From positions 43,870-107,869 of the forward strand of contig CALUHO010000006.1 of the NCBI GenBank assembly GCA_944320465.1: a stretch of 64,000 nucleotides of DNA, given 5' to 3'. Position numbers and translations under genes: made by a program. How positions within the stretch are numbered: position 1 is the stretch's first letter; the number at the start of each line of letters is the position of its first letter. The notes beneath the pieces are model-generated. The model was not told the origin of the DNA, made no database searches, and saw only the letters and a program-made list of their open reading frames with translations. Below, in pieces: positions 1 to 64,000 of the stretch. Source of the stretch: an uncultured Bacteroidales bacterium. Lineage in GTDB: Bacteria; Bacteroidota; Bacteroidia; Bacteroidales; P3.

Positions 1-1792
1 CCAAGCGCTTGCGTTCGTTTTCGTCCAAGATAATCTTGCGCAAACGCAAATGCTGCGGCGTGATTTCCAAATATTCGTCCGGCCCGATATACTCCATGTA
101 TTCTTCCAAAGACATCTTCTTGGCCGGTGCGATATGGGTAGCCTCGTCCGAACCCGATGCCCGCATATTGGTCAGTTTCTTGCTCTTGCAGACATTAATC
201 ACCAAGTCGTCCGGACGGATATGCTCGCCTATCACTTCCCCGGCATAGACTTCCTCGTTCGGGTCGATGAAAAAAGTCCCCCTGTCTTGCAGCTTGTCAA
301 TGGCATAAGCGTAAGCCGTCCCGGTTTCCATCACGACCAAAGCCCCGTTGCGACGGATACCGATGTCCCCTTTCCAAGGGCCGTAACCGTCAAAACGGCT
401 GGCCATGACCGCTTCCCCTTCGGTAGCCGTCAACACATTGTTGCGCAAGCCTATCATGCCGCGAGCCGGAATGCTGAAAATGATATGGGTACGATCCGAT
501 TGGGTTTCTATCGACTTGATTTCTCCCTTGCGCATGGTAGCCATTTCGATAGCCTTGCCCGAGAACTCTTCCGGAACCACGATGGTCAGTTCTTCCATCG
601 GTTCGCATTTCTGGCCATCTATTTCCTTGATAATCACCTTAGGCTGCCCAACCTGCAACTCATAGCCTTCCCGGCGCATGGTCTCAATCAGCACCGACAA
701 GTGCAGAATGCCTCGGCCATAGACCAGCATCGAATCGGGCGAACCGGTATCTTCCACACGCAAGGCAAGGTTCTTTTCCAATTCCTTTTCCAAGCGTTCG
801 CGGATATGACGGGATGTCACATACTTGCCATCTTTGCCGAAGAAAGGCGAATTATTAATCGTGAACAGCATGCTCATCGTCGGCTCGTCCACCGAAATCG
901 GCTTCAAGGCTTCCGGAACCTCGTAATCGGCAATCGTATCCCCGATTTCGAAGTCTTCCAACCCCATCACCGCACAGACTTCCCCAGCTTCGACCGGTGT
1001 CTTCACCTTTTCCTTACCCAAGCCTTCGAACACATACAATTCCTTGATTTTCTGCTTCTCAACCGTACCATTCCGCTTCACTAAGCTCACGTTCTGCCCT
1101 GCCTGCAAAGTGCCTCGGGTCAGACGGCCTACCGCAATACGGCCTATATAAGAAGAATAATCCAAAGAGGTAATCATCATCTGGGTAGTGCCCGCCGGAT
1201 GCTTAGGCGCCGGTATGTATTTCAGTATCAAATCCAGAAGATACGTAATATCGGTGGTCGGTTTCCTCCAGTCCTCGCTCATCCAGCCTTGCTTGGACGA
1301 ACCGAAAGCCGTCGGGAAATCCAGCTGATCTTCCGTAGCCCCCAGACTGAACATCAAATCGAAGACTTTCTCCTGAGTCAGTTCCGGGTCGCAATTGGGC
1401 TTATCCACCTTGTTAATTACCACTATCGGCTTTAAGTTCAATTGAATAGCCTTCTGCAAAACGAAACGGGTCTGCGGCATCGGCCCTTCAAAGGCATCCA
1501 CCACCAGCAGCACCCCGTCGGCCATGTTGAGCACCCGCTCCACTTCACCTCCGAAGTCGGCGTGTCCCGGAGTATCGATAATATTGATTTTTACACCTTT
1601 ATAGCGAACCGACACATTCTTCGAAAGAATAGTGATGCCTCGTTCGCGTTCCAAATCATTGTTGTCGAGAATAAGCTCCTTCTTTTCTTGATTGTCCCTG
1701 AACAAATTGGACTGATACAAAATCCTGTCAACCAATGTCGTCTTACCGTGGTCCACGTGCGCGATAATGGCCACGTTCCTGATTTCTGTCAT
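1..1792 (-). CDS. typA: Translational GTPase TypA/BipA (3' end runs off the left edge)
   Basis: It is absent from the ORF track because the frame is open to the window edge. The reverse complement from ATG 1792-1790 reads [27 protein letters not shown]...[45 protein letters not shown]...VVINKVDKP (G1, G3 and G4 motifs). The + ORF 50..1084 is its antisense shadow. Confidence 0.9.
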
Positions 1793-1999
1793 GAATCAAT
1801 TCTATTTTAATGTCGTCGAATACGATAAAAGTCGAAAAGCCCATTGCCTAAAACAGACCCTCGACAAGCTTGGCTACCTTTTTCCCTACAGGCCAGACAA
1901 AGTGCAGATTTTGAAAAAAAATCCCTCATGAAGAGGTTGCCACACTTATGTCCCATAGCCGCCGAAAAAACTTGCAAAAGTAAGAATCTGACGGAAATT

Positions 2000-2842
2000 C
2001 TACAATCCCTTCCTCTCCTGCCGCTTCAAAATCCAAATCCCGGCCTCGTACAAGCACCAAATCGGAAAAGCCACCAACAGCATCGTGAAAACATCGGAAG
2101 TGGGCGTGATAACCGCAGCCAATGCCAAGACAATGACAACGGCATATTTCCTGTACTTTTTCAGGAAAGAAGCCGACAGAATGCCCATCTTGCCCAACAG
2201 CCAGCACAGGATAGGTATCTCGAACACGAAGCCCATCATCAGGTTGAGCATCCAGAATGTACCCATATACGATTGCAGCGAAATCAGGTTTTCCACCGAC
2301 TCATCTACTTGATACGTACCCAAAAACCTGAAAGTAAGCGGAAATATCAAAAAATAGCTAAGCATCACCCCGATCAGGAACATCAAGTAGCCAGCCCCCA
2401 CCGCTTTGAAAGCATAACGACGTTCGTTGGCATACAACGCCGGAGACACGAACTTGAATATCAAGTACAAGACATAAGGAGCCGCGCAAAAGAAACCAAA
2501 AGCGAAAGCCGTCTTCACATGAATCATGAACTGTTCGGCAAGCCCCGTGTTGATCAATTCCACATTGAACGAAGATGGCATAGGATGCAGAGAACTCAGA
2601 CCGTTAATCCAATCGAAAAGCCGATAAGTCACAAAGCTGTCCCGCCCCGGTGCCAGAACAATAGAAAACAACATTTTCTTAAAGCAAAACGCCACAATCC
2701 CGAAGCATAGACTGACCACGACGATACGGATCAAGCTTGACCGAAGCACATCCAAATGATCCCAAAAAGACATCATAGCCCCGGTTTGTTCCTGAACATT
2801 TCCGTTTTCCGGATTCCGTTCCACTTCCTCCAACCCGATCAT
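2000..2842 (-). CDS. tatC: Twin-arginine translocase subunit TatC
   Basis: It carries the SFWDHLDVLRSSLIR N-terminal motif and is polytopic and hydrophobic. It starts 3 nt after the tatA stop. Confidence 0.9.
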   Translation of the reverse strand: MIGLEEVERNPENGNVQEQTGAMMSFWDHLDVLRSSLIRIVVVSLCFGIVAFCFKKMLFSIVLAPGRDSFVTYRLFDWINGLSSLHPMPSSFNVELINTGLAEQFMIHVKTAFAFGFFCAAPYVLYLIFKFVSPALYANERRYAFKAVGAGYLMFLIGVMLSYFLIFPLTFRFLGTYQVDESVENLISLQSYMGTFWMLNLMMGFVFEIPILCWLLGKMGILSASFLKKYRKYAVVIVLALAAVITPTSDVFTMLLVAFPIWCLYEAGIWILKRQERKGL

Positions 2843-2845
2843 ATT

Positions 2846-3151
2846 CTACTTTTCCTCCTTGACCGTCCCGTCCGCTGTTGCTGCTTTTGCATCCTCATCA
2901 GACCTGTTTGGCATCGTCACAGAAGACTTTGTTTCTGAATCTTTTACATCATTCCTATTCCCGGCATCACGCAATTCGGACTCTTCGTCCTCCAAACCCT
3001 TCATCCCTTCCTTGAAGCTCCGAACCCCTTTACCCAACCCTTTCATCAATTCCGGTATCTTCTTGCCTCCAAAGATTAACAATACAATCAAGACCAGCAC
3101 GATAATTTCCGGCAGGCCAATGCTTCCCAAAAACAAAAGTTTCATATCCAA
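2846..3151 (-). CDS. tatA: Twin-arginine translocase subunit TatA/E
   Basis: It has a single N-terminal TM helix followed by the amphipathic FGGKKIPELMKGLGKGVRSFKEG motif and an acidic tail. Confidence 0.9.
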   Translation of the reverse strand: MDMKLLFLGSIGLPEIIVLVLIVLLIFGGKKIPELMKGLGKGVRSFKEGMKGLEDEESELRDAGNRNDVKDSETKSSVTMPNRSDEDAKAATADGTVKEEK

Positions 3152-3152
3152 A

Positions 3153-3674
3153 CTAATTTTTCCGTTTTTCTCCCGATAATTGCAAGAATGCCTCTATCCG
3201 CTGCAAACAAACCTCAGGACTCTCAGCATAGAAACAACGTTTCTCCAATGGACACCAACCGTTGCCGGCACGGTTGATGATATGCGGCACAAGTCGCCCA
3301 GCACTGAAAGGAACGCCATATTGCCGCAAAAGCCAGCTTGCCGGCAAACTTAACACGTTGGTATCCAACTCGGATATCCCACCCAAAATCATCAAGGAAG
3401 CCGCAGCCTTCCCCACCACCTTGTCAGCAACGAAGGCGGCCTGCAATTGAGCCGGCTCGTTCCTCAACAGATACAGCAAATCCTTAACCCCCCGTTCTCG
3501 TCCTATCCATTGTTTTTTGCCATTGCCGATTACACAAGAACAACCTAACTCATGCAACAAGCGCACGCATTCGTCCTTTTCTTTTTGTTCCATTGCACTT
3601 ACTGTTTCGTTACCTCGGATAGAACCAAGCCGAATGTTACTCCATTCCAACATAGCAAAGATTCTCACCTGCAT
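3153..3674 (-). CDS. DUF1893 (TM1506-like) domain protein
   Basis: The motif pattern SCVIGNGKK...VADKVVGKAAASLMILGGI...GVPF...VPHIINRAGNGWCPLE recalls the DUF1893 family. The true start is probably the internal Met near 3593 (MEQKEKDE). Confidence 0.6.
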   Translation of the reverse strand: MQVRIFAMLEWSNIRLGSIRGNETVSAMEQKEKDECVRLLHELGCSCVIGNGKKQWIGRERGVKDLLYLLRNEPAQLQAAFVADKVVGKAAASLMILGGISELDTNVLSLPASWLLRQYGVPFSAGRLVPHIINRAGNGWCPLEKRCFYAESPEVCLQRIEAFLQLSGEKRKN

Positions 3675-3787
3675 GCATCAATCCAACTTTCCAAACCCTC
3701 ACCTCTTCATAGTCCCCTGAAAACCCGAAGCTTGCAAAAATAATGAATTTTTGCTACATTTTTTTTACAGAATTTTTCAGTCTGGAA

Positions 3788-3818
3788 TTTGCTATTTTCA
3801 AAAGAAGCCGTATCTTTG
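3788..3818 (+). promoter_or_regulatory. Bacteroidetes sigmaA promoter for tRNA-Ala
   Basis: TTTG (3788-3791), a 19-nt spacer, then TATCTTTG (3811-3818), ending 14 nt before the tRNA 5' end. This matches the -33 TTTG / -7 TAnnTTTG consensus. Confidence 0.7.
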
Positions 3819-3831
3819 CAGCCTCTTTCGC

Positions 3832-3905
3832 GGGGTATTAGCTCAGTTGGCTAGAGCGTTTGACTGGCAGTCAAGAGGTCAGGGGTTCGACTCCCCTATA
3901 CTCCA
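3832..3905 (+). tRNA. tRNA-Ala (anticodon GGC)
   Basis: Hand-folded cloverleaf: acceptor GGGGTAT/ATACTCC with a G3:U70 pair, D arm GCTC..GAGC, anticodon loop CTGGCAG, T arm AGGGG-TTCGACT-CCCCT. No encoded CCA. Confidence 0.9.
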
Positions 3906-3946
3906 CAGCAGCAAAATGACCGCTTTAAAAGAAAAGTTGGAAAAAG

Positions 3947-3977
3947 TTTGCAGGTATAAAAAAAAGCAGTACATTTG
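3947..3977 (+). promoter_or_regulatory. Bacteroidetes sigmaA promoter for tRNA-Asn
   Basis: TTTG (3947-3950), a 19-nt spacer, then TACATTTG (3970-3977). Confidence 0.65.
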
Positions 3978-4009
3978 CAGCCTCAATTGCGGGCGAGTAC
4001 TGCAAGAAA

Positions 4010-4083
4010 GCTTCCTTAGCTCAGCCGGTTAGAGCATCTGACTGTTAATCAGAGGGTCCTAGGTTCAAGTCCTAGAGGGAGCG
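4010..4083 (+). tRNA. tRNA-Asn (anticodon GTT)
   Basis: Acceptor GCTTCCT/AGGGAGC, D arm GCTC..GAGC, anticodon stem TCTGA/TCAGA with loop CTGTTAA, T arm CTAGG-TTCAAGT-CCTAG. No encoded CCA. Confidence 0.9.
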
Positions 4084-4170
4084 CAAGAGACCTTGACACA
4101 TAGCGGATTGCTGGAATCAAGGATGAGAAAAAGAGGGTGTATCAAAATAGGCATTTGAAATCACCCTTAG

Positions 4171-4292
4171 GCGGCGTGTCAGAGTGAGTAAGATGCAAGG
4201 CGCTGAGAGCGAGAACGAAGGAGCGTACTGAAGTGCGTGACTGAGTTCGAGACTCGATAGCAACGAAGCAGATTGCTCATTATGACACACCG
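4171..4292 (+). repeat. Long-hairpin intergenic repeat, copy 1 (apex GGAGCGTACTGAAGTGCGTGA at 4220-4240)
   Basis: The outer arms CGGCGTGTCAGAGTGAGTAAGATGC and GCAGATTGCTCATTATGACACACCG are imperfectly complementary. A 39-nt block, AGATGCAAGGCGCTGAGAGCGAGAACGAAGGAGCGTACT, recurs exactly, reverse-complemented, near 54870-54912. A T-rich tract follows. The copy lies between convergent tRNA-Asn and the response regulator gene. Confidence 0.75.
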
Positions 4293-4332
4293 CTTTTTCT
4301 TTTTCTCAGAGAAAAAAACACCCTTTCCCGCA

Positions 4333-5481
4333 CTACAAATATCTCTCCACTTCCTCTTTGCCTATCGGTCCGGAACAAAGAATCAGCAGACGTTCGATAA
4401 TGTTGCGAAGCTGGCGGATATTGCCGGGCCAAGGCTGAGCGCAAAGCAAGGAAACCGCCTCCGGGCTGAAATCCCGAGGCTGCCTGCTCATCCCGGCCGA
4501 AACCTGCTCGTTGAAGTAGCGAACCAGTTCCGGAATATCCTCCTTGTGGTCCTTCAAGTCCGGAACACGAATCACAATCACGCTCAAGCGGTGGTAGAGG
4601 TCCTCGCGGAAACGCCCGGCAGCGATTTCGGCTTCCAAATCCTTGTTCGTGGCCGCAATCACCCTCGCGTTCACCTCGATAGGCTTCTCCCCCCCTACCC
4701 TCATGATGACATTTTCCTGCAAAGCCCGCAGCACCTTGGCTTGCGCCGAAAGGCTCATATCCCCGATTTCATCCAAGAAGATAGTTCCGTCCTGCGCCTG
4801 CTCGAAACTGCCTTTACGCTGCTTGACCGCCGAGGTGAACGAACCTTTCTCATGCCCGAACAACTCGCTCTCAATCAACTCCGAGGGAATCGCCGCGCAG
4901 TTCACTTCCACAAACGGCCCGTCCCCCACCAGGCTGTTCCTATGGATCCGCCTTGCAATCAGCTCCTTCCCTGTTCCATTCCTCCCCATGATCAAGACCC
5001 GGGCATCGGTCGGCGCCACCTTGTCGGCTATCTCCAAGGCTTCCGCGAACAAGCCGCTGTCCCCCACGATACGGTATTTCGATTCCACTTGGCGTTGCAG
5101 ATGCCTTGCCCTGTTCTCCATCCGGCCTTTGTCGAGCGCGTTTTTCAGCGAAACCAAAATCCGGTTCAATTCCAATGGTTTAGGAATGAAATCAAATGCT
5201 CCTTTCTTGATGCAGTCCACTGCCGTGTCGATATCTCCGTGGCCTGAAATCATGATGAAAGCCACCGGACATTGCGCCATCGCCTTTTCCAGAAGTTCCA
5301 CACCGTCCATGCCAGGCATCTTGATATCGCAGAACACCGCATCGACGGCGTTCTTCTGCAACATTTCCCAAGCCTGCAATCCGTCCGCCGCCTCGTCCAC
5401 CTCGTAGCCCTCATACTCCAGAATCTCGCGGAGGCTGCTGCGTATCAAGGCCTCGTCATCGGCCACCAGGATCCTTGCCAT
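4333..5481 (-). CDS. Sigma54-dependent (NtrC-family) response regulator: receiver + AAA+ domains, no C-terminal HTH
   Basis: Receiver motifs (ILVADDE, CDIKMPGMDG, FDFIPKP), Walker A GRNGTGKE, ESELFGHEKGSFTSA (a GAFTGA-loop variant), FLDEIGDM and PWPGNIRQL. The protein ends about 25 aa after the last AAA+ motif. Confidence 0.85.
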   Translation of the reverse strand: MARILVADDEALIRSSLREILEYEGYEVDEAADGLQAWEMLQKNAVDAVFCDIKMPGMDGVELLEKAMAQCPVAFIMISGHGDIDTAVDCIKKGAFDFIPKPLELNRILVSLKNALDKGRMENRARHLQRQVESKYRIVGDSGLFAEALEIADKVAPTDARVLIMGRNGTGKELIARRIHRNSLVGDGPFVEVNCAAIPSELIESELFGHEKGSFTSAVKQRKGSFEQAQDGTIFLDEIGDMSLSAQAKVLRALQENVIMRVGGEKPIEVNARVIAATNKDLEAEIAAGRFREDLYHRLSVIVIRVPDLKDHKEDIPELVRYFNEQVSAGMSRQPRDFSPEAVSLLCAQPWPGNIRQLRNIIERLLILCSGPIGKEEVERYL

Positions 5482-5712
5482 GTCACCTTATTTTCAAAAT
5501 TCACAAGATATGTCCCTCGCCTTCCCGACCGAATGACCGGATAAACGCCCGTTGCGACGAGCATCTGCAGGGCATGAAGCATTTTCGCGTGAAGGGCGCT
5601 TCCATACCGGACGGATGCATGGCGCAAGCAAGCTTGACTCTGCATTCAGCCGCACTGCAGCCAGTGCCAAGCAGCGAAAGGCTTGCACCAAAGCCGGCAC
5701 CGGCATGGAATT

Positions 5713-7035
5713 TTATTCCTTGTAGCGTATCCACTTCCACAACTCCTTGTACGACCCCTTCTTCCCATACATCAGGATTCCAACCCGGTAAATCCGCGCC
5801 GCCACCCAAGTCGAGCCGATGAAACCCAACACCAGCAAGCCCAGCGACAGCGCCAACTCCCAGACAGGCACCCCGAACGGGATACGCGCCATCATCACGA
5901 TAGGCGAAGTGAAAGGAATGATCGATGTCCAGAATGCCAGCGGGCCGTCAGGCGACTTCAAGACCGTAGCCACCACCAAAATACCCAGAATCAACGGAAT
6001 CGTGACCGGCCACATGAACTGGTTGGTGTCCTCCTGGTCTTCCACAGCCGCCCCGATAGCCGCAAACAAAGAAGCGTACAACAGGTAGCCGCCCAGGAAA
6101 TAAGCCAGGAAGAACAAAAGCAAGGACTTGATATGCAAAGACTCGATAATCGCCTGAATCTCCACCATCGTCGCCTGCACTTCCGTCATCGGCATCGCAG
6201 CCCCCATGCCCGGCATCGAACTCTGGGCTGCGGCCATCTGCGCCGCCTCCATGCTGCCTCCGCCTCCCAACATTCCTATCACCATCGTCAGCACCAAGGT
6301 CAGCACGCCCCAGAGCAGAAGCTGCGTCAAGCCCACGAAAGCCAGCCCCAGCACCTTGCCCATCAAGAGCTGGAACGGCTTCACCGACGAAATCATCACC
6401 TCGATGATCCGGTTTGACTTTTCCTCGATGACTCCGCTCATGATCTGGCTTCCGTAAATGAAGACGAAACCGTAAATCAGGAAACCGAACACATAGGCTA
6501 CAATGCTCTTGATTTCCGTATAAGAACGCTCGCCCGTTACCATGTCCTGCGAAATCACATCTACCTTGGCATTATTGATATACTCGAACAGCGCCGGATC
6601 CAAATCGCTCTCCTTCTGCATCAAGGCCATCCGCAACTCGTTTTCGGCCAAAGATTCTATTTCATCGATCGTGCTCATCGAGGGGTCGGTCTCCTGATAG
6701 AACAGCACCATCCGCTGACGGTTCGAGTCGGCTCCCGCCGCCGGGATCCACAAAGCCCCGGCGTACTGTCCTTCCCGCATCCCCGCCTTGGCCGCTGCCG
6801 TATCCGCCACAGCCTCGAACGTGTCCTCCGCCCCCGCGAAAGCCTCCGAGTACAAACCCGTCTCATCCACCAAGGCATACGTCTTGGACTCGTCCCCCAT
6901 CTGCATCAGCAAGGCCGGCGCGAACATCAAAGCTACCAACAGAATCGGGCCCAGAATGGTCATGATGAAAAAGCCCTTTTTCTTGACCCTCGTCGTGTAC
7001 TCCCGCTGGAGCACAACCCATGTATTATTTTTCAT
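5713..7035 (-). CDS. ABC-2 type transporter permease (NatB-like)
   Basis: An N-terminal TM helix, a large extracytoplasmic loop, then 5-6 C-terminal TM helices. It overlaps the upstream ATPase gene by 11 nt. Confidence 0.8.
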   Translation of the reverse strand: MKNNTWVVLQREYTTRVKKKGFFIMTILGPILLVALMFAPALLMQMGDESKTYALVDETGLYSEAFAGAEDTFEAVADTAAAKAGMREGQYAGALWIPAAGADSNRQRMVLFYQETDPSMSTIDEIESLAENELRMALMQKESDLDPALFEYINNAKVDVISQDMVTGERSYTEIKSIVAYVFGFLIYGFVFIYGSQIMSGVIEEKSNRIIEVMISSVKPFQLLMGKVLGLAFVGLTQLLLWGVLTLVLTMVIGMLGGGGSMEAAQMAAAQSSMPGMGAAMPMTEVQATMVEIQAIIESLHIKSLLLFFLAYFLGGYLLYASLFAAIGAAVEDQEDTNQFMWPVTIPLILGILVVATVLKSPDGPLAFWTSIIPFTSPIVMMARIPFGVPVWELALSLGLLVLGFIGSTWVAARIYRVGILMYGKKGSYKELWKWIRYKE

Positions 7036-7960
7036 TTTCCGCCTTTTTTACCGTTTGAATAAAAATATCGTTCATGCTGGGCAGCTTTTCCGAAAAATCC
7101 TTCACCTCCCCGTAACGCATCAGCGTCTCCAGCATCCGGTTCCCGTCCCCTTTCCCCTCGCCCATCTTGACCTTGAGCGCGTACAGTCCCGGCGCATCGC
7201 AAGGCGTGTTCTCCATGACCTCCACCACCGAAGCGAGTTCCTCCATCTTCTCCGGCGAGGAATGCAGCATCACATGGTAAATATTGTCGCTGAACTGGCG
7301 GCGGATATCCTCCACCTTCCCGTCCAGAATCTTTTTCGATTTGTTAATCAATGCGATTTCATCGCAAATTTCCTCCACCGAGGCCATATTATGCGTCGAA
7401 AAGATAATCGTGGCCCCCTTCCGCTTCAACTCTAAGATCTCGTCCTTGAGCAATTGCGCGTTTATCGGATCGAAGCCGCTGAAAGGCTCGTCGAAAATCA
7501 GCAGGCTCGGCTTGTGCAGCACCGTCACCACGAACTGGATCTTCTGCTGCATCCCCTTTGAAAGCTCGGCCACCTTGCGGTTCCACCAGGAATCGATACC
7601 GAACTTCTCGAACCACTCGTGCAGGCGCTTGCTGGCCTCCATCCGGCTCAAACCCTTGAGCTGCGCCAGGTACATGGCCTGTTCGCCCACCTTCATGTTC
7701 CGGTAAAGCCCCCGTTCTTCCGGCAGATAGCCCACATCGTAAATATGTTCGCGCGACAGTTTCTTCCCCTTGAGCAAGACTTCCCCCTCGTCAGGTGCCG
7801 TAATCTGGTTGATAATCCGGATAAACGTTGTCTTACCGGCCCCGTTCGGCCCCAAAAGCCCGAAAATGCAGCCTTCCGGAACGGAAATCGACACATGGTC
7901 CAGCGCCGTATGCGCCCCGTAGCGTTTCACGATGCCTTTCGCATCCAATAAAAAATCCAT
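7025..7960 (-). CDS. ABC transporter ATP-binding protein (NatA-like)
   Basis: Walker A GPNGAGKTT, signature LSKGMQQK and Walker B LLIFDEP. Confidence 0.9.
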   Translation of the reverse strand: MDFLLDAKGIVKRYGAHTALDHVSISVPEGCIFGLLGPNGAGKTTFIRIINQITAPDEGEVLLKGKKLSREHIYDVGYLPEERGLYRNMKVGEQAMYLAQLKGLSRMEASKRLHEWFEKFGIDSWWNRKVAELSKGMQQKIQFVVTVLHKPSLLIFDEPFSGFDPINAQLLKDEILELKRKGATIIFSTHNMASVEEICDEIALINKSKKILDGKVEDIRRQFSDNIYHVMLHSSPEKMEELASVVEVMENTPCDAPGLYALKVKMGEGKGDGNRMLETLMRYGEVKDFSEKLPSMNDIFIQTVKKAENEK

Positions 7961-8071
7961 AATGACTCTATCAATATTTTATTTACGAACCCATCGGGAA
8001 CAAGCATTCTCCTGCCGCCCGTCTCCAACTCCCGCCCCCTTCCTCTATCCTCCGCTTTCGACTAAGCCGAA

Positions 8072-8106
8072 AGAGCCCTGCCTCCAGAAGGAAACAGGGC
8101 TCTTTT
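8072..8106. terminator. Hairpin terminator downstream of glnA
   Basis: Stems AGAGCCCTG and CAGGGCTCT around a 14-nt loop. T residues follow on the + strand and TTCGG on the - strand. It lies immediately 3' of the glnA stop. Confidence 0.5.
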
Positions 8107-8115
8107 ACATAGGAA

Positions 8116-9612
8116 CTAACAGTGCATGAAGCGTTTGACTAATTCTTCCATCTTCGCCGGATTCTTGGCGACTTCTTCGCGAAGGCCCTTGTCCTTGAAT
8201 TCCTTGAGCGAATTGATCAAACCGTCGATCAAACCCTTGCTGAACACGCCGTATTCTTCGTAAACAGAACGCTGGGCCTGCAGGCAATCGGCCGAATCCT
8301 CGCAGCAGACAGGCAGCTGGTGGTATTTTTTTGCCTTTTCCTTGTTTTCATCGCTGAAGATGTTCACATCCACATAGTTGTCGGCAGCGAACTGCAAAGC
8401 GTCCTTCATTTCGAAACCATGACGGGCCGCCACGCAGAGACCGGCCACCAGCAGATAGATATTGGCCGAACCGTCCGGAGCCCGGAATTCCGCCGTCTGC
8501 TTGTTGGAATAATCCGGAGCCAGCTTGGCTTCCTTCGGGTTGGCATCCGCCGCCATGTTCTTGGTGGTTTCCCAGCCCAGCGGCACGCGTACCAGAGCCG
8601 AACGGTTGCGGTCGCCCCAGCAGATATTGGTAGGAGCTTCCTGATGAGGCACCAGACGGAAATACGACATAGGGTTGGTATTGCCGAATGCGGTCAGCGA
8701 AGCTGCCAGATCGAGGTAGCCGGCGATAGCAGTCTTGGCCACGTCCGAAAGCTTGTGTCCGGCATCGAGCATCTGGTTCTTGCCATCTTTCATGATAGCG
8801 GTATGGATATGCATCCCGCTGCCGGCCTTGCCCACAGTAATCTTGGGCGAGAAGGTCACCAAGAGGCCATGCTGGTAAGCCATCGTACGCAGAATCCACT
8901 TGGCGATAATCAACTGGTCGGCAGCATCTTCGAGCGGGCAAGGCAGGAATTCCACTTCGTTCTGCTCGTAGTTCTTGCCGTCCTGGCTGAAGTTGCCCAC
9001 TTCGGAGTGTCCGTATTTGATGCGGCAGCCGCAAGAGGCCATGGCCAGCATCGCTTCCTTGCGGAAATCCTCGAATTTGGTGAAAGGAGAGGATTCGTGG
9101 TAACCGCGCTGGTCATCGGCTTGGAACAGCGTATCTTCCTCGCCTACCACGTAATATTCCAGCTCGCCCATGCACCAGAACTCGTAACCGGTCTTTTCCT
9201 TCATCACCTCGCCGGCACGGCGCATCACGTAAGCCGGGTCGCTTTCAAACGGATTCCCGTCCTTGTCGTAATAGGAGCAAAGCAGGTCCAAGGTGGGGAT
9301 TTCGGCAAAAGGATTCAGGTAAGCGGTGCGGTAGCGAGGAATCACGTACAGGTCGCTCGCGCCGGCATCCAGGTTCTTGAACAGGCTTGAACCGTCCACC
9401 CGTTCGCCGCAGCTGAGGATGGTCTTCACATAATCCAGATCGTTGACCACGAAGTTGAGGGTCTTCAGACGGCCGTCTCCCGCCACGTAGCGGAAGTTGA
9501 CCATCTCGATCTGGTTTTCCTCGATGTAACGGAGGATGTCTTCTTTCGTGAATTCAGAAGCAGGCTTCTGAAGAAACTGCACCAGAGGGTGCGGGTTCAT
9601 TGAAATGCTCAT
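8116..9612 (-). CDS. glnA: Glutamine synthetase (about 500 aa Bacteroidetes GlnA-type)
   Basis: A beta-grasp N-terminal domain and a catalytic domain with KYGHSEVG...NEVEF, KAGSGMHIH and NRSALVRVP motifs. Confidence 0.85.
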   Translation of the reverse strand: MSISMNPHPLVQFLQKPASEFTKEDILRYIEENQIEMVNFRYVAGDGRLKTLNFVVNDLDYVKTILSCGERVDGSSLFKNLDAGASDLYVIPRYRTAYLNPFAEIPTLDLLCSYYDKDGNPFESDPAYVMRRAGEVMKEKTGYEFWCMGELEYYVVGEEDTLFQADDQRGYHESSPFTKFEDFRKEAMLAMASCGCRIKYGHSEVGNFSQDGKNYEQNEVEFLPCPLEDAADQLIIAKWILRTMAYQHGLLVTFSPKITVGKAGSGMHIHTAIMKDGKNQMLDAGHKLSDVAKTAIAGYLDLAASLTAFGNTNPMSYFRLVPHQEAPTNICWGDRNRSALVRVPLGWETTKNMAADANPKEAKLAPDYSNKQTAEFRAPDGSANIYLLVAGLCVAARHGFEMKDALQFAADNYVDVNIFSDENKEKAKKYHQLPVCCEDSADCLQAQRSVYEEYGVFSKGLIDGLINSLKEFKDKGLREEVAKNPAKMEELVKRFMHC

Positions 9613-9857
9613 ATCTTTTGTTTTTTATTTCAAGGGAAGCAAGACACTTACGCCGTTTCGCCACAGCCAACTACCGCTACAGGCAAAAAAAGCCCGTGAA
9701 GGCAACCCTAAATGCCTTCACGGTGATTACAATGCCAAAGAAATTCGACCTTTTCGTTCCATCGCCGCCTATCCTTCAGCAATACCGCAATGCAAAGATA
9801 GCCATTTTTCCAATACGCAAACCTGATAGAAAATTCGTTATCTTTGATCGCTTCGCA

Positions 9858-10098
9858 CCGAAGATAGGATGCGTCCCGGCAGAGCTCAAGCAAGGGATTG
9901 GCTTGGCTCTGCGCTCGACTTTCGCTATCTTTGGCTGTCGCCGAAGACTAGGATGCGTCTCGGCAGAGCAAATCGTGCAAGCTCGTTTGCTCTGCGCTCG
10001 ACTTTCGCTATCTTTGGCTGTCGCCGAAGATAGGATGCGTCTCGGCAGAGCAAATCGTGCAAGCCCGTTTGCTCTGCGCTCGACTTTCGCTATCTTTG
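9858..10098 (+). repeat. Tandem array, about 2.9 x 83 bp; the two complete units each carry a hairpin plus a complete promoter motif
   Basis: CCGAAGA(T/C)TAGGATGCGTC recurs at 9858, 9941 and 10024. The units contain a GCAGAGCAAA...TTTGCTCTGC stem-loop. They also carry TTTG-19 nt-TATCTTTG (9986-10016 and 10068-10098) facing cca. Confidence 0.85.
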
Positions 10099-10175
10099 TA
10101 AACTCGAGGCAATGTCATGGAAAGCAAAAATCGAAAACCCGCCTTCCATGCACCTTTCGAACTTGATAATACAAA

Positions 10176-11627
10176 ATGAACCTGAAAGACAAACTTCTTC
10201 ATCCAATATTCCCGTTAATCCGGCATATCGCCGAGCGAGAAGCCATCCCCGTCTATGTGGTAGGCGGATATGTACGAGACTTGATAATCAACCGTCCGTC
10301 AAACGACATAGACTGCACTGTCATGGGCGACGGCATTTGCCTAGGACGCGAAACCTGCCAGGAAATAGGACTCAGGACAGGCTCTCCCCCCTCCTTGCAA
10401 GAGTTCAAGCAATTCGGCACATGCAAATTCCAATACGAGACCACAGAAATCGAATTTGTGGGCATGCGGAAGGAAACGTACACACAGGGATCGCGCAAAC
10501 CCCATGTAGAAGCAGGAACCCTGGAAGACGACCTGCACAGGAGAGATTTCAGTATCAATGCAATGGCGGTATCGCTAAATAAGGATGGCTATGGTGAGCT
10601 GATCGACCCCTTCAATGGGACAGAAGACTTGGAACGGCAAATAATCCGAAGCCATCGGGATCCCGACCAAAGTTTTGTTGAAGACCCTTTGCGCATGCTC
10701 CGGGCTATCCGTTTCGCATCACAGCTATATTTTGACATAGACCCGGACACTTTCGATGCAATTGTACACAATGCAAACGAAATCAAGAATTTGTCAACAG
10801 AACGCATCACGGAAGAATTGAACAAGCTGATTCTGTCGCCCAAGCCTTCCTACGGTTTCAAACTGCTGGATGCCGCCGGCTTGCTAAAGATGTTCTTCCC
10901 GGAACTGGTGGCACTCAAAGGTGTGGAAACCAGGAATGGAAAAGCCCACAAGGACAACTTCGAGCATACGTTGGAAGTCTTGGACCATGTGGCTTACGCC
11001 GGCGGCGGGCTTTGGCTTCGCTGGGCGGCGCTGCTGCACGATATAGCCAAACCGAAAACCAAACATTTCGAAGAGCCTAAAGGTTGGACATTCCATGCAC
11101 ACGAATACATAGGAGCCAAGATGGTACCGGGCATTTTCAAACGATTCAAACTGCCTCTTGACGACAATATGCGTTTTGTCCAGAAAATGGTCGAGCTGCA
11201 TTTGCGGCCCATCATCCTGGCTGAAGACATCGTGACCGATTCGGCTGTCCGCCGACTGCTTTTTGAAGCCGGAGACGACATAGGCAGCCTGATGATGCTG
11301 GCAAAAGCAGACATCACCTCCAAAAACAGGGAAAAAGTAGCGCGGTACCGCAATAACTTCATTGTTGTGGAACGCAAACTGAAAGAAATTGAAGAAAAGG
11401 ATCGAATCCGGAACTTCCAACCGCCTGTTTCGGGTCAGGATATCATGGAATACTTTGCTATCCCTCCCTGCCGGGAAGTAGGTCTGATCAAAGATCAACT
11501 CAAGGATGCAATCTTGGACGGAGTCATTGGCAATGACCGGCAAGAAGCTTGGGACATGATGCTCCGCTTGGGAGCAGAATTGGGGCTGAAAGCACCGGAA
11601 CCTACATTGAAAGCACCGGAAGCATGA
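10176..11627 (+). CDS. cca: CCA-adding tRNA nucleotidyltransferase / poly(A) polymerase family protein with HD domain
   Basis: N-terminal VYVVGGYVRDLII...NDIDC polymerase-beta motif, RDFSINAMA, and an HD region (LLHDIAKP). Confidence 0.85.
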   Translation: MNLKDKLLHPIFPLIRHIAEREAIPVYVVGGYVRDLIINRPSNDIDCTVMGDGICLGRETCQEIGLRTGSPPSLQEFKQFGTCKFQYETTEIEFVGMRKETYTQGSRKPHVEAGTLEDDLHRRDFSINAMAVSLNKDGYGELIDPFNGTEDLERQIIRSHRDPDQSFVEDPLRMLRAIRFASQLYFDIDPDTFDAIVHNANEIKNLSTERITEELNKLILSPKPSYGFKLLDAAGLLKMFFPELVALKGVETRNGKAHKDNFEHTLEVLDHVAYAGGGLWLRWAALLHDIAKPKTKHFEEPKGWTFHAHEYIGAKMVPGIFKRFKLPLDDNMRFVQKMVELHLRPIILAEDIVTDSAVRRLLFEAGDDIGSLMMLAKADITSKNREKVARYRNNFIVVERKLKEIEEKDRIRNFQPPVSGQDIMEYFAIPPCREVGLIKDQLKDAILDGVIGNDRQEAWDMMLRLGAELGLKAPEPTLKAPEA

Positions 11628-12484
11628 AGACATTGAAAGTCTTGGAAGGCCCGACAGCGGTCGGGAAAACGGCTCTGGCCATCGAATGGGCTTTGGCGCA
11701 CAAGACCGAAATCGTATCGGCAGACTCGCGGCAGTTCTACCGGGAACTCGACATCGGCGTGGCACGCCCCAGCCAGGAAGAACTGGCAAGCGTCCCACAT
11801 CATTTCATTGCCTGCAAAAGCATTGAAGAGTATTACAGCGTATCCCGGTACGAACAGGAGGCGATGGCCTTGCTGGAAGAACTGTTCAAGACACACGATG
11901 TAATAATTCTAACTGGAGGATCAGGACTGTATGTCAATGCCTTGTGCAATGGAATCGACGACCTTCCCGACCCGGCTCCGGAATTGCGCGAATCATTGAA
12001 GAAACAACTGGCCGAAGAAGGAATAGAGTCTTTACAACAAGATCTAAAAAAACTGGATCCAGTCTTTTACGAGCAAATTGACTTGTGCAATTCTGTCCGC
12101 TTGCGCCGGGCATTGGAAGTCTGCATCACCACCGGAAAACCGTTTTCATCCTTGCGGACGGCCCCACGGAAACAAAGGCCGTTCCGGATAGAACGCTATG
12201 CGCTGAACCGGCCCAAAGAAGATCTCCATGAAAGAATCAACCTACGGGTGGACTTGATGATGGAAGCCGGTCTCTTGGACGAAGCAAGGAAACTGCGGCC
12301 CAAAGCGGGACTGAACGCTCTCCAGACTGTCGGTTACCGGGAACTTTTTGAATATTTCGATGGCCGGATTCCTTTGGAACAAGCCATCACCGATATCAAG
12401 ACTCACACGCGCCGCTATGCAAAACGGCAGCTGACCTGGTTGCGCAAGCAAGACGGAATCCAATGGATTACCCCACCATCCTAA
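11624..12484 (+). CDS. miaA: tRNA dimethylallyltransferase MiaA
   Basis: MKTLKVLEGPTAVGKTALAIEWA P-loop, SADSRQFYRELDIGVARP and KRQLTWLRK. Its start ATG overlaps the cca stop (ATGA at 11624-11627). The track ORF starting at 11549 is an upstream extension. Confidence 0.9.
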   Translation: MKTLKVLEGPTAVGKTALAIEWALAHKTEIVSADSRQFYRELDIGVARPSQEELASVPHHFIACKSIEEYYSVSRYEQEAMALLEELFKTHDVIILTGGSGLYVNALCNGIDDLPDPAPELRESLKKQLAEEGIESLQQDLKKLDPVFYEQIDLCNSVRLRRALEVCITTGKPFSSLRTAPRKQRPFRIERYALNRPKEDLHERINLRVDLMMEAGLLDEARKLRPKAGLNALQTVGYRELFEYFDGRIPLEQAITDIKTHTRRYAKRQLTWLRKQDGIQWITPPS

Positions 12485-12492
12485 GCCTGAAA

Positions 12493-12867
12493 CTATCCAT
12501 TGCCCTTAGTATTCTTCAACAATAAGACATGAAGGCTGACCCCAATAGCAATAGACATCAGCAAAAACTGCAGCCAGATACGCCCGGAAAGAAAATAGAA
12601 GATGCAAAACAGCATCGAAGCCCATAACAAGACCAACGTATACACTTTGACCTTGGCAGGAACAGTCTTATCTTCCATGTAATCTTTTATATACCGCCCC
12701 AGCTTCCGATGGCGCATCAGCCAGTCATAGAGTTTTTGCGAAGAACGAAGCCATAGCCAGGCCGTTAAAAGAAGAAAAGGAGTTGTGGGGAGAATCGGGA
12801 CGAAAATGCCGATGATACCCAGAACCAGGCTCAGGCTTCCCGCCGCAATATAGAGATTCTTCTTCAC
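12493..12867 (-). CDS. YbaN/DUF454 family inner-membrane protein
   Basis: GIIGIFVPILPTTPFLLLTAW motif, about 124 aa, 3-4 TM segments. Confidence 0.75.
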   Translation of the reverse strand: MKKNLYIAAGSLSLVLGIIGIFVPILPTTPFLLLTAWLWLRSSQKLYDWLMRHRKLGRYIKDYMEDKTVPAKVKVYTLVLLWASMLFCIFYFLSGRIWLQFLLMSIAIGVSLHVLLLKNTKGNG

Positions 12868-13011
12868 GACTCCTTGTTTTCAGATACCTTGGCAAAGAAT
12901 AATCGGCATCGCATCCCATCATGGATTTGCTTGTCAGCCCAACGGAAACTTCCACGGCCAGCAGAATCACCATCGAGCAAACAGCAGGCTCAGTCCGGAC
13001 TGGCTGGGGCC

Positions 13012-14586
13012 TTAGTGCCTGAAATGGCGGATGCCGGTGAATACCATTGCCAAGTCATGGGCATCGCAGTATTCAATGGACAGATTGTCCCGTATCGAGC
13101 CGCCGGGCTGGATAAAGGCCTTGATGCCTGCCTGATGCGAGATTTCCACGCAGTCGGCAAAGGGGAAGTAGGCATCGGAAGCCACCACTGCCCCGTTCAG
13201 GTCGAATCCGAAATGGCGGGCTTTGGCAATGGCTTGCTGCAAGGCATCCACGCGGGAGGTCTGCCCTATTCCCGAAGCCAGCATCTGGCGGTTCTTGGCA
13301 ATGACAATCGCGTTCGATTTACTGTGCTTTACGATACGGTTGGCAAATAGCATATCGCGGATTTCCGCTTCGGTGGCCAGTTTCTTGGTAACCGGCTTGA
13401 GAATGTCTGCACTTTCGGCCACCGTGTCCCGGTCTTGGACAAGCACCCCGTTGAGGCAGGAACGGATTATCGGATCCCCCATCTTGAAATCGTGGTATTG
13501 CAGAAGGACACGGTTCTTCTTGCTTTCCAACAGCTTCAAGGCTTCATCATCATAGGCGGGAGCCAGCAGGACTTCGAGGAATATCTTGTTGATTTCCTCT
13601 GCTGTTTCCTTGTCAATGGACTGGTTCGAAATCAGCACTCCGCCGAACGCGGAAACCGGATCGGCCGCCAAAGCATCCCGATAGGCTTCGAACAGGCTCG
13701 GACGGACGGCCAAGCCGCAAGCGTTGTTGTGCTTCAGTATAGCGAAAGCCGGTTCGGCCCCGAAATCCTTCATCAAAGCCAAGGCCGAATCGATATCGAG
13801 CAGGTTGTTGTAAGAAATCTCCTTGCCGTGCAGCTGCTTGAAACATTTGTCGAGCGAACCGTAGAAAGCACCTTTCTGATGCGGGTTCTCGCCATAGCGC
13901 AAAGGAGTGGCATTGGCTGGAATCCCGCCTAATTTCGGGCTTTCATCGTTCTGTTCCTTCTTCGGCTTGGACTCATTGCTGACAGAAGCCATGCCGGGAA
14001 CAGTCATGCAGAAGTAACTACCTATGGCTGTGTCGTAAGCGGCACTCTTACGGAAAGCGTAAGCGGCAAAACGGCGGCGTTCTTCCAAAGTAGTAGAACA
14101 GGATTTGGCAATAATAGCTGCAGCTTCCGCATAATGCTCCTTGGATGGCACAATCAGCACATCGTTGAAATTCTTGGCCCCGGCCCTAATCAAGGAAATC
14201 CCGCCTATGTCTATCTTCTCGATGATTTCGGCATCCGATGCCCCGGATGCAAGAGTCTCCTCAAAAGGATACAAGTCCACGACTACCATGTCGATTTCCG
14301 GAATCTTGTATTTCTGCATCGTAAGCCTGTCTTCCTCTAATTCGCGCCTGCCTAGGATGCCGCCCATCACGCCCGGATGCAGCGTTTTGACCCGACCGCC
14401 AAGAATGGACGGATACCCCGTAACCGATTCTACGGTTTCCACATCCAGTCCTTGTTGCTTCAGGAACTCATAAGTACCTCCTGTAGAGTAGATTTTAACA
14501 TGATTGGCCTTCAACACCTGAAGGATTTGCCCCAGTCCGTCCTTGTGATAGACCGAAATCAAAGCCGATTTGATAGTTTTTTCCAT
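13012..14586 (-). CDS. purH: Bifunctional AICAR formyltransferase / IMP cyclohydrolase PurH
   Basis: MEKTIKSALISVYHKDGL...GGRVKTLHP...IDIGGISLIRAGAKN...QPGGSIRD. I placed the start at Met33 of the track ORF, matching the conserved N-terminus. Confidence 0.9.
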   Translation of the reverse strand: MEKTIKSALISVYHKDGLGQILQVLKANHVKIYSTGGTYEFLKQQGLDVETVESVTGYPSILGGRVKTLHPGVMGGILGRRELEEDRLTMQKYKIPEIDMVVVDLYPFEETLASGASDAEIIEKIDIGGISLIRAGAKNFNDVLIVPSKEHYAEAAAIIAKSCSTTLEERRRFAAYAFRKSAAYDTAIGSYFCMTVPGMASVSNESKPKKEQNDESPKLGGIPANATPLRYGENPHQKGAFYGSLDKCFKQLHGKEISYNNLLDIDSALALMKDFGAEPAFAILKHNNACGLAVRPSLFEAYRDALAADPVSAFGGVLISNQSIDKETAEEINKIFLEVLLAPAYDDEALKLLESKKNRVLLQYHDFKMGDPIIRSCLNGVLVQDRDTVAESADILKPVTKKLATEAEIRDMLFANRIVKHSKSNAIVIAKNRQMLASGIGQTSRVDALQQAIAKARHFGFDLNGAVVASDAYFPFADCVEISHQAGIKAFIQPGGSIRDNLSIEYCDAHDLAMVFTGIRHFRH

Positions 14587-14793
14587 ATTCCACATTTCTA
14601 TACGACAGCAAGCCTGACGCAATAATCCATAAAAATGCCCGCACTCCGTACTTGAAGCATCTTCGCTGGCAAAAGTACGCAAAAGCTTTTACTTTTGCAT
14701 GGTGACCGTGCGAATAGGTGCACCGTTTCCCTCGCCATGCAGAAAGTTACATCCAATGCCAAGTGGAACACCTTCCTACATGCAACAGAATGA

Positions 14794-15840
14794 TTGAAAG
14801 ATATGGAATACGAAGTAGAAACAGCCATCGTGATCCTCAACTGGAATGGCCGAAACTTTTTGGAAAAATTCCTTCCCAAGCTCATTGAATGCACGTCAGG
14901 GCCGGATACCGAGATTATCGTAGCAGATAACCATTCAAGCGATGACTCAATGGAGTTCATGCGCCGGACATATCCTAATATCCGCCTTATTATCAATTCC
15001 GAGAATTGGGGGTTTGCCAAAGGTTACAATGTGGCGCTCCGGCAAATCAAAGCACGTTTCTTTGTCCTGCTCAATTCGGATATCGAAGTCAGCCCCGGCT
15101 GGGTAGAACCGATCATTGCCAAGATGAAGGGAAACCCCATGGTTGCGGCCGCTCAGCCCAAGCTCCTTTCATACACACAGAAAGGACAATTTGAATATGC
15201 CGGAGCCGCAGGGGGGTTCATCGATTACTTAGGGTACCCTTTCTGCCGTGGACGAGTGTTTGAACAAGTAGAAACCGATCAAGGGCAATACGACTCGGAT
15301 TGCGAAGTATTCTGGGCCACAGGCGCAGCCTTGTTCGTCCGGGCCGACCTTTATCTGGAGCATGGCGGTTTAGATGATGATTTCTTTGCCCACATGGAAG
15401 AAATAGACTTTTGCTGGCGAATGAAAAATCTGGGGTACAAGATTATGTGCTACCCAGAGTCGGTCGTTTACCATATTGGCGGCGGGACTTTGCCCAAAAA
15501 CTCCCCTCGCAAAACTTATCTGAACTTCCGGAACAATATGGCACTTCTATATAAGAACCTTCCGGACAGAACACTGAAATCAGTCATGCGAAAACGCAAA
15601 TGGCTGGATTTGCTTGCTGCATTGATGTTCCTGACCAAAGGGCAACGAAAAGATGCCAAAGCCGTTTTCCAAGCCCGCCGTGACTTCAAATCTTGGAAAG
15701 CGAGCTTGGAGCAGAAACGGAAACAGATTCCCCATCCTGCACATTTGAGCGGCCTATACCGCAAAAGCCTCGTGCTATCGCATTACCTGCATGGCGTGAA
15801 GCAGTTCTCCCAACTCGACTCCCGATATCTCGAGAAATAG
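14794..15840 (+). CDS. Family 2 glycosyltransferase
   Basis: AIVILNWNG...IIVADNHSSDDS...GFAKGYN...LLNSDIEV (DxD-type GT-A signature). Confidence 0.8.
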   Translation: MKDMEYEVETAIVILNWNGRNFLEKFLPKLIECTSGPDTEIIVADNHSSDDSMEFMRRTYPNIRLIINSENWGFAKGYNVALRQIKARFFVLLNSDIEVSPGWVEPIIAKMKGNPMVAAAQPKLLSYTQKGQFEYAGAAGGFIDYLGYPFCRGRVFEQVETDQGQYDSDCEVFWATGAALFVRADLYLEHGGLDDDFFAHMEEIDFCWRMKNLGYKIMCYPESVVYHIGGGTLPKNSPRKTYLNFRNNMALLYKNLPDRTLKSVMRKRKWLDLLAALMFLTKGQRKDAKAVFQARRDFKSWKASLEQKRKQIPHPAHLSGLYRKSLVLSHYLHGVKQFSQLDSRYLEK

Positions 15841-15862
15841 AACAAACTCCTGCCGCCCCATT

Positions 15863-17608
15863 CTACCAAACAAACACCTGCGGGAAAACCGAGGTATCGA
15901 CGGACTTAGGAATCCTGCCTAACAGGAAATAAGCCTTTCCATTGTATTCCACATAGTCTGCTGCACGGAAAGGAGATGTGGCAGGAAGGTCTTCTACCGC
16001 CAGGCAAACAGCTGGAATTGCATAATCCGGATACAGCAAGAGTACTGTCGGAATATCAAATATCCGATTGGCAATCTGGCAGAACAGTACCGAACGATCC
16101 CAGATATCACCCGCCCCTTTTTTCCAGAACATCAAATCAGGATAAAGGTAATGCCCTGTAAGCCGGGATGAACGTTTGGACTGATAACTCAGGCTCTGTT
16201 CTATGAATGATGACAATTGCAAGACCCGCATTTGCTGCTTTTCAGCATTGGATATTTCCTGCCGCAAGTCTGACTCCTGCTTTCTCTGGATCATACTGTC
16301 AAAAGCAGGTTTGAGCCTATATGAAAACGTCTTTTCCATCAGATTGCTAAATGGTTCATCCAAATAAATACCCATTGGTCCGGCCGGTAAGGAAAATTCC
16401 ATCTCTGCAAGGCGTTCGTTATACACGTAGCCTTCAAACATACCATATAATGGATCCATACCGAATCCGGCAGGATCAATCTGAATGGACAACGGATGCG
16501 TAGCAGAGGCAAAGGCTTTGGAATAAGTTTGGACAACAGATTCCTTCATGTCTTTGGTCCTGAGCTGCACATCGACCAAGTAATACGGATTATCCCCTAT
16601 CAGAATATAAGGCATTCCGTAGACTTCTTCCCAAACGGGAAGCAAAATGACCGGCGTAAGCTTCTTCTCGGTCTGCAATTTACCCAACCTAGCATCGTAG
16701 CCTGTCTGATTGAGGATAAATACCGTGAAAGCCAAAGACTCTCCATGCTTGCCTTTGGCAAACATCACATCAGCAAAAGCCCGCACTAATTGATAATACT
16801 GGTAATCGTTCAGCTTCAATTCCTCTTTATATTGGTAAAGCTGGGCAATCACGGCGGCATGATTCTCATCTGCAAGATACTGCCAGAACTTGGCAATCTG
16901 CTTCTCCTTGGATTTTCCCAGACCGATTGCCTTTATCGAAGGTTCATAGACCAGTTTCAGTGTTTGGCCGAAAAATTTAATCTCGGAGAATTGCTGTTTA
17001 GATATCATTTGGGAAACAGCATCCGTCCCTGCTCCAGAATAATAGGTTTCAGGAACTGGCGACTGGATTTTCCCATAAGGTTTGATGACAGACAAATAAC
17101 GGATTGCCTTGCCACGCGCTGTATCCGAAGATGGTTTTGTTCTATTGGTGAAAAAACGTCCTTCCTCATATTCAGGCCGCTGATTCATTTGGAGAGTATA
17201 CGCCCCCCATGATGAAGGATTCCGCAGCATATCTGCAAATAGCTGATTGTTCTGACGTTGGATATCAGCATAGTCCCCTGTGGCGTTCACTTTGATGTTT
17301 TCATTGAACCAGCTCCCCAACCCTTCTTTCAAACCTTGGAAACTTTCCTTCAAAGCTTGACCTGCCTGCTGGAACTCTTCCTTGATAAATTCTCCTTTAT
17401 CATCGCCGGCTTCTACCTTAAGCTCCATTCCCGAAGAATCCGCCAAAGCTATGGAATCTGCCGCAAGTGTGTCCCTGAGTGCCACCGTACCCGTCTGCGG
17501 TATTATTGCCAGATTCGATTCTTGCAAGAATCCATCTTCGCGTCCCATACCTTGCGAAATGAGACCACTTGTGAACAAAAGCGCGGTAATCCAGAGAGTC
17601 TTCTTCAT
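15863..17608 (-). CDS. Secreted hypothetical protein (about 580 aa)
   Basis: A long ORF with a signal peptide, MKKTLWITALLFTSGLISQG, at the internal Met. I recognise no family. Codon usage looks native. Confidence 0.6.
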   Translation of the reverse strand: MKKTLWITALLFTSGLISQGMGREDGFLQESNLAIIPQTGTVALRDTLAADSIALADSSGMELKVEAGDDKGEFIKEEFQQAGQALKESFQGLKEGLGSWFNENIKVNATGDYADIQRQNNQLFADMLRNPSSWGAYTLQMNQRPEYEEGRFFTNRTKPSSDTARGKAIRYLSVIKPYGKIQSPVPETYYSGAGTDAVSQMISKQQFSEIKFFGQTLKLVYEPSIKAIGLGKSKEKQIAKFWQYLADENHAAVIAQLYQYKEELKLNDYQYYQLVRAFADVMFAKGKHGESLAFTVFILNQTGYDARLGKLQTEKKLTPVILLPVWEEVYGMPYILIGDNPYYLVDVQLRTKDMKESVVQTYSKAFASATHPLSIQIDPAGFGMDPLYGMFEGYVYNERLAEMEFSLPAGPMGIYLDEPFSNLMEKTFSYRLKPAFDSMIQRKQESDLRQEISNAEKQQMRVLQLSSFIEQSLSYQSKRSSRLTGHYLYPDLMFWKKGAGDIWDRSVLFCQIANRIFDIPTVLLLYPDYAIPAVCLAVEDLPATSPFRAADYVEYNGKAYFLLGRIPKSVDTSVFPQVFVW

Positions 17609-17775
17609 GATTTCTTGTCTTTCAATATTGTCATACCCTTTTATGGACACAAAAGGCCGTACTAAAAAAAACAAATGTACGAAAAGAAAAACTATACCCG
17701 AATATTCCATAAAATTTTCTCAAATTTGGAATTATCATGTAACTTTGTCTGATTTTGTATCAGCCAAAATTTATC

Positions 17776-17931
17776 ATGGCCATGATGAACAGCAAAAGAA
17801 AGACCCGTTTAGGAATAACCGCATTGATCTTTTTCCTATTCAGCGCAATCCTTATTACGTCCTGTTCCAACACCAGAAGGCTTTGCCCTGCGTACAAGAC
17901 ACCCTACAAGGTCGAACCTATGCCCTATTAG
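17776..17931 (+). CDS. Possible small lipoprotein (51 aa, below the ORF-track cutoff)
   Basis: ATG at 17776 reads MAMMNSKRKTRLGITALIFFLFSAILITSCSNTRRLCPAYKTPYKVEPMPY*. It has a positively charged N-region, a hydrophobic core and an ITSC lipobox. It ends 10 nt before the next ORF. Confidence 0.4.
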   Translation: MAMMNSKRKTRLGITALIFFLFSAILITSCSNTRRLCPAYKTPYKVEPMPY

Positions 17932-17941
17932 CAGTTTGTAA

Positions 17942-18769
17942 ATGAATACGCGTCCTCTCCATACAATCTTCCATCCCGGAATCCAGACTCCTTCTTGGAT
18001 TCGGAAAACATGCAAAGCCCTGATTTTCTCACTTATAGGATATTGTGGATTGAAAGGGACCCTTGCTGCCCAAGTGGTGGTTTACGAAGATTTCGTACCG
18101 CCGATGGAAGCCATTTACATGAAGGAACGCTTTTTTTACGCGCAGATTCATACGGCAGGCTTTACACTGGGATACGAACAAGGCCATCTGAACGGAAGAT
18201 TCAATTATTCAGGCTGGAACATTGAATTTTCGACCCAGCTCAATCCTAAAGCCAAAGGTGTTAATTGGTACGGCAGCGGCCGACGTTACAAGTTCGGGAT
18301 GCTGAACAGTTTCTGCATGCTTCGTGCCGGTTACGGAGGATTATGGGTCTTGAACGAAAAACCGTACTGGGGAGGAGTCCAGATTTCAGTCAGCTACAGG
18401 GGCGGTTTTTCGCTCGGCTTCGCTTTTCCACAATACATCAATGTTTTATACGACACAGCCGGGCAAGATGTACGTTTAGAAAAAATGGATCCGGAGAATC
18501 CTCGGCACAAAGACATAGCTTATATCCTAGGACGAGGCCCAGTATTGAAAGGATTATCAGGAATGCGGCCCTATCCTGGCATTTATGCAAAAGCGGGGAT
18601 GAATTTTGAGTTCGGGAAATCTCAAGAAAAGAGCCATACAATTGGTATCGGAATCATTTATGACTGTTATTTCACCCGGATTCCCTTGATGATGGATCAG
18701 AAAAATCCATTTGGATTCCTGAATTTTTACATAGAGTACAAATTTGGCAAACGATACGGACTCCGATAA
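17942..18769 (+). CDS. Hypothetical protein, possibly outer-membrane beta-barrel-like
   Basis: An N-terminal hydrophobic segment, alternating aromatic/glycine-rich strands and a C-terminal aromatic-rich end (YIEYKFGKRYGLR). No recognised family. Confidence 0.5.
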   Translation: MNTRPLHTIFHPGIQTPSWIRKTCKALIFSLIGYCGLKGTLAAQVVVYEDFVPPMEAIYMKERFFYAQIHTAGFTLGYEQGHLNGRFNYSGWNIEFSTQLNPKAKGVNWYGSGRRYKFGMLNSFCMLRAGYGGLWVLNEKPYWGGVQISVSYRGGFSLGFAFPQYINVLYDTAGQDVRLEKMDPENPRHKDIAYILGRGPVLKGLSGMRPYPGIYAKAGMNFEFGKSQEKSHTIGIGIIYDCYFTRIPLMMDQKNPFGFLNFYIEYKFGKRYGLR

Positions 18770-18829
18770 GGGAACTTGCATCCAGAGGAAGAGAAAAGAT
18801 ACGGCAAGTCCGTTCCGAAAAATAGAACA

Positions 18830-19522
18830 ATGGAAATCAATCCTAAAATTGAAGCTGGATGGTTGCAAGCAATGCAAGAAGAATTCCGCAAGCCTTATTT
18901 TGCCCAGCTCAAGGCGTTTCTGATAGAAGAAAAGCGGCAATATCCGGTTTATCCACCGGGAAGCTTGATTTTTAATGCTTTCAATAGCACTCCTTTTGAT
19001 AAAGTCAAAGTCGTCATCATCGGCCAGGATCCGTACCATGAACCTGGCCAAGCAGAGGGACTTTGCTTCTCAGTACCTGATGGATGCCCTTTTCCTCCAT
19101 CGCTGATTAATATTCTCAAGGAATTGCAATCCGATTTGGGTTGTCCTTTTCCCCGGAGCGGGCATTTGGGCAAATGGACGGCGCAAGGGGTATTGCTGCT
19201 TAATGCGACATTGACCGTAAGAGCTCATCAAGCCGGATCCCATCAGCGGCATGGCTGGGAAACGTTCACTGATGCGGCAATCCAGGCTTTGTCACAACAC
19301 AAGACAGGTCTCGTCTTCCTGCTGTGGGGGAATTATGCTCAAGCCAAAAGCTCTTTGATTGATACGAGCAAACACCATATACTCAAGACTGTTCACCCCT
19401 CTCCTCTTTCGGCGCATCGAGGATTTTTCGGATGCCGGCATTTTTCTCAGGCCAACCGGATTCTGGTTTCAGAAGGCCTTGATCCGATAGACTGGGATTT
19501 GTCCACTCCATTGAAGATGTAG
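18830..19522 (+). CDS. ung: Uracil-DNA glycosylase (family 1)
   Basis: VKVVIIGQDPYH, GLCFSV, GVLLLNATLTV and HPSPLSA motifs. The start is set at MEINPKIEAGW. Confidence 0.9.
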   Translation: MEINPKIEAGWLQAMQEEFRKPYFAQLKAFLIEEKRQYPVYPPGSLIFNAFNSTPFDKVKVVIIGQDPYHEPGQAEGLCFSVPDGCPFPPSLINILKELQSDLGCPFPRSGHLGKWTAQGVLLLNATLTVRAHQAGSHQRHGWETFTDAAIQALSQHKTGLVFLLWGNYAQAKSSLIDTSKHHILKTVHPSPLSAHRGFFGCRHFSQANRILVSEGLDPIDWDLSTPLKM

Positions 19523-19628
19523 CTTTTCCCTATTTACATTGGGGATGAACAGGAGATTAACTTTGAAAGAGCCGCATTTATGGAGGAAGCAGATTTATAA
19601 AAAATAGAAAACGACCAAAACCAATGTC

Positions 19629-20051
19629 ATGAAAATAGCAATTATCAATGGCCCCAATTTGAACTTGACCGGCCTTAGAGAACCCGATACCTACGGGAAA
19701 GAAAGCTTCGATCAGTATATTCCTCGGCTTTTCGCCCAATTTCCCGAACACGACATCATTTATTTCCAATCGAACGTGGAAGGCGAACTAATCAACATGC
19801 TGCATTCCTGCGGTGGGGAACAGCGTGCCATCCTGCTCAATGCCGGAGGCTATACGCATACCTCGGTAGCCTTGCACGATGCCATCAAGGCTATAGGGAT
19901 GCCCGTTATTGAAATCCATCTTTCCAATATTGCCGCCCGGGAGGAATTTCGACACACATCCTTGATTGGCCGAGCTTGCATCGGCACTATCGCCGGTTTC
20001 GGCTTGGATTCTTACCGCTTAGGAATCCTGGCTTTGGAAAATTTAGCATGA
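19629..20051 (+). CDS. aroQ: Type II 3-dehydroquinate dehydratase
   Basis: MKIAIINGPNLNLTGLREPDTYG...QSNVEGELI...NAGGYTHTSVAL...IEIHLSNI. Confidence 0.9.
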   Translation: MKIAIINGPNLNLTGLREPDTYGKESFDQYIPRLFAQFPEHDIIYFQSNVEGELINMLHSCGGEQRAILLNAGGYTHTSVALHDAIKAIGMPVIEIHLSNIAAREEFRHTSLIGRACIGTIAGFGLDSYRLGILALENLA

Positions 20052-20132
20052 GATACTGCAGTGTCTGGCAAATGCCCTTGCGCAACGATGAAGCATCGAA
20101 ATCTCTGGAATTCCTCTAACAGAACACCCGGT

Positions 20133-20255
20133 AAAAATGATTTTTTGGCGAGCAGATACGAGGCGCCGCGAGGGCGAGAAAAACGGAGCGTACTAAAGTA
20201 CGTGAGCATTTTCGAACCCTCGCGCAACGAAGTAGCTGCCGCCAAAAATCATTTT
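20133..20255 (+). repeat. Long-hairpin intergenic repeat, copy 2 (apex GGAGCGTACTAAAGTACGTGA at 20185-20205)
   Basis: The arms AAAAATGATTTTTTGGCG and CGCCAAAAATCATTTTT, plus inner arms, are complementary. The copy sits between the convergent aroQ and V-ATPase K stops, with T tracts on both strands. It is a likely bidirectional terminator. Confidence 0.75.
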
Positions 20256-20259
20256 TATT

Positions 20260-20718
<459 letters not shown>

Positions 20719-20814
20719 TTAATTTATTTTAACTCGATTAATTATCCTTTCAAAAGTTTATTTTCACATAATCTCGATGCACCTATCAGCTTTCGGCATC
20801 GTCCTCCCGAAATC

Positions 20815-22701
20815 TCAATGCTGGATAGAGAACGGCCGGTAAGGTTTTCCTCCTCCTTCGAAGCCCGCGTTCTTGTAGAATTCCACAAAAGTCAGACGCA
20901 AAGGATGCACTACCGAACCCAAGGCGCAGAGCGCGATATTCAGGCTGTGCCCGAAGAGCAGGATGACCAGCATGATCAATTGGCTCACTACCGGTACGCC
21001 GATACCTGTTCCCGCTGTGACTGCCAATTCGTTGAATACAGCCCCTAAGATACCGCCTGTCAATCCCAGCGCGAACAGACGGATGTAGGAAAGCAAGTCG
21101 CCCACAAGGCCGGTGGCTGTATTATAGGTATCCCACAGCCCCAAACCCAAGTTCAGAAAAGGATTCTTGCCCGGGCTGTTGTAGAAAAAGGCCAGCAAAG
21201 CCCCCATGCCTACCAGCACGTACAAGGGATAGCAAGCCGCCGCCGGAAGCGTGATTCCCATCATCGGAGCCCCGACCAACAGGCCGCCGCAGACAATGAT
21301 GGCCAGCCAGCCCACCTTCGACAAGGCGTATTTGAACCCTTGCTCCTTGGTAATCCTCAGCACGTTCATCACCATCCCGAACAGAATCTGCACCCCTCCG
21401 ATGACCAAGGACAAAGTCATCATCTTGTTGCTGTCGAAGATATAATCGCGAACCTTTCCCAAAGCTTCGATTTCCACCAAGCTGATGCCGAAGAAAGTCC
21501 CTGACAATCCTCCGAAGATAACGGTAGAGACACCGAACCAGAAAGCCAGCCAGGCAAACCCCTTGTAAGACTCGGGCAGCTTCTTGGACAGCACCAGACC
21601 AATCGCAATCAGCAGCAAGCCGTATCCGGCATCCCCGAAACAGAAGCCGAAAAAGGCCATGAAGAACGGCGCCAGCATAGGCGTCAAGTCTATTTCCCGG
21701 TAGTTGGGCAACGAAAACAGCAGAGTAATCGGTTCGAAAAGCTTGGCGAAGCGGTTGTTCCTGAGCAGGACCGGAATCCTGGGCGTTTCCTCCTCGGGCA
21801 GCTTTTCAGCGGCTACGCTCTCGTACACCACCATTTCCCGGTTCAGGAATTCCTCGAATACTTCGCATTTTTCCGTAGGAAGGAATCCTTCAATGAAACG
21901 CAACGAGCCTTCGGCTTCTTCCGGAACGTTCAACGATACCGTCTTGTATTCCAAGCGGTTCATCAAATCGGTCTTATAGCTTTTCAAGATTTCCTGCCGT
22001 TCCAGTAAAAAACGGATGACGGCTCGGCTGACAGCCAAATCCAATTCCTCCTGACGGATTTTTTCTTTCCATTGCGCTGCCGTCCGGGCCGGCAACTCGC
22101 AAAGGCTCACCGAAGCCCCCATGATGGCCGACAGGCTTTCGGCGGTCAATCCTTGGGCTTCTTCCAGCGGGCAGACATAGACAAAATAGACCGAGCCGCT
22201 TTCCCGACCGATTTCCTCCACCGGCAAAGCCGCCAAAGCCTCCCCTTGCGGGAAATATTTCTCGGACATCGAAGCCGGAACCAATCGGAGACCGCTTTCC
22301 TTTTGCAGTCGAGACAGTTTGTCCTTGTCGAATTCACCCCAGATTTCGGCTTTTTTCAGTGCCGCCTTGCTTTCAGCGATGCGGGCTGTCAGTTCTTTCT
22401 TATCCGCCAAAGCGGATTCAGCCTTCGCCAGATAGGATTCCCCATCGGTGACAGCCGCCATATCCACCGACACTTCTGTCAATTGTCCCTTGGGTTCCTT
22501 CAGTTCCTTGGCTTCGAGCTTGAACGCCCTCTGCACCTTCTCGATGCGTTGCAGGATTGGATAGAACTCGGTATCGGCTTGAGGTGTATGTACTTCATTC
22601 TGGCGTATGTCCAACAGGCCTTCCTCCTGCAATTTTTCCATGAACGCGGCAAAATCGCGGTGGAACACCAGAACGGAATATCGGGTCATAGGTACAATCA
22701 T
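20815..22701 (-). CDS. ntpI: V-type ATPase subunit I (a-subunit)
   Basis: A cytosolic N-terminal half and a polytopic C-terminal half with the LSYIRLFALGL Arg motif. Confidence 0.85.
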   Translation of the reverse strand: MIVPMTRYSVLVFHRDFAAFMEKLQEEGLLDIRQNEVHTPQADTEFYPILQRIEKVQRAFKLEAKELKEPKGQLTEVSVDMAAVTDGESYLAKAESALADKKELTARIAESKAALKKAEIWGEFDKDKLSRLQKESGLRLVPASMSEKYFPQGEALAALPVEEIGRESGSVYFVYVCPLEEAQGLTAESLSAIMGASVSLCELPARTAAQWKEKIRQEELDLAVSRAVIRFLLERQEILKSYKTDLMNRLEYKTVSLNVPEEAEGSLRFIEGFLPTEKCEVFEEFLNREMVVYESVAAEKLPEEETPRIPVLLRNNRFAKLFEPITLLFSLPNYREIDLTPMLAPFFMAFFGFCFGDAGYGLLLIAIGLVLSKKLPESYKGFAWLAFWFGVSTVIFGGLSGTFFGISLVEIEALGKVRDYIFDSNKMMTLSLVIGGVQILFGMVMNVLRITKEQGFKYALSKVGWLAIIVCGGLLVGAPMMGITLPAAACYPLYVLVGMGALLAFFYNSPGKNPFLNLGLGLWDTYNTATGLVGDLLSYIRLFALGLTGGILGAVFNELAVTAGTGIGVPVVSQLIMLVILLFGHSLNIALCALGSVVHPLRLTFVEFYKNAGFEGGGKPYRPFSIQH

Positions 22702-23297
22702 AAGCCAGCCTCCTGTTCATGACGGCGTTTAACGATTTTCTGAGCCGATTTGGCCAGATTATCCTCATCCTCAAGAAAACGTTTGATCTTGCGGATGGCT
22801 TCGTTATAACCCGGGATTTGCACTTTCTCATACAGGTTCACCTTCTGGGTCGTCTTTTTACGGGCATCATCCAAAAGGTTCATCTTGCAAGTATATATTT
22901 CGCTTTCGATGCCGATACGGACCAGATCCTTCAGGACGCCTAATCCGTCCGCGTACCAGAGCGGCGCATTGAAAAGCGGGTACTCCTTTTCCTTGAAAAC
23001 GATTTCCTTCAAGCGGGGAATGCGGACTCCGGCTATCTTGTAGGTCTCCAGCTGCACATCTTCCACCCGGATCAGATCCGGCTTGAATTCGGTAAACAGC
23101 CGGGCGAAGCCGTCCATGGCCTGCATCTTGGCTTCCAGTTCCGCATCCATCCGTTCGGCATCGCCCTTGGCTTTCTTCACCTCCAAGCGCAACGCGGACT
23201 CCTTGCTCTTGATGGTCGGCAAAGCCCTCGTACGCGCCTTGAGTTTCTTATCCAGCTCGTTGAGCGCGGTCTTGTTATATTGAAACTTGATAGCCAT
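22698..23297 (-). CDS. ntpD: V-type ATPase subunit D
   Basis: A coiled-coil protein of about 200 aa (LPTIKSKESALR...) in the conserved operon position. It has a 4-nt overlap with subunit I. Confidence 0.85.
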   Translation of the reverse strand: MAIKFQYNKTALNELDKKLKARTRALPTIKSKESALRLEVKKAKGDAERMDAELEAKMQAMDGFARLFTEFKPDLIRVEDVQLETYKIAGVRIPRLKEIVFKEKEYPLFNAPLWYADGLGVLKDLVRIGIESEIYTCKMNLLDDARKKTTQKVNLYEKVQIPGYNEAIRKIKRFLEDEDNLAKSAQKIVKRRHEQEAGL

Positions 23298-23305
23298 ATC
23301 CTGTC

Positions 23306-24631
23306 CTATTTGCTTTGAGGCCAGTATTTATCCATCAGCTCCTGCTTGATGGCCACTTCAGTGGGCGTGAAGTACTTGGCGAACATCCGCCAGATCCGGT
23401 CGAGCATCTCGGTGGTGTCGATATTGATGTCGATGGCCAGGATGTTGGCCGAATAGTCTTTGGCGAACGCCAAGGCTCGTTCATCGTAGTCGCTCAGTTC
23501 GAAGCCGTTTTCCAGCTTGGTCCGGGCATTGGCGGCATCCGCGTACAGACGCACTGCCGCGTTCATCACCTGCGGATGGTCTTCGCGGGTCTGCTTGCCG
23601 ATAACCAGCTGTTTCAGACGGGACAAGGAACGGAACGGATCCACGATGACCTTGTTCACGTCGCTGTCGTTGCGCAGGAATAACTGCCCTTCTGTGATAT
23701 AGCCGGTATTGTCAGGCACGGCATGGGTGATATCCCCGCCGCTCAAGGTGGTCACGGCCAGAATCGTGATGGAGCCGCCCGAAGGCAGCTCGGCGGCCTT
23801 CTCGTAAATCTTGGCCAAGTCCGAGTACAACGAACCGGGCATGCTGTCTTTCGACGGGATCTGGTCCATACGGTTGCTGACGATACTCAAGGCATCGGCA
23901 TACAGGGTCATGTCGGTCAACAGCACCAATACCTTTTCGTTCTTGTCTACTGCGAAGTATTCGGCAGCGGTCAAGGCCATGTCCGGCACTAGCAGACGTT
24001 CCACAGCCGGGTCTTCGGTGGTATTGACAAAGCAGATGATCTTGTCCAAGGCCCCGGCGTTCTCGAACGATTTCTTGAAATAGAGATAGTCGTCGTTGGT
24101 CAGCCCCATGCCGCCCAGGATAATCTTGTCCACCTTGGCCCGCAAGGCCACCATGCACATCACTTCATTGTAAGGCTGGTCGGGGTCGGCAAAGAAGGGA
24201 ATCTTCTGCCCCGAAACCAAAGTGTTGTTCAAGTCGATGCCGGCGATGCCGGTAGGAATCAGCTGGGAGGGCTGCTTCCGTTTCAGCGGGTTGACCGAAG
24301 GGCCGCCGATTTCGCGCCATTCGCCTTCCGCTTCCGCTCCGCCATCGATAGGCCGCCCGTAGGCATCGAAGAAACGCCCGGCCAGATCCTCCCCCACCTT
24401 CAGACCGGGAACATGTCCGGTAAATGCCACTTCCACATTGGTAGCCAAGCCTTCGGTACCCGAAAACACCTGCAAGGTCACCTTGTCACCTTCTATCTTC
24501 ACCACCTGGGCCAAGCGGTCGCCCACCATGGCCAGTTCGTCGTTAGAAGCACCTTGCGCCCGAACCGTGACCGTGGCTTTGGTTACCGCATCCAAATGGG
24601 TGTAAACCCGCTGAAAAGCTTTGTTGTTCAT
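23306..24631 (-). CDS. ntpB: V-type ATPase subunit B
   Basis: Non-catalytic nucleotide-binding subunit motifs (GQKIPFFAD, LLTDMT, PGSLYSDLA). The start is set at the MNNKAFQRVY Met. Confidence 0.9.
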   Translation of the reverse strand: MNNKAFQRVYTHLDAVTKATVTVRAQGASNDELAMVGDRLAQVVKIEGDKVTLQVFSGTEGLATNVEVAFTGHVPGLKVGEDLAGRFFDAYGRPIDGGAEAEGEWREIGGPSVNPLKRKQPSQLIPTGIAGIDLNNTLVSGQKIPFFADPDQPYNEVMCMVALRAKVDKIILGGMGLTNDDYLYFKKSFENAGALDKIICFVNTTEDPAVERLLVPDMALTAAEYFAVDKNEKVLVLLTDMTLYADALSIVSNRMDQIPSKDSMPGSLYSDLAKIYEKAAELPSGGSITILAVTTLSGGDITHAVPDNTGYITEGQLFLRNDSDVNKVIVDPFRSLSRLKQLVIGKQTREDHPQVMNAAVRLYADAANARTKLENGFELSDYDERALAFAKDYSANILAIDINIDTTEMLDRIWRMFAKYFTPTEVAIKQELMDKYWPQSK

Positions 24632-24736
24632 AATTCCTTCTTGTTTATTGGTGTCGCCGTCCCGCAATTCCGCAAAAAGCCTGCGCATGGAATCCCGCAC
24701 CGGCCGGAACGTTCGCGGAAACCGGGGTCAAAACGG

Positions 24737-26515
24737 CTAAGCTACTTCGGTTTTCCCTTGTTCCTCCTGTTGGGCCACCAAGGCATCCACTTGCTGTTCG
24801 TAGGACTTGAACTTTTCATCCTGGAACTGGCAGTAGTTCATCTGGCGGAAGAAGTTGATCAGCTGCTTGTAGAAATCGACGCATTCGGTAAAGGTGTCGA
24901 ACTCCAATTCCTTGTGGCAAATCGACATCACTTTCTCGAACATGTACTTCTGACGGTTCATCGGGCAGAGGCTGTCGGTCTTGTCGAAAGCATCCTGCTG
25001 GAGAATCACGAAGTCGATCAGTTCCGACTTCCAATAGCGGTCGTGGTAGGATACCGGCACCCCGTCGTCCCCCAGGATATTGATCTGCTCGTAGGCTTCC
25101 TTGCCTCGCAGGACGTAATTCTTGCCTTCGTTTACCAAAGGCACCCACTCCTCGCCCAGCTGCTTGCCTAGGAACTCGATGATTTCAGGGTATTCCAGAT
25201 ATTTCGAATAGCTGTCGATCGGGTCGATAGCCGGGTAACGCTTGCTATCGGCGCGGGACTGGGACAAGGCGTAGAAGCAACGGGCCGCCTTCTTGGTGCC
25301 TTCGGTCACCGGCTCCTTCAAGTTGCCACCAGCAGGGGAAACCGTGCCGATGAAGGTGATGGAACCGGTAGCTCCGTTGTTCAGGTAGACGAATCCGGCC
25401 CGGGCGTAGAACCCGGAAATGATGGAGGACAAGTCCATAGGGAAGGCATCCGGCCCCGGCAACTCTTCCAGACGGTTGCTCATTTCGCGCAAGGCCTGCG
25501 CCCAGCGGGAAGTAGAGTCGGCCAGCAGGAGCACCCTCAGGCCCATCGCCCGGTAGTATTCCCCGATGGTCATGGCCGTATAGACGGAGGCTTCACGAGC
25601 CGCCACCGGCATGTTGGATGTATTGCAGATGATCGTGGTCCGTTCCATCAGGCTCCGGCCGGTACGCGGGTCTTCCAGCAAAGGGAATTCGGCAAAGATT
25701 TCCACTACCTCGTTGGCACGTTCCCCGCAGGCAGCCATCAGGATCACATCCACGTTGGCCTGCTTGGAGATAGCGTGCTGCAAGACGGTCTTGCCCGAAC
25801 CGAAAGGACCGGGAATGAAGCCGGTACCGCCTTCGGCGATCGGGTTGAAGGTATCGATGACCCTCACTCCGGTTTCCAAGAGCTTGAAGGGTCTCGGTTT
25901 TTCCTTGTAATTGGTAATGGCCACTTTGACCGGCCATTTCTGCACCATCGTCACTTCGTGGTCCTTGCCTTTTCCATCGGTCAGGACGGCCATCGTCTCG
26001 TTGATGGCATAGCTGCCGGCTGCCGTCACTTGCTTTACCACGTATTCGCCTTTGAACTTGAAAGGAACCATGATCTTGTGGGGCAGCCAGCCTTCCTTGA
26101 CTTCGCCTAACCAATCCCCGGCCCTTACTTTGTCTCCCACTTTTGCCAAAGGCGTGAAATCCCATTTCTTGGTATCGTCCAAGGCCGCCGTGTAGCATCC
26201 TCTTTTCAGGAAAACGCCTTCCATTGTGGCCAGGTTGTTCTGCAAGCCGTCGTAATTGCTCGACAGCAAGCCCGGTCCCAATGTGGCTTCCAGCATCTGG
26301 CCTTCAAATTCCACTTCGCAGCCCACTTTCAGGCCGCGGGTACTCTCAAAGACCTGCACGTAAGCGGTGTCTCCGGTAATCTTGATTACTTCAGCCATCA
26401 GCTTCACGTTGTTCAGGCTGATGAAACAGATTTCGTTCTGGGCAACCGGTCCCTCGGTCTTGACCATGACCAAGTTGGATACGATACCGGTAACTTTGCC
26501 TTTCGTTTTTTCCAT
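24737..26515 (-). CDS. ntpA: V-type ATPase catalytic subunit A
   Basis: Walker A GPFGSGKT, LLADSTSRWAQALRE and the non-homologous insert typical of A subunits. Confidence 0.9.
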   Translation of the reverse strand: MEKTKGKVTGIVSNLVMVKTEGPVAQNEICFISLNNVKLMAEVIKITGDTAYVQVFESTRGLKVGCEVEFEGQMLEATLGPGLLSSNYDGLQNNLATMEGVFLKRGCYTAALDDTKKWDFTPLAKVGDKVRAGDWLGEVKEGWLPHKIMVPFKFKGEYVVKQVTAAGSYAINETMAVLTDGKGKDHEVTMVQKWPVKVAITNYKEKPRPFKLLETGVRVIDTFNPIAEGGTGFIPGPFGSGKTVLQHAISKQANVDVILMAACGERANEVVEIFAEFPLLEDPRTGRSLMERTTIICNTSNMPVAAREASVYTAMTIGEYYRAMGLRVLLLADSTSRWAQALREMSNRLEELPGPDAFPMDLSSIISGFYARAGFVYLNNGATGSITFIGTVSPAGGNLKEPVTEGTKKAARCFYALSQSRADSKRYPAIDPIDSYSKYLEYPEIIEFLGKQLGEEWVPLVNEGKNYVLRGKEAYEQINILGDDGVPVSYHDRYWKSELIDFVILQQDAFDKTDSLCPMNRQKYMFEKVMSICHKELEFDTFTECVDFYKQLINFFRQMNYCQFQDEKFKSYEQQVDALVAQQEEQGKTEVA

Positions 26516-26607
26516 AATCGTTATTCTAAGGCGGCGCAGGGCCGTCCGTAAAGTCTTCTATAAGTGTCTGGCAGGCATTCCCATTCCTGCCTCCGGAAAT
26601 CCTGTCA

Positions 26608-27504
26608 TCAGAATCCCCTCTTTTTCGTTGCCTCGTCCTCGCCTAATTTCACTTTTCTCAGACTGTCCACCGTTTCTTGCAGGTATTGCCGGCCCGCTGC
26701 AGCGTCCATGTCCTGCCAGCGTTTCAGTATCTGCATCTTGACCAAATATGCCAGCACCACATCCATCTGGAAATCTTTGCCAAGAATCATTTCATCCAGC
26801 ATATCCCAGCGGAACTGATCCACTTTGCGTTCGCGCACATAGACATCTTCCGAGTCCAAGGCGGCGAAAAGTTCCTCCGCGTACGACAGCCTCAGTTTCA
26901 ATCCGAAATCGCCCTGCCCCATGTTTTCCTTTATCCAGGCAATCAATTCCGGTTCGCCATCTTCGGGTTCTTCTTCCGGTTTTGGAGCCAAGGCTCTGGG
27001 CAATACGAATTCTTTGTCGGCCGGACGCTGCTGCTTGCGGGCGGCAAAAGCCACCAAGGTGTTTTTCAGCGTCAAGTCGAAGTCGTACCAGAGCCGGACG
27101 AACTTGTTTCGGTAACGGCTCATGCAGTTGTAAAAAGCCTCGTCCAGTTTCCGTTTGAGAATCAGAATCGTCTCTCCTTCGGGACGCTTGCTCAGGCCGG
27201 CTTCCTCATCGCCTTCGAGCCAATAGGCCAGATTATGGCGGTAGAGTTCTTTCTGGTAAGCAGGCCAAGGGCAATCCGTCAGGAATTCTTCCCTCGCCTC
27301 TTCTTCGGCTTGCATGGGCAGGTATGCCTTGGCCACTTCCTCGTTGCGGGGGAAAGCCAGGAAAAGCTCCGCCAGCCTCTGGTCTGCAGGAGAAAGCAAT
27401 TCAAAAATCTGGTTGTAGAGATCCTGGTAAGAAAAGCTGTCCGGATTCATGTTGAAATTCAGTTCCGGAAGCCCGCACAACAAGTATGGATAATAACCGC
27501 TCAT
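26608..27504 (-). CDS. DUF2764 protein (V-ATPase operon-associated, occupies the subunit C position)
   Basis: The YYPYLLCGLPEL N-terminus and the position between the E and A subunits, as in other Bacteroidetes V-ATPase operons. Confidence 0.7.
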   Translation of the reverse strand: MSGYYPYLLCGLPELNFNMNPDSFSYQDLYNQIFELLSPADQRLAELFLAFPRNEEVAKAYLPMQAEEEAREEFLTDCPWPAYQKELYRHNLAYWLEGDEEAGLSKRPEGETILILKRKLDEAFYNCMSRYRNKFVRLWYDFDLTLKNTLVAFAARKQQRPADKEFVLPRALAPKPEEEPEDGEPELIAWIKENMGQGDFGLKLRLSYAEELFAALDSEDVYVRERKVDQFRWDMLDEMILGKDFQMDVVLAYLVKMQILKRWQDMDAAAGRQYLQETVDSLRKVKLGEDEATKKRGF

Positions 27505-27516
27505 GGACCGAAGGTT

Positions 27517-28125
27517 TTAGAAAAGCAGTTGCTTGATACGGGGACGGGCGTATTCTTCAAAAAGAGCCATGAAATCTTCTTCGGTAAAGCTGAGCTGGTA
27601 GCCTTCGGCCTTGTTGACGATTTTGAAGCCGCCTTTGAGGTCTCCGTCGAACTTTACTTCCAGTCCGGCTTCGAGATCCGCGCCCAACTGGCCTTCCAGG
27701 AATTTGTCAAAGCGGTTGCGGTAGTCTTCCGGCAGCAGCAATTCAAGGCTCAACCCGTTGTATCCGGCAGGCTTGAAGCATTCCATAGCCTTGACTATCA
27801 CCAATTGCACGAATTCGACCTGTTCCATGGCCGAGTGCAGGGCCGGAGCCAGACTGCGCCGCATCAGATGGTTTTCCACTTCTTCTTTCAAGGTGGAAAT
27901 CATCTGTCGGGATGTGATTTTTATTTCGGTAAGCGTGTTGTTCTTGAGGTCTTCGGCTTCCTTCCGGGCTTTTTCAACGATTTCCTTGGCTTGTTCCTGG
28001 GCCGATTCCACAATCCGGGATGCCTGGGCCTTGGCTTCCTGCAACAGGCGTTCGCCTTCTTCTTTTCCTTTGCTCAAGCCGTCTTGGTACAGCTTGTCGG
28101 TCAGGGCTTGCAATTTGTTTTCCAT
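27517..28125 (-). CDS. ntpE: V-type ATPase subunit E
   Basis: An N-terminal long charged helix (QEAKAQASRIVESAQEQAKEIVEKARKEAE) plus a globular C-terminal domain. It is the first gene of the operon. Confidence 0.8.
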   Translation of the reverse strand: MENKLQALTDKLYQDGLSKGKEEGERLLQEAKAQASRIVESAQEQAKEIVEKARKEAEDLKNNTLTEIKITSRQMISTLKEEVENHLMRRSLAPALHSAMEQVEFVQLVIVKAMECFKPAGYNGLSLELLLPEDYRNRFDKFLEGQLGADLEAGLEVKFDGDLKGGFKIVNKAEGYQLSFTEEDFMALFEEYARPRIKQLLF

Positions 28126-28384
28126 AAACCAGATTTATTCAAAATTCTTTTCCGGGAAGGACGATGCCAAGGGAATGAAGCCACCGTCCCACAGCGAGCT
28201 TTGGAAGCTATCACCGAAAAACGGGGCTAAAGTTAAGAATTAATCTGGTACAGTACCCCTGATTTCACCAAAAGAAATCCACCGCTTATCCACAATCCGA
28301 CCCGGATATCATTCTGGATAGCGGAACGGACTCCTTTACGTCAAATAATCGCGATCTTGCGTGGTCTCGATGCCACCCCTGATG

Positions 28385-29005
28385 TTACGCACCGGTAATG
28401 GCTCCTTTGATGCCCTCGATCACCATATTCGTCCCCATAATCGCCACAATCAAGCCCATCAGCTTGCCGAGCACCATGATGATGTTGTTGCCGAGGAAGC
28501 GGAAGATGCGGTCGCTGAAGATAAAAGCCAAATAAGTGATTGTCATAACAATAGCCAACACAACCACGATAATGATCATCCCGATGATGCTTTGCTCGGC
28601 GGTGTAGTTCATGGCGGCCACAATAGTGCCCGGACCAGCCAAGATCGGGATGGCCAATGGCGAGATGGCCACGCCCTCGTCAAAAGCCTGGGACTGCCCG
28701 GTGCCTTGAACCGAAGACTTCTTTGACGAAAGCAATTCGAAACCCACATAGAACAACAGGACACCCCCGGTGATACGGAATGCGGGTATCGTGATGCCCA
28801 AGAAATCGAAAATGGATTTCCCGACAAAAATGAACGTCAGAATGATGACGAAAGCCGATACCGTTGCGGTCTTGGCTACTCTCTTTTTGGTCGGTCTGTC
28901 GGCCGAGGATGTCAGGTCCAGAAAAATGGGAATACTGGACACAGGATTGACAATGGCAAACAGAGAGGTGAAGACCGAGATGGCCAGCACGCCTAAATTT
29001 TCCAT
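28385..29005 (-). CDS. MarC family (UPF0056) membrane protein
   Basis: FAIVNPVSSIPIFL motif, six TM segments, about 206 aa. Confidence 0.8.
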   Translation of the reverse strand: MENLGVLAISVFTSLFAIVNPVSSIPIFLDLTSSADRPTKKRVAKTATVSAFVIILTFIFVGKSIFDFLGITIPAFRITGGVLLFYVGFELLSSKKSSVQGTGQSQAFDEGVAISPLAIPILAGPGTIVAAMNYTAEQSIIGMIIIVVVLAIVMTITYLAFIFSDRIFRFLGNNIIMVLGKLMGLIVAIMGTNMVIEGIKGAITGA

Positions 29006-29191
29006 GTTGCTATATAATTAATAGGTATATACTTATGCCCTTCGAGTTTTTTTTCGTTTCCTGCGCTTGCGTGCCATGGTGTCGTCCGCCAAAGAAGGCC
29101 AAGCCGACAGGAAAAGGAAGGACGCCCTCCCATAAAAAAGAGGGGAACGGCTCAACGACCATTCCCCTCTCTCAGGTCAAGCAAAACTTGG

Positions 29192-30103
29192 TTACTTACG
29201 GCAGGACAAAGCCGCCAACGCAATGGAGTTCAACTTCGTCTTAGTGGTATCGCCACGCGAAGACAGAACGCAGGGAACTTTGGCGCCTACTACCATCGCG
29301 GCCACTTCACCCTTGCAGAATTTGGTGTGCATCTTGTAGAAGATGTTGCCCGATTCGATGTTGGGGAAGAGCAAGCAGTCGGCATCGCCGGCTACCGGAC
29401 CGCCTACGCCTTTGATCTGGCAGGCTTCCGGGTCGATGGCCACATCCAATGCCAAAGGACCGTCCACGTAACCGCCCTTGATTTGCCCCCTGTCGGCCAT
29501 CTTGGCTATCAATGCGGCATCCACGCAAGCCTGCATCCCGGCCGACATCTGTTCGGTGGCGGCTAGAACGGCTACTTTCGGTTTTTCCACGCCAATGCTG
29601 TGTGCGGTGGAAATCAAATAGTTGCAAATCGTTGTCTTCTGCTTCAAATCCGGAGCGGGAATGATGGCGATATCGCTGGCTACCAAAAGCTTGTGGTAGA
29701 AAGGATTCTGCAAGAGGGCGATATGGGTCAGCATGGCTTTAGGACCGGGCATCAGGCCGTTTTCTTTGTTGAGGATGGCACGCATGTACTTGTCGGTGCT
29801 GACCAAGCCTTTCATCAACACGTCGCCTTCACCGGCATTGATCAACTTCACGGCCATCTGGGCAGCCTTGTTGTCGTCCTTCTCCTGTACGATTTTGAAC
29901 TTGTTGATGTCGATTTGTTCGTTTTCGCAGACTTTCTTGATCATTTCGGTATCGCCGACCAAGGTAGCATCGACAATTCCCAAATCAACGGCTTTGCTGA
30001 CAGCGGTAACCGTATGGTCGTCCACTGCGTAAGCAGCCACCAAGCGTTTTTTGCCATTCGCCTTCACCAGGTCGAACAGCTGATCCAATTTACTGATAGC
30101 CAT
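29192..30103 (-). CDS. ptb: Phosphate butyryl/acetyl-transferase (PTA_PTB family, short form)
   Basis: About 300 aa with DVLMKGLVSTD, LVASDIAI and GDADCLLFPNIESGNIFYK motifs. Confidence 0.8.
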   Translation of the reverse strand: MAISKLDQLFDLVKANGKKRLVAAYAVDDHTVTAVSKAVDLGIVDATLVGDTEMIKKVCENEQIDINKFKIVQEKDDNKAAQMAVKLINAGEGDVLMKGLVSTDKYMRAILNKENGLMPGPKAMLTHIALLQNPFYHKLLVASDIAIIPAPDLKQKTTICNYLISTAHSIGVEKPKVAVLAATEQMSAGMQACVDAALIAKMADRGQIKGGYVDGPLALDVAIDPEACQIKGVGGPVAGDADCLLFPNIESGNIFYKMHTKFCKGEVAAMVVGAKVPCVLSSRGDTTKTKLNSIALAALSCRK

Positions 30104-30530
30104 ATTTCAAATATTTAGTAAGTTCTTGTTTACGAGCTATATTGCCTATCTTCGGAAGGCATTGGAACGAATCCCGGTTTTCCGAACCGTCCCTTAAAAC
30201 GCTGCAAAAGTACTACAAAATCCCATAACAAGAAACAATTTTGCGAACCGTGGCCATACGCTGCAACCTGCAACTGGCGGAGGCCTTCTACCTCAGCCTG
30301 TCTATGCTGGAAGTAAGTGACATTATCTCCCAATCGGCATTACAAGCGGCATTATCAGAATAACCGATTTATGAATTACTTTTGCCTCCCGATTTTAGGT
30401 TTCACAGGGCATGTTCCCTAAATCAGGCGCATGATTTCGCCTTTATGAGAGTCATTGGGTGATACCCAAGGCATGCCGCATGAGACCTAAGGTCGGCCAC
30501 CTAATTTGTTACTAATCATCATTCTTCGCC

Positions 30531-31904
30531 ATGAGCTCGCCAACAAGCCTCGGTCTGCCCCAAAACAGCGATATCAGTTACAAACGCATTTTCGGCATTG
30601 CTTTCCCTATCATCCTCAGTTCCTTGGCGCAGAACTTGATTTCTTTGGCCGATACCATTTTCTTGGGAAACCTGGGCGAAGTCCAATTAGGGGCGGCGGC
30701 CTTGGCGGTGATTTTCTACCAAGTAGTCTATATGACGGTCTTCGGATTCGGCGTCGGGGCGCAAATCATGATGGCCCGGCGTCTGGGGCAAGGCCAGAAG
30801 CACGCTATCGGCCGGATATTCCAGCATGCGTTGTGGTTCTGCCTGGCCGCCGCCCTCCTCTGCTGGATTCTGTACCAGTTTTTCGGGGAAAACCTGATAT
30901 TCTCGATGGTGCATACGGAGGAAACCGGCCGGGCCGTGCTGGATTATCTGAACGTCCGGGTCTATGGTTTCCCCTTCGCGTTCGCCTGCGTGGCCTTCAA
31001 TGCCTTTTATGTCGGCATCGCCCGCACCCGCAACATTTCCATCGCCACCTTGGTGATGGGCGTGGTCAACGTGGTGCTCGACTATGTACTGGTCTTCGGC
31101 GTATGGGGTTTCCCGCGCATGGAGATGGCCGGAGCCGCCTTGGCATCGGTCATTGCCGAGATTTGCGGCTTGCTGACGTACATTCTGCTGACCTGGTTCT
31201 CCGGCCACCGCAAGACCTATTCGCCTTTCCGGCGTTTCCCCTTGCAAATCAAGCTGGTGGGAAGTTTGTTGCAACTCTCCTACCCGGTCATGATCCAATA
31301 TTTCCTGTCGTTTGCCAACTACTTCCTTTTCTTCCTTTTTATCGAGTCTTTAGGGCAACATGCCTTAGCCATTGCCAACATCACGCGGAGCATGTACGTG
31401 CTTTTCCTGATTCCCACCTGGGGCTTCGCTTCCACGACGGCCACGCTGACTTCGTACCTCTGCGGCCAAGGCCGGACCGGGGACATCATGACGGTAGTGA
31501 AACGATGCCTGCTGTTGGTCACGATCTGCGTTTCATTCATCGTGGTGCTGTATTTGCCGTTCAACCGGCAGGTCTTAGGAATCTTTACGAAAGATGTCCT
31601 GCTGGCAGCCGAGAGCTTCGCGCCTTCGTTGGTGGCTATCCTGGCCACTTATCTGATGGGGGTAGCCCAAGTGGTGTTCAATACGATTCTTGGAAGAGGG
31701 CGGACCAAGGCGGGCTTCTTCATCGAGTTTGCCAATATGGTCCTGTACTTCCTCTACGGCTGGATTTTCATCTATATCGGCCACTGCTCGGTGGCGGTGG
31801 CTTTCGGAACGGAGGTCTGCTACACCTTGGGTCTGCTTTTCATCTCGTTGGGCTATATCGCTATCATGCGGAAGCGGGGCAAGCTGGATGCGGCTGCGGT
31901 GTGA
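30531..31904 (+). CDS. MATE family efflux transporter
   Basis: Twelve TM segments and an N-terminal IFGIAFPIILSSLAQNLISLADTIFLG motif. The track ORF 30506..32143 in another frame is a shadow. Confidence 0.85.
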   Translation: MSSPTSLGLPQNSDISYKRIFGIAFPIILSSLAQNLISLADTIFLGNLGEVQLGAAALAVIFYQVVYMTVFGFGVGAQIMMARRLGQGQKHAIGRIFQHALWFCLAAALLCWILYQFFGENLIFSMVHTEETGRAVLDYLNVRVYGFPFAFACVAFNAFYVGIARTRNISIATLVMGVVNVVLDYVLVFGVWGFPRMEMAGAALASVIAEICGLLTYILLTWFSGHRKTYSPFRRFPLQIKLVGSLLQLSYPVMIQYFLSFANYFLFFLFIESLGQHALAIANITRSMYVLFLIPTWGFASTTATLTSYLCGQGRTGDIMTVVKRCLLLVTICVSFIVVLYLPFNRQVLGIFTKDVLLAAESFAPSLVAILATYLMGVAQVVFNTILGRGRTKAGFFIEFANMVLYFLYGWIFIYIGHCSVAVAFGTEVCYTLGLLFISLGYIAIMRKRGKLDAAAV

Positions 31905-32203
31905 TTGAGGAGTGTGCGTTGCGTTTGACACCGCAAAGGCAGTTAAGGGCGGAATATGGCAAGTGGAGGAGTACGGTATGCGGCGGTCATTGTCGGGGAA
32001 AAATGCTTATTTTTGAAGCCGTGCAGGAAGTGTCCCTTGGGGCAGTGTCGACCGGTCCGGTTCGTTTGCCTTGTTTCCGGTTTCCGTTGTCTGCGACTGC
32101 ACGGAAGATTTTGCGGCTACGTGGAAAACGGAATGCGCTTTGACAACAGCCGTGCGAACCGAGAGCGTTTTTTGAGAAGTTGACAAATCAAATGCTTTGA
32201 TTT

Positions 32204-33745
32204 ATGTTGTACCCGATTGGAATCCAGAACTTTGAAAGCATCCGCGAAGGAGGCTACATCTATGTGGACAAGACCGATTTGATTCATCAGCTCGCCACCA
32301 CCGGCAAGTATTATATCTTGAGCCGCCCGCGCCGCTTCGGAAAGAGTCTTCTGGTCTCGACGATGGATGCCTATTTTCAAGGGAAAAAGGATCTATTCAA
32401 AGGATTGGCCATCGAGAAATTGGAAAAGGATTGGACGGAATATCCGGTATTGCATTTGGATCTGAGCGGGAAAGAATACAATAGCATGGAAGACCTCGAT
32501 GCCCGCTTGGACAGGCATCTGAGCCTTTGGGAGTCGAATTTTGAGGTCCGCAAACGCTATCCGATGGCCGATTCCCGTTTCTCTGACATCATTGATGCTG
32601 CTTATGAAAAGACCGGCAAGCCCGTCGTGATTCTGATTGACGAATACGACAAGCCGCTTCTGGACTCGGCGGGCCACGAAGCGCTCCGGGAGGCGTTCCG
32701 CAGCCGCCTGCAAGGCTTCTACAGCGTGATGAAGAGCCAGGACGGCAAACTCCGCTTCGGATTCCTCACCGGGGTCACCAAACTCGGCAAGCTCAGCATC
32801 TTCAGCGGACTCAACAACCTCAACGACATCTCGATGAACTTCCGTTACGCGGACATCTGTGGCATCTCGGAAAAAGACCTGCACGCCTACTTTGATGAAA
32901 GCGTCCGGGAAATGGCCGAAGCCAACGGATTGACCCAGGAGGAATGCTACGCCAAGCTGAAAGACTACTACGATGGTTACCATTTCTGCCGAAACAGTCC
33001 AGACATTTACAATCCTTTCAGTCTGCTGAATGCCTTGAACCAACAGGAATTCAACGATTACTGGTACGAAACCGGCACGCCCACCTTCGTGGTCAAGGCC
33101 CTGCGGAGCGGCAAGTTCAACTTGGAGGATTTGACCCTGGAAGGCGTTCCTGCCTCGGCTTTGGGCGGGGTCAATGCCGACGATTCCGACCCGGTCCCCG
33201 TCCTCTACCAGAGCGGCTACCTGACCATCCAGAGCTACGATGAACGCTGGCAGAGCTATACCTTGAAATATCCTAACAAGGAGGTGGAACGCGGCTTCAT
33301 GGGATGCCTGGCCAAGACCTACGTCCCTTCGGCCAGCTACAACAGCCCGTTCTCGGTGCGGAAGTTCGTGGAGGACTTCGAGAAGGGCGATGCCGAAAGC
33401 CTGATGAGACGCTTCGAGGCCTTCTTTGCCGATGCCGATTACGAGATTGTGGGCGATGCCGAGCTCTACTTCCAGAATACCATGTACGTCATGTGCAAAT
33501 TGATGGGGCAGTACACCCAAGTGGAACGCCACACCAGCAACGGCCGGATGGACATTCTGGTGCAGACCGACAAGTACGTTTATATCATGGAACTGAAGAT
33601 GGATGCCAGCGCGGACGAGGCCTTGCAGCAAATCGAGGACAAAGGCTATGCCAAGCCCTTTGCCGCCGACCCTCGCAAACTCTTCAAAATCGGGGTCGGC
33701 TTCTCCAGCGAAACGAGGCAGATCAAGGAGTGGAAAATGGAATAA
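32204..33745 (+). CDS. AAA-ATPase-like + PD-(D/E)XK (PDDEXK_9-type) family protein, paralog A
   Basis: MLYPIGIQNFESIREGGYIYVDKTDLIHQLATTGKYYILSRPRRFGKSLL (the N-terminus of the Bacteroides predicted AAA-ATPase family), Walker B ILIDEYDKPL, and a C-terminal RMDILVQTDKYVYIMELK nuclease motif. Confidence 0.85.
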   Translation: MLYPIGIQNFESIREGGYIYVDKTDLIHQLATTGKYYILSRPRRFGKSLLVSTMDAYFQGKKDLFKGLAIEKLEKDWTEYPVLHLDLSGKEYNSMEDLDARLDRHLSLWESNFEVRKRYPMADSRFSDIIDAAYEKTGKPVVILIDEYDKPLLDSAGHEALREAFRSRLQGFYSVMKSQDGKLRFGFLTGVTKLGKLSIFSGLNNLNDISMNFRYADICGISEKDLHAYFDESVREMAEANGLTQEECYAKLKDYYDGYHFCRNSPDIYNPFSLLNALNQQEFNDYWYETGTPTFVVKALRSGKFNLEDLTLEGVPASALGGVNADDSDPVPVLYQSGYLTIQSYDERWQSYTLKYPNKEVERGFMGCLAKTYVPSASYNSPFSVRKFVEDFEKGDAESLMRRFEAFFADADYEIVGDAELYFQNTMYVMCKLMGQYTQVERHTSNGRMDILVQTDKYVYIMELKMDASADEALQQIEDKGYAKPFAADPRKLFKIGVGFSSETRQIKEWKME

Positions 33746-33748
33746 CTT

Positions 33749-35128
33749 TTAGTTCGCCTGAGGAGCATCTGATGTTCCTTTCCCCTCCGGTTTGCCCCAC
33801 ACTTTTTCCGGAAAGTGATAACTTATCGTACACAAGGAATTCTTATCCTCTGTCACGCACGAAAGGAGCTTACCTTGGGATGCAATATCTTTCACTACAT
33901 CGCTGGAGGGATGCCCATACCGATTGATTTTTCCGTATGAAACAAAATAATGTTCCGTCTTGGCATTCAAATCCAACAGCTTAGAACTATATGAATCGGC
34001 GGACCCATGGTGGGGGACTTGCACCATATCAAGTTGCGGAAGGTCTGACTCCAATTTTGCACATATGATATCGAATACCCTTCTACGGCATCCTGCCAAA
34101 CCGTATTCTTGATTCATATCCATGTCGCCCAAATACAGACATCCTGCTTTCTCTTTAATCTTCTTCGTTTCCCTTATCCCCGTACAATTATTTATACCCA
34201 GACAATCTTCCACATTAAAGACGGCTTCAGTATCCACAGGACCGGAATAAAGCATCATGGAATCCTTATTCAGGTCTTCTTTTCTGTTTGTCCCCAATGA
34301 AACTTTTCCATAAATATCTTTCAATAAATCAAAGTTCTTTTTCGCGGTCCCAGCCTTTTCTTTCGATTGGGATGGCGCAGCAAGCACATCAAGTATTTCC
34401 TTATAACTTATTTTTAAATCAAGCAAATTCCGCAAACCGGATTGCTCTATTTCTGCTTTAAATGCTTTATACTTTTCTTCAACATTAAAATTGAAGGGAG
34501 TGTATTTCCACAGCGAATCTATACGTATGCTCTGAAAGCTACCGATTTCCTTTCCATTGTCCAAAGCTGTTAAATCAAATCCATTAACAGATACGTCCTC
34601 GTTATCATCAAATGCGCGAACATAAATTATACTGGTCTTATCACCGAATACATCTTCATAAGAGCACATGATACGATAAAGATTCTCCAATTTATCCTTT
34701 CTGACATTCCTACTGGCTATTTCATATAGGAAAAGGAGCCGACGTATTTCCAGATTTTTATATAAAAAAGGTAAAAAGACCCTCTTCACGTTATGTTTTT
34801 TCCGGAGACTTTCTATTCCATTGATGTGATCCTCATGAAGATGAGATATGAATAAGGCATCTATGTCTCCAGAATGCTGTCTATCAAATTCATTCCCTAC
34901 AACATCCTGTACTTTTTCCTTTTTTCTAGACCCACAATCATACACCACACAGGCTTTGCAAATATCCCCATCCATGAAACGTTCCGCATAGAACGAACCT
35001 TGACCGACAGGATACAGTTTCCTCTCCAGTCGCAATGGGCCATACTTTGACAAATTTCCTTCCGAATCGACTACCCAAAGGCTCATTCCTGTAAAAGCGT
35101 CTATCATTTTCAAATATTTTCCTTTCAT
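33749..35128 (-). CDS. MBL-fold metallo-hydrolase, ComEC-type signature (paralog 1; canonical HxHxDH)
   Basis: FISHLHEDHINGI (34826-34843), CLYLGDMD and LDMVQVPHHGS. No signal peptide or TM segment. The gene is AT-rich. The ORF is open to 35197, but that extension overlaps the upstream sorting-domain fragment, so the Met at 35128 or later is more likely. Confidence 0.75.
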   Translation of the reverse strand: MKGKYLKMIDAFTGMSLWVVDSEGNLSKYGPLRLERKLYPVGQGSFYAERFMDGDICKACVVYDCGSRKKEKVQDVVGNEFDRQHSGDIDALFISHLHEDHINGIESLRKKHNVKRVFLPFLYKNLEIRRLLFLYEIASRNVRKDKLENLYRIMCSYEDVFGDKTSIIYVRAFDDNEDVSVNGFDLTALDNGKEIGSFQSIRIDSLWKYTPFNFNVEEKYKAFKAEIEQSGLRNLLDLKISYKEILDVLAAPSQSKEKAGTAKKNFDLLKDIYGKVSLGTNRKEDLNKDSMMLYSGPVDTEAVFNVEDCLGINNCTGIRETKKIKEKAGCLYLGDMDMNQEYGLAGCRRRVFDIICAKLESDLPQLDMVQVPHHGSADSYSSKLLDLNAKTEHYFVSYGKINRYGHPSSDVVKDIASQGKLLSCVTEDKNSLCTISYHFPEKVWGKPEGKGTSDAPQAN

Positions 35129-35175
35129 AGACAATAAAAAAAAGGGTACTCTTCTTCGAGTACCCTGAAATTGTT

Positions 35176-35412
35176 CTACATCACTAAAAGTTTCCACGTG
35201 TTCCCACTGTTACGAACAATGTAAATCCCTGCTTGACGGACAGGAATCCTATTATTGCTTTGACCTTGGTAAACCAACGTACCCACGGTGGTGAAGACGG
35301 ACACTTCCCCGCTTAGACCTTCCGTGAAGATGGTTCTGTCTTTGGCATAAACCCGACCATGCGGTTCGCCTTCAATGGCCTCGTTGCCCACCGAAGGATC
35401 TCGGTCGGCCAC
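35176..35412 (-). pseudogene. Detached T9SS C-terminal sorting domain (belongs to the upstream LRR gene, out of frame)
   Basis: VYAKDRTIFTEGLSGEVSVFTTVGTLVYQGQSNNRIPVRQAGIYIVRNSGNTWKLLV matches the Por-secretion-tail pattern. It has no ATG (GTG sharing the G of the LRR TAG stop). Its frame is open back to about 35544. Confidence 0.8.
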
Positions 35413-36995
35413 TACGTGAACCAGACGGACGGCAGGTCTTCGTTTTCCCCTGCATAGGCCGTAGCATACGGATAGGTGACTTCCTGTTGAGTGAACGTCA
35501 GCATGTTCCCATTCAGAACTGCCCCATGCCAGACCAAAACCCTGTCAATATCGAAATTCGGCAAAGAAGAGAGGTCGAACGCATCGTTTCCATCCAAAAC
35601 TACATTTAAACGATTATCTTCTGCATACAGAACCCGCAAATTCGTGTTGGACGACAAATCAAGGCTCGTCAGCTGGTTTTGCTCGCAGGATAAGATCTCC
35701 AAGGCGGTGTCCTGGCTCACGTCCAGAGCCGTCAGCTGGTTAATGTGGCACCACAAAGTTATCAAGGCGGTGTTCTGGCTCACGTCCAGGCTCGTCAGAT
35801 AGTTGCTAGAACAGGTCAAGTCCGTCAAGGCGGTGCAGCCGCTCACGTCCAAGCTTGTCAGCTGGTTGTTGTCGCAATTCAAGTACGTCAAGGCGGTGTG
35901 CTGGCTCACGTCCAGAGCCGTCAGCTGGTTTTCATAGCAGAACAACTTCGTCAAGGCGGTGTTCTGGCTCACGTCCAAGGCCGTCAGCTGGTTTTGCTCG
36001 CAGGATAAGATCTCCAAGGCGGTGTTCTCGCTCACGTCCAAGGCCGTCAGCTGGTTTTGGCCGCAACCCAAGGACTCCAAGGCGGTGTTCTGGCTCACGT
36101 CCAAGGCCGTCAGCTGGTTGTTGTCGCAATTCAAGTACGTCAAGGCGGTGTTCTGGCTCACGTCCAAGGCCGTCAGCTGGTTAATGTGGCACCACAAAGT
36201 TATCAAGGCGGTGTTCTCGCTCACGTCCAGAGCCGTCAGATAGTTGCTAGAACAGGTCAAGTCCGTCAAGACGGTGCAGCTGCTCACGTCCAAGGCCGTC
36301 AGCCGGTTGCCGGAGCAAGCCAAGTCCATCAAGGCGGTGCAGCCGCTCACGTCCAAGCTCGTCAGCTGGTTCATCTCGCAATTCAAGCCCGTCAAAGCGG
36401 TGCAGCCGCTCAGATCCAGGCTCGTCAGCTGGTTTTCCCTGCAACCCAAGGACGTCAAGGCGGTGCAGTCGCTCAGATCCAGGCTCGTCAGCTGGTTTTC
36501 CCTGCAACCCAAGGACTCCAAGGCAGTGCAGCCGCTCAGATCCAGGCTCGTCAGCTGGTTTTGCTCGCAGGACAAGAACTCCAAGGCAGTGCAGCCGCTC
36601 ACGTCCAAGGCCGTCAGCTGGTTGTTGTCGCAATTCAAGTACGTCAAGGCGGTGCAGCCGCTCACGTCCAAGTCCGTCACCTGGCTGTTTTTGCATTCCA
36701 ATCTCTCCAAAGAAAAAAAGTACTTGATGCCTTCAAAACTTTCTATTGAACTGTTATAACCAAGAGTAAGGTCTTTCACCCTACCTGCTTCTGCGCTAGA
36801 TAATTCTCCGCTATCATTGCTGTCATAATTATTACTAACATACTGACGAAACACTTCGTCCGGAAAATGTTCCTCGTCAATCGGCACGGGGAAATCATCG
36901 TAGCCGGGAATCCAGCTTTGGGCATAACCCCAGCAAGTCAGGCCTTGCAGCATGATGCCGCATAGCAACAGGTAAAAGAATCGTAATGTCTTCAT
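35412..36995 (-). CDS. Leucine-rich repeat surface protein (BspA/internalin-like, 21-aa Cys-containing LRR), C-terminally truncated by frameshift
   Basis: Signal peptide MKTLRFFYLLLCGIMLQGLTCWGYAQS, then about 17 consecutive LTxLDVSxxTALxxLxCxxNQ units. The stop TAG is at 35414-35412, immediately before the sorting-domain fragment. Confidence 0.85.
   Translation of the reverse strand: MKTLRFFYLLLCGIMLQGLTCWGYAQSWIPGYDDFPVPIDEEHFPDEVFRQYVSNNYDSNDSGELSSAEAGRVKDLTLGYNSSIESFEGIKYFFSLERLECKNSQVTDLDVSGCTALTYLNCDNNQLTALDVSGCTALEFLSCEQNQLTSLDLSGCTALESLGCRENQLTSLDLSDCTALTSLGCRENQLTSLDLSGCTALTGLNCEMNQLTSLDVSGCTALMDLACSGNRLTALDVSSCTVLTDLTCSSNYLTALDVSENTALITLWCHINQLTALDVSQNTALTYLNCDNNQLTALDVSQNTALESLGCGQNQLTALDVSENTALEILSCEQNQLTALDVSQNTALTKLFCYENQLTALDVSQHTALTYLNCDNNQLTSLDVSGCTALTDLTCSSNYLTSLDVSQNTALITLWCHINQLTALDVSQDTALEILSCEQNQLTSLDLSSNTNLRVLYAEDNRLNVVLDGNDAFDLSSLPNFDIDRVLVWHGAVLNGNMLTFTQQEVTYPYATAYAGENEDLPSVWFT
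35610..36680. repeat. 63-bp tandem coding repeats (about 17 units) of the LRR gene
   Basis: GTCAGCTGGTT and GCTCACGTCCA recur with 63-bp periodicity. There is a higher-order duplication (units 7-9 resemble units 14-16). Confidence 0.9.
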
Positions 36996-36999
36996 TGTA

Positions 37000-38346
37000 T
37001 CACGTTTGTTTTTTTATTACATATCCTGTAGTATCCGGCTCTTCCGATATGCAAAGCAGCCGTTTCGGGCTTTTGAAATCAGCTGTAACCTGTGAATCAG
37101 GAAAAAAATGCTTTCCCTTGCCACAGCTCACAAGGTCCTTGCTATGCGACAGGAAATAATATTCCACATCCGGGTTCAATTCCTGCAATTCGTGATTATA
37201 GGAATTGACAGAACCATGATGCGGAACCTGAATCATATCCAGCTGTGGAAGCTCGGCCCGCAACCGTATCCGGATGGTGGAAAGAACATCCGTATTCACA
37301 AGATCCGCATCCCCAAGATACAAGCAGGCCGCATTCTTGCCTTGTTCCCATTTCATGCTATCAAGTTTTTCCCCTGCAACCCTGTCGCCCTCTTCCCGGC
37401 ACACAGTCAAGGAATCTTTTGCAAAAGATTCCACAGGGCCGGAATAAACCATCAATGAATTGGAGTTGAGCCTGCTCGGCTCTTTTGTTTCTCCAATCTG
37501 CCGGTAAATGCATTTGAGTGCCGAAATTTCCTTGGATCTGCAGCCACGAAAAACAGCCGAAACGATGTCGGGGAACTGTTTCAAGACAGGACATTCATCT
37601 ACTAGCTTCTTGAACAGCTTCGTCCGGTTTTTCTCATCGAAATTGAACGGGATGTATTTCCAGCAACATTTGTCCCCACCTTTATCAGAAAAGTTCACTC
37701 CGATGTTGATAGCTTGGAAACTTCCTATAATATCGCCTGTTTTGAATTCGGCCAAATTCTTGGGAGAAGCAGGATTAATATCGCCCGTTTCGGGGTCATA
37801 CGGCTCCACATAGAGGATTTTTGTATCCTTGCCCCAATATTCTTGCGGATTGTAAATCAAGCTGTGCAATGTCTGGATATCGTTTTCCTTGGTCTTGGAA
37901 GTGGTTTTTCCCAAGGCGAGAAGGTATTCCAGCTTTTTAGTGGTTTTGTCTTTCAGCAAGGGCAAAACCACGCACTTGACATCGTACTTCTTTTTCAATC
38001 GGGAAATCCCGCTGATATGGTCCTCATCCAAATGCGAAACGAACAGGATTTCTATCTCCTCTTTGGGAGGCCGTTTCCCTTTCGCCTTGGGCTTCGCCAT
38101 CGTAGCCCCTTGCGCGGTAAAGGCGGAATCGATGATGTTCTGCCACTGCTTGATGGCTTGTTTCGAGCCGCAGTCGTACACGACACGAATGATATCGCCG
38201 TTGAAACCGGTCAATTCTTCCGTATAGAACGCTCCATGCCCTACCGGGTGGATTGTCCGGGTCAGGAATGGAGTCATGCCTGCCGTGAAAAGTCCATTCA
38301 TGCCTACAGAACTATGGCCTTGTTTGTTCTCTTCCATTTCCATCAT
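37000..38346 (-). CDS. MBL-fold metallo-hydrolase, ComEC-type signature (paralog 2; HxDxDH variant)
   Basis: FVSHLDEDHISGI (38017-38034), WKYIPFNF, CLYLGDAD and LDMIQVPHHGS. These motifs are colinear with paralog 1, but overall similarity is low. Its stop is 4 nt before the LRR start codon. Confidence 0.75.
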   Translation of the reverse strand: MMEMEENKQGHSSVGMNGLFTAGMTPFLTRTIHPVGHGAFYTEELTGFNGDIIRVVYDCGSKQAIKQWQNIIDSAFTAQGATMAKPKAKGKRPPKEEIEILFVSHLDEDHISGISRLKKKYDVKCVVLPLLKDKTTKKLEYLLALGKTTSKTKENDIQTLHSLIYNPQEYWGKDTKILYVEPYDPETGDINPASPKNLAEFKTGDIIGSFQAINIGVNFSDKGGDKCCWKYIPFNFDEKNRTKLFKKLVDECPVLKQFPDIVSAVFRGCRSKEISALKCIYRQIGETKEPSRLNSNSLMVYSGPVESFAKDSLTVCREEGDRVAGEKLDSMKWEQGKNAACLYLGDADLVNTDVLSTIRIRLRAELPQLDMIQVPHHGSVNSYNHELQELNPDVEYYFLSHSKDLVSCGKGKHFFPDSQVTADFKSPKRLLCISEEPDTTGYVIKKQT

Positions 38347-38458
38347 ACATAAAAGATTCAGGTTTGTTCACGACAAAAGTCCCGCTCGCGAACAGCCGGT
38401 ATCCATGCTATCCGGAGGATGACTTCAACCGGAAACCACCTTGGGTTGCCGCGATTCT

Positions 38459-38646
38459 AAGTATCTCTTGGCAAGAGATACTTTTGTACCGGCAATCCTC
38501 AATAAAAGAACATCTTACATGGACACAAGATGCAATCTTATGTGCGGGAGTTGCCTAGAAAGAGATACTCCACTTGCCGGAAATGACGCAGTTCCAAAAA
38601 CTTTCGTACTTTTGTCACCGTCTTCAAGTATCTCTTGCCAAGAGAT
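38459..38646. promoter_or_regulatory. Candidate invertible promoter segment (inverton)
   Basis: A perfect 21-bp inverted repeat: ATCTCTTGGCAAGAGATACTT (38463-38483) and AAGTATCTCTTGCCAAGAGAT (38626-38646). It encloses 142 bp with two TACTTTTG (-7 TAnnTTTG) motifs on the + strand (38479-38486 and 38607-38614). It lies between the recombinase stop and the MBL2 start. Confidence 0.45.
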
Positions 38647-38657
38647 TTGCCAACCCC

Positions 38658-39911
38658 TCATATCCCGTTTATAATCATCCGGTTGGCTTCGTCCACTGCG
38701 TTCATGTCGAGGGCGGAAAGGTAGATCCGCGTGACCCTTTCCGAGGCATGTCCCAGGCCGTCGCTGATGACCGAAAGCGGAACCTCCTTGCTCTTGGCCA
38801 GGCTCGCCCACGAATGCCGCGCCACGTACATCGTCAGCGGCATCTTCAAGCCCAGCATCCGCCCTATCTCTTTCAGCCTCTGGTTCACCTTATACTGCAC
38901 GTTCCGGTAGGACGAACGGGCATGGGCTTCCCCATCGCGGATAATGGGCAGGAGGTAACCGTCCCCTTGGCCGGATTGCGCCCTCCCGCAACTTTCAGAC
39001 TCCTTGCTGTTCCGCTTCCGCCACCTTTCCTTGTTCCAAACGGCATCCTTGGCGACAGAATCCTCCCCGTCAGCCTCTGAAACCGGCTTCAAAAAACTTC
39101 GCGTCCGCCCGCTCCGGACTTCATCGCGGAATCCGCTGGCATCCCTTTTCCTATTGCAATCCGGCAACCGCCCATCGGGTACTCCGGCATCGCGGCGGGA
39201 AAGCCGCTTCCCTCCCCACCGTGGGGCGGCAGCCCTCATCGCCTCCGCGTTCCGCCATAAAGCTTCCAACATCTCCTGCATCCGTCCCTCCCAGCGGATG
39301 AACAGCGGCCTGCCCGTCTTGCGCCGCACGTAACACAGGATGCCCTCCTTCAAGTCGCTCCGCCGCAGCCCGGCCATGTCCGCGAACGCCATCCCCCGCG
39401 TGTAGAAGCTCAGCAGGAACAGGTTCCGGGCGTATTCCAAGTCGGGATGCCCGTCCAAATCCAACTTCCGGATGGCTCGCAAAGTGTTCCTGTCCACCGC
39501 CCGCTTGCACGTCTTGGCCACCCCGGTATAAACCTCCGCAAACGGGTCCTGCCGCGGCGCGGGGCAAAGTTTGGCCTTGACCGCCTTGCTGTAGGCCGAA
39601 CGCAGGTTGCGGAGGTAGAAGGAGGTGGTGTTGGGGCAGAGGCCGCCGGTCAGCAGGCAGTTCTCGTACCTCTGCATGAGGCGGCCTTCCATCTGACGTA
39701 AGCCGATGTCCTTGCCGCCGAGGAAGCGGGAGAAACTGTTAAAGGTGGTCCGCCATATCTCCGCGCGGCGTTGCCTGCCCTCCGAGCGGGCATCCTCCGC
39801 CAAAATTCCAAGCCAGCACAGCATCGTCTTGGGCTTGCCGCGTCTTCCTATGCCCGCAGCCCCGTTCCTGCCTCCCTGCCCTTCCCTGTTGCATCGTTTT
39901 TCCATCATCAT
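38658..39911 (-). CDS. Tyrosine site-specific recombinase (integrase/invertase family)
   Basis: Catalytic region LSFYTRGMAFADM (Arg), YVARHSWAS (His/Arg) and LGHASERVTRIYL (His, Tyr). The N-terminal SAM-like core-binding domain has TTSFYLRNLRSAYSKAV. An Arg-rich insert of about 95 aa lies at 38958-39251. Confidence 0.85.
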   Translation of the reverse strand: MMMEKRCNREGQGGRNGAAGIGRRGKPKTMLCWLGILAEDARSEGRQRRAEIWRTTFNSFSRFLGGKDIGLRQMEGRLMQRYENCLLTGGLCPNTTSFYLRNLRSAYSKAVKAKLCPAPRQDPFAEVYTGVAKTCKRAVDRNTLRAIRKLDLDGHPDLEYARNLFLLSFYTRGMAFADMAGLRRSDLKEGILCYVRRKTGRPLFIRWEGRMQEMLEALWRNAEAMRAAAPRWGGKRLSRRDAGVPDGRLPDCNRKRDASGFRDEVRSGRTRSFLKPVSEADGEDSVAKDAVWNKERWRKRNSKESESCGRAQSGQGDGYLLPIIRDGEAHARSSYRNVQYKVNQRLKEIGRMLGLKMPLTMYVARHSWASLAKSKEVPLSVISDGLGHASERVTRIYLSALDMNAVDEANRMIINGI

Positions 39912-40320
39912 GATTCATTGATTTTGAACGGCAAAGATTGGCAAGGATGCCGTCGGGCACAAGGGCATAGAAACACTTCTCGGATTTCTTGCATTTTGAG
40001 CATAGATGGTAAAAACCAAAACGAAAACCCTATCCGAGCGCAAGGCCGATTGTCCACCCCCTGGCATCGGCACTAAGACTCGGCAATCTAATGCAAGGTT
40101 CCAAATCCCCTCCCGCAAATACCATCGCGGCTCTTGCCTCAAACGGATATGAGGCTTATCCTTGAAAGCTTGCATTTCGATGCGGCATCACGGACAACAG
40201 ACCGGAAGCAAAGGGCGGCATTCCGAAAAAATGTTAATTTTGTCTGTTGACAAAGAATCTCGCATCCGACAGATGATGCGCTTTTCCTTAGCAAATCGCT
40301 GTTACGCAAAAAATCACGCC

Positions 40321-41862
40321 ATGCTGTACCCGATTGGAATCCAGAACTTTGAAAGCATCCGCCAAGGAGGCTACATCTATGTGGACAAGACCGATTTGAT
40401 TCATCAGCTCGCCACCACCGGCAAGTATTATTTCCTGAGCCGCCCGCGCCGCTTCGGGAAGAGCCTTCTGGTCTCGACGATGGAAGCCTATTTCCAAGGG
40501 GAAAAGGATCTATTCCAAGGATTGGCCATCGAGAATTTGGAAAAAGACTGGACGGAATACCCGGTGCTGCATTTGGATCTGAGCGGGAAAACCTACAACA
40601 AGGCCGAAGATTTGGATATGATTCTGGATGTGCATTTGTGCCAATGGGAAAAAGCAGTCGGCATGCAAACCCGGTATCCCGAACCCGATCTCCGGTTCCA
40701 AACCATCATTGACACCGCCTACGAAAAGACCGGCAGACCGGTGGCCATCCTGATAGACGAGTATGACAAGCCGCTTTTGGACTCGGCCGGCAACGAACCC
40801 CTCCGGGATGCTTACCGCAGCCGCCTGCAAGGCTTCTACAGCGTCATGAAGACCCGCGACAGAAAAATCCGCTTCGGCTTCCTGACCGGAATCACCAAAC
40901 TCGGCAAACTCAGCATCTTCAGCGGCCTCAACAACCTCAACGACATCTCGATGAACTTCCGTTACGCGGACATCTGCGGCATCTCCGAAAAAGACCTACA
41001 CGCCTATTTTGATGAAAGCGTCCATGAAATGGCCGAAGCCAACGGGATAAGCAAGGAAGAATGCTACGCCAAGCTGAAAGATTACTATGACGGATACCAT
41101 TTCTGCGAGGAATCCGAAGACATCTATAATCCTTTCAGCCTGCTCAATGCCCTCAGCGGTCAGCGGTTTCGCGATTATTGGTACGAGACCGGCACGCCCA
41201 CCTTCGTGGTCAAGGCTCTGAGGAGCGGCAAGTTCAATTTGGAAGACCTGACTCTGGAAGGAGTGCCTGTATCCGCCTTGGGCGGGGTCAATGCCGATGA
41301 TTCCGACCCAATCCCCGTTCTCTACCAAAGCGGCTACCTGACCATCCAGAGCTACGATGAACGCTGGGAACGTTACTCGTTGAAATACCCGAACAAGGAG
41401 GTAGAACGCGGCTTCATGGAGGGCTTGGCCAACATTTATGTCCCCTCGGTACGGTACAACAGCCCGTTCGATGTGCGGAAGTTCGTGGAGGATTTCGAGA
41501 GAGGCGATTCCGAAAGCCTGATGAGACGCTTCGAGGCCTTCTTTGCCGATGCCGATTACGAAATCGTGGGCGATGCCGAGCTCTATTTCCAGAATACCAT
41601 GTATGTGATGTGTAAACTCATGGGGCAATACACCCAAGTGGAACGGCATACCAGCAACGGGCGGATGGACATCGTGGTACAGACCGACAAATACGTCTAT
41701 ATCATGGAACTGAAAATGGATGCCAGCGCGGACGAGGCCTTAAAGCAAATCGAGGACAAAGGCTATGCCAAACCCTTTGCCGCCGACCCTCGCAAACTCT
41801 TCAAAATCGGGGTCGGCTTCTCCAGCGAAACGAGGCAGATCAAGGAGTGGCGTGTGATATAA
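40321..41862 (+). CDS. AAA-ATPase-like + PD-(D/E)XK (PDDEXK_9-type) family protein, paralog B
   Basis: Same length (513 aa) and colinear with paralog A. By hand alignment there are about 16 mismatches in the first about 270 nt. The track ORF from 40162 is an upstream extension. Confidence 0.85.
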   Translation: MLYPIGIQNFESIRQGGYIYVDKTDLIHQLATTGKYYFLSRPRRFGKSLLVSTMEAYFQGEKDLFQGLAIENLEKDWTEYPVLHLDLSGKTYNKAEDLDMILDVHLCQWEKAVGMQTRYPEPDLRFQTIIDTAYEKTGRPVAILIDEYDKPLLDSAGNEPLRDAYRSRLQGFYSVMKTRDRKIRFGFLTGITKLGKLSIFSGLNNLNDISMNFRYADICGISEKDLHAYFDESVHEMAEANGISKEECYAKLKDYYDGYHFCEESEDIYNPFSLLNALSGQRFRDYWYETGTPTFVVKALRSGKFNLEDLTLEGVPVSALGGVNADDSDPIPVLYQSGYLTIQSYDERWERYSLKYPNKEVERGFMEGLANIYVPSVRYNSPFDVRKFVEDFERGDSESLMRRFEAFFADADYEIVGDAELYFQNTMYVMCKLMGQYTQVERHTSNGRMDIVVQTDKYVYIMELKMDASADEALKQIEDKGYAKPFAADPRKLFKIGVGFSSETRQIKEWRVI

Positions 41863-41877
41863 CCAACAAGGAAAAAG

Positions 41878-42606
41878 TCATACAGTAAAGAGCGGCAGAT
41901 TGAAATCCTCCATCTTCCCCATGTCTTTCCAGAAGCCGCCTTGCTGTTCCTGAAGCCGGATGTCGGCAAAAGGAATGGCGTTCAGATAGGCATCGATGAC
42001 CGAAAAAGGCGTATTGCTGCCATATTGGGCGGTCCATTGCCGTATCAAAGAGGTTTTCATGACATGGATGCCACTGAAAGCCAAAGCTTTGAATCTACAT
42101 TGAATAGCCTCCCCTTTCGTTTCCCCGCTCTTGAGGTTCTTCCAAGCCCGAAGCCGGCCGTCGGCATCGGCATACAAAAAACGGGAAGTCTGCCGTTGAC
42201 GAACCGAAAGCAAGGCATCGGCATTCAGCCTTTTCGCATCCCGGACAAAGGCGTTCAAATCCAAATCGCTGAAAATATCCACATTGTGAACCAAAATCCG
42301 TTCCTCTCCGTCAAAAAGCGGCAAGGCATGCGTCAATGCGCCGCCGGTATCGAGCAGCAAGGCGCGTTCGTCCGAAAAATCGATTTGCAGCCCATACTCC
42401 TTGGCGTAATCGGCGGCATAGGCTTGCAGCTGGTCGGCAAAATGATGCAGGTTCAACACGAAATGACGGATGCCGAAAGCCTGCATCCGATCCAACAGAT
42501 ACGCTAAGAGAGGTTTGCCTTGATAAGGGACCAAGGCTTTGGGACAGTGGTCGGTAAGCGGTTTCAGGCGTGTACCCAGACCGGCGGTGAGAATAAAGGC
42601 AATCAT
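41878..42606 (-). CDS. murU: Sugar-1-phosphate nucleotidyltransferase, MurU-like
   Basis: MIAFILTAGLGTRLKPLTDHCPKALVP (GxGTRL NTP-transferase motif), about 240 aa, adjacent to namZ. Confidence 0.6.
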   Translation of the reverse strand: MIAFILTAGLGTRLKPLTDHCPKALVPYQGKPLLAYLLDRMQAFGIRHFVLNLHHFADQLQAYAADYAKEYGLQIDFSDERALLLDTGGALTHALPLFDGEERILVHNVDIFSDLDLNAFVRDAKRLNADALLSVRQRQTSRFLYADADGRLRAWKNLKSGETKGEAIQCRFKALAFSGIHVMKTSLIRQWTAQYGSNTPFSVIDAYLNAIPFADIRLQEQQGGFWKDMGKMEDFNLPLFTV

Positions 42607-42721
42607 ACAGTTCCATTCAAACAGTAACCTGATCGGTCGTCAGAGATGGGCAGAAGCACGATATCCAAGATTTTATCCCGAAATCCGAAACGGCTTCTGG
42701 CATCGGAGACCCGACCGGGAT

Positions 42722-44185
42722 TCAATCATACAGCAGGTATTTCTGACGGATTTTCTCGAAGTCCTCCAGTTCTTTCTGCCAGGAAGCCCGGAGTTCTTCC
42801 GTCCCCATTCCTTCCCGAATCGCATCGGCCAAGCGGGTCGTCCCGGCTAATTTGGAGAAAAAGGCGGTGAAAAACTTCTCCTTTTCCGGATAAGCCGCAT
42901 ACATCTCTATCAGATAATCCCAGCATATTTTCTCCGGAAGCTTTTCTATGATGGAATCCGGAATCCGGAATCCCCTGCACTCCTGCCCTTTGCAAGGCGG
43001 GTTCTCGCTCAGACCCTTGATGGGTTCGGGCCTGAAAGCATAATCCCCCACGGGCGATCCGGGGAAGCCGAAACATTCGAAAGGCTGCCAAGTGCCGCGA
43101 CCCAAGCTGACAGGCGTGCCTTCAAAGAAGCAGAGCGAAGGATAGGCGTAAATGGCTTTCATGCTCCGCAGGTTGGGCGAAGGAGCTACCGGAAAGGCGT
43201 ATTCGGCCCGGCGGTTGTAATTCGCCATCGGAATCACGGTCAAATCGCAGTCAATCCCGTTCTTGAGCCAATGCTCGCCTTGAATCATCCGGGCATACTC
43301 GCCGATGGTCATGCCATAGACCACCGGCACGGGATGCATCCCGACAAAACTCCGGCAGCAGGCCGTGTCCAAGACCGGGCCATCGGTATATGCGGCATGG
43401 GGGTTGGGACGGTCCAGCACGATGACCGGAATCCCGGCCTCGGCGCAGGCTTCCATCACGTAATGCAAGGTGGAAACATAGGTATAGAAGCGAAGCCCTA
43501 CGTCCTGAAGGTCGAAAAGCAGGATGTCGATGCCTTGCAAGTCTTCCGGTGTCGGCTTCTTGTGATTCCCGTAGAGCGATACCAACGGAAGACCTGTCTT
43601 GCTGTCAATCTGGCTGTTGACCTTGGCTCCGGCTTCGGCCTGCCCCCGGAATCCGTGTTCGGGCGAAAATACTTTTTGCAGCCGGATGCCCGAATCGAGC
43701 AGCATATCGACCAGATGCACGTAAAGAGAGCTGTCGGCTGTGCCAGGGAGCGGCTGGAGGAACCTTTGGCAAGAGGATTGAGAAGGCAATGCCGTATCCT
43801 CTGCCTGCCATGCGTCAGTAACAGGAGAAATTCCCGTTCCGGATACCGCTTTGTCAACAGTGGAAACGGATACAGAACGGCTTTGCCCGGATTCCATCTT
43901 GTTGGATATCCCGTCTCCAATTCCTGACAGACAGGCTCTCCCGATGACCGAAGTGTGATTCGCGACAACGCCTACCCGCTTGCCTCTAAGCAATGGCAAA
44001 TACAGGGATGCCTGCTCCGCCCCCGTCCTCATCATTCCCCTTTCCCCGTCCAAATCACTTCCCGATACAGCCCGCACTATGCCTGCCCCGGAATCGTTCC
44101 TGCATTGGGTTCCACGCCCCCATGCTGGTAACATAAGCAAAACCGACAATACAAGGCTGCCGATCTTTTTATACGGAACTCTCAT
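42722..44185 (-). CDS. namZ: DUF1343 family exo-beta-N-acetylmuramidase NamZ-like
   Basis: KRVGVVANHTSV, FSPEHGFRG, LLFDLQDVGLRFYTY and VLDRPNP motifs. The start is set at the signal-peptide Met (MRVPYKKIGSLVLSVLLMLPA). A non-conserved insert of about 70 aa lies at 43724-43939. Confidence 0.75.
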   Translation of the reverse strand: MRVPYKKIGSLVLSVLLMLPAWGRGTQCRNDSGAGIVRAVSGSDLDGERGMMRTGAEQASLYLPLLRGKRVGVVANHTSVIGRACLSGIGDGISNKMESGQSRSVSVSTVDKAVSGTGISPVTDAWQAEDTALPSQSSCQRFLQPLPGTADSSLYVHLVDMLLDSGIRLQKVFSPEHGFRGQAEAGAKVNSQIDSKTGLPLVSLYGNHKKPTPEDLQGIDILLFDLQDVGLRFYTYVSTLHYVMEACAEAGIPVIVLDRPNPHAAYTDGPVLDTACCRSFVGMHPVPVVYGMTIGEYARMIQGEHWLKNGIDCDLTVIPMANYNRRAEYAFPVAPSPNLRSMKAIYAYPSLCFFEGTPVSLGRGTWQPFECFGFPGSPVGDYAFRPEPIKGLSENPPCKGQECRGFRIPDSIIEKLPEKICWDYLIEMYAAYPEKEKFFTAFFSKLAGTTRLADAIREGMGTEELRASWQKELEDFEKIRQKYLLYD

Positions 44186-44565
44186 ACCGCTTCCTGTTTT
44201 TTCTTGACGCGAAGATACATTTATCCGACCATATTGCAAGATTGCACATGCTTCATGCTCCAACACCCCTATACTTCCTCCAAGGCTTCGGTTTATGCAA
44301 ATTCTTCGGTTTATATGGATTTTTTGGCTATCTTTGCAGGCTTGATGAATAGCCTGCAATTGAAATGCAGCATATGGACTGTACCCAATAGGCTATTAAG
44401 AAACATATATCTTGTAAGCAGCCTGCCAAGGCTTTGGCTTATAGGAATTTCAAAATTAAAAGAAACGGGACAAGGCTACAAAAATGAATTCGGCAAACAT
44501 GGATTGCCAGAAGACAGACACCAGCCTTCTCCCTTTTTTATTGGCAAGAAAAAAAACATTAATAT

Positions 44566-46410
44566 ATGGTAAAGAAGATTTCCCATGTGGACAAGCAAGA
44601 CGTGGTAGTCAAGTTTGTCGGCGACTCCGGAGATGGTATGCAATTGATTGGTACCCTGTTCTCCAACGCCGCTGCCTTGGCGGGCAACGACCTTTCCACA
44701 TTTCCTGATTATCCAGCCGAAATCAGGGCCCCGCACAATACGATTGCCGGGGTTTCGGGCTTCCAAGTTCATGTAGGTTCAACGGCCATCACCACTTCGG
44801 GGGACCAATGCGATGTATTGGTGGCCATGAACCCGGCTTCGTTGAAATCGAACCTGAAATGGGCCAAGAAAGGAGCCACGATTATCGTGGACGCGGACAC
44901 TTTCACCGATGAGGCCTTGATGAAAGCCGATTACAAGTCAAATCCCCTTTCAGACGGTAGCCTGTCTTCGTACAACGTGGTTCCCGCTCCTATCACTACC
45001 CTGTCGCACAAGGCTTTGGAAAGTGACGGCTTGGACCATAAGACGATTGAGAAGACCCGCAACATGTTCGCGTTGGGGATGATTTATTATATCTTCGACC
45101 GGGATATGACGACCACCGTGCATTTCTTCGAAGCCAAGTTCGCCAAGAAGCCGCAGATGATCGCCATAAACAAGAAGGTGATGGAAGCCGGGCATAATTA
45201 TGCCGAAGCGGCCGAAATCGTGGAATCCACCATTCATGTAGGTCCTGCCAAGATGGAGAAAGGCCGTTACCGGAACATCACCGGGAACGTGGCCACCGCT
45301 TGGGGGCTGTTGGCGGCAGCCGAAAAATCGGGCCGTCCTTTGTTCCTCGGCTCCTATCCTATCACGCCGGCTACCGATATCCTGGTGGAAATCACCAAGC
45401 GTCGCGACTTGGGCGCGAAAGCCTTCCAGGCGGAAGACGAAATTGCCGGTATCTGCTCCACCATCGGGGCCAGCTTTGCCGGTTCGCTGGCTTGTACCTC
45501 TACTTCCGGTCCCGGACTTTCGTTGATGAGCGAGGCCTTGGGTCTGGCGGTGATGGCCGAATTGCCTGTCGTTGTCGTGGACGTGCAGCGTGGCGGTCCT
45601 TCCACGGGCTTGCCTACCAAGTCGGAACAGTCCGATTTGTACCAGGCGCTGTTCGGACGCAACGGGGAAGCTCCGTTGATTGTCATTGCTTCTTCCACGC
45701 CGGCCAACTGCTTTAATTTTGCTTACGAGGCGGCTCGCTTGGCGATGGAACACATGACGCCTTGCATCCTGCTTTCGGACGGTTCGCTGGGGAACGGTTC
45801 CCAGTTGTTCCGGATTCCGAAAATGGCCGATATGCCGGCTATCAACCCGCCTATCGTTCCGGCCAACGACCCGAATTTCAAGCCCTATCTCCGCAACCCG
45901 GAAACCTTGGTCCGCGGCTGGGCTCTGCCGGGAACCGAAGGCCTGCGCCATCGTATCGGCGGTCTGGAAAAGGAACATATCACGGGCAATGTGTCCACCG
46001 ATCCATTGAACCACGCCTTGATGTCGCGTCTGCGTCGGGAAAAAGTGGAAAAAGTGGCCGATGATATTCCGGAACAGGCTTTGATGGGTGAAAAGGATGC
46101 CGACTTGCTGGTTGTCAGCTGGGGTGGAACCTACGGTGCGGTCAGCACGGCGGTTGAAATCCTCCAGCAGCAGGGCAAGAGCATCGCGCATGCACATTTC
46201 AACTATATCATGCCATTGCCCAAGAATACCTTGGATGTATTGGAAGGCCACAAGAAGATTGTGGTTTGCGAGCTGAACCAAGGGCAGTTTGTCAACTACC
46301 TGCGTGGCCGGTTCGACCATCTGCACATGACGCAGTACAACAAGATTCAAGGTTTGCCTTTCACGGTAACGGAACTGGTGGATCATTTCAAACAGCTGTT
46401 GGCTCAATAA
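44566..46410 (+). CDS. korA: 2-oxoacid:ferredoxin oxidoreductase subunit alpha (fused gamma-alpha)
   Basis: FVGDSGDGMQLIG...FPDYPAEIRAP (gamma-like) followed by an alpha domain (GSYPITPATDI). Confidence 0.85.
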   Translation: MVKKISHVDKQDVVVKFVGDSGDGMQLIGTLFSNAAALAGNDLSTFPDYPAEIRAPHNTIAGVSGFQVHVGSTAITTSGDQCDVLVAMNPASLKSNLKWAKKGATIIVDADTFTDEALMKADYKSNPLSDGSLSSYNVVPAPITTLSHKALESDGLDHKTIEKTRNMFALGMIYYIFDRDMTTTVHFFEAKFAKKPQMIAINKKVMEAGHNYAEAAEIVESTIHVGPAKMEKGRYRNITGNVATAWGLLAAAEKSGRPLFLGSYPITPATDILVEITKRRDLGAKAFQAEDEIAGICSTIGASFAGSLACTSTSGPGLSLMSEALGLAVMAELPVVVVDVQRGGPSTGLPTKSEQSDLYQALFGRNGEAPLIVIASSTPANCFNFAYEAARLAMEHMTPCILLSDGSLGNGSQLFRIPKMADMPAINPPIVPANDPNFKPYLRNPETLVRGWALPGTEGLRHRIGGLEKEHITGNVSTDPLNHALMSRLRREKVEKVADDIPEQALMGEKDADLLVVSWGGTYGAVSTAVEILQQQGKSIAHAHFNYIMPLPKNTLDVLEGHKKIVVCELNQGQFVNYLRGRFDHLHMTQYNKIQGLPFTVTELVDHFKQLLAQ

Positions 46411-46485
46411 CTTGGCGGAAAAGCCATTGCCGCTCTTCGAAGAACGGCGGGGCTTTGTTCGGTTCAATCAAAAACAAGAGAAAAA

Positions 46486-47517
<1,032 letters not shown>

Positions 47518-47537
47518 TGAATCTGATCTGAATTGAT

Positions 47538-47569
47538 GGCGCGATATCTCCGGATGTCGCGCCCTTTTT
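47538..47569 (+). terminator. Rho-independent terminator after korB
   Basis: GGCGCGA-12 nt loop-TCGCGCC followed by CTTTTTG. Confidence 0.7.
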
Positions 47570-47574
47570 GTATT

Positions 47575-49281
47575 ATGGCAGGAATCCGTCTTATCATTCT
47601 CATTGCTTGGGGGCTGTCCTCTTTGCATACGCAGGCGCGTGCGAAAGAGGCTTATATACCTAAAATGGAGGAAGAATCGGAACGGTTATATGCAAAAGGA
47701 TTGAAACTTTTCAATACCTATCAATACGATTCCGCCTTACCTTATTTCAACGAATTGATTCTGCGATTGCAAAACCATGAATTGGAATCCGAGGAAATGA
47801 CCTATGGCATCAAGGCGGAAAATCATGCAGGTGCCATACACCTGCTTTATTCCCGGAACCAGGAGGCGATGCAGTATTTTTCCCATGCTGCCTATTGCGC
47901 TCGCAAGGCCGATTCCTCCTATCTTCCCATGGTATTGAACAATATAGGCATCGTATACAGTAGATATGGCGCGTACGGGAAAGCCTACGAATTGTTCAAG
48001 GAATCTTTTGACAATCAGGAAGAGCAGGAAGCCGGCAGCGCGGACAGGATGTTACTGAATATGCTGACCATGGCCATATCCATGGACGATGAGCAGGCTG
48101 TGGCCTTGTGCATGCGCTATTGGGATAGCCCAACCTACCGGGATAACCCAAATTTCCCCTTTGCCATCAATCTGGCCAAAGCCTATATGGCTGAAAAGCA
48201 AGGCAAATACAGGGAAAGCCTGAGATACACGGAAAAACTATCCGAAAACCGTCCTCTGACATCGGATTCTGTTGATTTTTACTTGAGTTATTATTTAAGC
48301 ATCTCGGCCAAATACCAGCAGCTCGGGATTTTGGACTCGGCCATGCTATACAATGAAATAGCAAAGGAACTGGCAATGTCGAGGCATGACTACGCGATTG
48401 TCAGGGAGTGCAGCAAAAACCAGTATTACATAGAGCAGGGTCGCAATCTTGCCGATGCCGTCAGTGCAACGGTTTCCTACTGGGAGATGAGCGATAGCAT
48501 CTCTGCCGAGGAGAAGGAAAAGCAGCTGGCCAATTTGGAATACGCGGTACGTAAACACCAGCAGGAGCAAGAGATAAACCAGCTAAGAATAAACACTTTA
48601 CATCAACGTCAATTACTAAAAAGCCGGAACAGGACTCTTGTTTCCATCTTAAGCGGATTCATCATCGTTTCGATACTTCTGGTCATTGTCTATATCCAAA
48701 AACGAAAGCAGGCACATCATATACGGGCTTTGTATGAAAAGAACAAGGCTCTATGGAAATCAGAGCAACGCAGCCTGATTCGCCAGAAGCCGGCAGCCGA
48801 ACCGCCCGGCATCCCTGCCCCGGATTCGGTTCAGGACACTTCCGACAAGTCCATGTACGAGGAAGCCGCCGAAACCGAAATGGAAGGCAATTCTCAGCTG
48901 CATCTTTCCGAGGAATATTGCCAGACTTTGTTGGACAGGATTCTTCAAGTCTTTGAGAACGGCACGCTGTATCTGAAAAACACTTTCAATTTGGCCAAGT
49001 TAGCCAAAGCCACAAAATCCAATGCTACCTATGTATCGTACACATTGAATGAATATTACGGAAAGAGTTTTTCTGCCATGCTCAACGAATACCGAATCCG
49101 GTACGCCTGTGTTCTCATAGAAAGCCCAGATTATCAAAATTATAAGATTGAACACATTGCTCAAGTGGTAGGGTATAAAAGCAAATCCGCTTTCTATACG
49201 GCATTCAAAAAACAGACCGGATTGACACCGGCGCAATACCAGAGGGCCTCGATCCAGCAAAAAGCAGAAAATCTAGCCTGA
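47575..49281 (+). CDS. One-component transmembrane regulator: signal/TM + TPR-like sensor + coiled coil + TM + AraC-type HTH
   Basis: C-terminal LAKLAKATKSNATYVSYTLNEYYGKSFSAMLNEYRIRYAC...GYKSKSAFYTAFKKQTGLTPAQY (AraC HTH). The internal TM is LVSILSGFIIVSILLVIVYIQ. I moved the start to the Met downstream of the korB terminator. Confidence 0.75.
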   Translation: MAGIRLIILIAWGLSSLHTQARAKEAYIPKMEEESERLYAKGLKLFNTYQYDSALPYFNELILRLQNHELESEEMTYGIKAENHAGAIHLLYSRNQEAMQYFSHAAYCARKADSSYLPMVLNNIGIVYSRYGAYGKAYELFKESFDNQEEQEAGSADRMLLNMLTMAISMDDEQAVALCMRYWDSPTYRDNPNFPFAINLAKAYMAEKQGKYRESLRYTEKLSENRPLTSDSVDFYLSYYLSISAKYQQLGILDSAMLYNEIAKELAMSRHDYAIVRECSKNQYYIEQGRNLADAVSATVSYWEMSDSISAEEKEKQLANLEYAVRKHQQEQEINQLRINTLHQRQLLKSRNRTLVSILSGFIIVSILLVIVYIQKRKQAHHIRALYEKNKALWKSEQRSLIRQKPAAEPPGIPAPDSVQDTSDKSMYEEAAETEMEGNSQLHLSEEYCQTLLDRILQVFENGTLYLKNTFNLAKLAKATKSNATYVSYTLNEYYGKSFSAMLNEYRIRYACVLIESPDYQNYKIEHIAQVVGYKSKSAFYTAFKKQTGLTPAQYQRASIQQKAENLA

Positions 49282-49470
49282 TGAATAGGCTCGAATGGAC
49301 ATCCAAAACGTTTTTTATTGATAGAATATTGATATACACTATATTATTATATTTACTTGCATGTTCTGATTGTTTAATTCGTACATTTTCGTCATAAAAA
49401 GTAAACATCTATCCGCTATTTTCGTCATGTTTTTCTAAACAAAAGTTCATCACAACAAAAACCAGAAAAC

Positions 49471-52400
49471 ATGAAAAAATTGTCAAGCATCTTGATGATT
49501 CTGCTGGGAAGCATGACTATCGCTTTCGCGCAGACGCAGACAGGGAACAACAAGGACTATTACCGTCCTTTGGCCAAGCCCAACCCTGCCTCTGAACTGA
49601 AAGCAGTTCAATCTGACAAAAGCCCGTACTCCCCTTTTGAAAAATCGAAGACCTTCAAAGGGAAAAAAGCACGGAAACCGAAATTTGCTAACGATAGCAT
49701 TTTCTATGGAAGCCTGTTGAGCGACACACTGACCGAAGAATTCTCCGGTCTTGTGGGGCTTGATTTGCGCACCGGCGAAGTGGCTCGCTTATTCCCGTAT
49801 CCGGATCGCATGACAGCCGTATCCGGTTGCGTTGTGGATGGTTTCATGTACATGTATATGTGCCAAGGCAACATCGCGGGCATGTATGTGCCGAGGGCAT
49901 TCGCCCGCATGGATATCGCCACCGGGGAATTTTCTTACATTGCCGATTGGCAAGATCTTGAAAACATCTTCATGGACATGACCTACGACCCCACGGAAGA
50001 CAGGATATACGCCATCGCGGTAAATTCCCTTTGGATTGTGGATCGGGAAACGGGCGATTGCACAAAACTGGGTGATTTTGAACCGATAAACAATCGCACA
50101 GACAGGACGTTCTATACCATTGCCTGCAACCGGTACGGAGAAATGTATGCCATAGACAATGAAACGGAGACCCTTTGCCGGATAGACAAGCAGAGTTTGG
50201 AAGTGGAAGAAATAGCCGATTTGTGGATGGGACTGAGTTTCCGCCAGTCCATGTCTTTTGACCACGAGACCGATTCCCTTTATTTGGCCGCCCAGACCTC
50301 GGATGGACATTACATAGCTACCATCAACCTTGAAACCGCTTCCATCCACCGCATTTGCGACATGCAGCACAAAGCCAGGGTTTCATGCTTGTATGTGCCT
50401 GTGACAACCAAAGCGGACGAAGTTCCGGTTGCTCCTGCCGATTTCGCCATTGAGCCGTCGGGCGCTTTCCAAGCAACGCTGACTCTCTCCGCACCTGCTC
50501 AAACCTTAGGAGGAAGCAATCTTGGCAGCTTGGATGAAATCCGTCTTTACCGTCAGGATTCTTTGATTCATACCTTTGCCGATCCCGAACCTGGTCAAGT
50601 ATACAGTTATACCGACCAAGTGGAAAATTCCGGAACCTACCGGTATTACGCGGTAGCGGAAAACGAACAAGGCACAAGCCCTGTGGCTGTCGGCCATCGT
50701 TTTGTCGGCCGGGATATTCCGGGAGCCTTGCAGAACCTGAAAGTGCAGGAAACTGCTGCGGAAAACGTGGAACTGTCGTGGAATCTGCCCGAATACGGCA
50801 TGGAAAACGGCTGGATTGACCATTCCTCTCTGCATTACGTCATTTTACGTGAATACGGGGCAGAACCTTATGTGGATACATTGGAGAAGGAATGGAACGC
50901 ATCTACCTATGCGGATGCTGATTTTGACACTGCCGATTTGCGGTATACATACACAGTGATTCCCGTTACATCTGATGGTGCCGGTCCTGAATGCCGGAGT
51001 CAAGGTGTCTATATCGGATCTGTTTCTTCACTCCCCTATAAGAACTATTTCGATACCGATGAGTCCATGGACCGGATGAACATGGTAGACGCGAATGCCG
51101 ACGGCATCACATGGGATTTGTTCCTGACCGCGTATGTCAACAAGGCTCGCTACGATGGTTCTGACTTCGATACGGCCAATGATTGGCTGATTACGCCTCC
51201 CGTGCAAGTAGAAGCCGGACATCATTACAGGCTCTCTTTCTGGTTCGGCGGTTCAGGCGTAAGGACAGAAAACATCGATATATGGATGGGCAATGGCTAT
51301 CATCCTGAAAACATGACAAAAAAAATGGGGTCATTTGAATGCACCGGAAGCCAGGAAAATCCCGTGGAACTTACTTTTGTGGCAGATGAAACCAGTCCTT
51401 GTTGCTTTGGATTTCATGCGGTATCGATGCCAGACCAAGGCTACCTCAGCGTTGGCGACATCGCGGTGGAAGAAATGGAGGAAAACGATTTGCAAGCCAT
51501 GTCCGTAGCGGGACGTTCAATGCCGACGGCACTAAACCGGTATGTTTACGAGGCCACCATACGCAATAACGGTTTCGGGACCCAAGAAGGATTTTCTGTG
51601 AGCCTGATAGACAGTGCTTCGCAGGAAGTATTGTGCCATGTGGATGCTGACAACGTGCTGGCATCGGGAGAGGTATGTACCATTCCCCTTGAGTTTGCCC
51701 CCCAGCAGGAAGGCATTCAGAAGATAGCCGCCATGATACATAAGGATGGCGATCAGAATACGGGCAACGACCAATCTCCTTATCTGGCTATCGATGTGCA
51801 GGAAGCCGGTGAAAGCGAGTACGGGCAATTGAGTTCGGGAACTTCCAATGGAGGAGCGCCCCTTTTCTTTGCCTACAAATCGGTATTCAATGAATGCGTC
51901 TATACGCCGGAAGAGATAGAACTCTCCTACGGGAAAATCACCGACCTCTATCTCCAGTATGAATACAGAGGGAGCGACACGCTCAAGATTATTGACAACA
52001 AACTCAATGTGTACATGGGGGTAAGCGATATGGATTTGTTCACGGATTCCTACATACTCAAACGCGGGCTTGCCAAAGTCTTGGATACCACCCTTACCCT
52101 TGTCATTCCTCCTGCAAGAAACCCGTATCCTTCAGGAGAAATTCATCTCCATCTTGATTCCGCTTTCTCGTATACCAGCGGGAATCTGATTGTGGCATTT
52201 GAGCGTCCTTTGGACACCAATCATGAAAGCGAATACAGTTTCTATGTTGCTTATAAATCCGTGCAAGGTGCTAATGCCAACTTCTTGAGCAATGCCGAAG
52301 AGTACGTGGATGACCAATCGCTTGTTACCCTGAACAGCTATAAGGCTAACATTCGTGTAAAAGCCCAGACCAAGAATCTGGCCACCATTGCCGGCGTAGT

Positions 52401-53961
52401 GAAAGATCTGGAAGGCAATCCGGTGGAAGCCGTCACGGTCAGGATTCCACAGCTGGGGCTTGCCATGGAAACCGGACTGGACGGAGCCTACATGTTCCAA
52501 GCCTTGGATGCCGGGCAATACGAACTTGTTGCATCGGCTTATGGATATGCGGACACTTCGGCTTCGATAGAAGCGGCGGTTTCGGACACTGCCAGCCTAG
52601 ATTTGAGGCTCAGGGAATTCGCCAACTACCGTCTCAGCGGCGTGGTACAGGATGGAGACGGACAGCCGATGGCGGATATACTGGTAACCTTGACCGGAGA
52701 CGGGGTTTACGCATATCCGGATATCAGGACGAATGCCGATGGAAGTTTTGTCTATGACAAAATTTATGCCGGGCATGAATGCTCTTTGATGGTGCAGAAA
52801 GCCGGATATACGCCCTACTCCACGGTGCTGGAAACCTCTATTACCGAAGATCAGAATTTAGAAATCATCTTATCGACCATAGCCAATGCGCCACGTTCCA
52901 TAGTGATTACCGAAAGCAACCAGGAATCCAATACATTAGCTTATACGCCTCCTATCGCAAAGAGCGCTTTCAGGATTGACGGTGGCGAGCCATACACCAT
53001 CTTAGGGGCGGAAAACGGAACGGAAGCCACCATCATGGGGACAGCCTACCGTTGCCCGGCTTATGTGGAAAGTGTAAGCTGGTATGTGGAAGAATACCAA
53101 AGCACGCACGGTGTGGTACACTTGTTTGTCGTCCCATTAGATGAAAACGGGCATCCTATGCAGAGGTTGTTGTATTATGAATTGGATGTACCCAACAAAG
53201 ACAACCGCTGGAACCATCATACCTTCCCCGAACCGGTCTACGCACCCGACGGATTCATGGTGGGTGTCAGCGGAGCCGGATTTTTGGGCTTGGCTGCGGC
53301 TTATCCTACCCAAGAATATCCTTTCCTTCCCAATACATCGTATTTCACAAGGGATATCTTCACACAGCCCTTTGCTGCTTTGGGAGATACCAATTACTAC
53401 GATCTGGCCGACTTGCATTGCAATTTCATGGTCCGAGCCACCGGTATTGCCTTGAATCCCGATGACCCTAACATCGATACCTCGGCCGAACCGCAAGCAG
53501 TCAAGGGGTACAACCTCTACCGGTTCCCGGAAAGCCAGATGGAAGATGTTGACAGCTGGACCTTGCTGAATGAAAGCCCGGTTTCCGAACTCTCTTACAA
53601 GGACGCTTCTTTTGCCGATGCCCAGGAAGGCCGTTACCGCTATGCGGTCAAGGCGGTATATCCGGGAGAAGACCTGTCTGCTGCCATCTTCTCGACAGTA
53701 GTAGAAAAGGATGAACAGGATACGACTTCGGTGGAATACGGCATCGACAATGAATTCCGGGTATACCCGAATCCGGCGGATGAACGTCTCTATGTGGAAG
53801 GCGATGTGGAGGAAGTGGAGATTTTTGGTCTGAACGGGAACCTGCTTATCGAATCAAGGCGGAAAAGCATCGACATCAGTTCCTTGTCTTCCGGCATCTA
53901 TCTTGTCAAGGTCACTGGAGAGGGAGACAAGGTTCGTCTTTTCAAGATTATAAAGTATTAG
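49471..53961 (+). CDS. Giant T9SS-secreted multidomain surface protein (FN3-like, choice-of-anchor-J/cleaved-adhesin-like, two carboxypeptidase-regulatory-like domains, T9SS CTD)
   Basis: Signal peptide MKKLSSILMILLGSMTIAFAQ; MVDANADGITWDL (adhesin-type domain); IAGVVKDLEGNPVEAVTVRI and LSGVVQDGDGQPMADILVTL (CarboxypepD_reg-like). The C-terminus FRVYPNPADERLYVEG...IFGLNGNLL...LSSGIYLVKV is a type A sorting domain. Confidence 0.85.
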   Translation: MKKLSSILMILLGSMTIAFAQTQTGNNKDYYRPLAKPNPASELKAVQSDKSPYSPFEKSKTFKGKKARKPKFANDSIFYGSLLSDTLTEEFSGLVGLDLRTGEVARLFPYPDRMTAVSGCVVDGFMYMYMCQGNIAGMYVPRAFARMDIATGEFSYIADWQDLENIFMDMTYDPTEDRIYAIAVNSLWIVDRETGDCTKLGDFEPINNRTDRTFYTIACNRYGEMYAIDNETETLCRIDKQSLEVEEIADLWMGLSFRQSMSFDHETDSLYLAAQTSDGHYIATINLETASIHRICDMQHKARVSCLYVPVTTKADEVPVAPADFAIEPSGAFQATLTLSAPAQTLGGSNLGSLDEIRLYRQDSLIHTFADPEPGQVYSYTDQVENSGTYRYYAVAENEQGTSPVAVGHRFVGRDIPGALQNLKVQETAAENVELSWNLPEYGMENGWIDHSSLHYVILREYGAEPYVDTLEKEWNASTYADADFDTADLRYTYTVIPVTSDGAGPECRSQGVYIGSVSSLPYKNYFDTDESMDRMNMVDANADGITWDLFLTAYVNKARYDGSDFDTANDWLITPPVQVEAGHHYRLSFWFGGSGVRTENIDIWMGNGYHPENMTKKMGSFECTGSQENPVELTFVADETSPCCFGFHAVSMPDQGYLSVGDIAVEEMEENDLQAMSVAGRSMPTALNRYVYEATIRNNGFGTQEGFSVSLIDSASQEVLCHVDADNVLASGEVCTIPLEFAPQQEGIQKIAAMIHKDGDQNTGNDQSPYLAIDVQEAGESEYGQLSSGTSNGGAPLFFAYKSVFNECVYTPEEIELSYGKITDLYLQYEYRGSDTLKIIDNKLNVYMGVSDMDLFTDSYILKRGLAKVLDTTLTLVIPPARNPYPSGEIHLHLDSAFSYTSGNLIVAFERPLDTNHESEYSFYVAYKSVQGANANFLSNAEEYVDDQSLVTLNSYKANIRVKAQTKNLATIAGVVKDLEGNPVEAVTVRIPQLGLAMETGLDGAYMFQALDAGQYELVASAYGYADTSASIEAAVSDTASLDLRLREFANYRLSGVVQDGDGQPMADILVTLTGDGVYAYPDIRTNADGSFVYDKIYAGHECSLMVQKAGYTPYSTVLETSITEDQNLEIILSTIANAPRSIVITESNQESNTLAYTPPIAKSAFRIDGGEPYTILGAENGTEATIMGTAYRCPAYVESVSWYVEEYQSTHGVVHLFVVPLDENGHPMQRLLYYELDVPNKDNRWNHHTFPEPVYAPDGFMVGVSGAGFLGLAAAYPTQEYPFLPNTSYFTRDIFTQPFAALGDTNYYDLADLHCNFMVRATGIALNPDDPNIDTSAEPQAVKGYNLYRFPESQMEDVDSWTLLNESPVSELSYKDASFADAQEGRYRYAVKAVYPGEDLSAAIFSTVVEKDEQDTTSVEYGIDNEFRVYPNPADERLYVEGDVEEVEIFGLNGNLLIESRRKSIDISSLSSGIYLVKVTGEGDKVRLFKIIKY

Positions 53962-53983
53962 GTTTTGGTTGTTTGTTCCATCG

Positions 53984-54016
53984 AGCGCGGTGTCTTTTGA
54001 TGCCGCGCTTTTTTTA
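53984..54016 (+). terminator. Rho-independent terminator after the adhesin gene
   Basis: AGCGCGG-12 nt-CCGCGCT followed by TTTTTTT. Confidence 0.75.
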
Positions 54017-54128
54017 TGGCAGAGACGAGGCATGCGAAGCCGCTCGCGCCCCATCTACGACTGTATATTAAAATGATTTAGGATAAGCAGACACGAGGCG
54101 TCGAGCCACCTTAACACGAAAAAAAATT

Positions 54129-54251
54129 AAACTTGCTTTATATCAGATGGATACGAGGCGTCGGCTTGATGCAGGGCGAGGGAGCGTACTTAGGTACGTG
54201 ACCGAGCCATGCGAAAGCCGCAACGAAGTAGACATCGATATAAACAAGTTT
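54129..54251 (+). repeat. Long-hairpin intergenic repeat, copy 3 (apex GGAGCGTACTTAGGTACGTGA at 54181-54201)
   Basis: The outer arms AAACTTGCTTTATATCAGATGG and GACATCGATATAAACAAGTTT are complementary. The copy abuts the 3' end of rnpB. A truncated left-arm copy lies upstream, around 54090-54128. Confidence 0.75.
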
Positions 54252-54256
54252 AAAAA

Positions 54257-54603
54257 AAAGGATGACCCTATAAGCCGGGTTCTGTACCAGTAAACTGGCG
54301 GCTGTCATTTATCTCGGCAGCCCGTCACCGGACTGCTCTATCGATCTACCCCCCGTCTTCGGCCGAGCCCACCTTGACATACGGTATATTTGATCTTTCA
54401 ACCCATAAGGTTTACCCCGGAGAAATGTCACCACTCCCCGCGTGAGCTCTTACCCCACGTTTTCACCCTTACCGGAAAACCGGCGGTTATTTTCTGCGGC
54501 ACTAGCTGTCAGCCTCGCGGCTGCCTTCCTGTTAGGAAGTATGGCGGCTCAGTGTTGCCCGGACTTTCCTCTGCTATGCAGCGACAGCCCAGGTCATCCT
54601 TTT
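54257..54603 (-). ncRNA. rnpB: RNase P RNA (bacterial type A)
   Basis: The minus strand reads AAAGGATGACCTGGGCTGTCGCTGCATAGCAGAGGAAAGTCCGGGCAACAC..., which contains the universal GAGGAAAGTCCGGGC. It ends ...ACAGAACCCGGCTTATAGGGTCATCCTTTTTTTT. The P1 helix AAAGGATGACC/GGTCATCCTTT closes the molecule. Confidence 0.9.
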
Positions 54604-54727
54604 AAAGTTAAAATAAACAGGCATCTGCGGCGTTGCCTGCGGGTCTCGGCCTCGGTCACGTACAAAAGTACGCTCCCGTCGTCCTCGCCCTTGGCGGCCT
54701 TGCATCTGCCCATTTATTTTAACTTTA
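54604..54727 (-). repeat. Long-hairpin intergenic repeat, copy 4 (inverted orientation; apex at 54656-54676)
   Basis: Perfect 14-nt terminal arms AAAGTTAAAATAAA and TTTATTTTAACTTT. The apex TCACGTACAAAAGTACGCTCC is the reverse complement of the family core. The copy abuts the 5' end of rnpB. Confidence 0.75.
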
Positions 54728-54741
54728 AACCAGTCTCGTCC

Positions 54742-54916
54742 AAACGGGCATCTGCGGCGTTGCTTTCGAGTCTCGAACTCAGTCACGAAAGGCAGTGCAA
54801 GCCGAGCGCAGAGCCAAACGCAGTTTGAGCTATGCCGAGGCGCAGCCTGCTTTCGCTGCGAAGCAGCAACCTAAGTACGCTCCTTCGTTCTCGCTCTCAG
54901 CGCCTTGCATCTGCCC
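54742..54916 (-). repeat. Long-hairpin repeat, copy 5, interrupted at its apex by an about 80-nt segment related to the 83-bp repeat of 9858-10098
   Basis: The left half GGCATCTGCGGCGTTGCTTTCGAGTCTCGAACTCAGTCACG and right half AAGTACGCTCCTTCGTTCTCGCTCTCAGCGCCTTGCATCTGCC are the reverse complement of the two halves of copy 1. The intervening CGAGCGCAGAGCCAAACG...GCCGAGGCGCA resembles the 83-bp unit. Confidence 0.65.
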
Positions 54917-55004
54917 CTTCAGATTCAATTTAATCCGTCTTGTCTGAACGGGCATCTGCCCAACTCAACTACGTTCAAGGCCGCGAAGATACAAAGATTT
55001 GCCA

Positions 55005-55343
55005 TCATGCATCCAATAATGTTTCTACTTCTTGCCTCAGCAAAGGCAAATGATTGATGACAATGCTCCACAAGATATCGGCAGAAAGACTATCGTATCC
55101 ATGGCTTATGTAATTCCGGGCATCAACGATTTTCCTCGCATTGGTTATCGCAATACCCTTATTCTCTTTAAGAAGCCTATTGGTCGCTTCACCTATGATT
55201 TCAATATTTCGTTCAACAGCTCGTCTTAGGCAAAGATTATTGCAAAATTCATGGAAGACTTTAGGTCTCCCACCAAAAAATGAATCAATTTCCTCAATCG
55301 CCGTGGCTATATCATAGAGATGCTTCTTGATAGAATTATCCAT
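55005..55343 (-). CDS. hepT: HepT-like (DUF86/HEPN) ribonuclease toxin
   Basis: About 112 aa with the RNxxxHxY-type HEPN motif (ARNYISHGY). It overlaps the upstream nucleotidyltransferase gene by 8 nt. Confidence 0.8.
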   Translation of the reverse strand: MDNSIKKHLYDIATAIEEIDSFFGGRPKVFHEFCNNLCLRRAVERNIEIIGEATNRLLKENKGIAITNARKIVDARNYISHGYDSLSADILWSIVINHLPLLRQEVETLLDA

Positions 55344-55635
55344 ATATCAATTTCTTTGTATCTTCCACATTCTGTTGAAAATAACGATTCTTAATGGCTT
55401 GGCTTTCCACTAAATCCACATCCCGTCTCAAAGCAGATTCCAAACCATATTTCAATTCAAAAAAGTTATCAAAGTAGTCCTCTATCTGGGATTTATCAAA
55501 ATCAACCAAAAAATCCACATCACTCTTGCTTGAAAACCTGTCTGTCAAGACCGAACCAAAGACAAACAATCTTTTTACTTTGTGCTTCAAACACAAAGCA
55601 TCGATTTTCTTCTTGTTAGCCTCTATCAGATTCAT
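55336..55635 (-). CDS. mntA: MNT-type nucleotidyltransferase antitoxin
   Basis: LFVFGSVLTDRFSSKSDVDFLVDF (GSx10-20DxD minimal nucleotidyltransferase motif). The start is set at MNLIEANKK. Confidence 0.8.
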   Translation of the reverse strand: MNLIEANKKKIDALCLKHKVKRLFVFGSVLTDRFSSKSDVDFLVDFDKSQIEDYFDNFFELKYGLESALRRDVDLVESQAIKNRYFQQNVEDTKKLIYG

Positions 55636-55756
55636 GGTAAAAATTCTCTCAAAATCCCGCATTCCAGCCCAATGGAACACACCACTTCTTTCCGCGAAAG
55701 TACTAATTTTTCGGTGATACCGCTAGAGAGGCCAAAAGAATTCTAAACCGAATTTG

Positions 55757-55809
55757 AAAATAAAACGAGGACGGTTGCCGCTGTATGAACAGCGGTGAAC
55801 CATCCTCGT
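55757..55809 (-). terminator. Rho-independent terminator after htpG
   Basis: The minus strand reads ACGAGGATGGTT-(inner hairpin CCGCTG..CAGCGG)-AACCGTCCTCGT followed by TTTTATTTTC. Confidence 0.75.
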
Positions 55810-55861
55810 CTCCACAATTCCATGCGTCACATTATCCAATGCCTGCACACATCCCTACCGC

Positions 55862-57913
55862 TTATTTAATCAAGTCCACGCTGCGTTTGAGGAACTTGTG
55901 CAAAGCTTCGCCTTTCAATAATCCGTTGCTCAACAAAGCCAAGTCGATAAGCTGCCCTACTACCTTGTTGTCGGCACCATACCGGCCCAGCAAGTCGCGT
56001 TCCTTCTTGCCGAGGTCGGCCAGCTGGCGGTCCAAATCGGCAATGCGGTCCTTGTCCGAAGCCGGGACATCCTCCGGCTTGACATCCTTGTTCAAAGCGT
56101 TGATATCATCCTTCTGCTTCTGCAAATCCGCCTTCTGCTGCATTAAAGGCTGCATCTCTCCGCCCAAAGCCTCTTTTTCGGAAGCCAGCAGCTCCTTGAC
56201 CAAGCGATGGTCGGTATTGACCACCAAGTTGAACTGGTCGCCCATCTTGCCGTAGAAGCCCATTTCGGGATTGATTTCGGCCATATCCTTCATACGACGC
56301 ATGAATTCCGAACGGGTAATCAGCACCGGATCCGCCTCTTCACCCAAGGCTTCGAACGAAACCATGTACATGCCGCCATCCTTGGGCAACTGCGCATTGA
56401 AAATGCCCCGCAAATCGTCCTGTTCCTGCTGGCTCAGGCTTACAATCTTGGCTTCCTCCTTGGGAATCAGCTTGTCGATTACGTCCGAATCCACGCGCGT
56501 GAACCGGAAATCCGGGTTCTTCTGCTCCATGAAGTTGACGAAAGGCGTGTCGAAGACCCCATCCATGACCAATACATCGTAACCCTTGGCCTTGGCCGCC
56601 TGAATATAGCTGTATTCGCTGTCCACCTTGGAAGCATACAAGAATACCAGCTTCTTATCCTTGTCGGTCTGCAAATCGGCAATCACCTTCTTGTATTCAT
56701 CCAAGCTGAAATACTTGCCGTCGGTGTTCTTGAACAAGTAGAACTCCATGGCCCTTTCGGCAAATTTCTCATCGGTGAGGATGCCGTACTGGACAAAAAT
56801 CTTCAAGTCGTCCCATTTGCTTTCAAAATCGGAACGCTTGTTCTTGAACAAGTCCGCCAAGCTGTCGGCCACCTTCTTGGTGATGTGGTTCGAAATCTTC
56901 TTCACGTTGCGGTCGCTCTGCAAGTAGGAACGCGACACGTTCAACGGAATGTCCGGCGAATCGATGACCCCGTGCAGCAAGGTCAGGTATTCCGGCACGA
57001 TGCCTTCCACCGTGTCGGTCACATACACCTGGTTGCAGTAAAGCTGGATCTTGTTCTTCTGCAACTCCAGACGGGATGAAATCTTGGGGAAGTACAGAAT
57101 CCCCGTCAGCGTGAACGGATAATCCACGTTCAGGTGGATATGGAACAAGGGATCGGGCGCGGCCGGATAGAGGTCGTGGTAGAAACTCAGGTAATCCTCT
57201 TCCTTCAATTCGCTCGGCTTGCGCGTCCAAGCAGGATGCGTATCGTTGATAATCAAATCCTTATCTATATCCTCGTATTTGCCGTCCTTCCATTCCTTTT
57301 CCTTGCCGCAAATGATTTCCACCGGCAGGAAACGGCAGTATTTCTTCAGCAGGTACTGGATCTTTTCTTCGCCGGCAAATTCCTCGTCCTCCTTGGTCAG
57401 ATGCAGCACCACATCCGTTCCCCTCTCGGCCTTGTCGCATTCTTCCATCTCGTAATCCGTCGTGCCTTCGCAGCTCCAATGCACCGCTTTGGCCCCTTCC
57501 TGGTAGGAACGGCTGAAGATTTCCACCTTGCTGCTGACCATGAAAGCCGAGTAGAAACCCAGACCGAAATGCCCGATGATGGCATTGCCGGCATCCTTGT
57601 ACTTCTTCAGGAACTCTTCCGCGCCCGAGAACGCAATCTGGTTGATGTATTTTTCCACCTCTTCGGCCGTCATCCCGATACCTTGGTCGCTGATGGTCAA
57701 TGTACCTGCCTTTTTGTCAGCCTTGACCGTGACCCTCAAGCCCTCGGTGCTGCCCTTGAACACGCCCGACGAAGCCAGCGTCTTCAGCTTCTGCGTGGCA
57801 TCCACGGCATTGGAGACCAGTTCGCGTAAGAATATCTCATGATCCGAATAAAGGAACTTTTTGATAATAGGGAACAAATCCTGCGTCGAAACGCCAATCT
57901 TGCCTTTTGTCAT
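55862..57913 (-). CDS. htpG: Molecular chaperone HtpG (Hsp90)
   Basis: LYSDHEIFLRELVSNAVDA, GHFGLGFYSAFMV, 683 aa. Confidence 0.9.
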   Translation of the reverse strand: MTKGKIGVSTQDLFPIIKKFLYSDHEIFLRELVSNAVDATQKLKTLASSGVFKGSTEGLRVTVKADKKAGTLTISDQGIGMTAEEVEKYINQIAFSGAEEFLKKYKDAGNAIIGHFGLGFYSAFMVSSKVEIFSRSYQEGAKAVHWSCEGTTDYEMEECDKAERGTDVVLHLTKEDEEFAGEEKIQYLLKKYCRFLPVEIICGKEKEWKDGKYEDIDKDLIINDTHPAWTRKPSELKEEDYLSFYHDLYPAAPDPLFHIHLNVDYPFTLTGILYFPKISSRLELQKNKIQLYCNQVYVTDTVEGIVPEYLTLLHGVIDSPDIPLNVSRSYLQSDRNVKKISNHITKKVADSLADLFKNKRSDFESKWDDLKIFVQYGILTDEKFAERAMEFYLFKNTDGKYFSLDEYKKVIADLQTDKDKKLVFLYASKVDSEYSYIQAAKAKGYDVLVMDGVFDTPFVNFMEQKNPDFRFTRVDSDVIDKLIPKEEAKIVSLSQQEQDDLRGIFNAQLPKDGGMYMVSFEALGEEADPVLITRSEFMRRMKDMAEINPEMGFYGKMGDQFNLVVNTDHRLVKELLASEKEALGGEMQPLMQQKADLQKQKDDINALNKDVKPEDVPASDKDRIADLDRQLADLGKKERDLLGRYGADNKVVGQLIDLALLSNGLLKGEALHKFLKRSVDLIK

Positions 57914-58164
57914 AATTTTTTCTCCTTTTTGTTTCCGAGAAATGATGGAGCGAACCCATCAGAGGGAATCGCGGCAGTCCGTGTTTCCGGCAACGGTCCG
58001 CGGGCTTCAAGCTCCTACCCCTCCTTTTCCGGAAAATTTCCGGATGCATCATCCACCCAATTACGTGCCAAAGACAGAAGTGTGACAAATTTGCAGTTTT
58101 GCTGTTGCTCGCCGGAAATCCTATGGCAAAGAATCTCGACAAGGCACCTCGGCTTGCCCTGTTG

Positions 58165-58560
58165 CCTTGAACCAAAATCGGTTTTAGGCAGATTGTCCGC
58201 TTATGGCATGCAGATTGTTCCCCACTTAGCCGAAGGCGTAGCGGGCCAAGTCGAGGCGTAATGGGGAGCAAGATGCGGATAGAAGCGGACAAGATGTCCA
58301 AAAGCACCATTTTCGCAATCGGAAACGAACCCGGCAAGCCTAATGACCGTGGAGTTGAACCCAAATCGGTCATTAGGCTTCGGGGAGATTGCCCGCTTGT
58401 GTCATGCAGCATGCTTCTGGCCTAGCCGAAGGCGTAGCGGGCTACGTCGAGGCGTAGCGAGAAACAGGATGCGGACAGAAGCGGGCAAGATGCCCGAAAG
58501 CCTCATTTTCCCAATCAAAAACGGACTCGGCGTGTCTAATGACCGATTTGGGTTGAGAAG
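58165..58560. repeat. Tandem duplication, about 2 x 190 bp, in a 920-bp non-coding gap
   Basis: TAGCCGAAGGCGTAGCGGGC, AAGATGCGGA(T/C)AGAAGCGG(A/G)CAAGATG and CTAATGACCG recur about 190-195 bp apart. There is an internal inverted repeat, CCTAATGACC...GGTCATTAGG. Confidence 0.7.
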
Positions 58561-58834
58561 CTGTTTAAAATTTTTTACAATCCTGAAAAGAATGAATCTT
58601 GAGGGGGCGGTTTCAGGATTTTGTTTGCCCATCGGGGGCTATTTGGGGTCTTGCTTGCGTTTTTCACGTCAGATAGCTGGGCTATCCTCCTTTGAAAAAC
58701 GCGGCGCCATCCCTCCAAATCCCCTCCCGATGGCCTAAACAAATAAATTTAAACAGCTTCTGAAGCAGAAGATTGCCATTCAGGCGAAGGATGATTATAT
58801 TTGTCCGTATTTTTGATGTTCAAGAAACAAGCTT

Positions 58835-59119
58835 ATGGAAACAAACAACACGCAAAGACCTGTCATCGTTCAAGAAAGACCCCGTACCAACGGCATGGGC
58901 ATAGCCGGTTTTGTCATGTCCCTCATCACGCTGTTCTTCGGCTGGATTCCGGTTTTCGGCTGGGTGATTTGGATCTTATCCTTGGTATTCTCATTCATCG
59001 CTGTCTTCAAGAGACCTCGCGGGCTTGCCATCGCCGGGCTTATCCTGTCCATTGTCGGCCTGATTTTCATCGTGTTTCTCTACGCCTTGATTGCAGCGCT
59101 GGCAGCCGATGAGCTTTGA
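58835..59119 (+). CDS. Small membrane protein (DUF4190-like)
   Basis: 94 aa with two or three TM helices and the GIAGFVMSLITLFFGWIP...GLAIAGLILSIVGLIF pattern. Confidence 0.6.
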   Translation: METNNTQRPVIVQERPRTNGMGIAGFVMSLITLFFGWIPVFGWVIWILSLVFSFIAVFKRPRGLAIAGLILSIVGLIFIVFLYALIAALAADEL

Positions 59120-59130
59120 TTCCCGGCATG

Positions 59131-60999
59131 TCACGCCGTCTCGGCAGCCTTGTTCTTGGCTATCTTCCAGTATTCGGAAGGCGTCATACCCACCTGCTTC
59201 TTGAACTGTTGGGTAAAGGTGACCCGGTTGCCGAAACCGGCCAGCTTGGCGATATATTCCAGCGTGTACCCCGTATTGGAGACATCTTCCAACAAAAGGC
59301 AGGCTTTGCGGATACGGTACTCGTTGACCAAAGTGCTGAAAGACTTGTGGAAATGCTCGTTGACAATGCGCGACACATACGTAGTATTGGAATTCAACTG
59401 TTTGGAGAGCTTGTCCAAGGTAAAGTCTTCCTGCGTGTAGCATTCCTCTTCATCAAAAAGCCGCTCGATTTCATATTCGATATACCGGATCTGCTTTTCC
59501 TCCATACGCAAGGCAGTATGCGAAGATGAAACGCCTTGAGGTTCCACATCTTCCATGCCCTCTTCAACAACCGCTTTTCCCTCTGCATTCTCTTGCTTGA
59601 CTGCCATGTCCATTGAGGGGATTCCGTCCAAATCCCCCGCTTGGGAAGAAACCATGCCGTTGCCAGGCAATTCCGACCAGTCCTCCTGCTTGTCTGTTTC
59701 CTCCTTTTTGGGATGTTCCAAAGCCAGTAATTTCCGAGTCTTCTCGTACAACAAGCGGTTCATCCTCTCCTTGCGCCGCTTGTTCAAGTAAAGGACAAAC
59801 AAAAATGCCAGGCCCAAAGACAGCAAGGCCGTCAAGGACAAGAATACCGAACGCTGGTTGCGGATAATCTCTCCTTTGTAGACCGAATCGTAATGAAGTT
59901 CGGCCATACGGCGTTCCTGAGCCCGTTGCAGGATCACGTAATCCAAATTCTGCTGTTCGGATCGGACGCTTTTTTCCTGCAAGGTCCGGGCAAGTTCCAT
60001 ATACTCCTGCACACACTCCCGGTATCGAGCAGTATTGCCGGAAAGGGAATAAAGTCCTATCTGTTCATAGCGAACCGCTTGGGTCATTTCCAGATACTGT
60101 TTCTGCTGATAACCGGCATAAGAACGCTCGTAATAAAAGAGGGCCGAATCATACGCTTCCAAGCCTTGAAAAGCCATGGCTATATCCTGGTATACCGAGG
60201 CATAGAAAGCCACCGTATCCACCGAATTGGGTCCGCAGCACAAAGACGCTTTGGCCCAATGCAAAGCTTCCGCATAGTCCTTCTTCTGCAAGCCGAGGAA
60301 CATCCTGGCCCGGCACTGGCTGAAACAGGCCATCGGCAAAGTGTCGTAGGTTTCCGATTCCAATTTCTCAAGGCACCATTCCACGCCCGGCACAGAGGTC
60401 CCGCCCATGGCGCAAGTAAGGCGGTTTCCTATCATCAGGAGCGCTTCTTCATACTGCCCGGATTCCTCAAACATCCGGAAGCTTTGTTCAGACAAATCCC
60501 AAGCCTTATCGTAATCCTGCACGGTAGCATACAACATAGCCAGGTTCGCCTGCGTATACGGATCTTCTATCCCGAATTCCATGGAAACCTCCAAAGCATC
60601 CAGAAACAAAGACAATCCTTGTGCCGTATGCCCTTTGACAAAAGCATATACACCGGCTTGGTTCACTTGATCCACCCATTCCCGGGCAGCCGACGGGTTC
60701 CCGATCTGATAACGGTTCTGCAACAAAGCCGTGAAATGCTGGAACAAAGTATCCTCCTCTCCGAGCCAGCTGAAATCCCCGGAATTGACGGAATCCTCCA
60801 ACGGAAAAGGCAGAAGGTCCTCGCTGCCCGCATCCAACGGCTCCATTCCGCCGGAATAGCGACAGGACGGCAAAGTGGACAACCCGAACAGGACTCCTAT
60901 CATATATAGGAACAAGGATACCCGGCAACATAGATTCCGGACGAAATGCTTTCCAATAAAGCTTTTGCAAATGCAAGCCCGACGTACTTTTCCGCTCAT
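59131..60999 (-). CDS. One-component transmembrane regulator (TPR-like sensor + TM + AraC-type HTH), paralog of 47575..49281
   Basis: C-terminal LDKLSKQLNSNTTYVSRIVNEHFHKSFSTLVNEYRIRKAC...GFGNRVTFTQQFKKQVGMTPSEY. The internal TM is VFLSLTALLSLGLAFLFVLYL. The true start may be the lipoprotein-like Met near 60903 (MIGVLFGLSTLPSC). Confidence 0.75.
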   Translation of the reverse strand: MSGKVRRACICKSFIGKHFVRNLCCRVSLFLYMIGVLFGLSTLPSCRYSGGMEPLDAGSEDLLPFPLEDSVNSGDFSWLGEEDTLFQHFTALLQNRYQIGNPSAAREWVDQVNQAGVYAFVKGHTAQGLSLFLDALEVSMEFGIEDPYTQANLAMLYATVQDYDKAWDLSEQSFRMFEESGQYEEALLMIGNRLTCAMGGTSVPGVEWCLEKLESETYDTLPMACFSQCRARMFLGLQKKDYAEALHWAKASLCCGPNSVDTVAFYASVYQDIAMAFQGLEAYDSALFYYERSYAGYQQKQYLEMTQAVRYEQIGLYSLSGNTARYRECVQEYMELARTLQEKSVRSEQQNLDYVILQRAQERRMAELHYDSVYKGEIIRNQRSVFLSLTALLSLGLAFLFVLYLNKRRKERMNRLLYEKTRKLLALEHPKKEETDKQEDWSELPGNGMVSSQAGDLDGIPSMDMAVKQENAEGKAVVEEGMEDVEPQGVSSSHTALRMEEKQIRYIEYEIERLFDEEECYTQEDFTLDKLSKQLNSNTTYVSRIVNEHFHKSFSTLVNEYRIRKACLLLEDVSNTGYTLEYIAKLAGFGNRVTFTQQFKKQVGMTPSEYWKIAKNKAAETA

Positions 61000-61400
61000 G
61001 GCATATCAAAATTTCCGTTGCAGCATCAAAATTTCCGTCAGCGAAATTACAAAAAAAACGTAGTGGGATGACGCTTCTTTTCCCATTAAAGGCATCTTAG
61101 GGGGGAGCCGTGATAAGATTTATAAATGCAATCATTCTACAGCACCACAAAGACGTTTTTTATCAAAAAAGTTCTTTACGTTTGCTTCGGGACCACGGAA
61201 GAAAACAGCCCTGCCTCCCGGTGGCAAAAACAAAAAAAACGTAGTAGTCCGGTCTGAATGCAAAGCCGTCTTGCCCCGGATTCACGTCCAGAAAACGGGA
61301 GAAAACAGAGCAGGACTCTTCCCCAAACTGAAAACACAAGAAAACGCAGACTAAAGGGAAAAAGTCATCAATCAAAACTTATAACCAAAAACTTTTCATT

Positions 61401-64000
61401 ATGGATTCAATGAAAAAAATTACCAACCTTTTGATGGCAGCGGGAATGCTTACCCTGCCATGCGCCCTTTCTTACGGGCAGAACACCACTTCCCGCTTAA
61501 GCCGAGCCGGAATGGAACAGAAGCCGATTGAAGCTGTCCAAAAGCATTCGCCTCTTCAAAAGCAGACGCATCCCCTGTTCCGCAGCGGGAACGGCCAGCA
61601 ACTTCCTGCATCAAGCCTGGTCCTGACCGACATGCGGAAAGCCGACGACCCTACGAAGGCTAAAATCACCTTGAACGTGCAATGGCAATGGGAAACCGGC
61701 GGAGGATACCAGATAGTCCTGGACGCCGATGCCGATACGTACGGGTCGGTGATTCCCACGGACGGCTACATGGCGGCGGGCGATGCCGATTATTCGGAAT
61801 TCGAGTACTTCCTGCCCGAAGATGCGACGGGAACCGTGGCCGACGGACACTGGATTGAAAGCGGTTCGGCCTCTATCTTGATAGAGCCTGGCGTGTACGA
61901 CTACGCTGTGACCAACCCCGACCCTGCTACGCCCGCCGTCTGGATTCCCCGCGGGCCGCAGGCTATCGGAGACGATTTCGAATTTGCGGCCGGCGTGGAA
62001 TACGTCTTTACCATCTGTGCCGCCCCCGTGCAGGACGAAGACGGGAACGACAGCTGCTACCTCTCCCTCATAGCGCCTGTGGACATGGAAGTTGTGGAAA
62101 TCATCAGCCCGGCATCGGGTAGCGGGCTGGAACAGGAAGAGGTTACCGTGTCGGTCCGCAACAGCGGTTTGGAAGCGGTTTCTTCTTTCGTCCTCCGTTT
62201 GACTGTGGATGAAGGAACCACCGTCGAGGAAACCGTCAGCCAGGAACTGCAGGCACGAGCCAGCATGGAATACACTTTCGCGGCCAAGGCCGACCTGAGC
62301 AATCCGGGGGAACACAAAGTGAAGGTGGAAGTAGTGTCGGACGGCGATCTGGTCGCTTCCAACAACAGCCTGGAAAAGACCGTGTACAACGCCAAGCCTC
62401 TGTCCCTTCCCTACCATTGCGATTTCAACGAAGCTTCCGACATGGAAGCCTGGATTGTCATCGATGCCAATGAAGACGGCATGACTTGGGAATGGGAAGC
62501 CGCAGATCCCGATGACGGAGAGTATTACAAGGCCGAACCGGGCAACAGCGGGTCGGTCAAAATCGATTACGCGTACAGCACGCCCAAAGACGACTACCTG
62601 ATTACGATGAGCCCCTTGCAGATTCCCGCCGGGGACAACCATATCAGTTTCTGGTACAGAGGCGGATGGGGAACTTGGGGCATAGAAAGCATGAAAGTCC
62701 TGTGGGGAAAAAGTTCAGACCCGGCCGAAATGGAAGTTTTGGGCGAATACATGGATTTTGTGAAAAACGAATACGAACAGGTCGCCATCAATTTCAATGT
62801 GGCTGAAGAGGGAGACTACTACTTTGCTTTCTACGCCTGCTCCCCTGCCAACCAGATGAACATCAATATCGACGAAGTCGAAGTCAAGACCGGTAAATTC
62901 GCAGGCATGCCCGACATAGCAGTAACCAAAGTGGTATTGCCCACTTCCGGTTGCGGTTTGAACGATGCGGCTATCGGTGCTGAAATCAGCAACATCGGCA
63001 TGGCGGATGTGAATTCCATCACGCTTTCCTATTCCGTGGACGGGGGTACCGCCGTGGAAGAAACCTTTGCCCAGCCTTTGGCGATGGGCGAAACCAGGAT
63101 TTTCACGTTCTCGCAGACCGCGGACTTTTCGACTCCTGACCATAAATACGGGGTTGTTGTAACGGCTACTCTGGGCGCGGACAGCCAAGAGGAGAATCTG
63201 GAAAACAACCAAGCCACCGATTCGGTAATGAATTTTTCTCCGGCGGAAGTGCCTTTCTACTGCGACTTCACAACGGCGGAAGGCCGCGAACAATGGACAT
63301 CTTCGGTCGGCGCATGGGTATATGACGACTGGATTTGGTATGCCCTGCAATCGTTCAGCACGGATGCCTTGGTATCGCGCTGCGTGGCTTTGGAAGAAGG
63401 CAAAAACTACCGCATCTCGGTCAATTACCAAGGCGGCGCCAATTCCATGCTGGGCAATGTGACGGACGATTTCGCAGTTCTCTACGGACTTTCCGGAACA
63501 TCCATGTCGGAATGGGATACGCTGAAAACCTACCGGGGCATCAATACGGAGTTCTCTTTCGTGGAAGAAAACATAGCCTTTACTTGCGAAGATGCTGGTG
63601 ATTACAGCTTTGCCATCCAGCCTTTGACCAACCATGAAACGTTCTTCCTCAAATCCGTCCGGATCCAAGAAGAACAAGCGTACGATGTGCGTCTCAACTC
63701 TTTCGGCGGTTTTGCCCGGATGATGCCAGTGGATCAGACCGGCACAGAGTGGCAGGTGGAAGTGGAGGTGGAAAACCGGGGCGCCACCAAGGTAGACAGC
63801 GCTTTGGTTGTCGTTTATTCCGGCGAGCAGGAACTCGGACGGGGGAAAGTCCCTGTGGGCGAACAGAAAGCCATCGGCAAAGGATGGGTCTCCATCCAAG
63901 TCCCTGCCGGGCAAACTAACCAGGAACTCAAACTGAAAGCAGTAGCCAGCGTGGAAGGGGAAGAAGACCTGAATCCCGACAATGAAATCGAGAAGACCGT
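61401..64000 (+). CDS. Large secreted gingipain-adhesin-like protein (DUF2436-like N-terminal domain, repeated choice-of-anchor-J/cleaved-adhesin-like and CARDB-like domains), 3' end beyond the window
   Basis: It is absent from the ORF track because it has no stop in the window. My hand translation from ATG 61401 (or 61410) is open to 64000. It reads MDSMKKITNLLMAAGMLTLPCALSYGQ..., then GGGYQIVLDADADTYGSVIP and CDFNEASDMEAWIVIDANEDGMTWEW, with repeated ...VRNSGLEAVSSF... modules. The minus ORFs 61611..62642 and 62715..63914 are shadows. Confidence 0.8.
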   Translation, partial: MDSMKKITNLLMAAGMLTLPCALSYGQNTTSRLSRAGMEQKPIEAVQKHSPLQKQTHPLFRSGNGQQLPASSLVLTDMRKADDPTKAKITLNVQWQWETGGGYQIVLDADADTYGSVIPTDGYMAAGDADYSEFEYFLPEDATGTVADGHWIESGSASILIEPGVYDYAVTNPDPATPAVWIPRGPQAIGDDFEFAAGVEYVFTICAAPVQDEDGNDSCYLSLIAPVDMEVVEIISPASGSGLEQEEVTVSVRNSGLEAVSSFVLRLTVDEGTTVEETVSQELQARASMEYTFAAKADLSNPGEHKVKVEVVSDGDLVASNNSLEKTVYNAKPLSLPYHCDFNEASDMEAWIVIDANEDGMTWEWEAADPDDGEYYKAEPGNSGSVKIDYAYSTPKDDYLITMSPLQIPAGDNHISFWYRGGWGTWGIESMKVLWGKSSDPAEMEVLGEYMDFVKNEYEQVAINFNVAEEGDYYFAFYACSPANQMNINIDEVEVKTGKFAGMPDIAVTKVVLPTSGCGLNDAAIGAEISNIGMADVNSITLSYSVDGGTAVEETFAQPLAMGETRIFTFSQTADFSTPDHKYGVVVTATLGADSQEENLENNQATDSVMNFSPAEVPFYCDFTTAEGREQWTSSVGAWVYDDWIWYALQSFSTDALVSRCVALEEGKNYRISVNYQGGANSMLGNVTDDFAVLYGLSGTSMSEWDTLKTYRGINTEFSFVEENIAFTCEDAGDYSFAIQPLTNHETFFLKSVRIQEEQAYDVRLNSFGGFARMMPVDQTGTEWQVEVEVENRGATKVDSALVVVYSGEQELGRGKVPVGEQKAIGKGWVSIQVPAGQTNQELKLKAVASVEGEEDLNPDNEIEKT

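Follow-up and report, generated by a model that had tools for sequence, protein, structure and literature searches.

In Bacteroides thetaiotaomicron, a tyrosine recombinase paired with an invertible promoter drives S-layer lipoproteins (BT1927-type) and the restriction-endonuclease operon BT4014-13 (Porter et al., 10.1101/521070), and the surface-protein or nuclease cargo of these loci has been linked to phage resistance (10.1101/521070). Metal-dependent DNase activity is known for ComEC (Silale et al. 2021, as cited in PMC12799240), and ComEC-like metallo-β-lactamase (MBL) proteins are described as DNases (PMC12799240, PMC12642450); the protease-gated MBL pro-nucleases HamM, Avs1a, MBL-type LmuA, and CanC have a ComEC-related fold with insertions (PMC12799240, PMC12642450). 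The island described here resembles the B. thetaiotaomicron loci (10.1101/521070) in having a tyrosine recombinase directly upstream of a short promoter segment with 17–18-nt imperfect palindromic repeats, and in the near-consensus Bacteroides promoter inside the segment, which is often OFF in reference assemblies; the likeness is one of architecture. It differs in its cargo, which consists of ComEC-like MBL and T9SS-type leucine-rich repeat (LRR) proteins rather than lipoprotein/OmpA pairs or restriction enzymes, and in its host, which belongs to an uncultured chicken-gut genus. The island thus joins new cargo to a known type of switch, and the MBL family under its control is large and unstudied. 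On balance, we favor a reading in which the switch of a phase-variable island drives a predicted nuclease-type MBL together with a surface LRR protein that is functionally independent of the MBLs.

Layout and strain variability of the island

The window, that is, the whole stretch of 64,000 nt that was analyzed, contains the island at 33746–40161 (6.4 kb). All genes of the island are on the minus strand, in the order tyrosine recombinase, inverted-repeat pair, MBL2, LRR gene, detached sorting-domain remnant, and MBL1; the tightly packed minus-strand reading frames described in the first-pass annotation are all present. The features are as follows.

32204–33745, plus strand: left flank, AAA-ATPase_like + PDDEXK_9 paralog (Pfam profiles)
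33746–40161, no strand: island, 6,416 nt; strains with an empty site have 45 nt in its place
33749–35107, minus strand: MBL1, paralogous ComEC-like MBL protein, 452 aa, the conserved 3' gene of the island
35143–35166, minus strand: intrinsic-terminator-like hairpin with a trailing T run, separating the LRR gene from MBL1
35176–35412, minus strand: out-of-frame sorting-domain remnant (T9SS type A-like), 78 aa (TIGR04183)
35412–36995, minus strand: LRR surface-protein gene, 527 aa, frameshift-truncated (LRR_4, E = 6e-46; Sec signal peptide)
37000–38346, minus strand: MBL2, soluble ComEC-like MBL-fold protein, 448 aa (Pfam Lactamase_B), the first gene 3' of the switch
38463–38483, no strand: inverted-repeat arm adjoining MBL2 (repeat search)
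38484–38625, no strand: invertible promoter segment, in the OFF orientation here (inverted relative to L003–L008)
38607–38614, plus strand: Bacteroides-type -7 box, TACTTTTG (TAnnTTTG), aimed at the recombinase and away from MBL2
38626–38646, no strand: inverted-repeat arm adjoining the recombinase, holding the 17-nt imperfect palindrome ATCTCTTG-S-CAAGAGAT
38658–39911, minus strand: site-specific recombinase of the tyrosine type that presumably inverts the adjoining promoter (Pfam Phage_int_SAM_5, 46.9 bits; Phage_integrase, 28.6 bits)
40321–41862, plus strand: right flank, AAA-ATPase_like + PDDEXK_9 paralog (Pfam profiles; BLASTN of empty-site contigs)

The edges were located by BLASTN of two empty-site contigs (L098 and L099) against the window, in which their flanks match at 98.1% and 96.3%, up to position 33745 and from position 40162. 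The site lies between two tandem AAA-ATPase/PDDEXK_9 paralogs, 8,117 nt apart in the window, whose left and right copies are 83–91% identical. Among the 24 contigs read from Candidatus Pullibacteroides excrementavium, ~14 have this site empty. Comparison of empty and occupied sites revealed no direct repeats or att-like sites at the junctions. At one and the same chromosomal site, the MBL alleles of different strains share only ~35% identity, and MBL and LRR alleles are swapped together between strains while MBL1 is constant; in L003–L008, MBL1 is ~99% conserved, although the upstream MBL and LRR alleles differ. The island is therefore an accessory, strain-variable, and, as described below, phase-variable element of this chicken-gut Bacteroidales species.

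The invertible promoter and the frameshifted LRR gene

The switch element of 184 bp comprises two 21-nt arms, each containing a 17-nt imperfect palindrome, with a Bacteroides-type promoter between them. The arms are 100% complementary and 142 nt apart, and their 15-nt core occurs just twice in the 64 kb, where no copy is expected by chance. The core is kept in L001, L003–L008, L091–L097, L100, L125, and L104–L124, and homologues of the recombinase adjoin the same repeat pair in many loci. The recombinase itself has a charged insertion of 72–97 aa at residues 222–318, outside which it is 56–62% identical to the 328-aa homologues in L094. Both orientations of the inner segment (142–152 nt) are found among natural variants. 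The segment in the window is 83% identical to that of L003–L008 when inverted and 63% in the same orientation; that of L001 has the orientation of the window and is likewise inverted relative to L003–L008. Contigs L091 and L093 represent one locus in two samples and are exact inversions of one another, with a right flank that is 100% identical. Four contigs (L007, L092, L096, and L101) end at or inside the switch. The recombinase and the segment between the repeats therefore constitute a phase-variation switch that exists in both orientations in natural populations, and these inversions show directly what the first-pass annotation had proposed, a recombinase-linked promoter segment flanked by inverted repeats.

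Between positions 38347 and 38657, TAnnTTTG occurs on the plus strand only, at 38479 and 38607. The homologous -7 box in L003–L008 and L091 lies ~20 nt from the MBL-proximal arm and is aimed at the MBL gene, and across the variants the direction of the box follows the orientation of the segment. In the window the box is directed away from MBL2, so that this copy is OFF. In 21 metagenome loci that contain neither MBL nor LRR genes, the same repeat core, with homologous recombinases, drives unrelated operons, both NusG/UpxY-type (capsule-type) ones and others; the switch is generic and of a known type. The earlier statement that the arrangement matches no named system is not supported: it is the standard Bacteroidales combination of tyrosine recombinase and invertible promoter.

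The LRR protein contains cysteine-containing repeats of 21 aa, encoded by 14 copies of a 63-nt period, and an N-terminal hydrophobic peak that corresponds to the signal peptide (hydropathy). In its 21-residue repeats with a conserved cysteine, its signal peptide, and its β-rich C-terminal domain resembling a T9SS type A sorting domain, it is like the Internalin-J-type cysteine-ladder LRR proteins and the T9SS LRR cargo of Bacteroidota. It differs from the Internalin-J type in that its match of 286 bits is below the cut-off of 1700, its C-terminal domain falls under the TIGR04183 cut-off, and the copy in the window is frameshifted. TIGR04183 was the sole hit for the sorting domain (E = 0.01; 15.8 bits, cut-off 23). 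In the intact alleles of L003, L001, and L094 the sorting domain continues the LRR reading frame without a break, and its detachment in the window goes back to the loss of 1 nt, which introduces a stop (cacgTAGtggcc in the window, cacgTTGGtggcc in the intact allele of L003). In the T9SS LRR protein with a detached sorting domain that was first described, the sorting domain is therefore below threshold and its separation is due to a frameshift. With its promoter OFF and its LRR gene frameshifted, the system appears to be silent twice over in this genome.

The island might instead be a decaying integrative mobile element, with the recombinase as its former integrase and with MBL and LRR genes as passengers that no longer have a role. 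Its presence or absence among strains of one species, the frameshift, the OFF promoter, and the duplicated paralogs on both sides are what such an element would leave. The junctions carry no direct repeats or att-like sites, however, and in every related locus the recombinase is accompanied by a conserved promoter element for which inversion has been demonstrated. Both MBL reading frames are intact with all catalytic motifs kept, intact LRR alleles and ON switches are present in other samples, and switches of this family also control capsule operons of a housekeeping type. We consider decay very unlikely. The related proposal, in which the MBL genes mark the ends of a mobile element, is not supported, since one end of the island is the recombinase and flanking direct repeats are lacking.

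The MBL proteins and their family

MBL1 and MBL2 align over ~440 aa with 32% identity (E = 8e-62), which identifies them, by sequence comparison, as true paralogs. Their Lactamase_B scores of 35.1 and 32.2 bits exceed the Pfam threshold of 22.7. The metal-ligand motifs D58, H105-x-D/H-x-D109-H110, D346, and H376-H377 are invariant, and both reading frames are intact; the motifs listed in the first-pass annotation are likewise invariant throughout the family. The MBL1 gene was initially given a length of ~460–482 aa. The GTG start of the 482-aa form would cross the terminator-like hairpin, so that translation probably begins with the ATG at 35107 (452 aa). Of the 15 public gene calls listed for the MBL1 cluster, 4 have this length, the representative among them; the ATG at 35128 (459 aa) may be an alternative. 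Neither protein has a hydrophobic or transmembrane segment or a signal peptide by hydropathy (maximum Kyte–Doolittle values in a 19-residue window, 0.83–0.89), in agreement with the view that they are not ComEC channels.

The AF2 model of MBL2 (pLDDT 78, pTM 0.85) has the ComEC MBL domain 9ic4 as its best PDB match (E = 1.1e-8; TM 0.63 normalized to the target), and the ComEC MBL domain is also the best match in a profile search (E = 4e-6), which bears out the ComEC-type fold assigned earlier. The island MBLs share with the C-terminal domain of ComEC/Rec2 (9ic4) the C-terminal GD...HHGS block and the HxHxDH-type motif. They lack the competence (channel) domain, the OB fold, and the transmembrane segments of ComEC/Rec2, score 23–42 bits against TIGR00361 (cut-off 190), and have ~155–180 extra residues between motif 2 and the NxxS/GD block that are predicted to be folded (pLDDT mostly 80–95). 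The insertion reported earlier is thus present but shorter than the 200–230 aa first given, and the β-CASP-like logic suggested for it is not supported, as the Pfam search returned zero β-CASP hits.

The family is large and scattered across phyla, and clustering at 50% identity (E ≤ 1e-30) divides it into at least 2,416 groups; it is absent from PADLOC v2, in which the first-pass annotation had proposed looking for it. In a one-per-species genome set of 75 loci, the gene is single-copy in 74, the exception (L089) having a further weak hit. As counted within the family loci alone, the immediate neighbors appear enriched in AAA_21, ResIII, SMC_N, and type I restriction-modification genes, and further in LeoA, pAgo, DruE, and mads proteins. 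In Alistipes the gene occupies the end of an integrated element; in Hymenobacter it is plasmid-borne and adjoins a WYL regulator, and in Sulfurovum it adjoins TPR-CHAT and HipA genes. Like HamM, Avs1a, LmuA, and CanC, the island-type MBL is a separate small gene in defense contexts, and the family gives weak HMM matches to the defense MBLs LmuA, Avs1a, PDC-M48B, and RTasMBL that cover the core motifs alone (29–34 bits for Avs1a, cut-off 420). Unlike the protease-gated pro-nucleases, the MBLs of the island have an insertion predicted to be folded rather than a disordered gating loop, and no trypsin, caspase, or subtilisin partner was found in the island or recurrently among 131 neighboring proteins.

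Fold, motifs, and neighborhood suggest a nuclease or defense role. MBL1 and MBL2 would then work in the cytoplasm as metal-dependent phosphodiesterases like the ComEC nuclease, most likely as DNases that attack foreign DNA or DNA entering the cell. Such a cytoplasmic DNase would be expected to harm its host if left unregulated, yet no immunity, methylase, or protease partner was found for the MBLs. In the fold search, ranks two to four are taken by pneumococcal phosphorylcholine esterase (Pce/CbpE; E = 3.7e-6 to 1.1e-4), and there are weak matches to the cyclic-nucleotide phosphodiesterase Apyc1 (PF23023, precomputed in some members; 7u2s, E = 0.007), so that the substrate may not be DNA. The MBLs could then be non-nuclease enzymes, either phosphodiesterases or esterases, whose substrate is a small molecule or part of the envelope (cyclic nucleotides or phosphocholine-type decorations, for example), and which would remodel signaling or the surface together with co-expressed surface proteins; the other cargo of such switches consists of secreted or surface proteins. 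This is an unlikely, if not negligible, alternative. ComEC is the top match by both structure and profile, the Apyc1 matches are confined to the N-terminal core, the lack of an export signal places envelope substrates out of reach, and the family neighborhoods are of the defense and mobile-element type and not of envelope biogenesis.

Linkage between MBL and LRR genes

MBL genes adjoin LRR genes in three cassette types and chromosomal contexts, namely those of the window and L003, of L001, and of L094; the gene order of the island thus recurs in other loci, whereas the first-pass annotation had allowed that the three genes might never co-occur elsewhere. The linkage is found in this clade only, together with cytoplasmic LRR-MBL fusions in Campylobacterota, where an N-terminal LRR region is fused to the MBL in at least four clusters of <50% mutual identity (P0104, P0268, P0275, and P0338). 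Literature searches found no report of an Internalin-J-type or T9SS LRR protein whose gene is coupled to that of an MBL and controlled by an invertible promoter. The recurrent adjacency and the fusions argue against full independence of the two proteins. One explanation would be a single module resembling a minimal pattern-recognition receptor, with recognition by the LRR part and the effector role falling to the ComEC-like MBL; the two parts would be fused in Campylobacterota and encoded by adjacent genes here. The gap of only 4 nt (TACA) between MBL2 and the LRR gene and the joint exchange of their alleles beside a constant MBL1 also accord with it. The fused LRRs are of a different class, however, cytoplasmic and with repeats of 22–24 residues as compared with the 21-residue cysteine-containing repeats of the cassettes, and none of the 75 one-per-species loci has an LRR neighbor or fusion. 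The module is weakened further because the cassette LRR protein has a Sec signal peptide and a sorting-like C terminus and would be exported, while the MBLs have neither and would remain in the cytoplasm, and because each occurs without the other: L091 and L097 contain switch-linked MBLs without an LRR gene, and close LRR relatives (L126–L129) of this huge family are found without an MBL. The functional module proposed earlier is, in our judgment, quite unlikely.

The same observations, a signal peptide on the LRR protein only and the occurrence of each protein alone, count for independence of the LRR protein in the reading that we favor. Here the recombinase would flip the 184-bp promoter element; in the ON state, in which the TAnnTTTG box faces MBL2, MBL2 and the LRR gene would be co-transcribed. 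The LRR protein would be exported and probably anchored by the T9SS, serving as a surface adhesin or antigen in a role separate from that of the MBLs. Both may be co-regulated because they are costly, conflict-related traits that gain from bet-hedging, much as B. thetaiotaomicron subjects surface layers as well as a restriction-endonuclease operon to this kind of phase variation. The first-pass annotation had offered, as one of three possibilities, nucleases accompanying a phase-variable adhesin. This fits best, with the amendment that MBL2 is itself the first gene of the switch and that MBL1 lies behind a terminator. No -7 box was found for MBL1, and attenuation at the hairpin after the LRR gene would limit MBL1 expression to read-through transcripts, unless the gene has an unrecognized promoter of its own. 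The hairpin has a 9-bp stem with 5 G-C pairs and the tail TTTTTTTATT, and it is kept in L003.

The island and its promoter switch

The island at 33746–40161 of the window joins a known kind of switch to a new kind of cargo, two paralogous metallo-beta-lactamase-fold (MBL) proteins and an LRR protein. The first-pass annotation described it as a recombinase-linked MBL-LRR-MBL cassette, and all of the ORFs reported there are present on the minus strand. As an observation, that description stands with corrections, and its interpretation holds only in part. The features of the island are as follows.

38658–39911, minus strand: tyrosine recombinase, with Phage_int_SAM_5 and Phage_integrase
38463–38483 and 38626–38646: perfect inverted repeat arms of 21 nt each, 142 nt apart, between the recombinase and MBL2
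37000–38346, minus strand: MBL2, 448 aa
35412–36995, minus strand: LRR gene, 527 aa, beginning 4 nt past the MBL2 stop codon
35176–35412, minus strand: sorting-domain ORF, 78 aa
35143–35166: terminator-like hairpin, a 9-bp stem followed by TTTTTTTATT, separating the sorting-domain ORF from MBL1
33749–35107, minus strand: MBL1, 452 aa, with its end at 33749 and its likely ATG at 35107

The MBL1 gene is present and ends at 33749 as annotated, but the 482-aa product of a GTG start that had been considered for it is unlikely because the hairpin at 35143–35166 lies upstream, between the sorting-domain ORF and MBL1. This hairpin, which is kept in a related locus, and the 452-aa public gene calls led us to reject the longer form; 452 aa is the length in 4 of the 15 listed public gene calls of the MBL1 protein cluster, including that of its representative. 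No MBL1-specific TAnnTTTG box was found from the terminator to the start codon. A σ70 promoter scan, which uses a model that is not relevant to Bacteroidales, gave matches no more numerous than in shuffled sequence. Residues 222–318 of the recombinase (window 38958–39248) form a 97-aa stretch that is charged, low in complexity, and GC-rich (about 0.63); in the 328-aa homologs of the comparison loci L091 and L094, the corresponding stretch has 25 aa.

The 15-nt core of the repeat, TCTCTTGSCAAGAGA, occurs only twice in the 64 kb as compared with none expected by chance, and all of the related MBL loci retrieved have it at equal spacing, following a homolog of the recombinase. The inner segment of 152–154 nt in the window and in comparison locus L001 is the reverse complement of the segment in the related island-bearing loci L003–L008, agreeing at 83–88% when inverted as compared with 63–66% in the same orientation. 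In L091 and L093, which are the same locus with the same MBL protein from two samples, the inner segments are exact reverse complements and the right flank is 100% identical. The segment inverts, and both orientations exist in nature. Several contigs end at or within the switch element, as would be expected where both orientations coexist in a population. A Bacteroides −7 box (TAnnTTTG) lies within the segment, close (about 20 nt) to one of its ends. By motif match, it points to the MBL gene (ON) in L003–L008 and L091 but to the recombinase in L001, L093–L095, and the window, so that the window copy of the switch reads as OFF. The adjacent recombinase probably carries out the inversion. In ON cells, and in these only, transcription would start about 7 nt downstream of TACTTTTG; we infer that MBL2 and the LRR gene would then share one transcript and that transcription would be attenuated at the 35143–35166 hairpin ahead of MBL1.

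Three features of tyrosine recombinase phase variation loci in Bacteroidales are found here: a recombinase beside a repeat pair that flanks a short segment, a predicted promoter that depends on orientation, and both orientations in natural samples. In Bacteroides thetaiotaomicron, recombinase-linked invertible promoters drive S-layer lipoproteins and a restriction endonuclease operon (10.1101/521070), and the 17-nt imperfect palindrome held in each repeat arm of the island agrees with their published description. Scanning metagenome contigs for the repeat pair gave 21 further loci (L104–L124), many of them from human gut, with the 17-nt palindromic core at a spacing of about 170 nt; 11 of the 21 have a recombinase HMM match within the retrieved stretch, and none has an MBL or LRR gene. 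Their cargo includes operons whose first gene is NusG/UpxY-like and whose next encodes a glycosyltransferase, in the style of capsule loci, as well as very large proteins of 1,288–1,752 aa that belong to no Pfam family. The switch is generic and is not tied to MBL or LRR cargo. Elsewhere in the window, at 9839–10098 on the plus strand, a tandem repeat of ~83 nt in three to four copies, each unit with a Bacteroides −7 box, TATCTTTG, lies upstream of an ORF at 10176–11627; no tRNA gene was found at this repeat.

Strain variability and recurrence of the cassette

By exact sequence matches, the window belongs to Candidatus Pullibacteroides excrementavium, a Bacteroidales of the chicken gut that is represented by metagenome-assembled genomes. 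Occupancy of the site was read in 24 contigs, all of which carry the identical neighboring MatE gene. About 14 of these have the empty arrangement, in which the flanking AAA-ATPase_like/PDDEXK_9 paralogs are directly adjacent and the island, 33746–40161, is replaced by 45 nt; the remainder hold the island. The island is accessory, and its presence or absence is polymorphic. Comparison of the island junctions with the empty site revealed no shared direct repeats (att sites), and integrative element boundaries of the att type were ruled out on this ground. Across the occupied sites, the recombinase and MBL1 are nearly constant. The MBL proximal to the switch has 448 or 384 aa, the alleles being only about 35% identical, and the product of the LRR gene has 527, 635, 893, or 1,219–1,236 aa; an additional 188-aa membrane protein is present in some strains. 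The tandem AAA-ATPase_like and PDDEXK_9 paralogs that bracket the island (32204–33745 and 40321–41862) are 83–91% identical and are adjacent in the empty-site contigs L098/L099 (11831–14969), and the L094 cassette likewise has a member of this gene family at its flank. These genes may be a recombination hot spot.

The combination of recombinase, switch, and MBL was encountered in at least five chromosomal contexts, with different genes following the switch.

Gene order past the recombinase and switch
Window and L003–L008: MBL, (188-aa protein), LRR, MBL
L001: MBL, LRR, LRR
L094: 109-aa protein, LRR, MBL, LRR
L097: 109-aa protein, MBL
L091: MBL, secreted 172-aa protein, Cys-rich 188-aa peptide, radical SAM enzyme, 332-aa protein

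No description of the combination of MBL, LRR, and invertible promoter was found in the literature searched. A small neighbor-joining tree, which carries no support values, groups MBL1 and the other switch-linked MBLs in a single clade that excludes the stand-alone homologs of Alistipes and Porphyromonas, suggesting that one old capture of an MBL by the switch was followed by strong diversification. The first ~35 codons of MBL2 (37000–38346) differ by one substitution from those of the L001 MBL (7998–9257), whereas overall protein identity is only 45%, which points to the switch and the adjoining 5′ end of the gene traveling or recombining as a unit. The L091 cassette (9001–13545; also present in L092) has the appearance of a phase-controlled RiPP-like cluster, and its Cys-rich 188-aa peptide has a twin-arginine-like leader.

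ComEC-like fold of the MBL proteins

MBL1 and MBL2 are paralogs with 32% identity (E = 8e-62) and match Pfam Lactamase_B with 35.1 and 32.2 bits, respectively, relative to a threshold of 22.7. Across 21 sequences, residues D58, H105, D109, H110, D346, H376, and H377 do not vary; the HxHxDH motif keeps its second His in MBL1 and has Asp at this position in MBL2. The top Foldseek match of the AlphaFold2 model of MBL2 (pLDDT 78, pTM 0.85) is the ComEC beta-lactamase-like domain 9ic4 (E = 1.1e-8, target-normalized TM 0.63), followed by the phosphorylcholine esterase Pce and RNase Z, and the family profile also matches ComEC structures first (five, with E = 4e-6 to 1e-4). The MBLs have a ComEC-like fold with conserved motifs. 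As the first-pass annotation had proposed, they are not ComEC channels: neither contains a hydrophobic segment (maximum KD19 0.83–0.89). A true ComEC/Rec2 channel was ruled out by this lack of TM segments and by the TIGR00361 scores of 42 and 23 bits, which come from the C-terminal motif block only and are far below the cut-off of 190.

As compared with ComEC, the proteins have an insertion of about 155–180 residues that is predicted to be folded, with helices and strands and a pLDDT mostly of 80–95; profile matches extending over the full length indicate that it belongs to the whole MBL family. The beta-CASP-like logic attributed to this region on first reading was not borne out, because there is no beta-CASP Pfam match, and the matches to CPSF73, RNase J, and TTHA0252 are confined to the N-terminal MBL core (fold E ≥ 0.004, profile E ≥ 0.03). 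Kinship with beta-CASP proteins, RNase J, or CPSF was rejected for these reasons.

The defense MBLs LmuA, PDC-M48B, RTasMBL, and Avs1a are protease-gated pro-nucleases (PMC12799240, PMC12642450). The PADLOC models for these four match just the core motifs of the island MBLs (E = 1e-4 to 3e-12), and NCBIfam Avs1a gives 29–34 bits as compared with its cut-off of 420. No partner protease (trypsin-, caspase-, or subtilisin-like) is encoded in the island or the related cassettes, and none of the 25 most frequent Pfam families among 131 neighbors of MBL genes is a protease family. The disordered insertions of the protease-gated enzymes, which block the active site and contain conserved cleavage sites, have a possible counterpart in the insertion found here, which is predicted to be folded. 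A protease-gated pro-nuclease of the Avs1a/HamM/CanC/MBL-type LmuA class was rejected because no protease occurs in any cassette or recurs among the neighbors. No described system in PADLOC v2 was matched; the MBLs gave weak single-protein matches, and the recombinase and flanking genes gave none.

The MBLs are putative DNases. If they are true stand-alone DNases, how self-DNA is spared when both a protease gate and a methylase are lacking would be a testable puzzle, and the phase switch may be part of this sparing by limiting expression to a subpopulation. If they are ordinary hydrolases, the locus is still a clean natural ON/OFF switch with both states caught in metagenomes.

The MBL family and its association with LRR proteins

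At E ≤ 0.001, an exhaustive profile search returned 23,905 representative proteins, of which 2,416 remain at E ≤ 1e-30. The family is large and scattered: clustered at 50% identity, it comprises at least 2,416 groups spread over bacterial phyla, and nearly all of the matches are stand-alone proteins of 350–400 aa. A set of 75 loci, one genome per species, covers many bacterial phyla and one metagenome-assembled genome labeled Asgard archaeal, and the MBL gene is single-copy in 74 of them. The 131 immediate neighbors in 67 loci were annotated with Pfam and PADLOC. This census revealed no dominant partner gene, the commonest, AAA_21, being found in 4; the neighbors are varied and many are of defense type (AAA_21, ResIII, SMC_N, type I R-M, LeoA, pAgo, DruE, mads, and PDC-S06). 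The Alistipes gene is at the end of an integrated element, that of Hymenobacter is in a plasmid region alongside a WYL regulator and ThiF-JAB, and that of Sulfurovum is in an insertion adjoining TPR-CHAT and HipA genes. The Hymenobacter gene is the one plasmid copy found, and no phage copies were found. This pattern is compatible with a horizontally moving, conflict-related gene, and the MBLs may act against mobile elements. The result is a very large uncharacterized family in defense island and mobile element contexts that is absent from PADLOC v2.

The LRR protein of the island has an N-terminal signal peptide, MKTLRFFYLLLCGIMLQGLTCWGYAQS, as judged from its sequence (KD12 peak 2.04). The sorting domain, annotated earlier as detached, is indeed a separate ORF in the window but arose when the loss of 1 nt introduced a stop codon (window, cacgTAGtggcc; intact allele, cacgTTGGtggcc); the LRR proteins of related loci continue in frame into this domain. 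Its sole family match, to the T9SS type A sorting domain model TIGR04183, is below the threshold of 23 (15.8 bits for the window remnant and 12.5 for L003, which has the intact allele), and several close LRR homologs carry PF18962. The Bacteroidales invertible promoter toolkit gains a cargo in which a predicted cytoplasmic ComEC-like nuclease is paired with polymorphic surface LRR proteins.

A direct functional pairing of the MBL and LRR proteins, to which their adjacency in three cassette types and the N-terminal LRR-MBL fusions of Campylobacterota-like organisms (at least four clusters, <50% identical mutually) might point, appears improbable. The LRR proteins of the cassettes are predicted to be exported but the MBLs are not, and the LRRs in the fusions are of a different, cytoplasmic class. 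Switch-linked MBLs also occur without an LRR gene, as in L091 and L097, and the LRR family is enormous, with close relatives that have no MBL. No LRR neighbors or fusions were found in the 75 one-per-species loci; because the ORF calls were ATG-only, in-frame upstream extensions were checked separately. The broader proposal that the ComEC-like MBL family with its folded insertion is a widespread protease-independent nuclease against mobile elements, with the LRR protein as a recognition partner that is fused in Campylobacterota and adjacent under a phase switch here, together forming a minimal bacterial LRR-effector immune module, is similarly a long shot. For LRR-based sensing in bacterial immunity, the LRR-MBL fusions provide a concrete lead.

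Single-ORF cytoplasmic fusions of this type, from Sulfurovum- or Campylobacterota-like organisms, are encoded at 6785–8716 of locus L014 and are represented by proteins P0104, P0107, P0110, P0117, P0268, P0275, and P0338. The L014 fusion gene is located within a split IDH gene and adjoins TPR-CHAT and HipA genes. A close LRR homolog of 767 aa with no MBL is found in locus L128 (5094–11573), in a stretch resembling a defense island that contains WYL/WCX, HARE-HTH, DUF6339, NTP_transf_2, and PDDEXK_2.

Follow-up and report, generated by a model that had tools for sequence, protein, structure and literature searches.

The 188-bp element that separates a tyrosine recombinase gene from an MBL-LRR-MBL operon in an uncultured Bacteroidales genome is, to judge from comparison with its relatives, very probably a phase-variation switch (inverton) of the Bacteroidales promoter type with a local tyrosine invertase. 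The element lies in a 64-kb stretch of DNA, referred to here as the window. The flipping is deduced from related loci. Inversion of the segment is seen between L034 and L038 and again between L026 and L028, and the same repeat is found in a published PhaseFinder table; these three observations support the inverton that had been proposed in a sequence-only reading of this DNA.

The 21-nt inverted repeat described in that reading (38463-38483 and 38626-38646) is 100% complementary, with 142 nt between its arms, and is positioned between the stop codon of the recombinase gene and the MBL-LRR-MBL operon (Table 1). This is the arrangement of an inverton, in which inverted repeats flank a short non-coding segment; no convincing coding sequence was found within the segment. 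Allowing up to three mismatches, the 21-mer has no copies in the window beyond the two arms, and it was not matched in any of 100 dinucleotide-preserving shuffles. The cargo-side site is in addition a perfect 25-nt palindrome (38459-38470 with 38472-38483), as had also been noted. Each site contains a 17-bp core, ATCTCTTG-[G/C]-CAAGAGAT, which is a palindrome save for its central base pair. The two cores differ only in the polarity of that pair, and the core is unchanged across all related loci. The predicted minimal recombination site is this 17-bp core rather than the 21-mer, which makes for a compact and testable site with a single asymmetric base pair. An internal half-site, AAGAGATACT (GTATCTCTTT in the sense of the recombinase gene), is present in mid-segment at 38560-38569, where it was first reported. 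The 10-mer has four copies in the window, all within the element (0.09 expected). It is kept in the close family, with TCTTT invariant, and L026, the distant element of capsule type, lacks it; one possible role is that of an additional binding site for the recombinase. The strong predicted fold of the region (z = -5.4) is merely the pairing of the two repeat arms and was therefore not counted as evidence for an RNA element, and an Rfam search of 38000-39000 gave no match.

Table 1. Window coordinates of the predicted switch, its recombinase gene and the cargo operon
Feature	Position	Strand	Description
Cargo gene 3, MBL-fold	33749..35197	-	482 aa; HLHEDH motif; paralogue of cargo gene 1 (32% identity)
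Cargo gene 2, leucine-rich-repeat	35412..36995	-	527 aa; LRR_4 6e-46; N-terminal signal peptide, MKTLRFFYLLLCGIMLQGLTCWGYAQS
Cargo gene 1, MBL-fold	37000..38346	-	448 aa; PF00753; no signal peptide; HLDEDH motif
Leader, switch to first cargo ATG	38347..38458	-	holds GACTTTTG at 38381-38374
Cargo-proximal site	38459..38483		25-nt palindrome; 17-bp core ATCTCTTG-G-CAAGAGAT at 38463-38479; central G 38471 (+)
Second TACTTTTGT box	38479..38487	+	overlaps edge of cargo-proximal site; not conserved
Invertible non-coding segment (predicted)	38484..38625		142 nt between 21-nt arms; 150 nt between 17-bp cores
-7 box TACTTTTGT (TAnnTTTGY)	38607..38615	+	conserved; points antisense into recombinase 3' end as assembled
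Recombinase-proximal site	38626..38646		21-nt arm; 17-bp core ATCTCTTG-C-CAAGAGAT at 38630-38646; central C 38638 (+)
Tyrosine site-specific recombinase	38658..39911	-	417 aa; stop codon 12 nt before proximal core

The assignment of the adjacent ORF as a tyrosine recombinase holds. The Phage_int_SAM_5 and Phage_integrase profiles both score above their cut-offs (PF13102, 46.9 bits, cut-off 22.3; PF00589, 28.6 bits, curated cut-off 27.1) and the catalytic residues are in place, which puts the protein in the tyrosine recombinase superfamily (PF00589). R172, K198, R365, H388 and Y397 are invariant across the alignment, down to relatives of 47% identity, and throughout the family a Tyr (Y362) stands in place of the first His of HxxR. 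Residues ∼218-316 (window ∼38964-39260) form a charged, low-complexity, lineage-specific insert of ∼100 aa in the catalytic domain. It is highly variable in length and absent from the 47-50% identical relatives (capsule-type, Muribaculaceae); the orthologues range from 347 to 443 aa. If, as we assume, the insert-bearing recombinase of L034 flipped its own segment, the insert is compatible with function.

When species-representative genomes were scanned with the recombinase, five loci were found in uncultured Bacteroidales, with recombinases 65-79% identical to that of the window; three of these are paralogous copies within Candidatus Pullibacteroides excrementavium. A further twelve loci came from looking up orthologues one by one, two of them on contigs already counted, and the close family comprises 15 distinct contigs (L002-L006, L034-L038, L040-L042, L044, L045). 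As in the window, the core pair of all 15 begins 12 nt after the stop codon of the recombinase orthologue or paralogue (65-94% identity), and the spacing from core to core is 150-152 nt. We infer from this adjacency that the neighbouring recombinase is the invertase that acts on the two sites. The exact recombinase protein occurs in three contigs, and the one that was compared, L001, is identical and has the same orientation.

With 14 related contigs the segment of the window aligns in a single orientation; with L034, which was met among the individual orthologue look-ups, it aligns as the reverse complement. The recombinase of L034 (P0001) is 94% identical to that of the window, and the same NTP-transferase and AAA-ATPase/PDDEXK genes lie upstream as at the window locus. 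Compared with L038, the inner 154 nt of L034 are reverse-complemented (95% identical as the reverse complement, 62% in direct alignment) and the flanks are collinear (92% identical on the left, 100% on the right). A more distant element that shares the core provides the second case. The 150 nt on either side of it are identical between L026 and L028, and the inner segment of the one is the reverse complement of that of the other; L030 agrees with L026. A 405-aa recombinase, 47% identical to that of the window, is encoded upstream of the L026 element, and downstream lies a capsule locus that begins with a NusG/UpxY-like gene, followed by GT4, Wza, Wzc and others. A canonical promoter (-33 TTTG and -7 TACTTTTG) is directed at the capsule genes in L026 and L030, but at the recombinase in L028. 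Since the core is all that the two ends have in common in the comparison of L026 with L028, crossover is placed within these 17 bp. Both orientations are thus found for an orthologous locus and for a distant element. The assemblies in opposite orientation derive from different samples, and the assembled flips are expected to reflect real reads, as the longest assembler k-mers should span a repeat of 17-25 nt. A metagenome scan for the core pair yielded 24 further loci, of which several carry the label human gut metagenome. At two paralogous loci from sample ERZ808242 (L010:1605-1773 and L032:11773-11941) the inner segments are opposite relative to a shared flank of 1.6 kb (94.5% identical); a single assembly would thus hold one ON and one OFF copy.

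Invertible regions with this repeat are also on record. The PhaseFinder table of Carasso et al., 2024 (PMC10939037, Table S2) includes a region of Phocaeicola dorei (NZ_LR699004.1, 1591511-1591722) with the repeat ATATCTCTTGGCAAGAGAT / ATCTCTTGCCAAGAGATAT; it belongs to another genus than the window and has the same core and a similar size, 212 bp compared with 188 bp. A related invertible region in B. thetaiotaomicron VPI-5482 is listed as well. A full-text literature search for the 17-bp core returned only unrelated primer matches, and the core is absent from the supplements of PMC8748976 and PMC11892184. Between the human-gut elements that have the same core and the window element, the inner sequences gave no alignment.

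Two TACTTTTG boxes on the + strand had been read as promoters of the switch. Both are present, at corrected positions (38479-38486 and 38607-38614), and one of them stands up as a candidate switch promoter. The box at 38607-38615 is conserved, whereas that at 38479-38487 is lost in L003, L004, L005 and L035. The conserved box is found ∼14 nt inside one core, at the same offset in every close relative, and its nn dinucleotide varies (CT, CC, TT) while its position stays fixed. A TAnnTTTGY box is also present in the distant elements L017, L021, L022, L026, L028, L031 and L033. The conserved box faces the cargo in L034, L026, L030 and L022, and in L034 both boxes do so. The earlier caveat that neither box of the window has a canonical -33 TTTG is upheld: AATG stands at the expected distance, and in this subfamily the -33 element is degenerate, with AATG or TTCG in place of TTTG. 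Relative to the inverton promoter (-33 TTTG / -7 TAnnTTTGY), the element has a -7 box of conserved position and a degenerate -33. The TANNTTTGY motif is common by itself, with 26 matches window-wide compared with 14.2 expected, an enrichment that appears consistent with Bacteroidetes promoter grammar. Divergent pairs of TACTTTTGC -7 boxes on opposite strands are also seen at 14669-14698 and 30204-30385 of the window.

The window copy is read as assembled in the OFF state, because the conserved box adjoins the recombinase gene and is directed into the 3' end of that gene. L028, where the capsule promoter faces away, is in the same state and L034 in the opposite one. No TAnnTTTG box was found in the inner segment in the sense of the recombinase gene and no terminator-like hairpin or site was found between the recombinase and the operon; hence nothing points to a second output from the switch as assembled. 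All of the six related loci examined first had the orientation of the window, and seven further contigs were likewise OFF. Across the close family the box points into the recombinase in 14 of the 15 contigs and towards the cargo in one (L034). Such a distribution is in keeping with an operon that most cells keep silent; it implies either a rare ON state or an incomplete OFF/ON labelling.

The predominance of one orientation would also be seen if the window copy, while belonging to a true inverton class, were locked or rarely switched and its operon driven by read-through from the recombinase gene or from a promoter outside the element. A candidate for the latter is GACTTTTG, confirmed on the minus strand at 38381-38374, outside the element. 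The leader that bears it is nearly invariant: positions 38335-38462, from the leader through the first cargo codons, hardly differ among the window, L003, L036 and L037, four loci whose invertible segments are merely 82-92% identical. This invariance could denote a regulatory leader or a recent transfer of the cargo. Read-through would be compatible with the lack of a detected terminator, and reduced switching with the ∼100-aa insert of the recombinase. However, the repeats are perfect and the catalytic residues intact, the flipped L034 is itself the insert-bearing orthologue with 94% identity, and GACTTTTG is without the TA of the -7 consensus. We therefore regard a locked copy as unlikely.

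The sequence-only reading had also raised the alternative that the two palindromes are operators for a dimeric regulator, which might loop the 167 bp between them with no rearrangement of the DNA. Each site is indeed palindromic, the left one being the perfect 25-mer, and the two can also be read as a 95% direct repeat. However, in both pairs of related loci the intervening DNA is inverted between collinear flanks, the sites of the close family always follow a tyrosine recombinase gene, and the same repeat is among the invertible regions of Table S2 of PMC10939037. Palindromy is, moreover, a usual feature of the Bacteroidales repeats listed there (many are palindromic, e.g. AGTTCTAAAGGAACTA and AAGTTCTATCAGAACTT), so that the palindromes lose their force as a caveat. 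This alternative finds no support in the related loci, and we consider it very improbable. Still harder to credit, and dropped, is an identity as attachment sites of an integrase-borne mobile element, which the recombinase would integrate and excise rather than invert: the recombinase belongs to Pfam families of phage and ICE integrases and two 87% identical AAA-ATPase/PDDEXK genes bracket the module, but the sites have an inverted register (central G vs C), enclose just ∼150 nt of non-coding DNA and recur at the same spacing ahead of unrelated cargo, and the rearrangement seen is an inversion.

As an invertible promoter, the element would operate as follows. The tyrosine recombinase encoded directly upstream would bind the two near-palindromic 17-bp cores, and strand exchange inside them, at a presumed cleavage position, would invert the ∼150-bp segment. 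Tyrosine recombinases require homology across the region of strand exchange. The single asymmetric central base pair (G 38471, C 38638) would set the two sites in inverted register, and this register would make the product an inversion rather than a deletion. The segment would carry one conserved -7 box, the putative active promoter. In the OFF state this box would adjoin the recombinase and point antisense into its 3' end, leaving the operon without a switch-borne promoter. In the ON state it would adjoin the cargo-proximal site, and transcription would cross the palindrome and a leader of ∼112 nt before entering the operon.

The closest parallels are the Bacteroidales tyrosine-invertase promoters, which include invertons of glycan loci and resistance genes (Yan et al., 2022; PMC8748976). 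The window element resembles them in having the invertase gene directly upstream, a non-coding segment of ∼150-200 bp between short repeats, a -7 TAnnTTTGY box inside and a co-oriented operon downstream. It differs from them in its cargo, which consists of two cytoplasmic MBL paralogues and a secreted LRR protein rather than glycan, fimbrial or SusC/D functions, as well as in its degenerate -33 element, the ∼100-aa insert of the recombinase and the conserved internal half-site. As for the capsule-locus switches of Bacteroides and Phocaeicola, the capsule-type relative represented by L026 and L028 has the identical 17-bp core and is seen in both states. Published inverton catalogues already include this architecture and even the repeat core, and the element is not new in concept; new here are the lineage, the cargo, the recombinase insert and the conserved internal half-site. 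It extends the class by a predicted subfamily, found in uncultured Bacteroidales (Ca. Pullibacteroides and relatives).

Among the Tsr switches of B. fragilis, BF2766 controls IVp-I and IVp-II (PMC4747536); BVU2677/2684 are the P. vulgatus examples (PMC12940148). BF2766 lies just upstream of one locus that it controls and also acts on distant sites with the same repeat. The core pair of the window is likewise present with no homologous recombinase within 2.5 kb in L010-L016, L018-L020, L023-L025, L029 and L032. These pairs would fit the BF2766 pattern and suggest trans-acting recombinases that may serve several switches, although the BF2766-type repeat motif, TACTTNNNANGTAANNGAA, differs from the window core. 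The Mpi switches of B. fragilis polysaccharide loci, from the same bacterial order, also gate surface-related operons by promoter inversion. Membership of the Mpi type was rejected, since Mpi is a serine recombinase acting with a ACGAACGTTTTTTGAAACA repeat, whereas the recombinase of the window is of the tyrosine type and its repeat is unrelated. At fimS of E. coli, the tyrosine recombinases FimB and FimE invert a promoter segment, and an adjacent, co-oriented recombinase gene gives rise to transcripts that meet the switch. That system has 9 bp repeats, a 314 bp segment, accessory IHF and Lrp sites and a sigma-70 type promoter, and bears no sequence relationship to the window element.

The operon is organized as described previously, with MBL, LRR and MBL genes all on the minus strand. 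Both MBL paralogues are without signal peptides. Searches of the two proteins against PADLOC, NCBIfam and PDB gave sub-threshold matches only, and these were of the nuclease type (LmuA, Avs1a, RTasMBL, ComEC and Apyc1); a role of the MBL cargo in defence or antagonism is speculation. The metal-binding motif of cargo gene 1 reads HLDEDH, compared with the canonical HLHEDH of cargo gene 3, and one of the paralogues may be catalytically altered. Different close-family loci carry different cargo: besides MBL-LRR-MBL, there is an MBL protein (384 aa) followed by proteins of 188 aa and ∼650 aa, an EF-hand/LRR protein of 860-890 aa, and a 229-aa protein together with a 662-aa WG-repeat protein. Since the cargo differs between loci that have the same switch, recombinase and switch together form a cassette to which different operons, with at least four unrelated sets of cargo in all, have been joined. 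If the switch controls the operon, expression of MBL-LRR-MBL is likely to be confined to a subpopulation, which bears on the interpretation of metatranscriptomes and on the functional study of these uncharacterised proteins.

A more far-reaching scheme, which we offer tentatively and think rather doubtful, would join these features into one phase-varied module. Two cytoplasmic, nuclease-like MBL proteins and a secreted LRR protein would make up a costly defence or antagonism function that is OFF in most cells. Antisense transcription from the promoter in its OFF orientation would damp the invertase and so stabilize the OFF state (cf. the orientational control of fimE), and the internal half-site, as an additional site bound by the recombinase, would bias the direction of switching.

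Two genes of the AAA-ATPase_like/PDDEXK_9 type, 87% identical to each other, bracket the module of recombinase, switch and cargo at 32204-33745 (+) and 40162-41862 (+). Possibly the module belongs to a larger cassette that is repeated, or is liable to be deleted through homologous recombination. L001, L034 and L039-L044 likewise have a gene of this type upstream of their recombinase.
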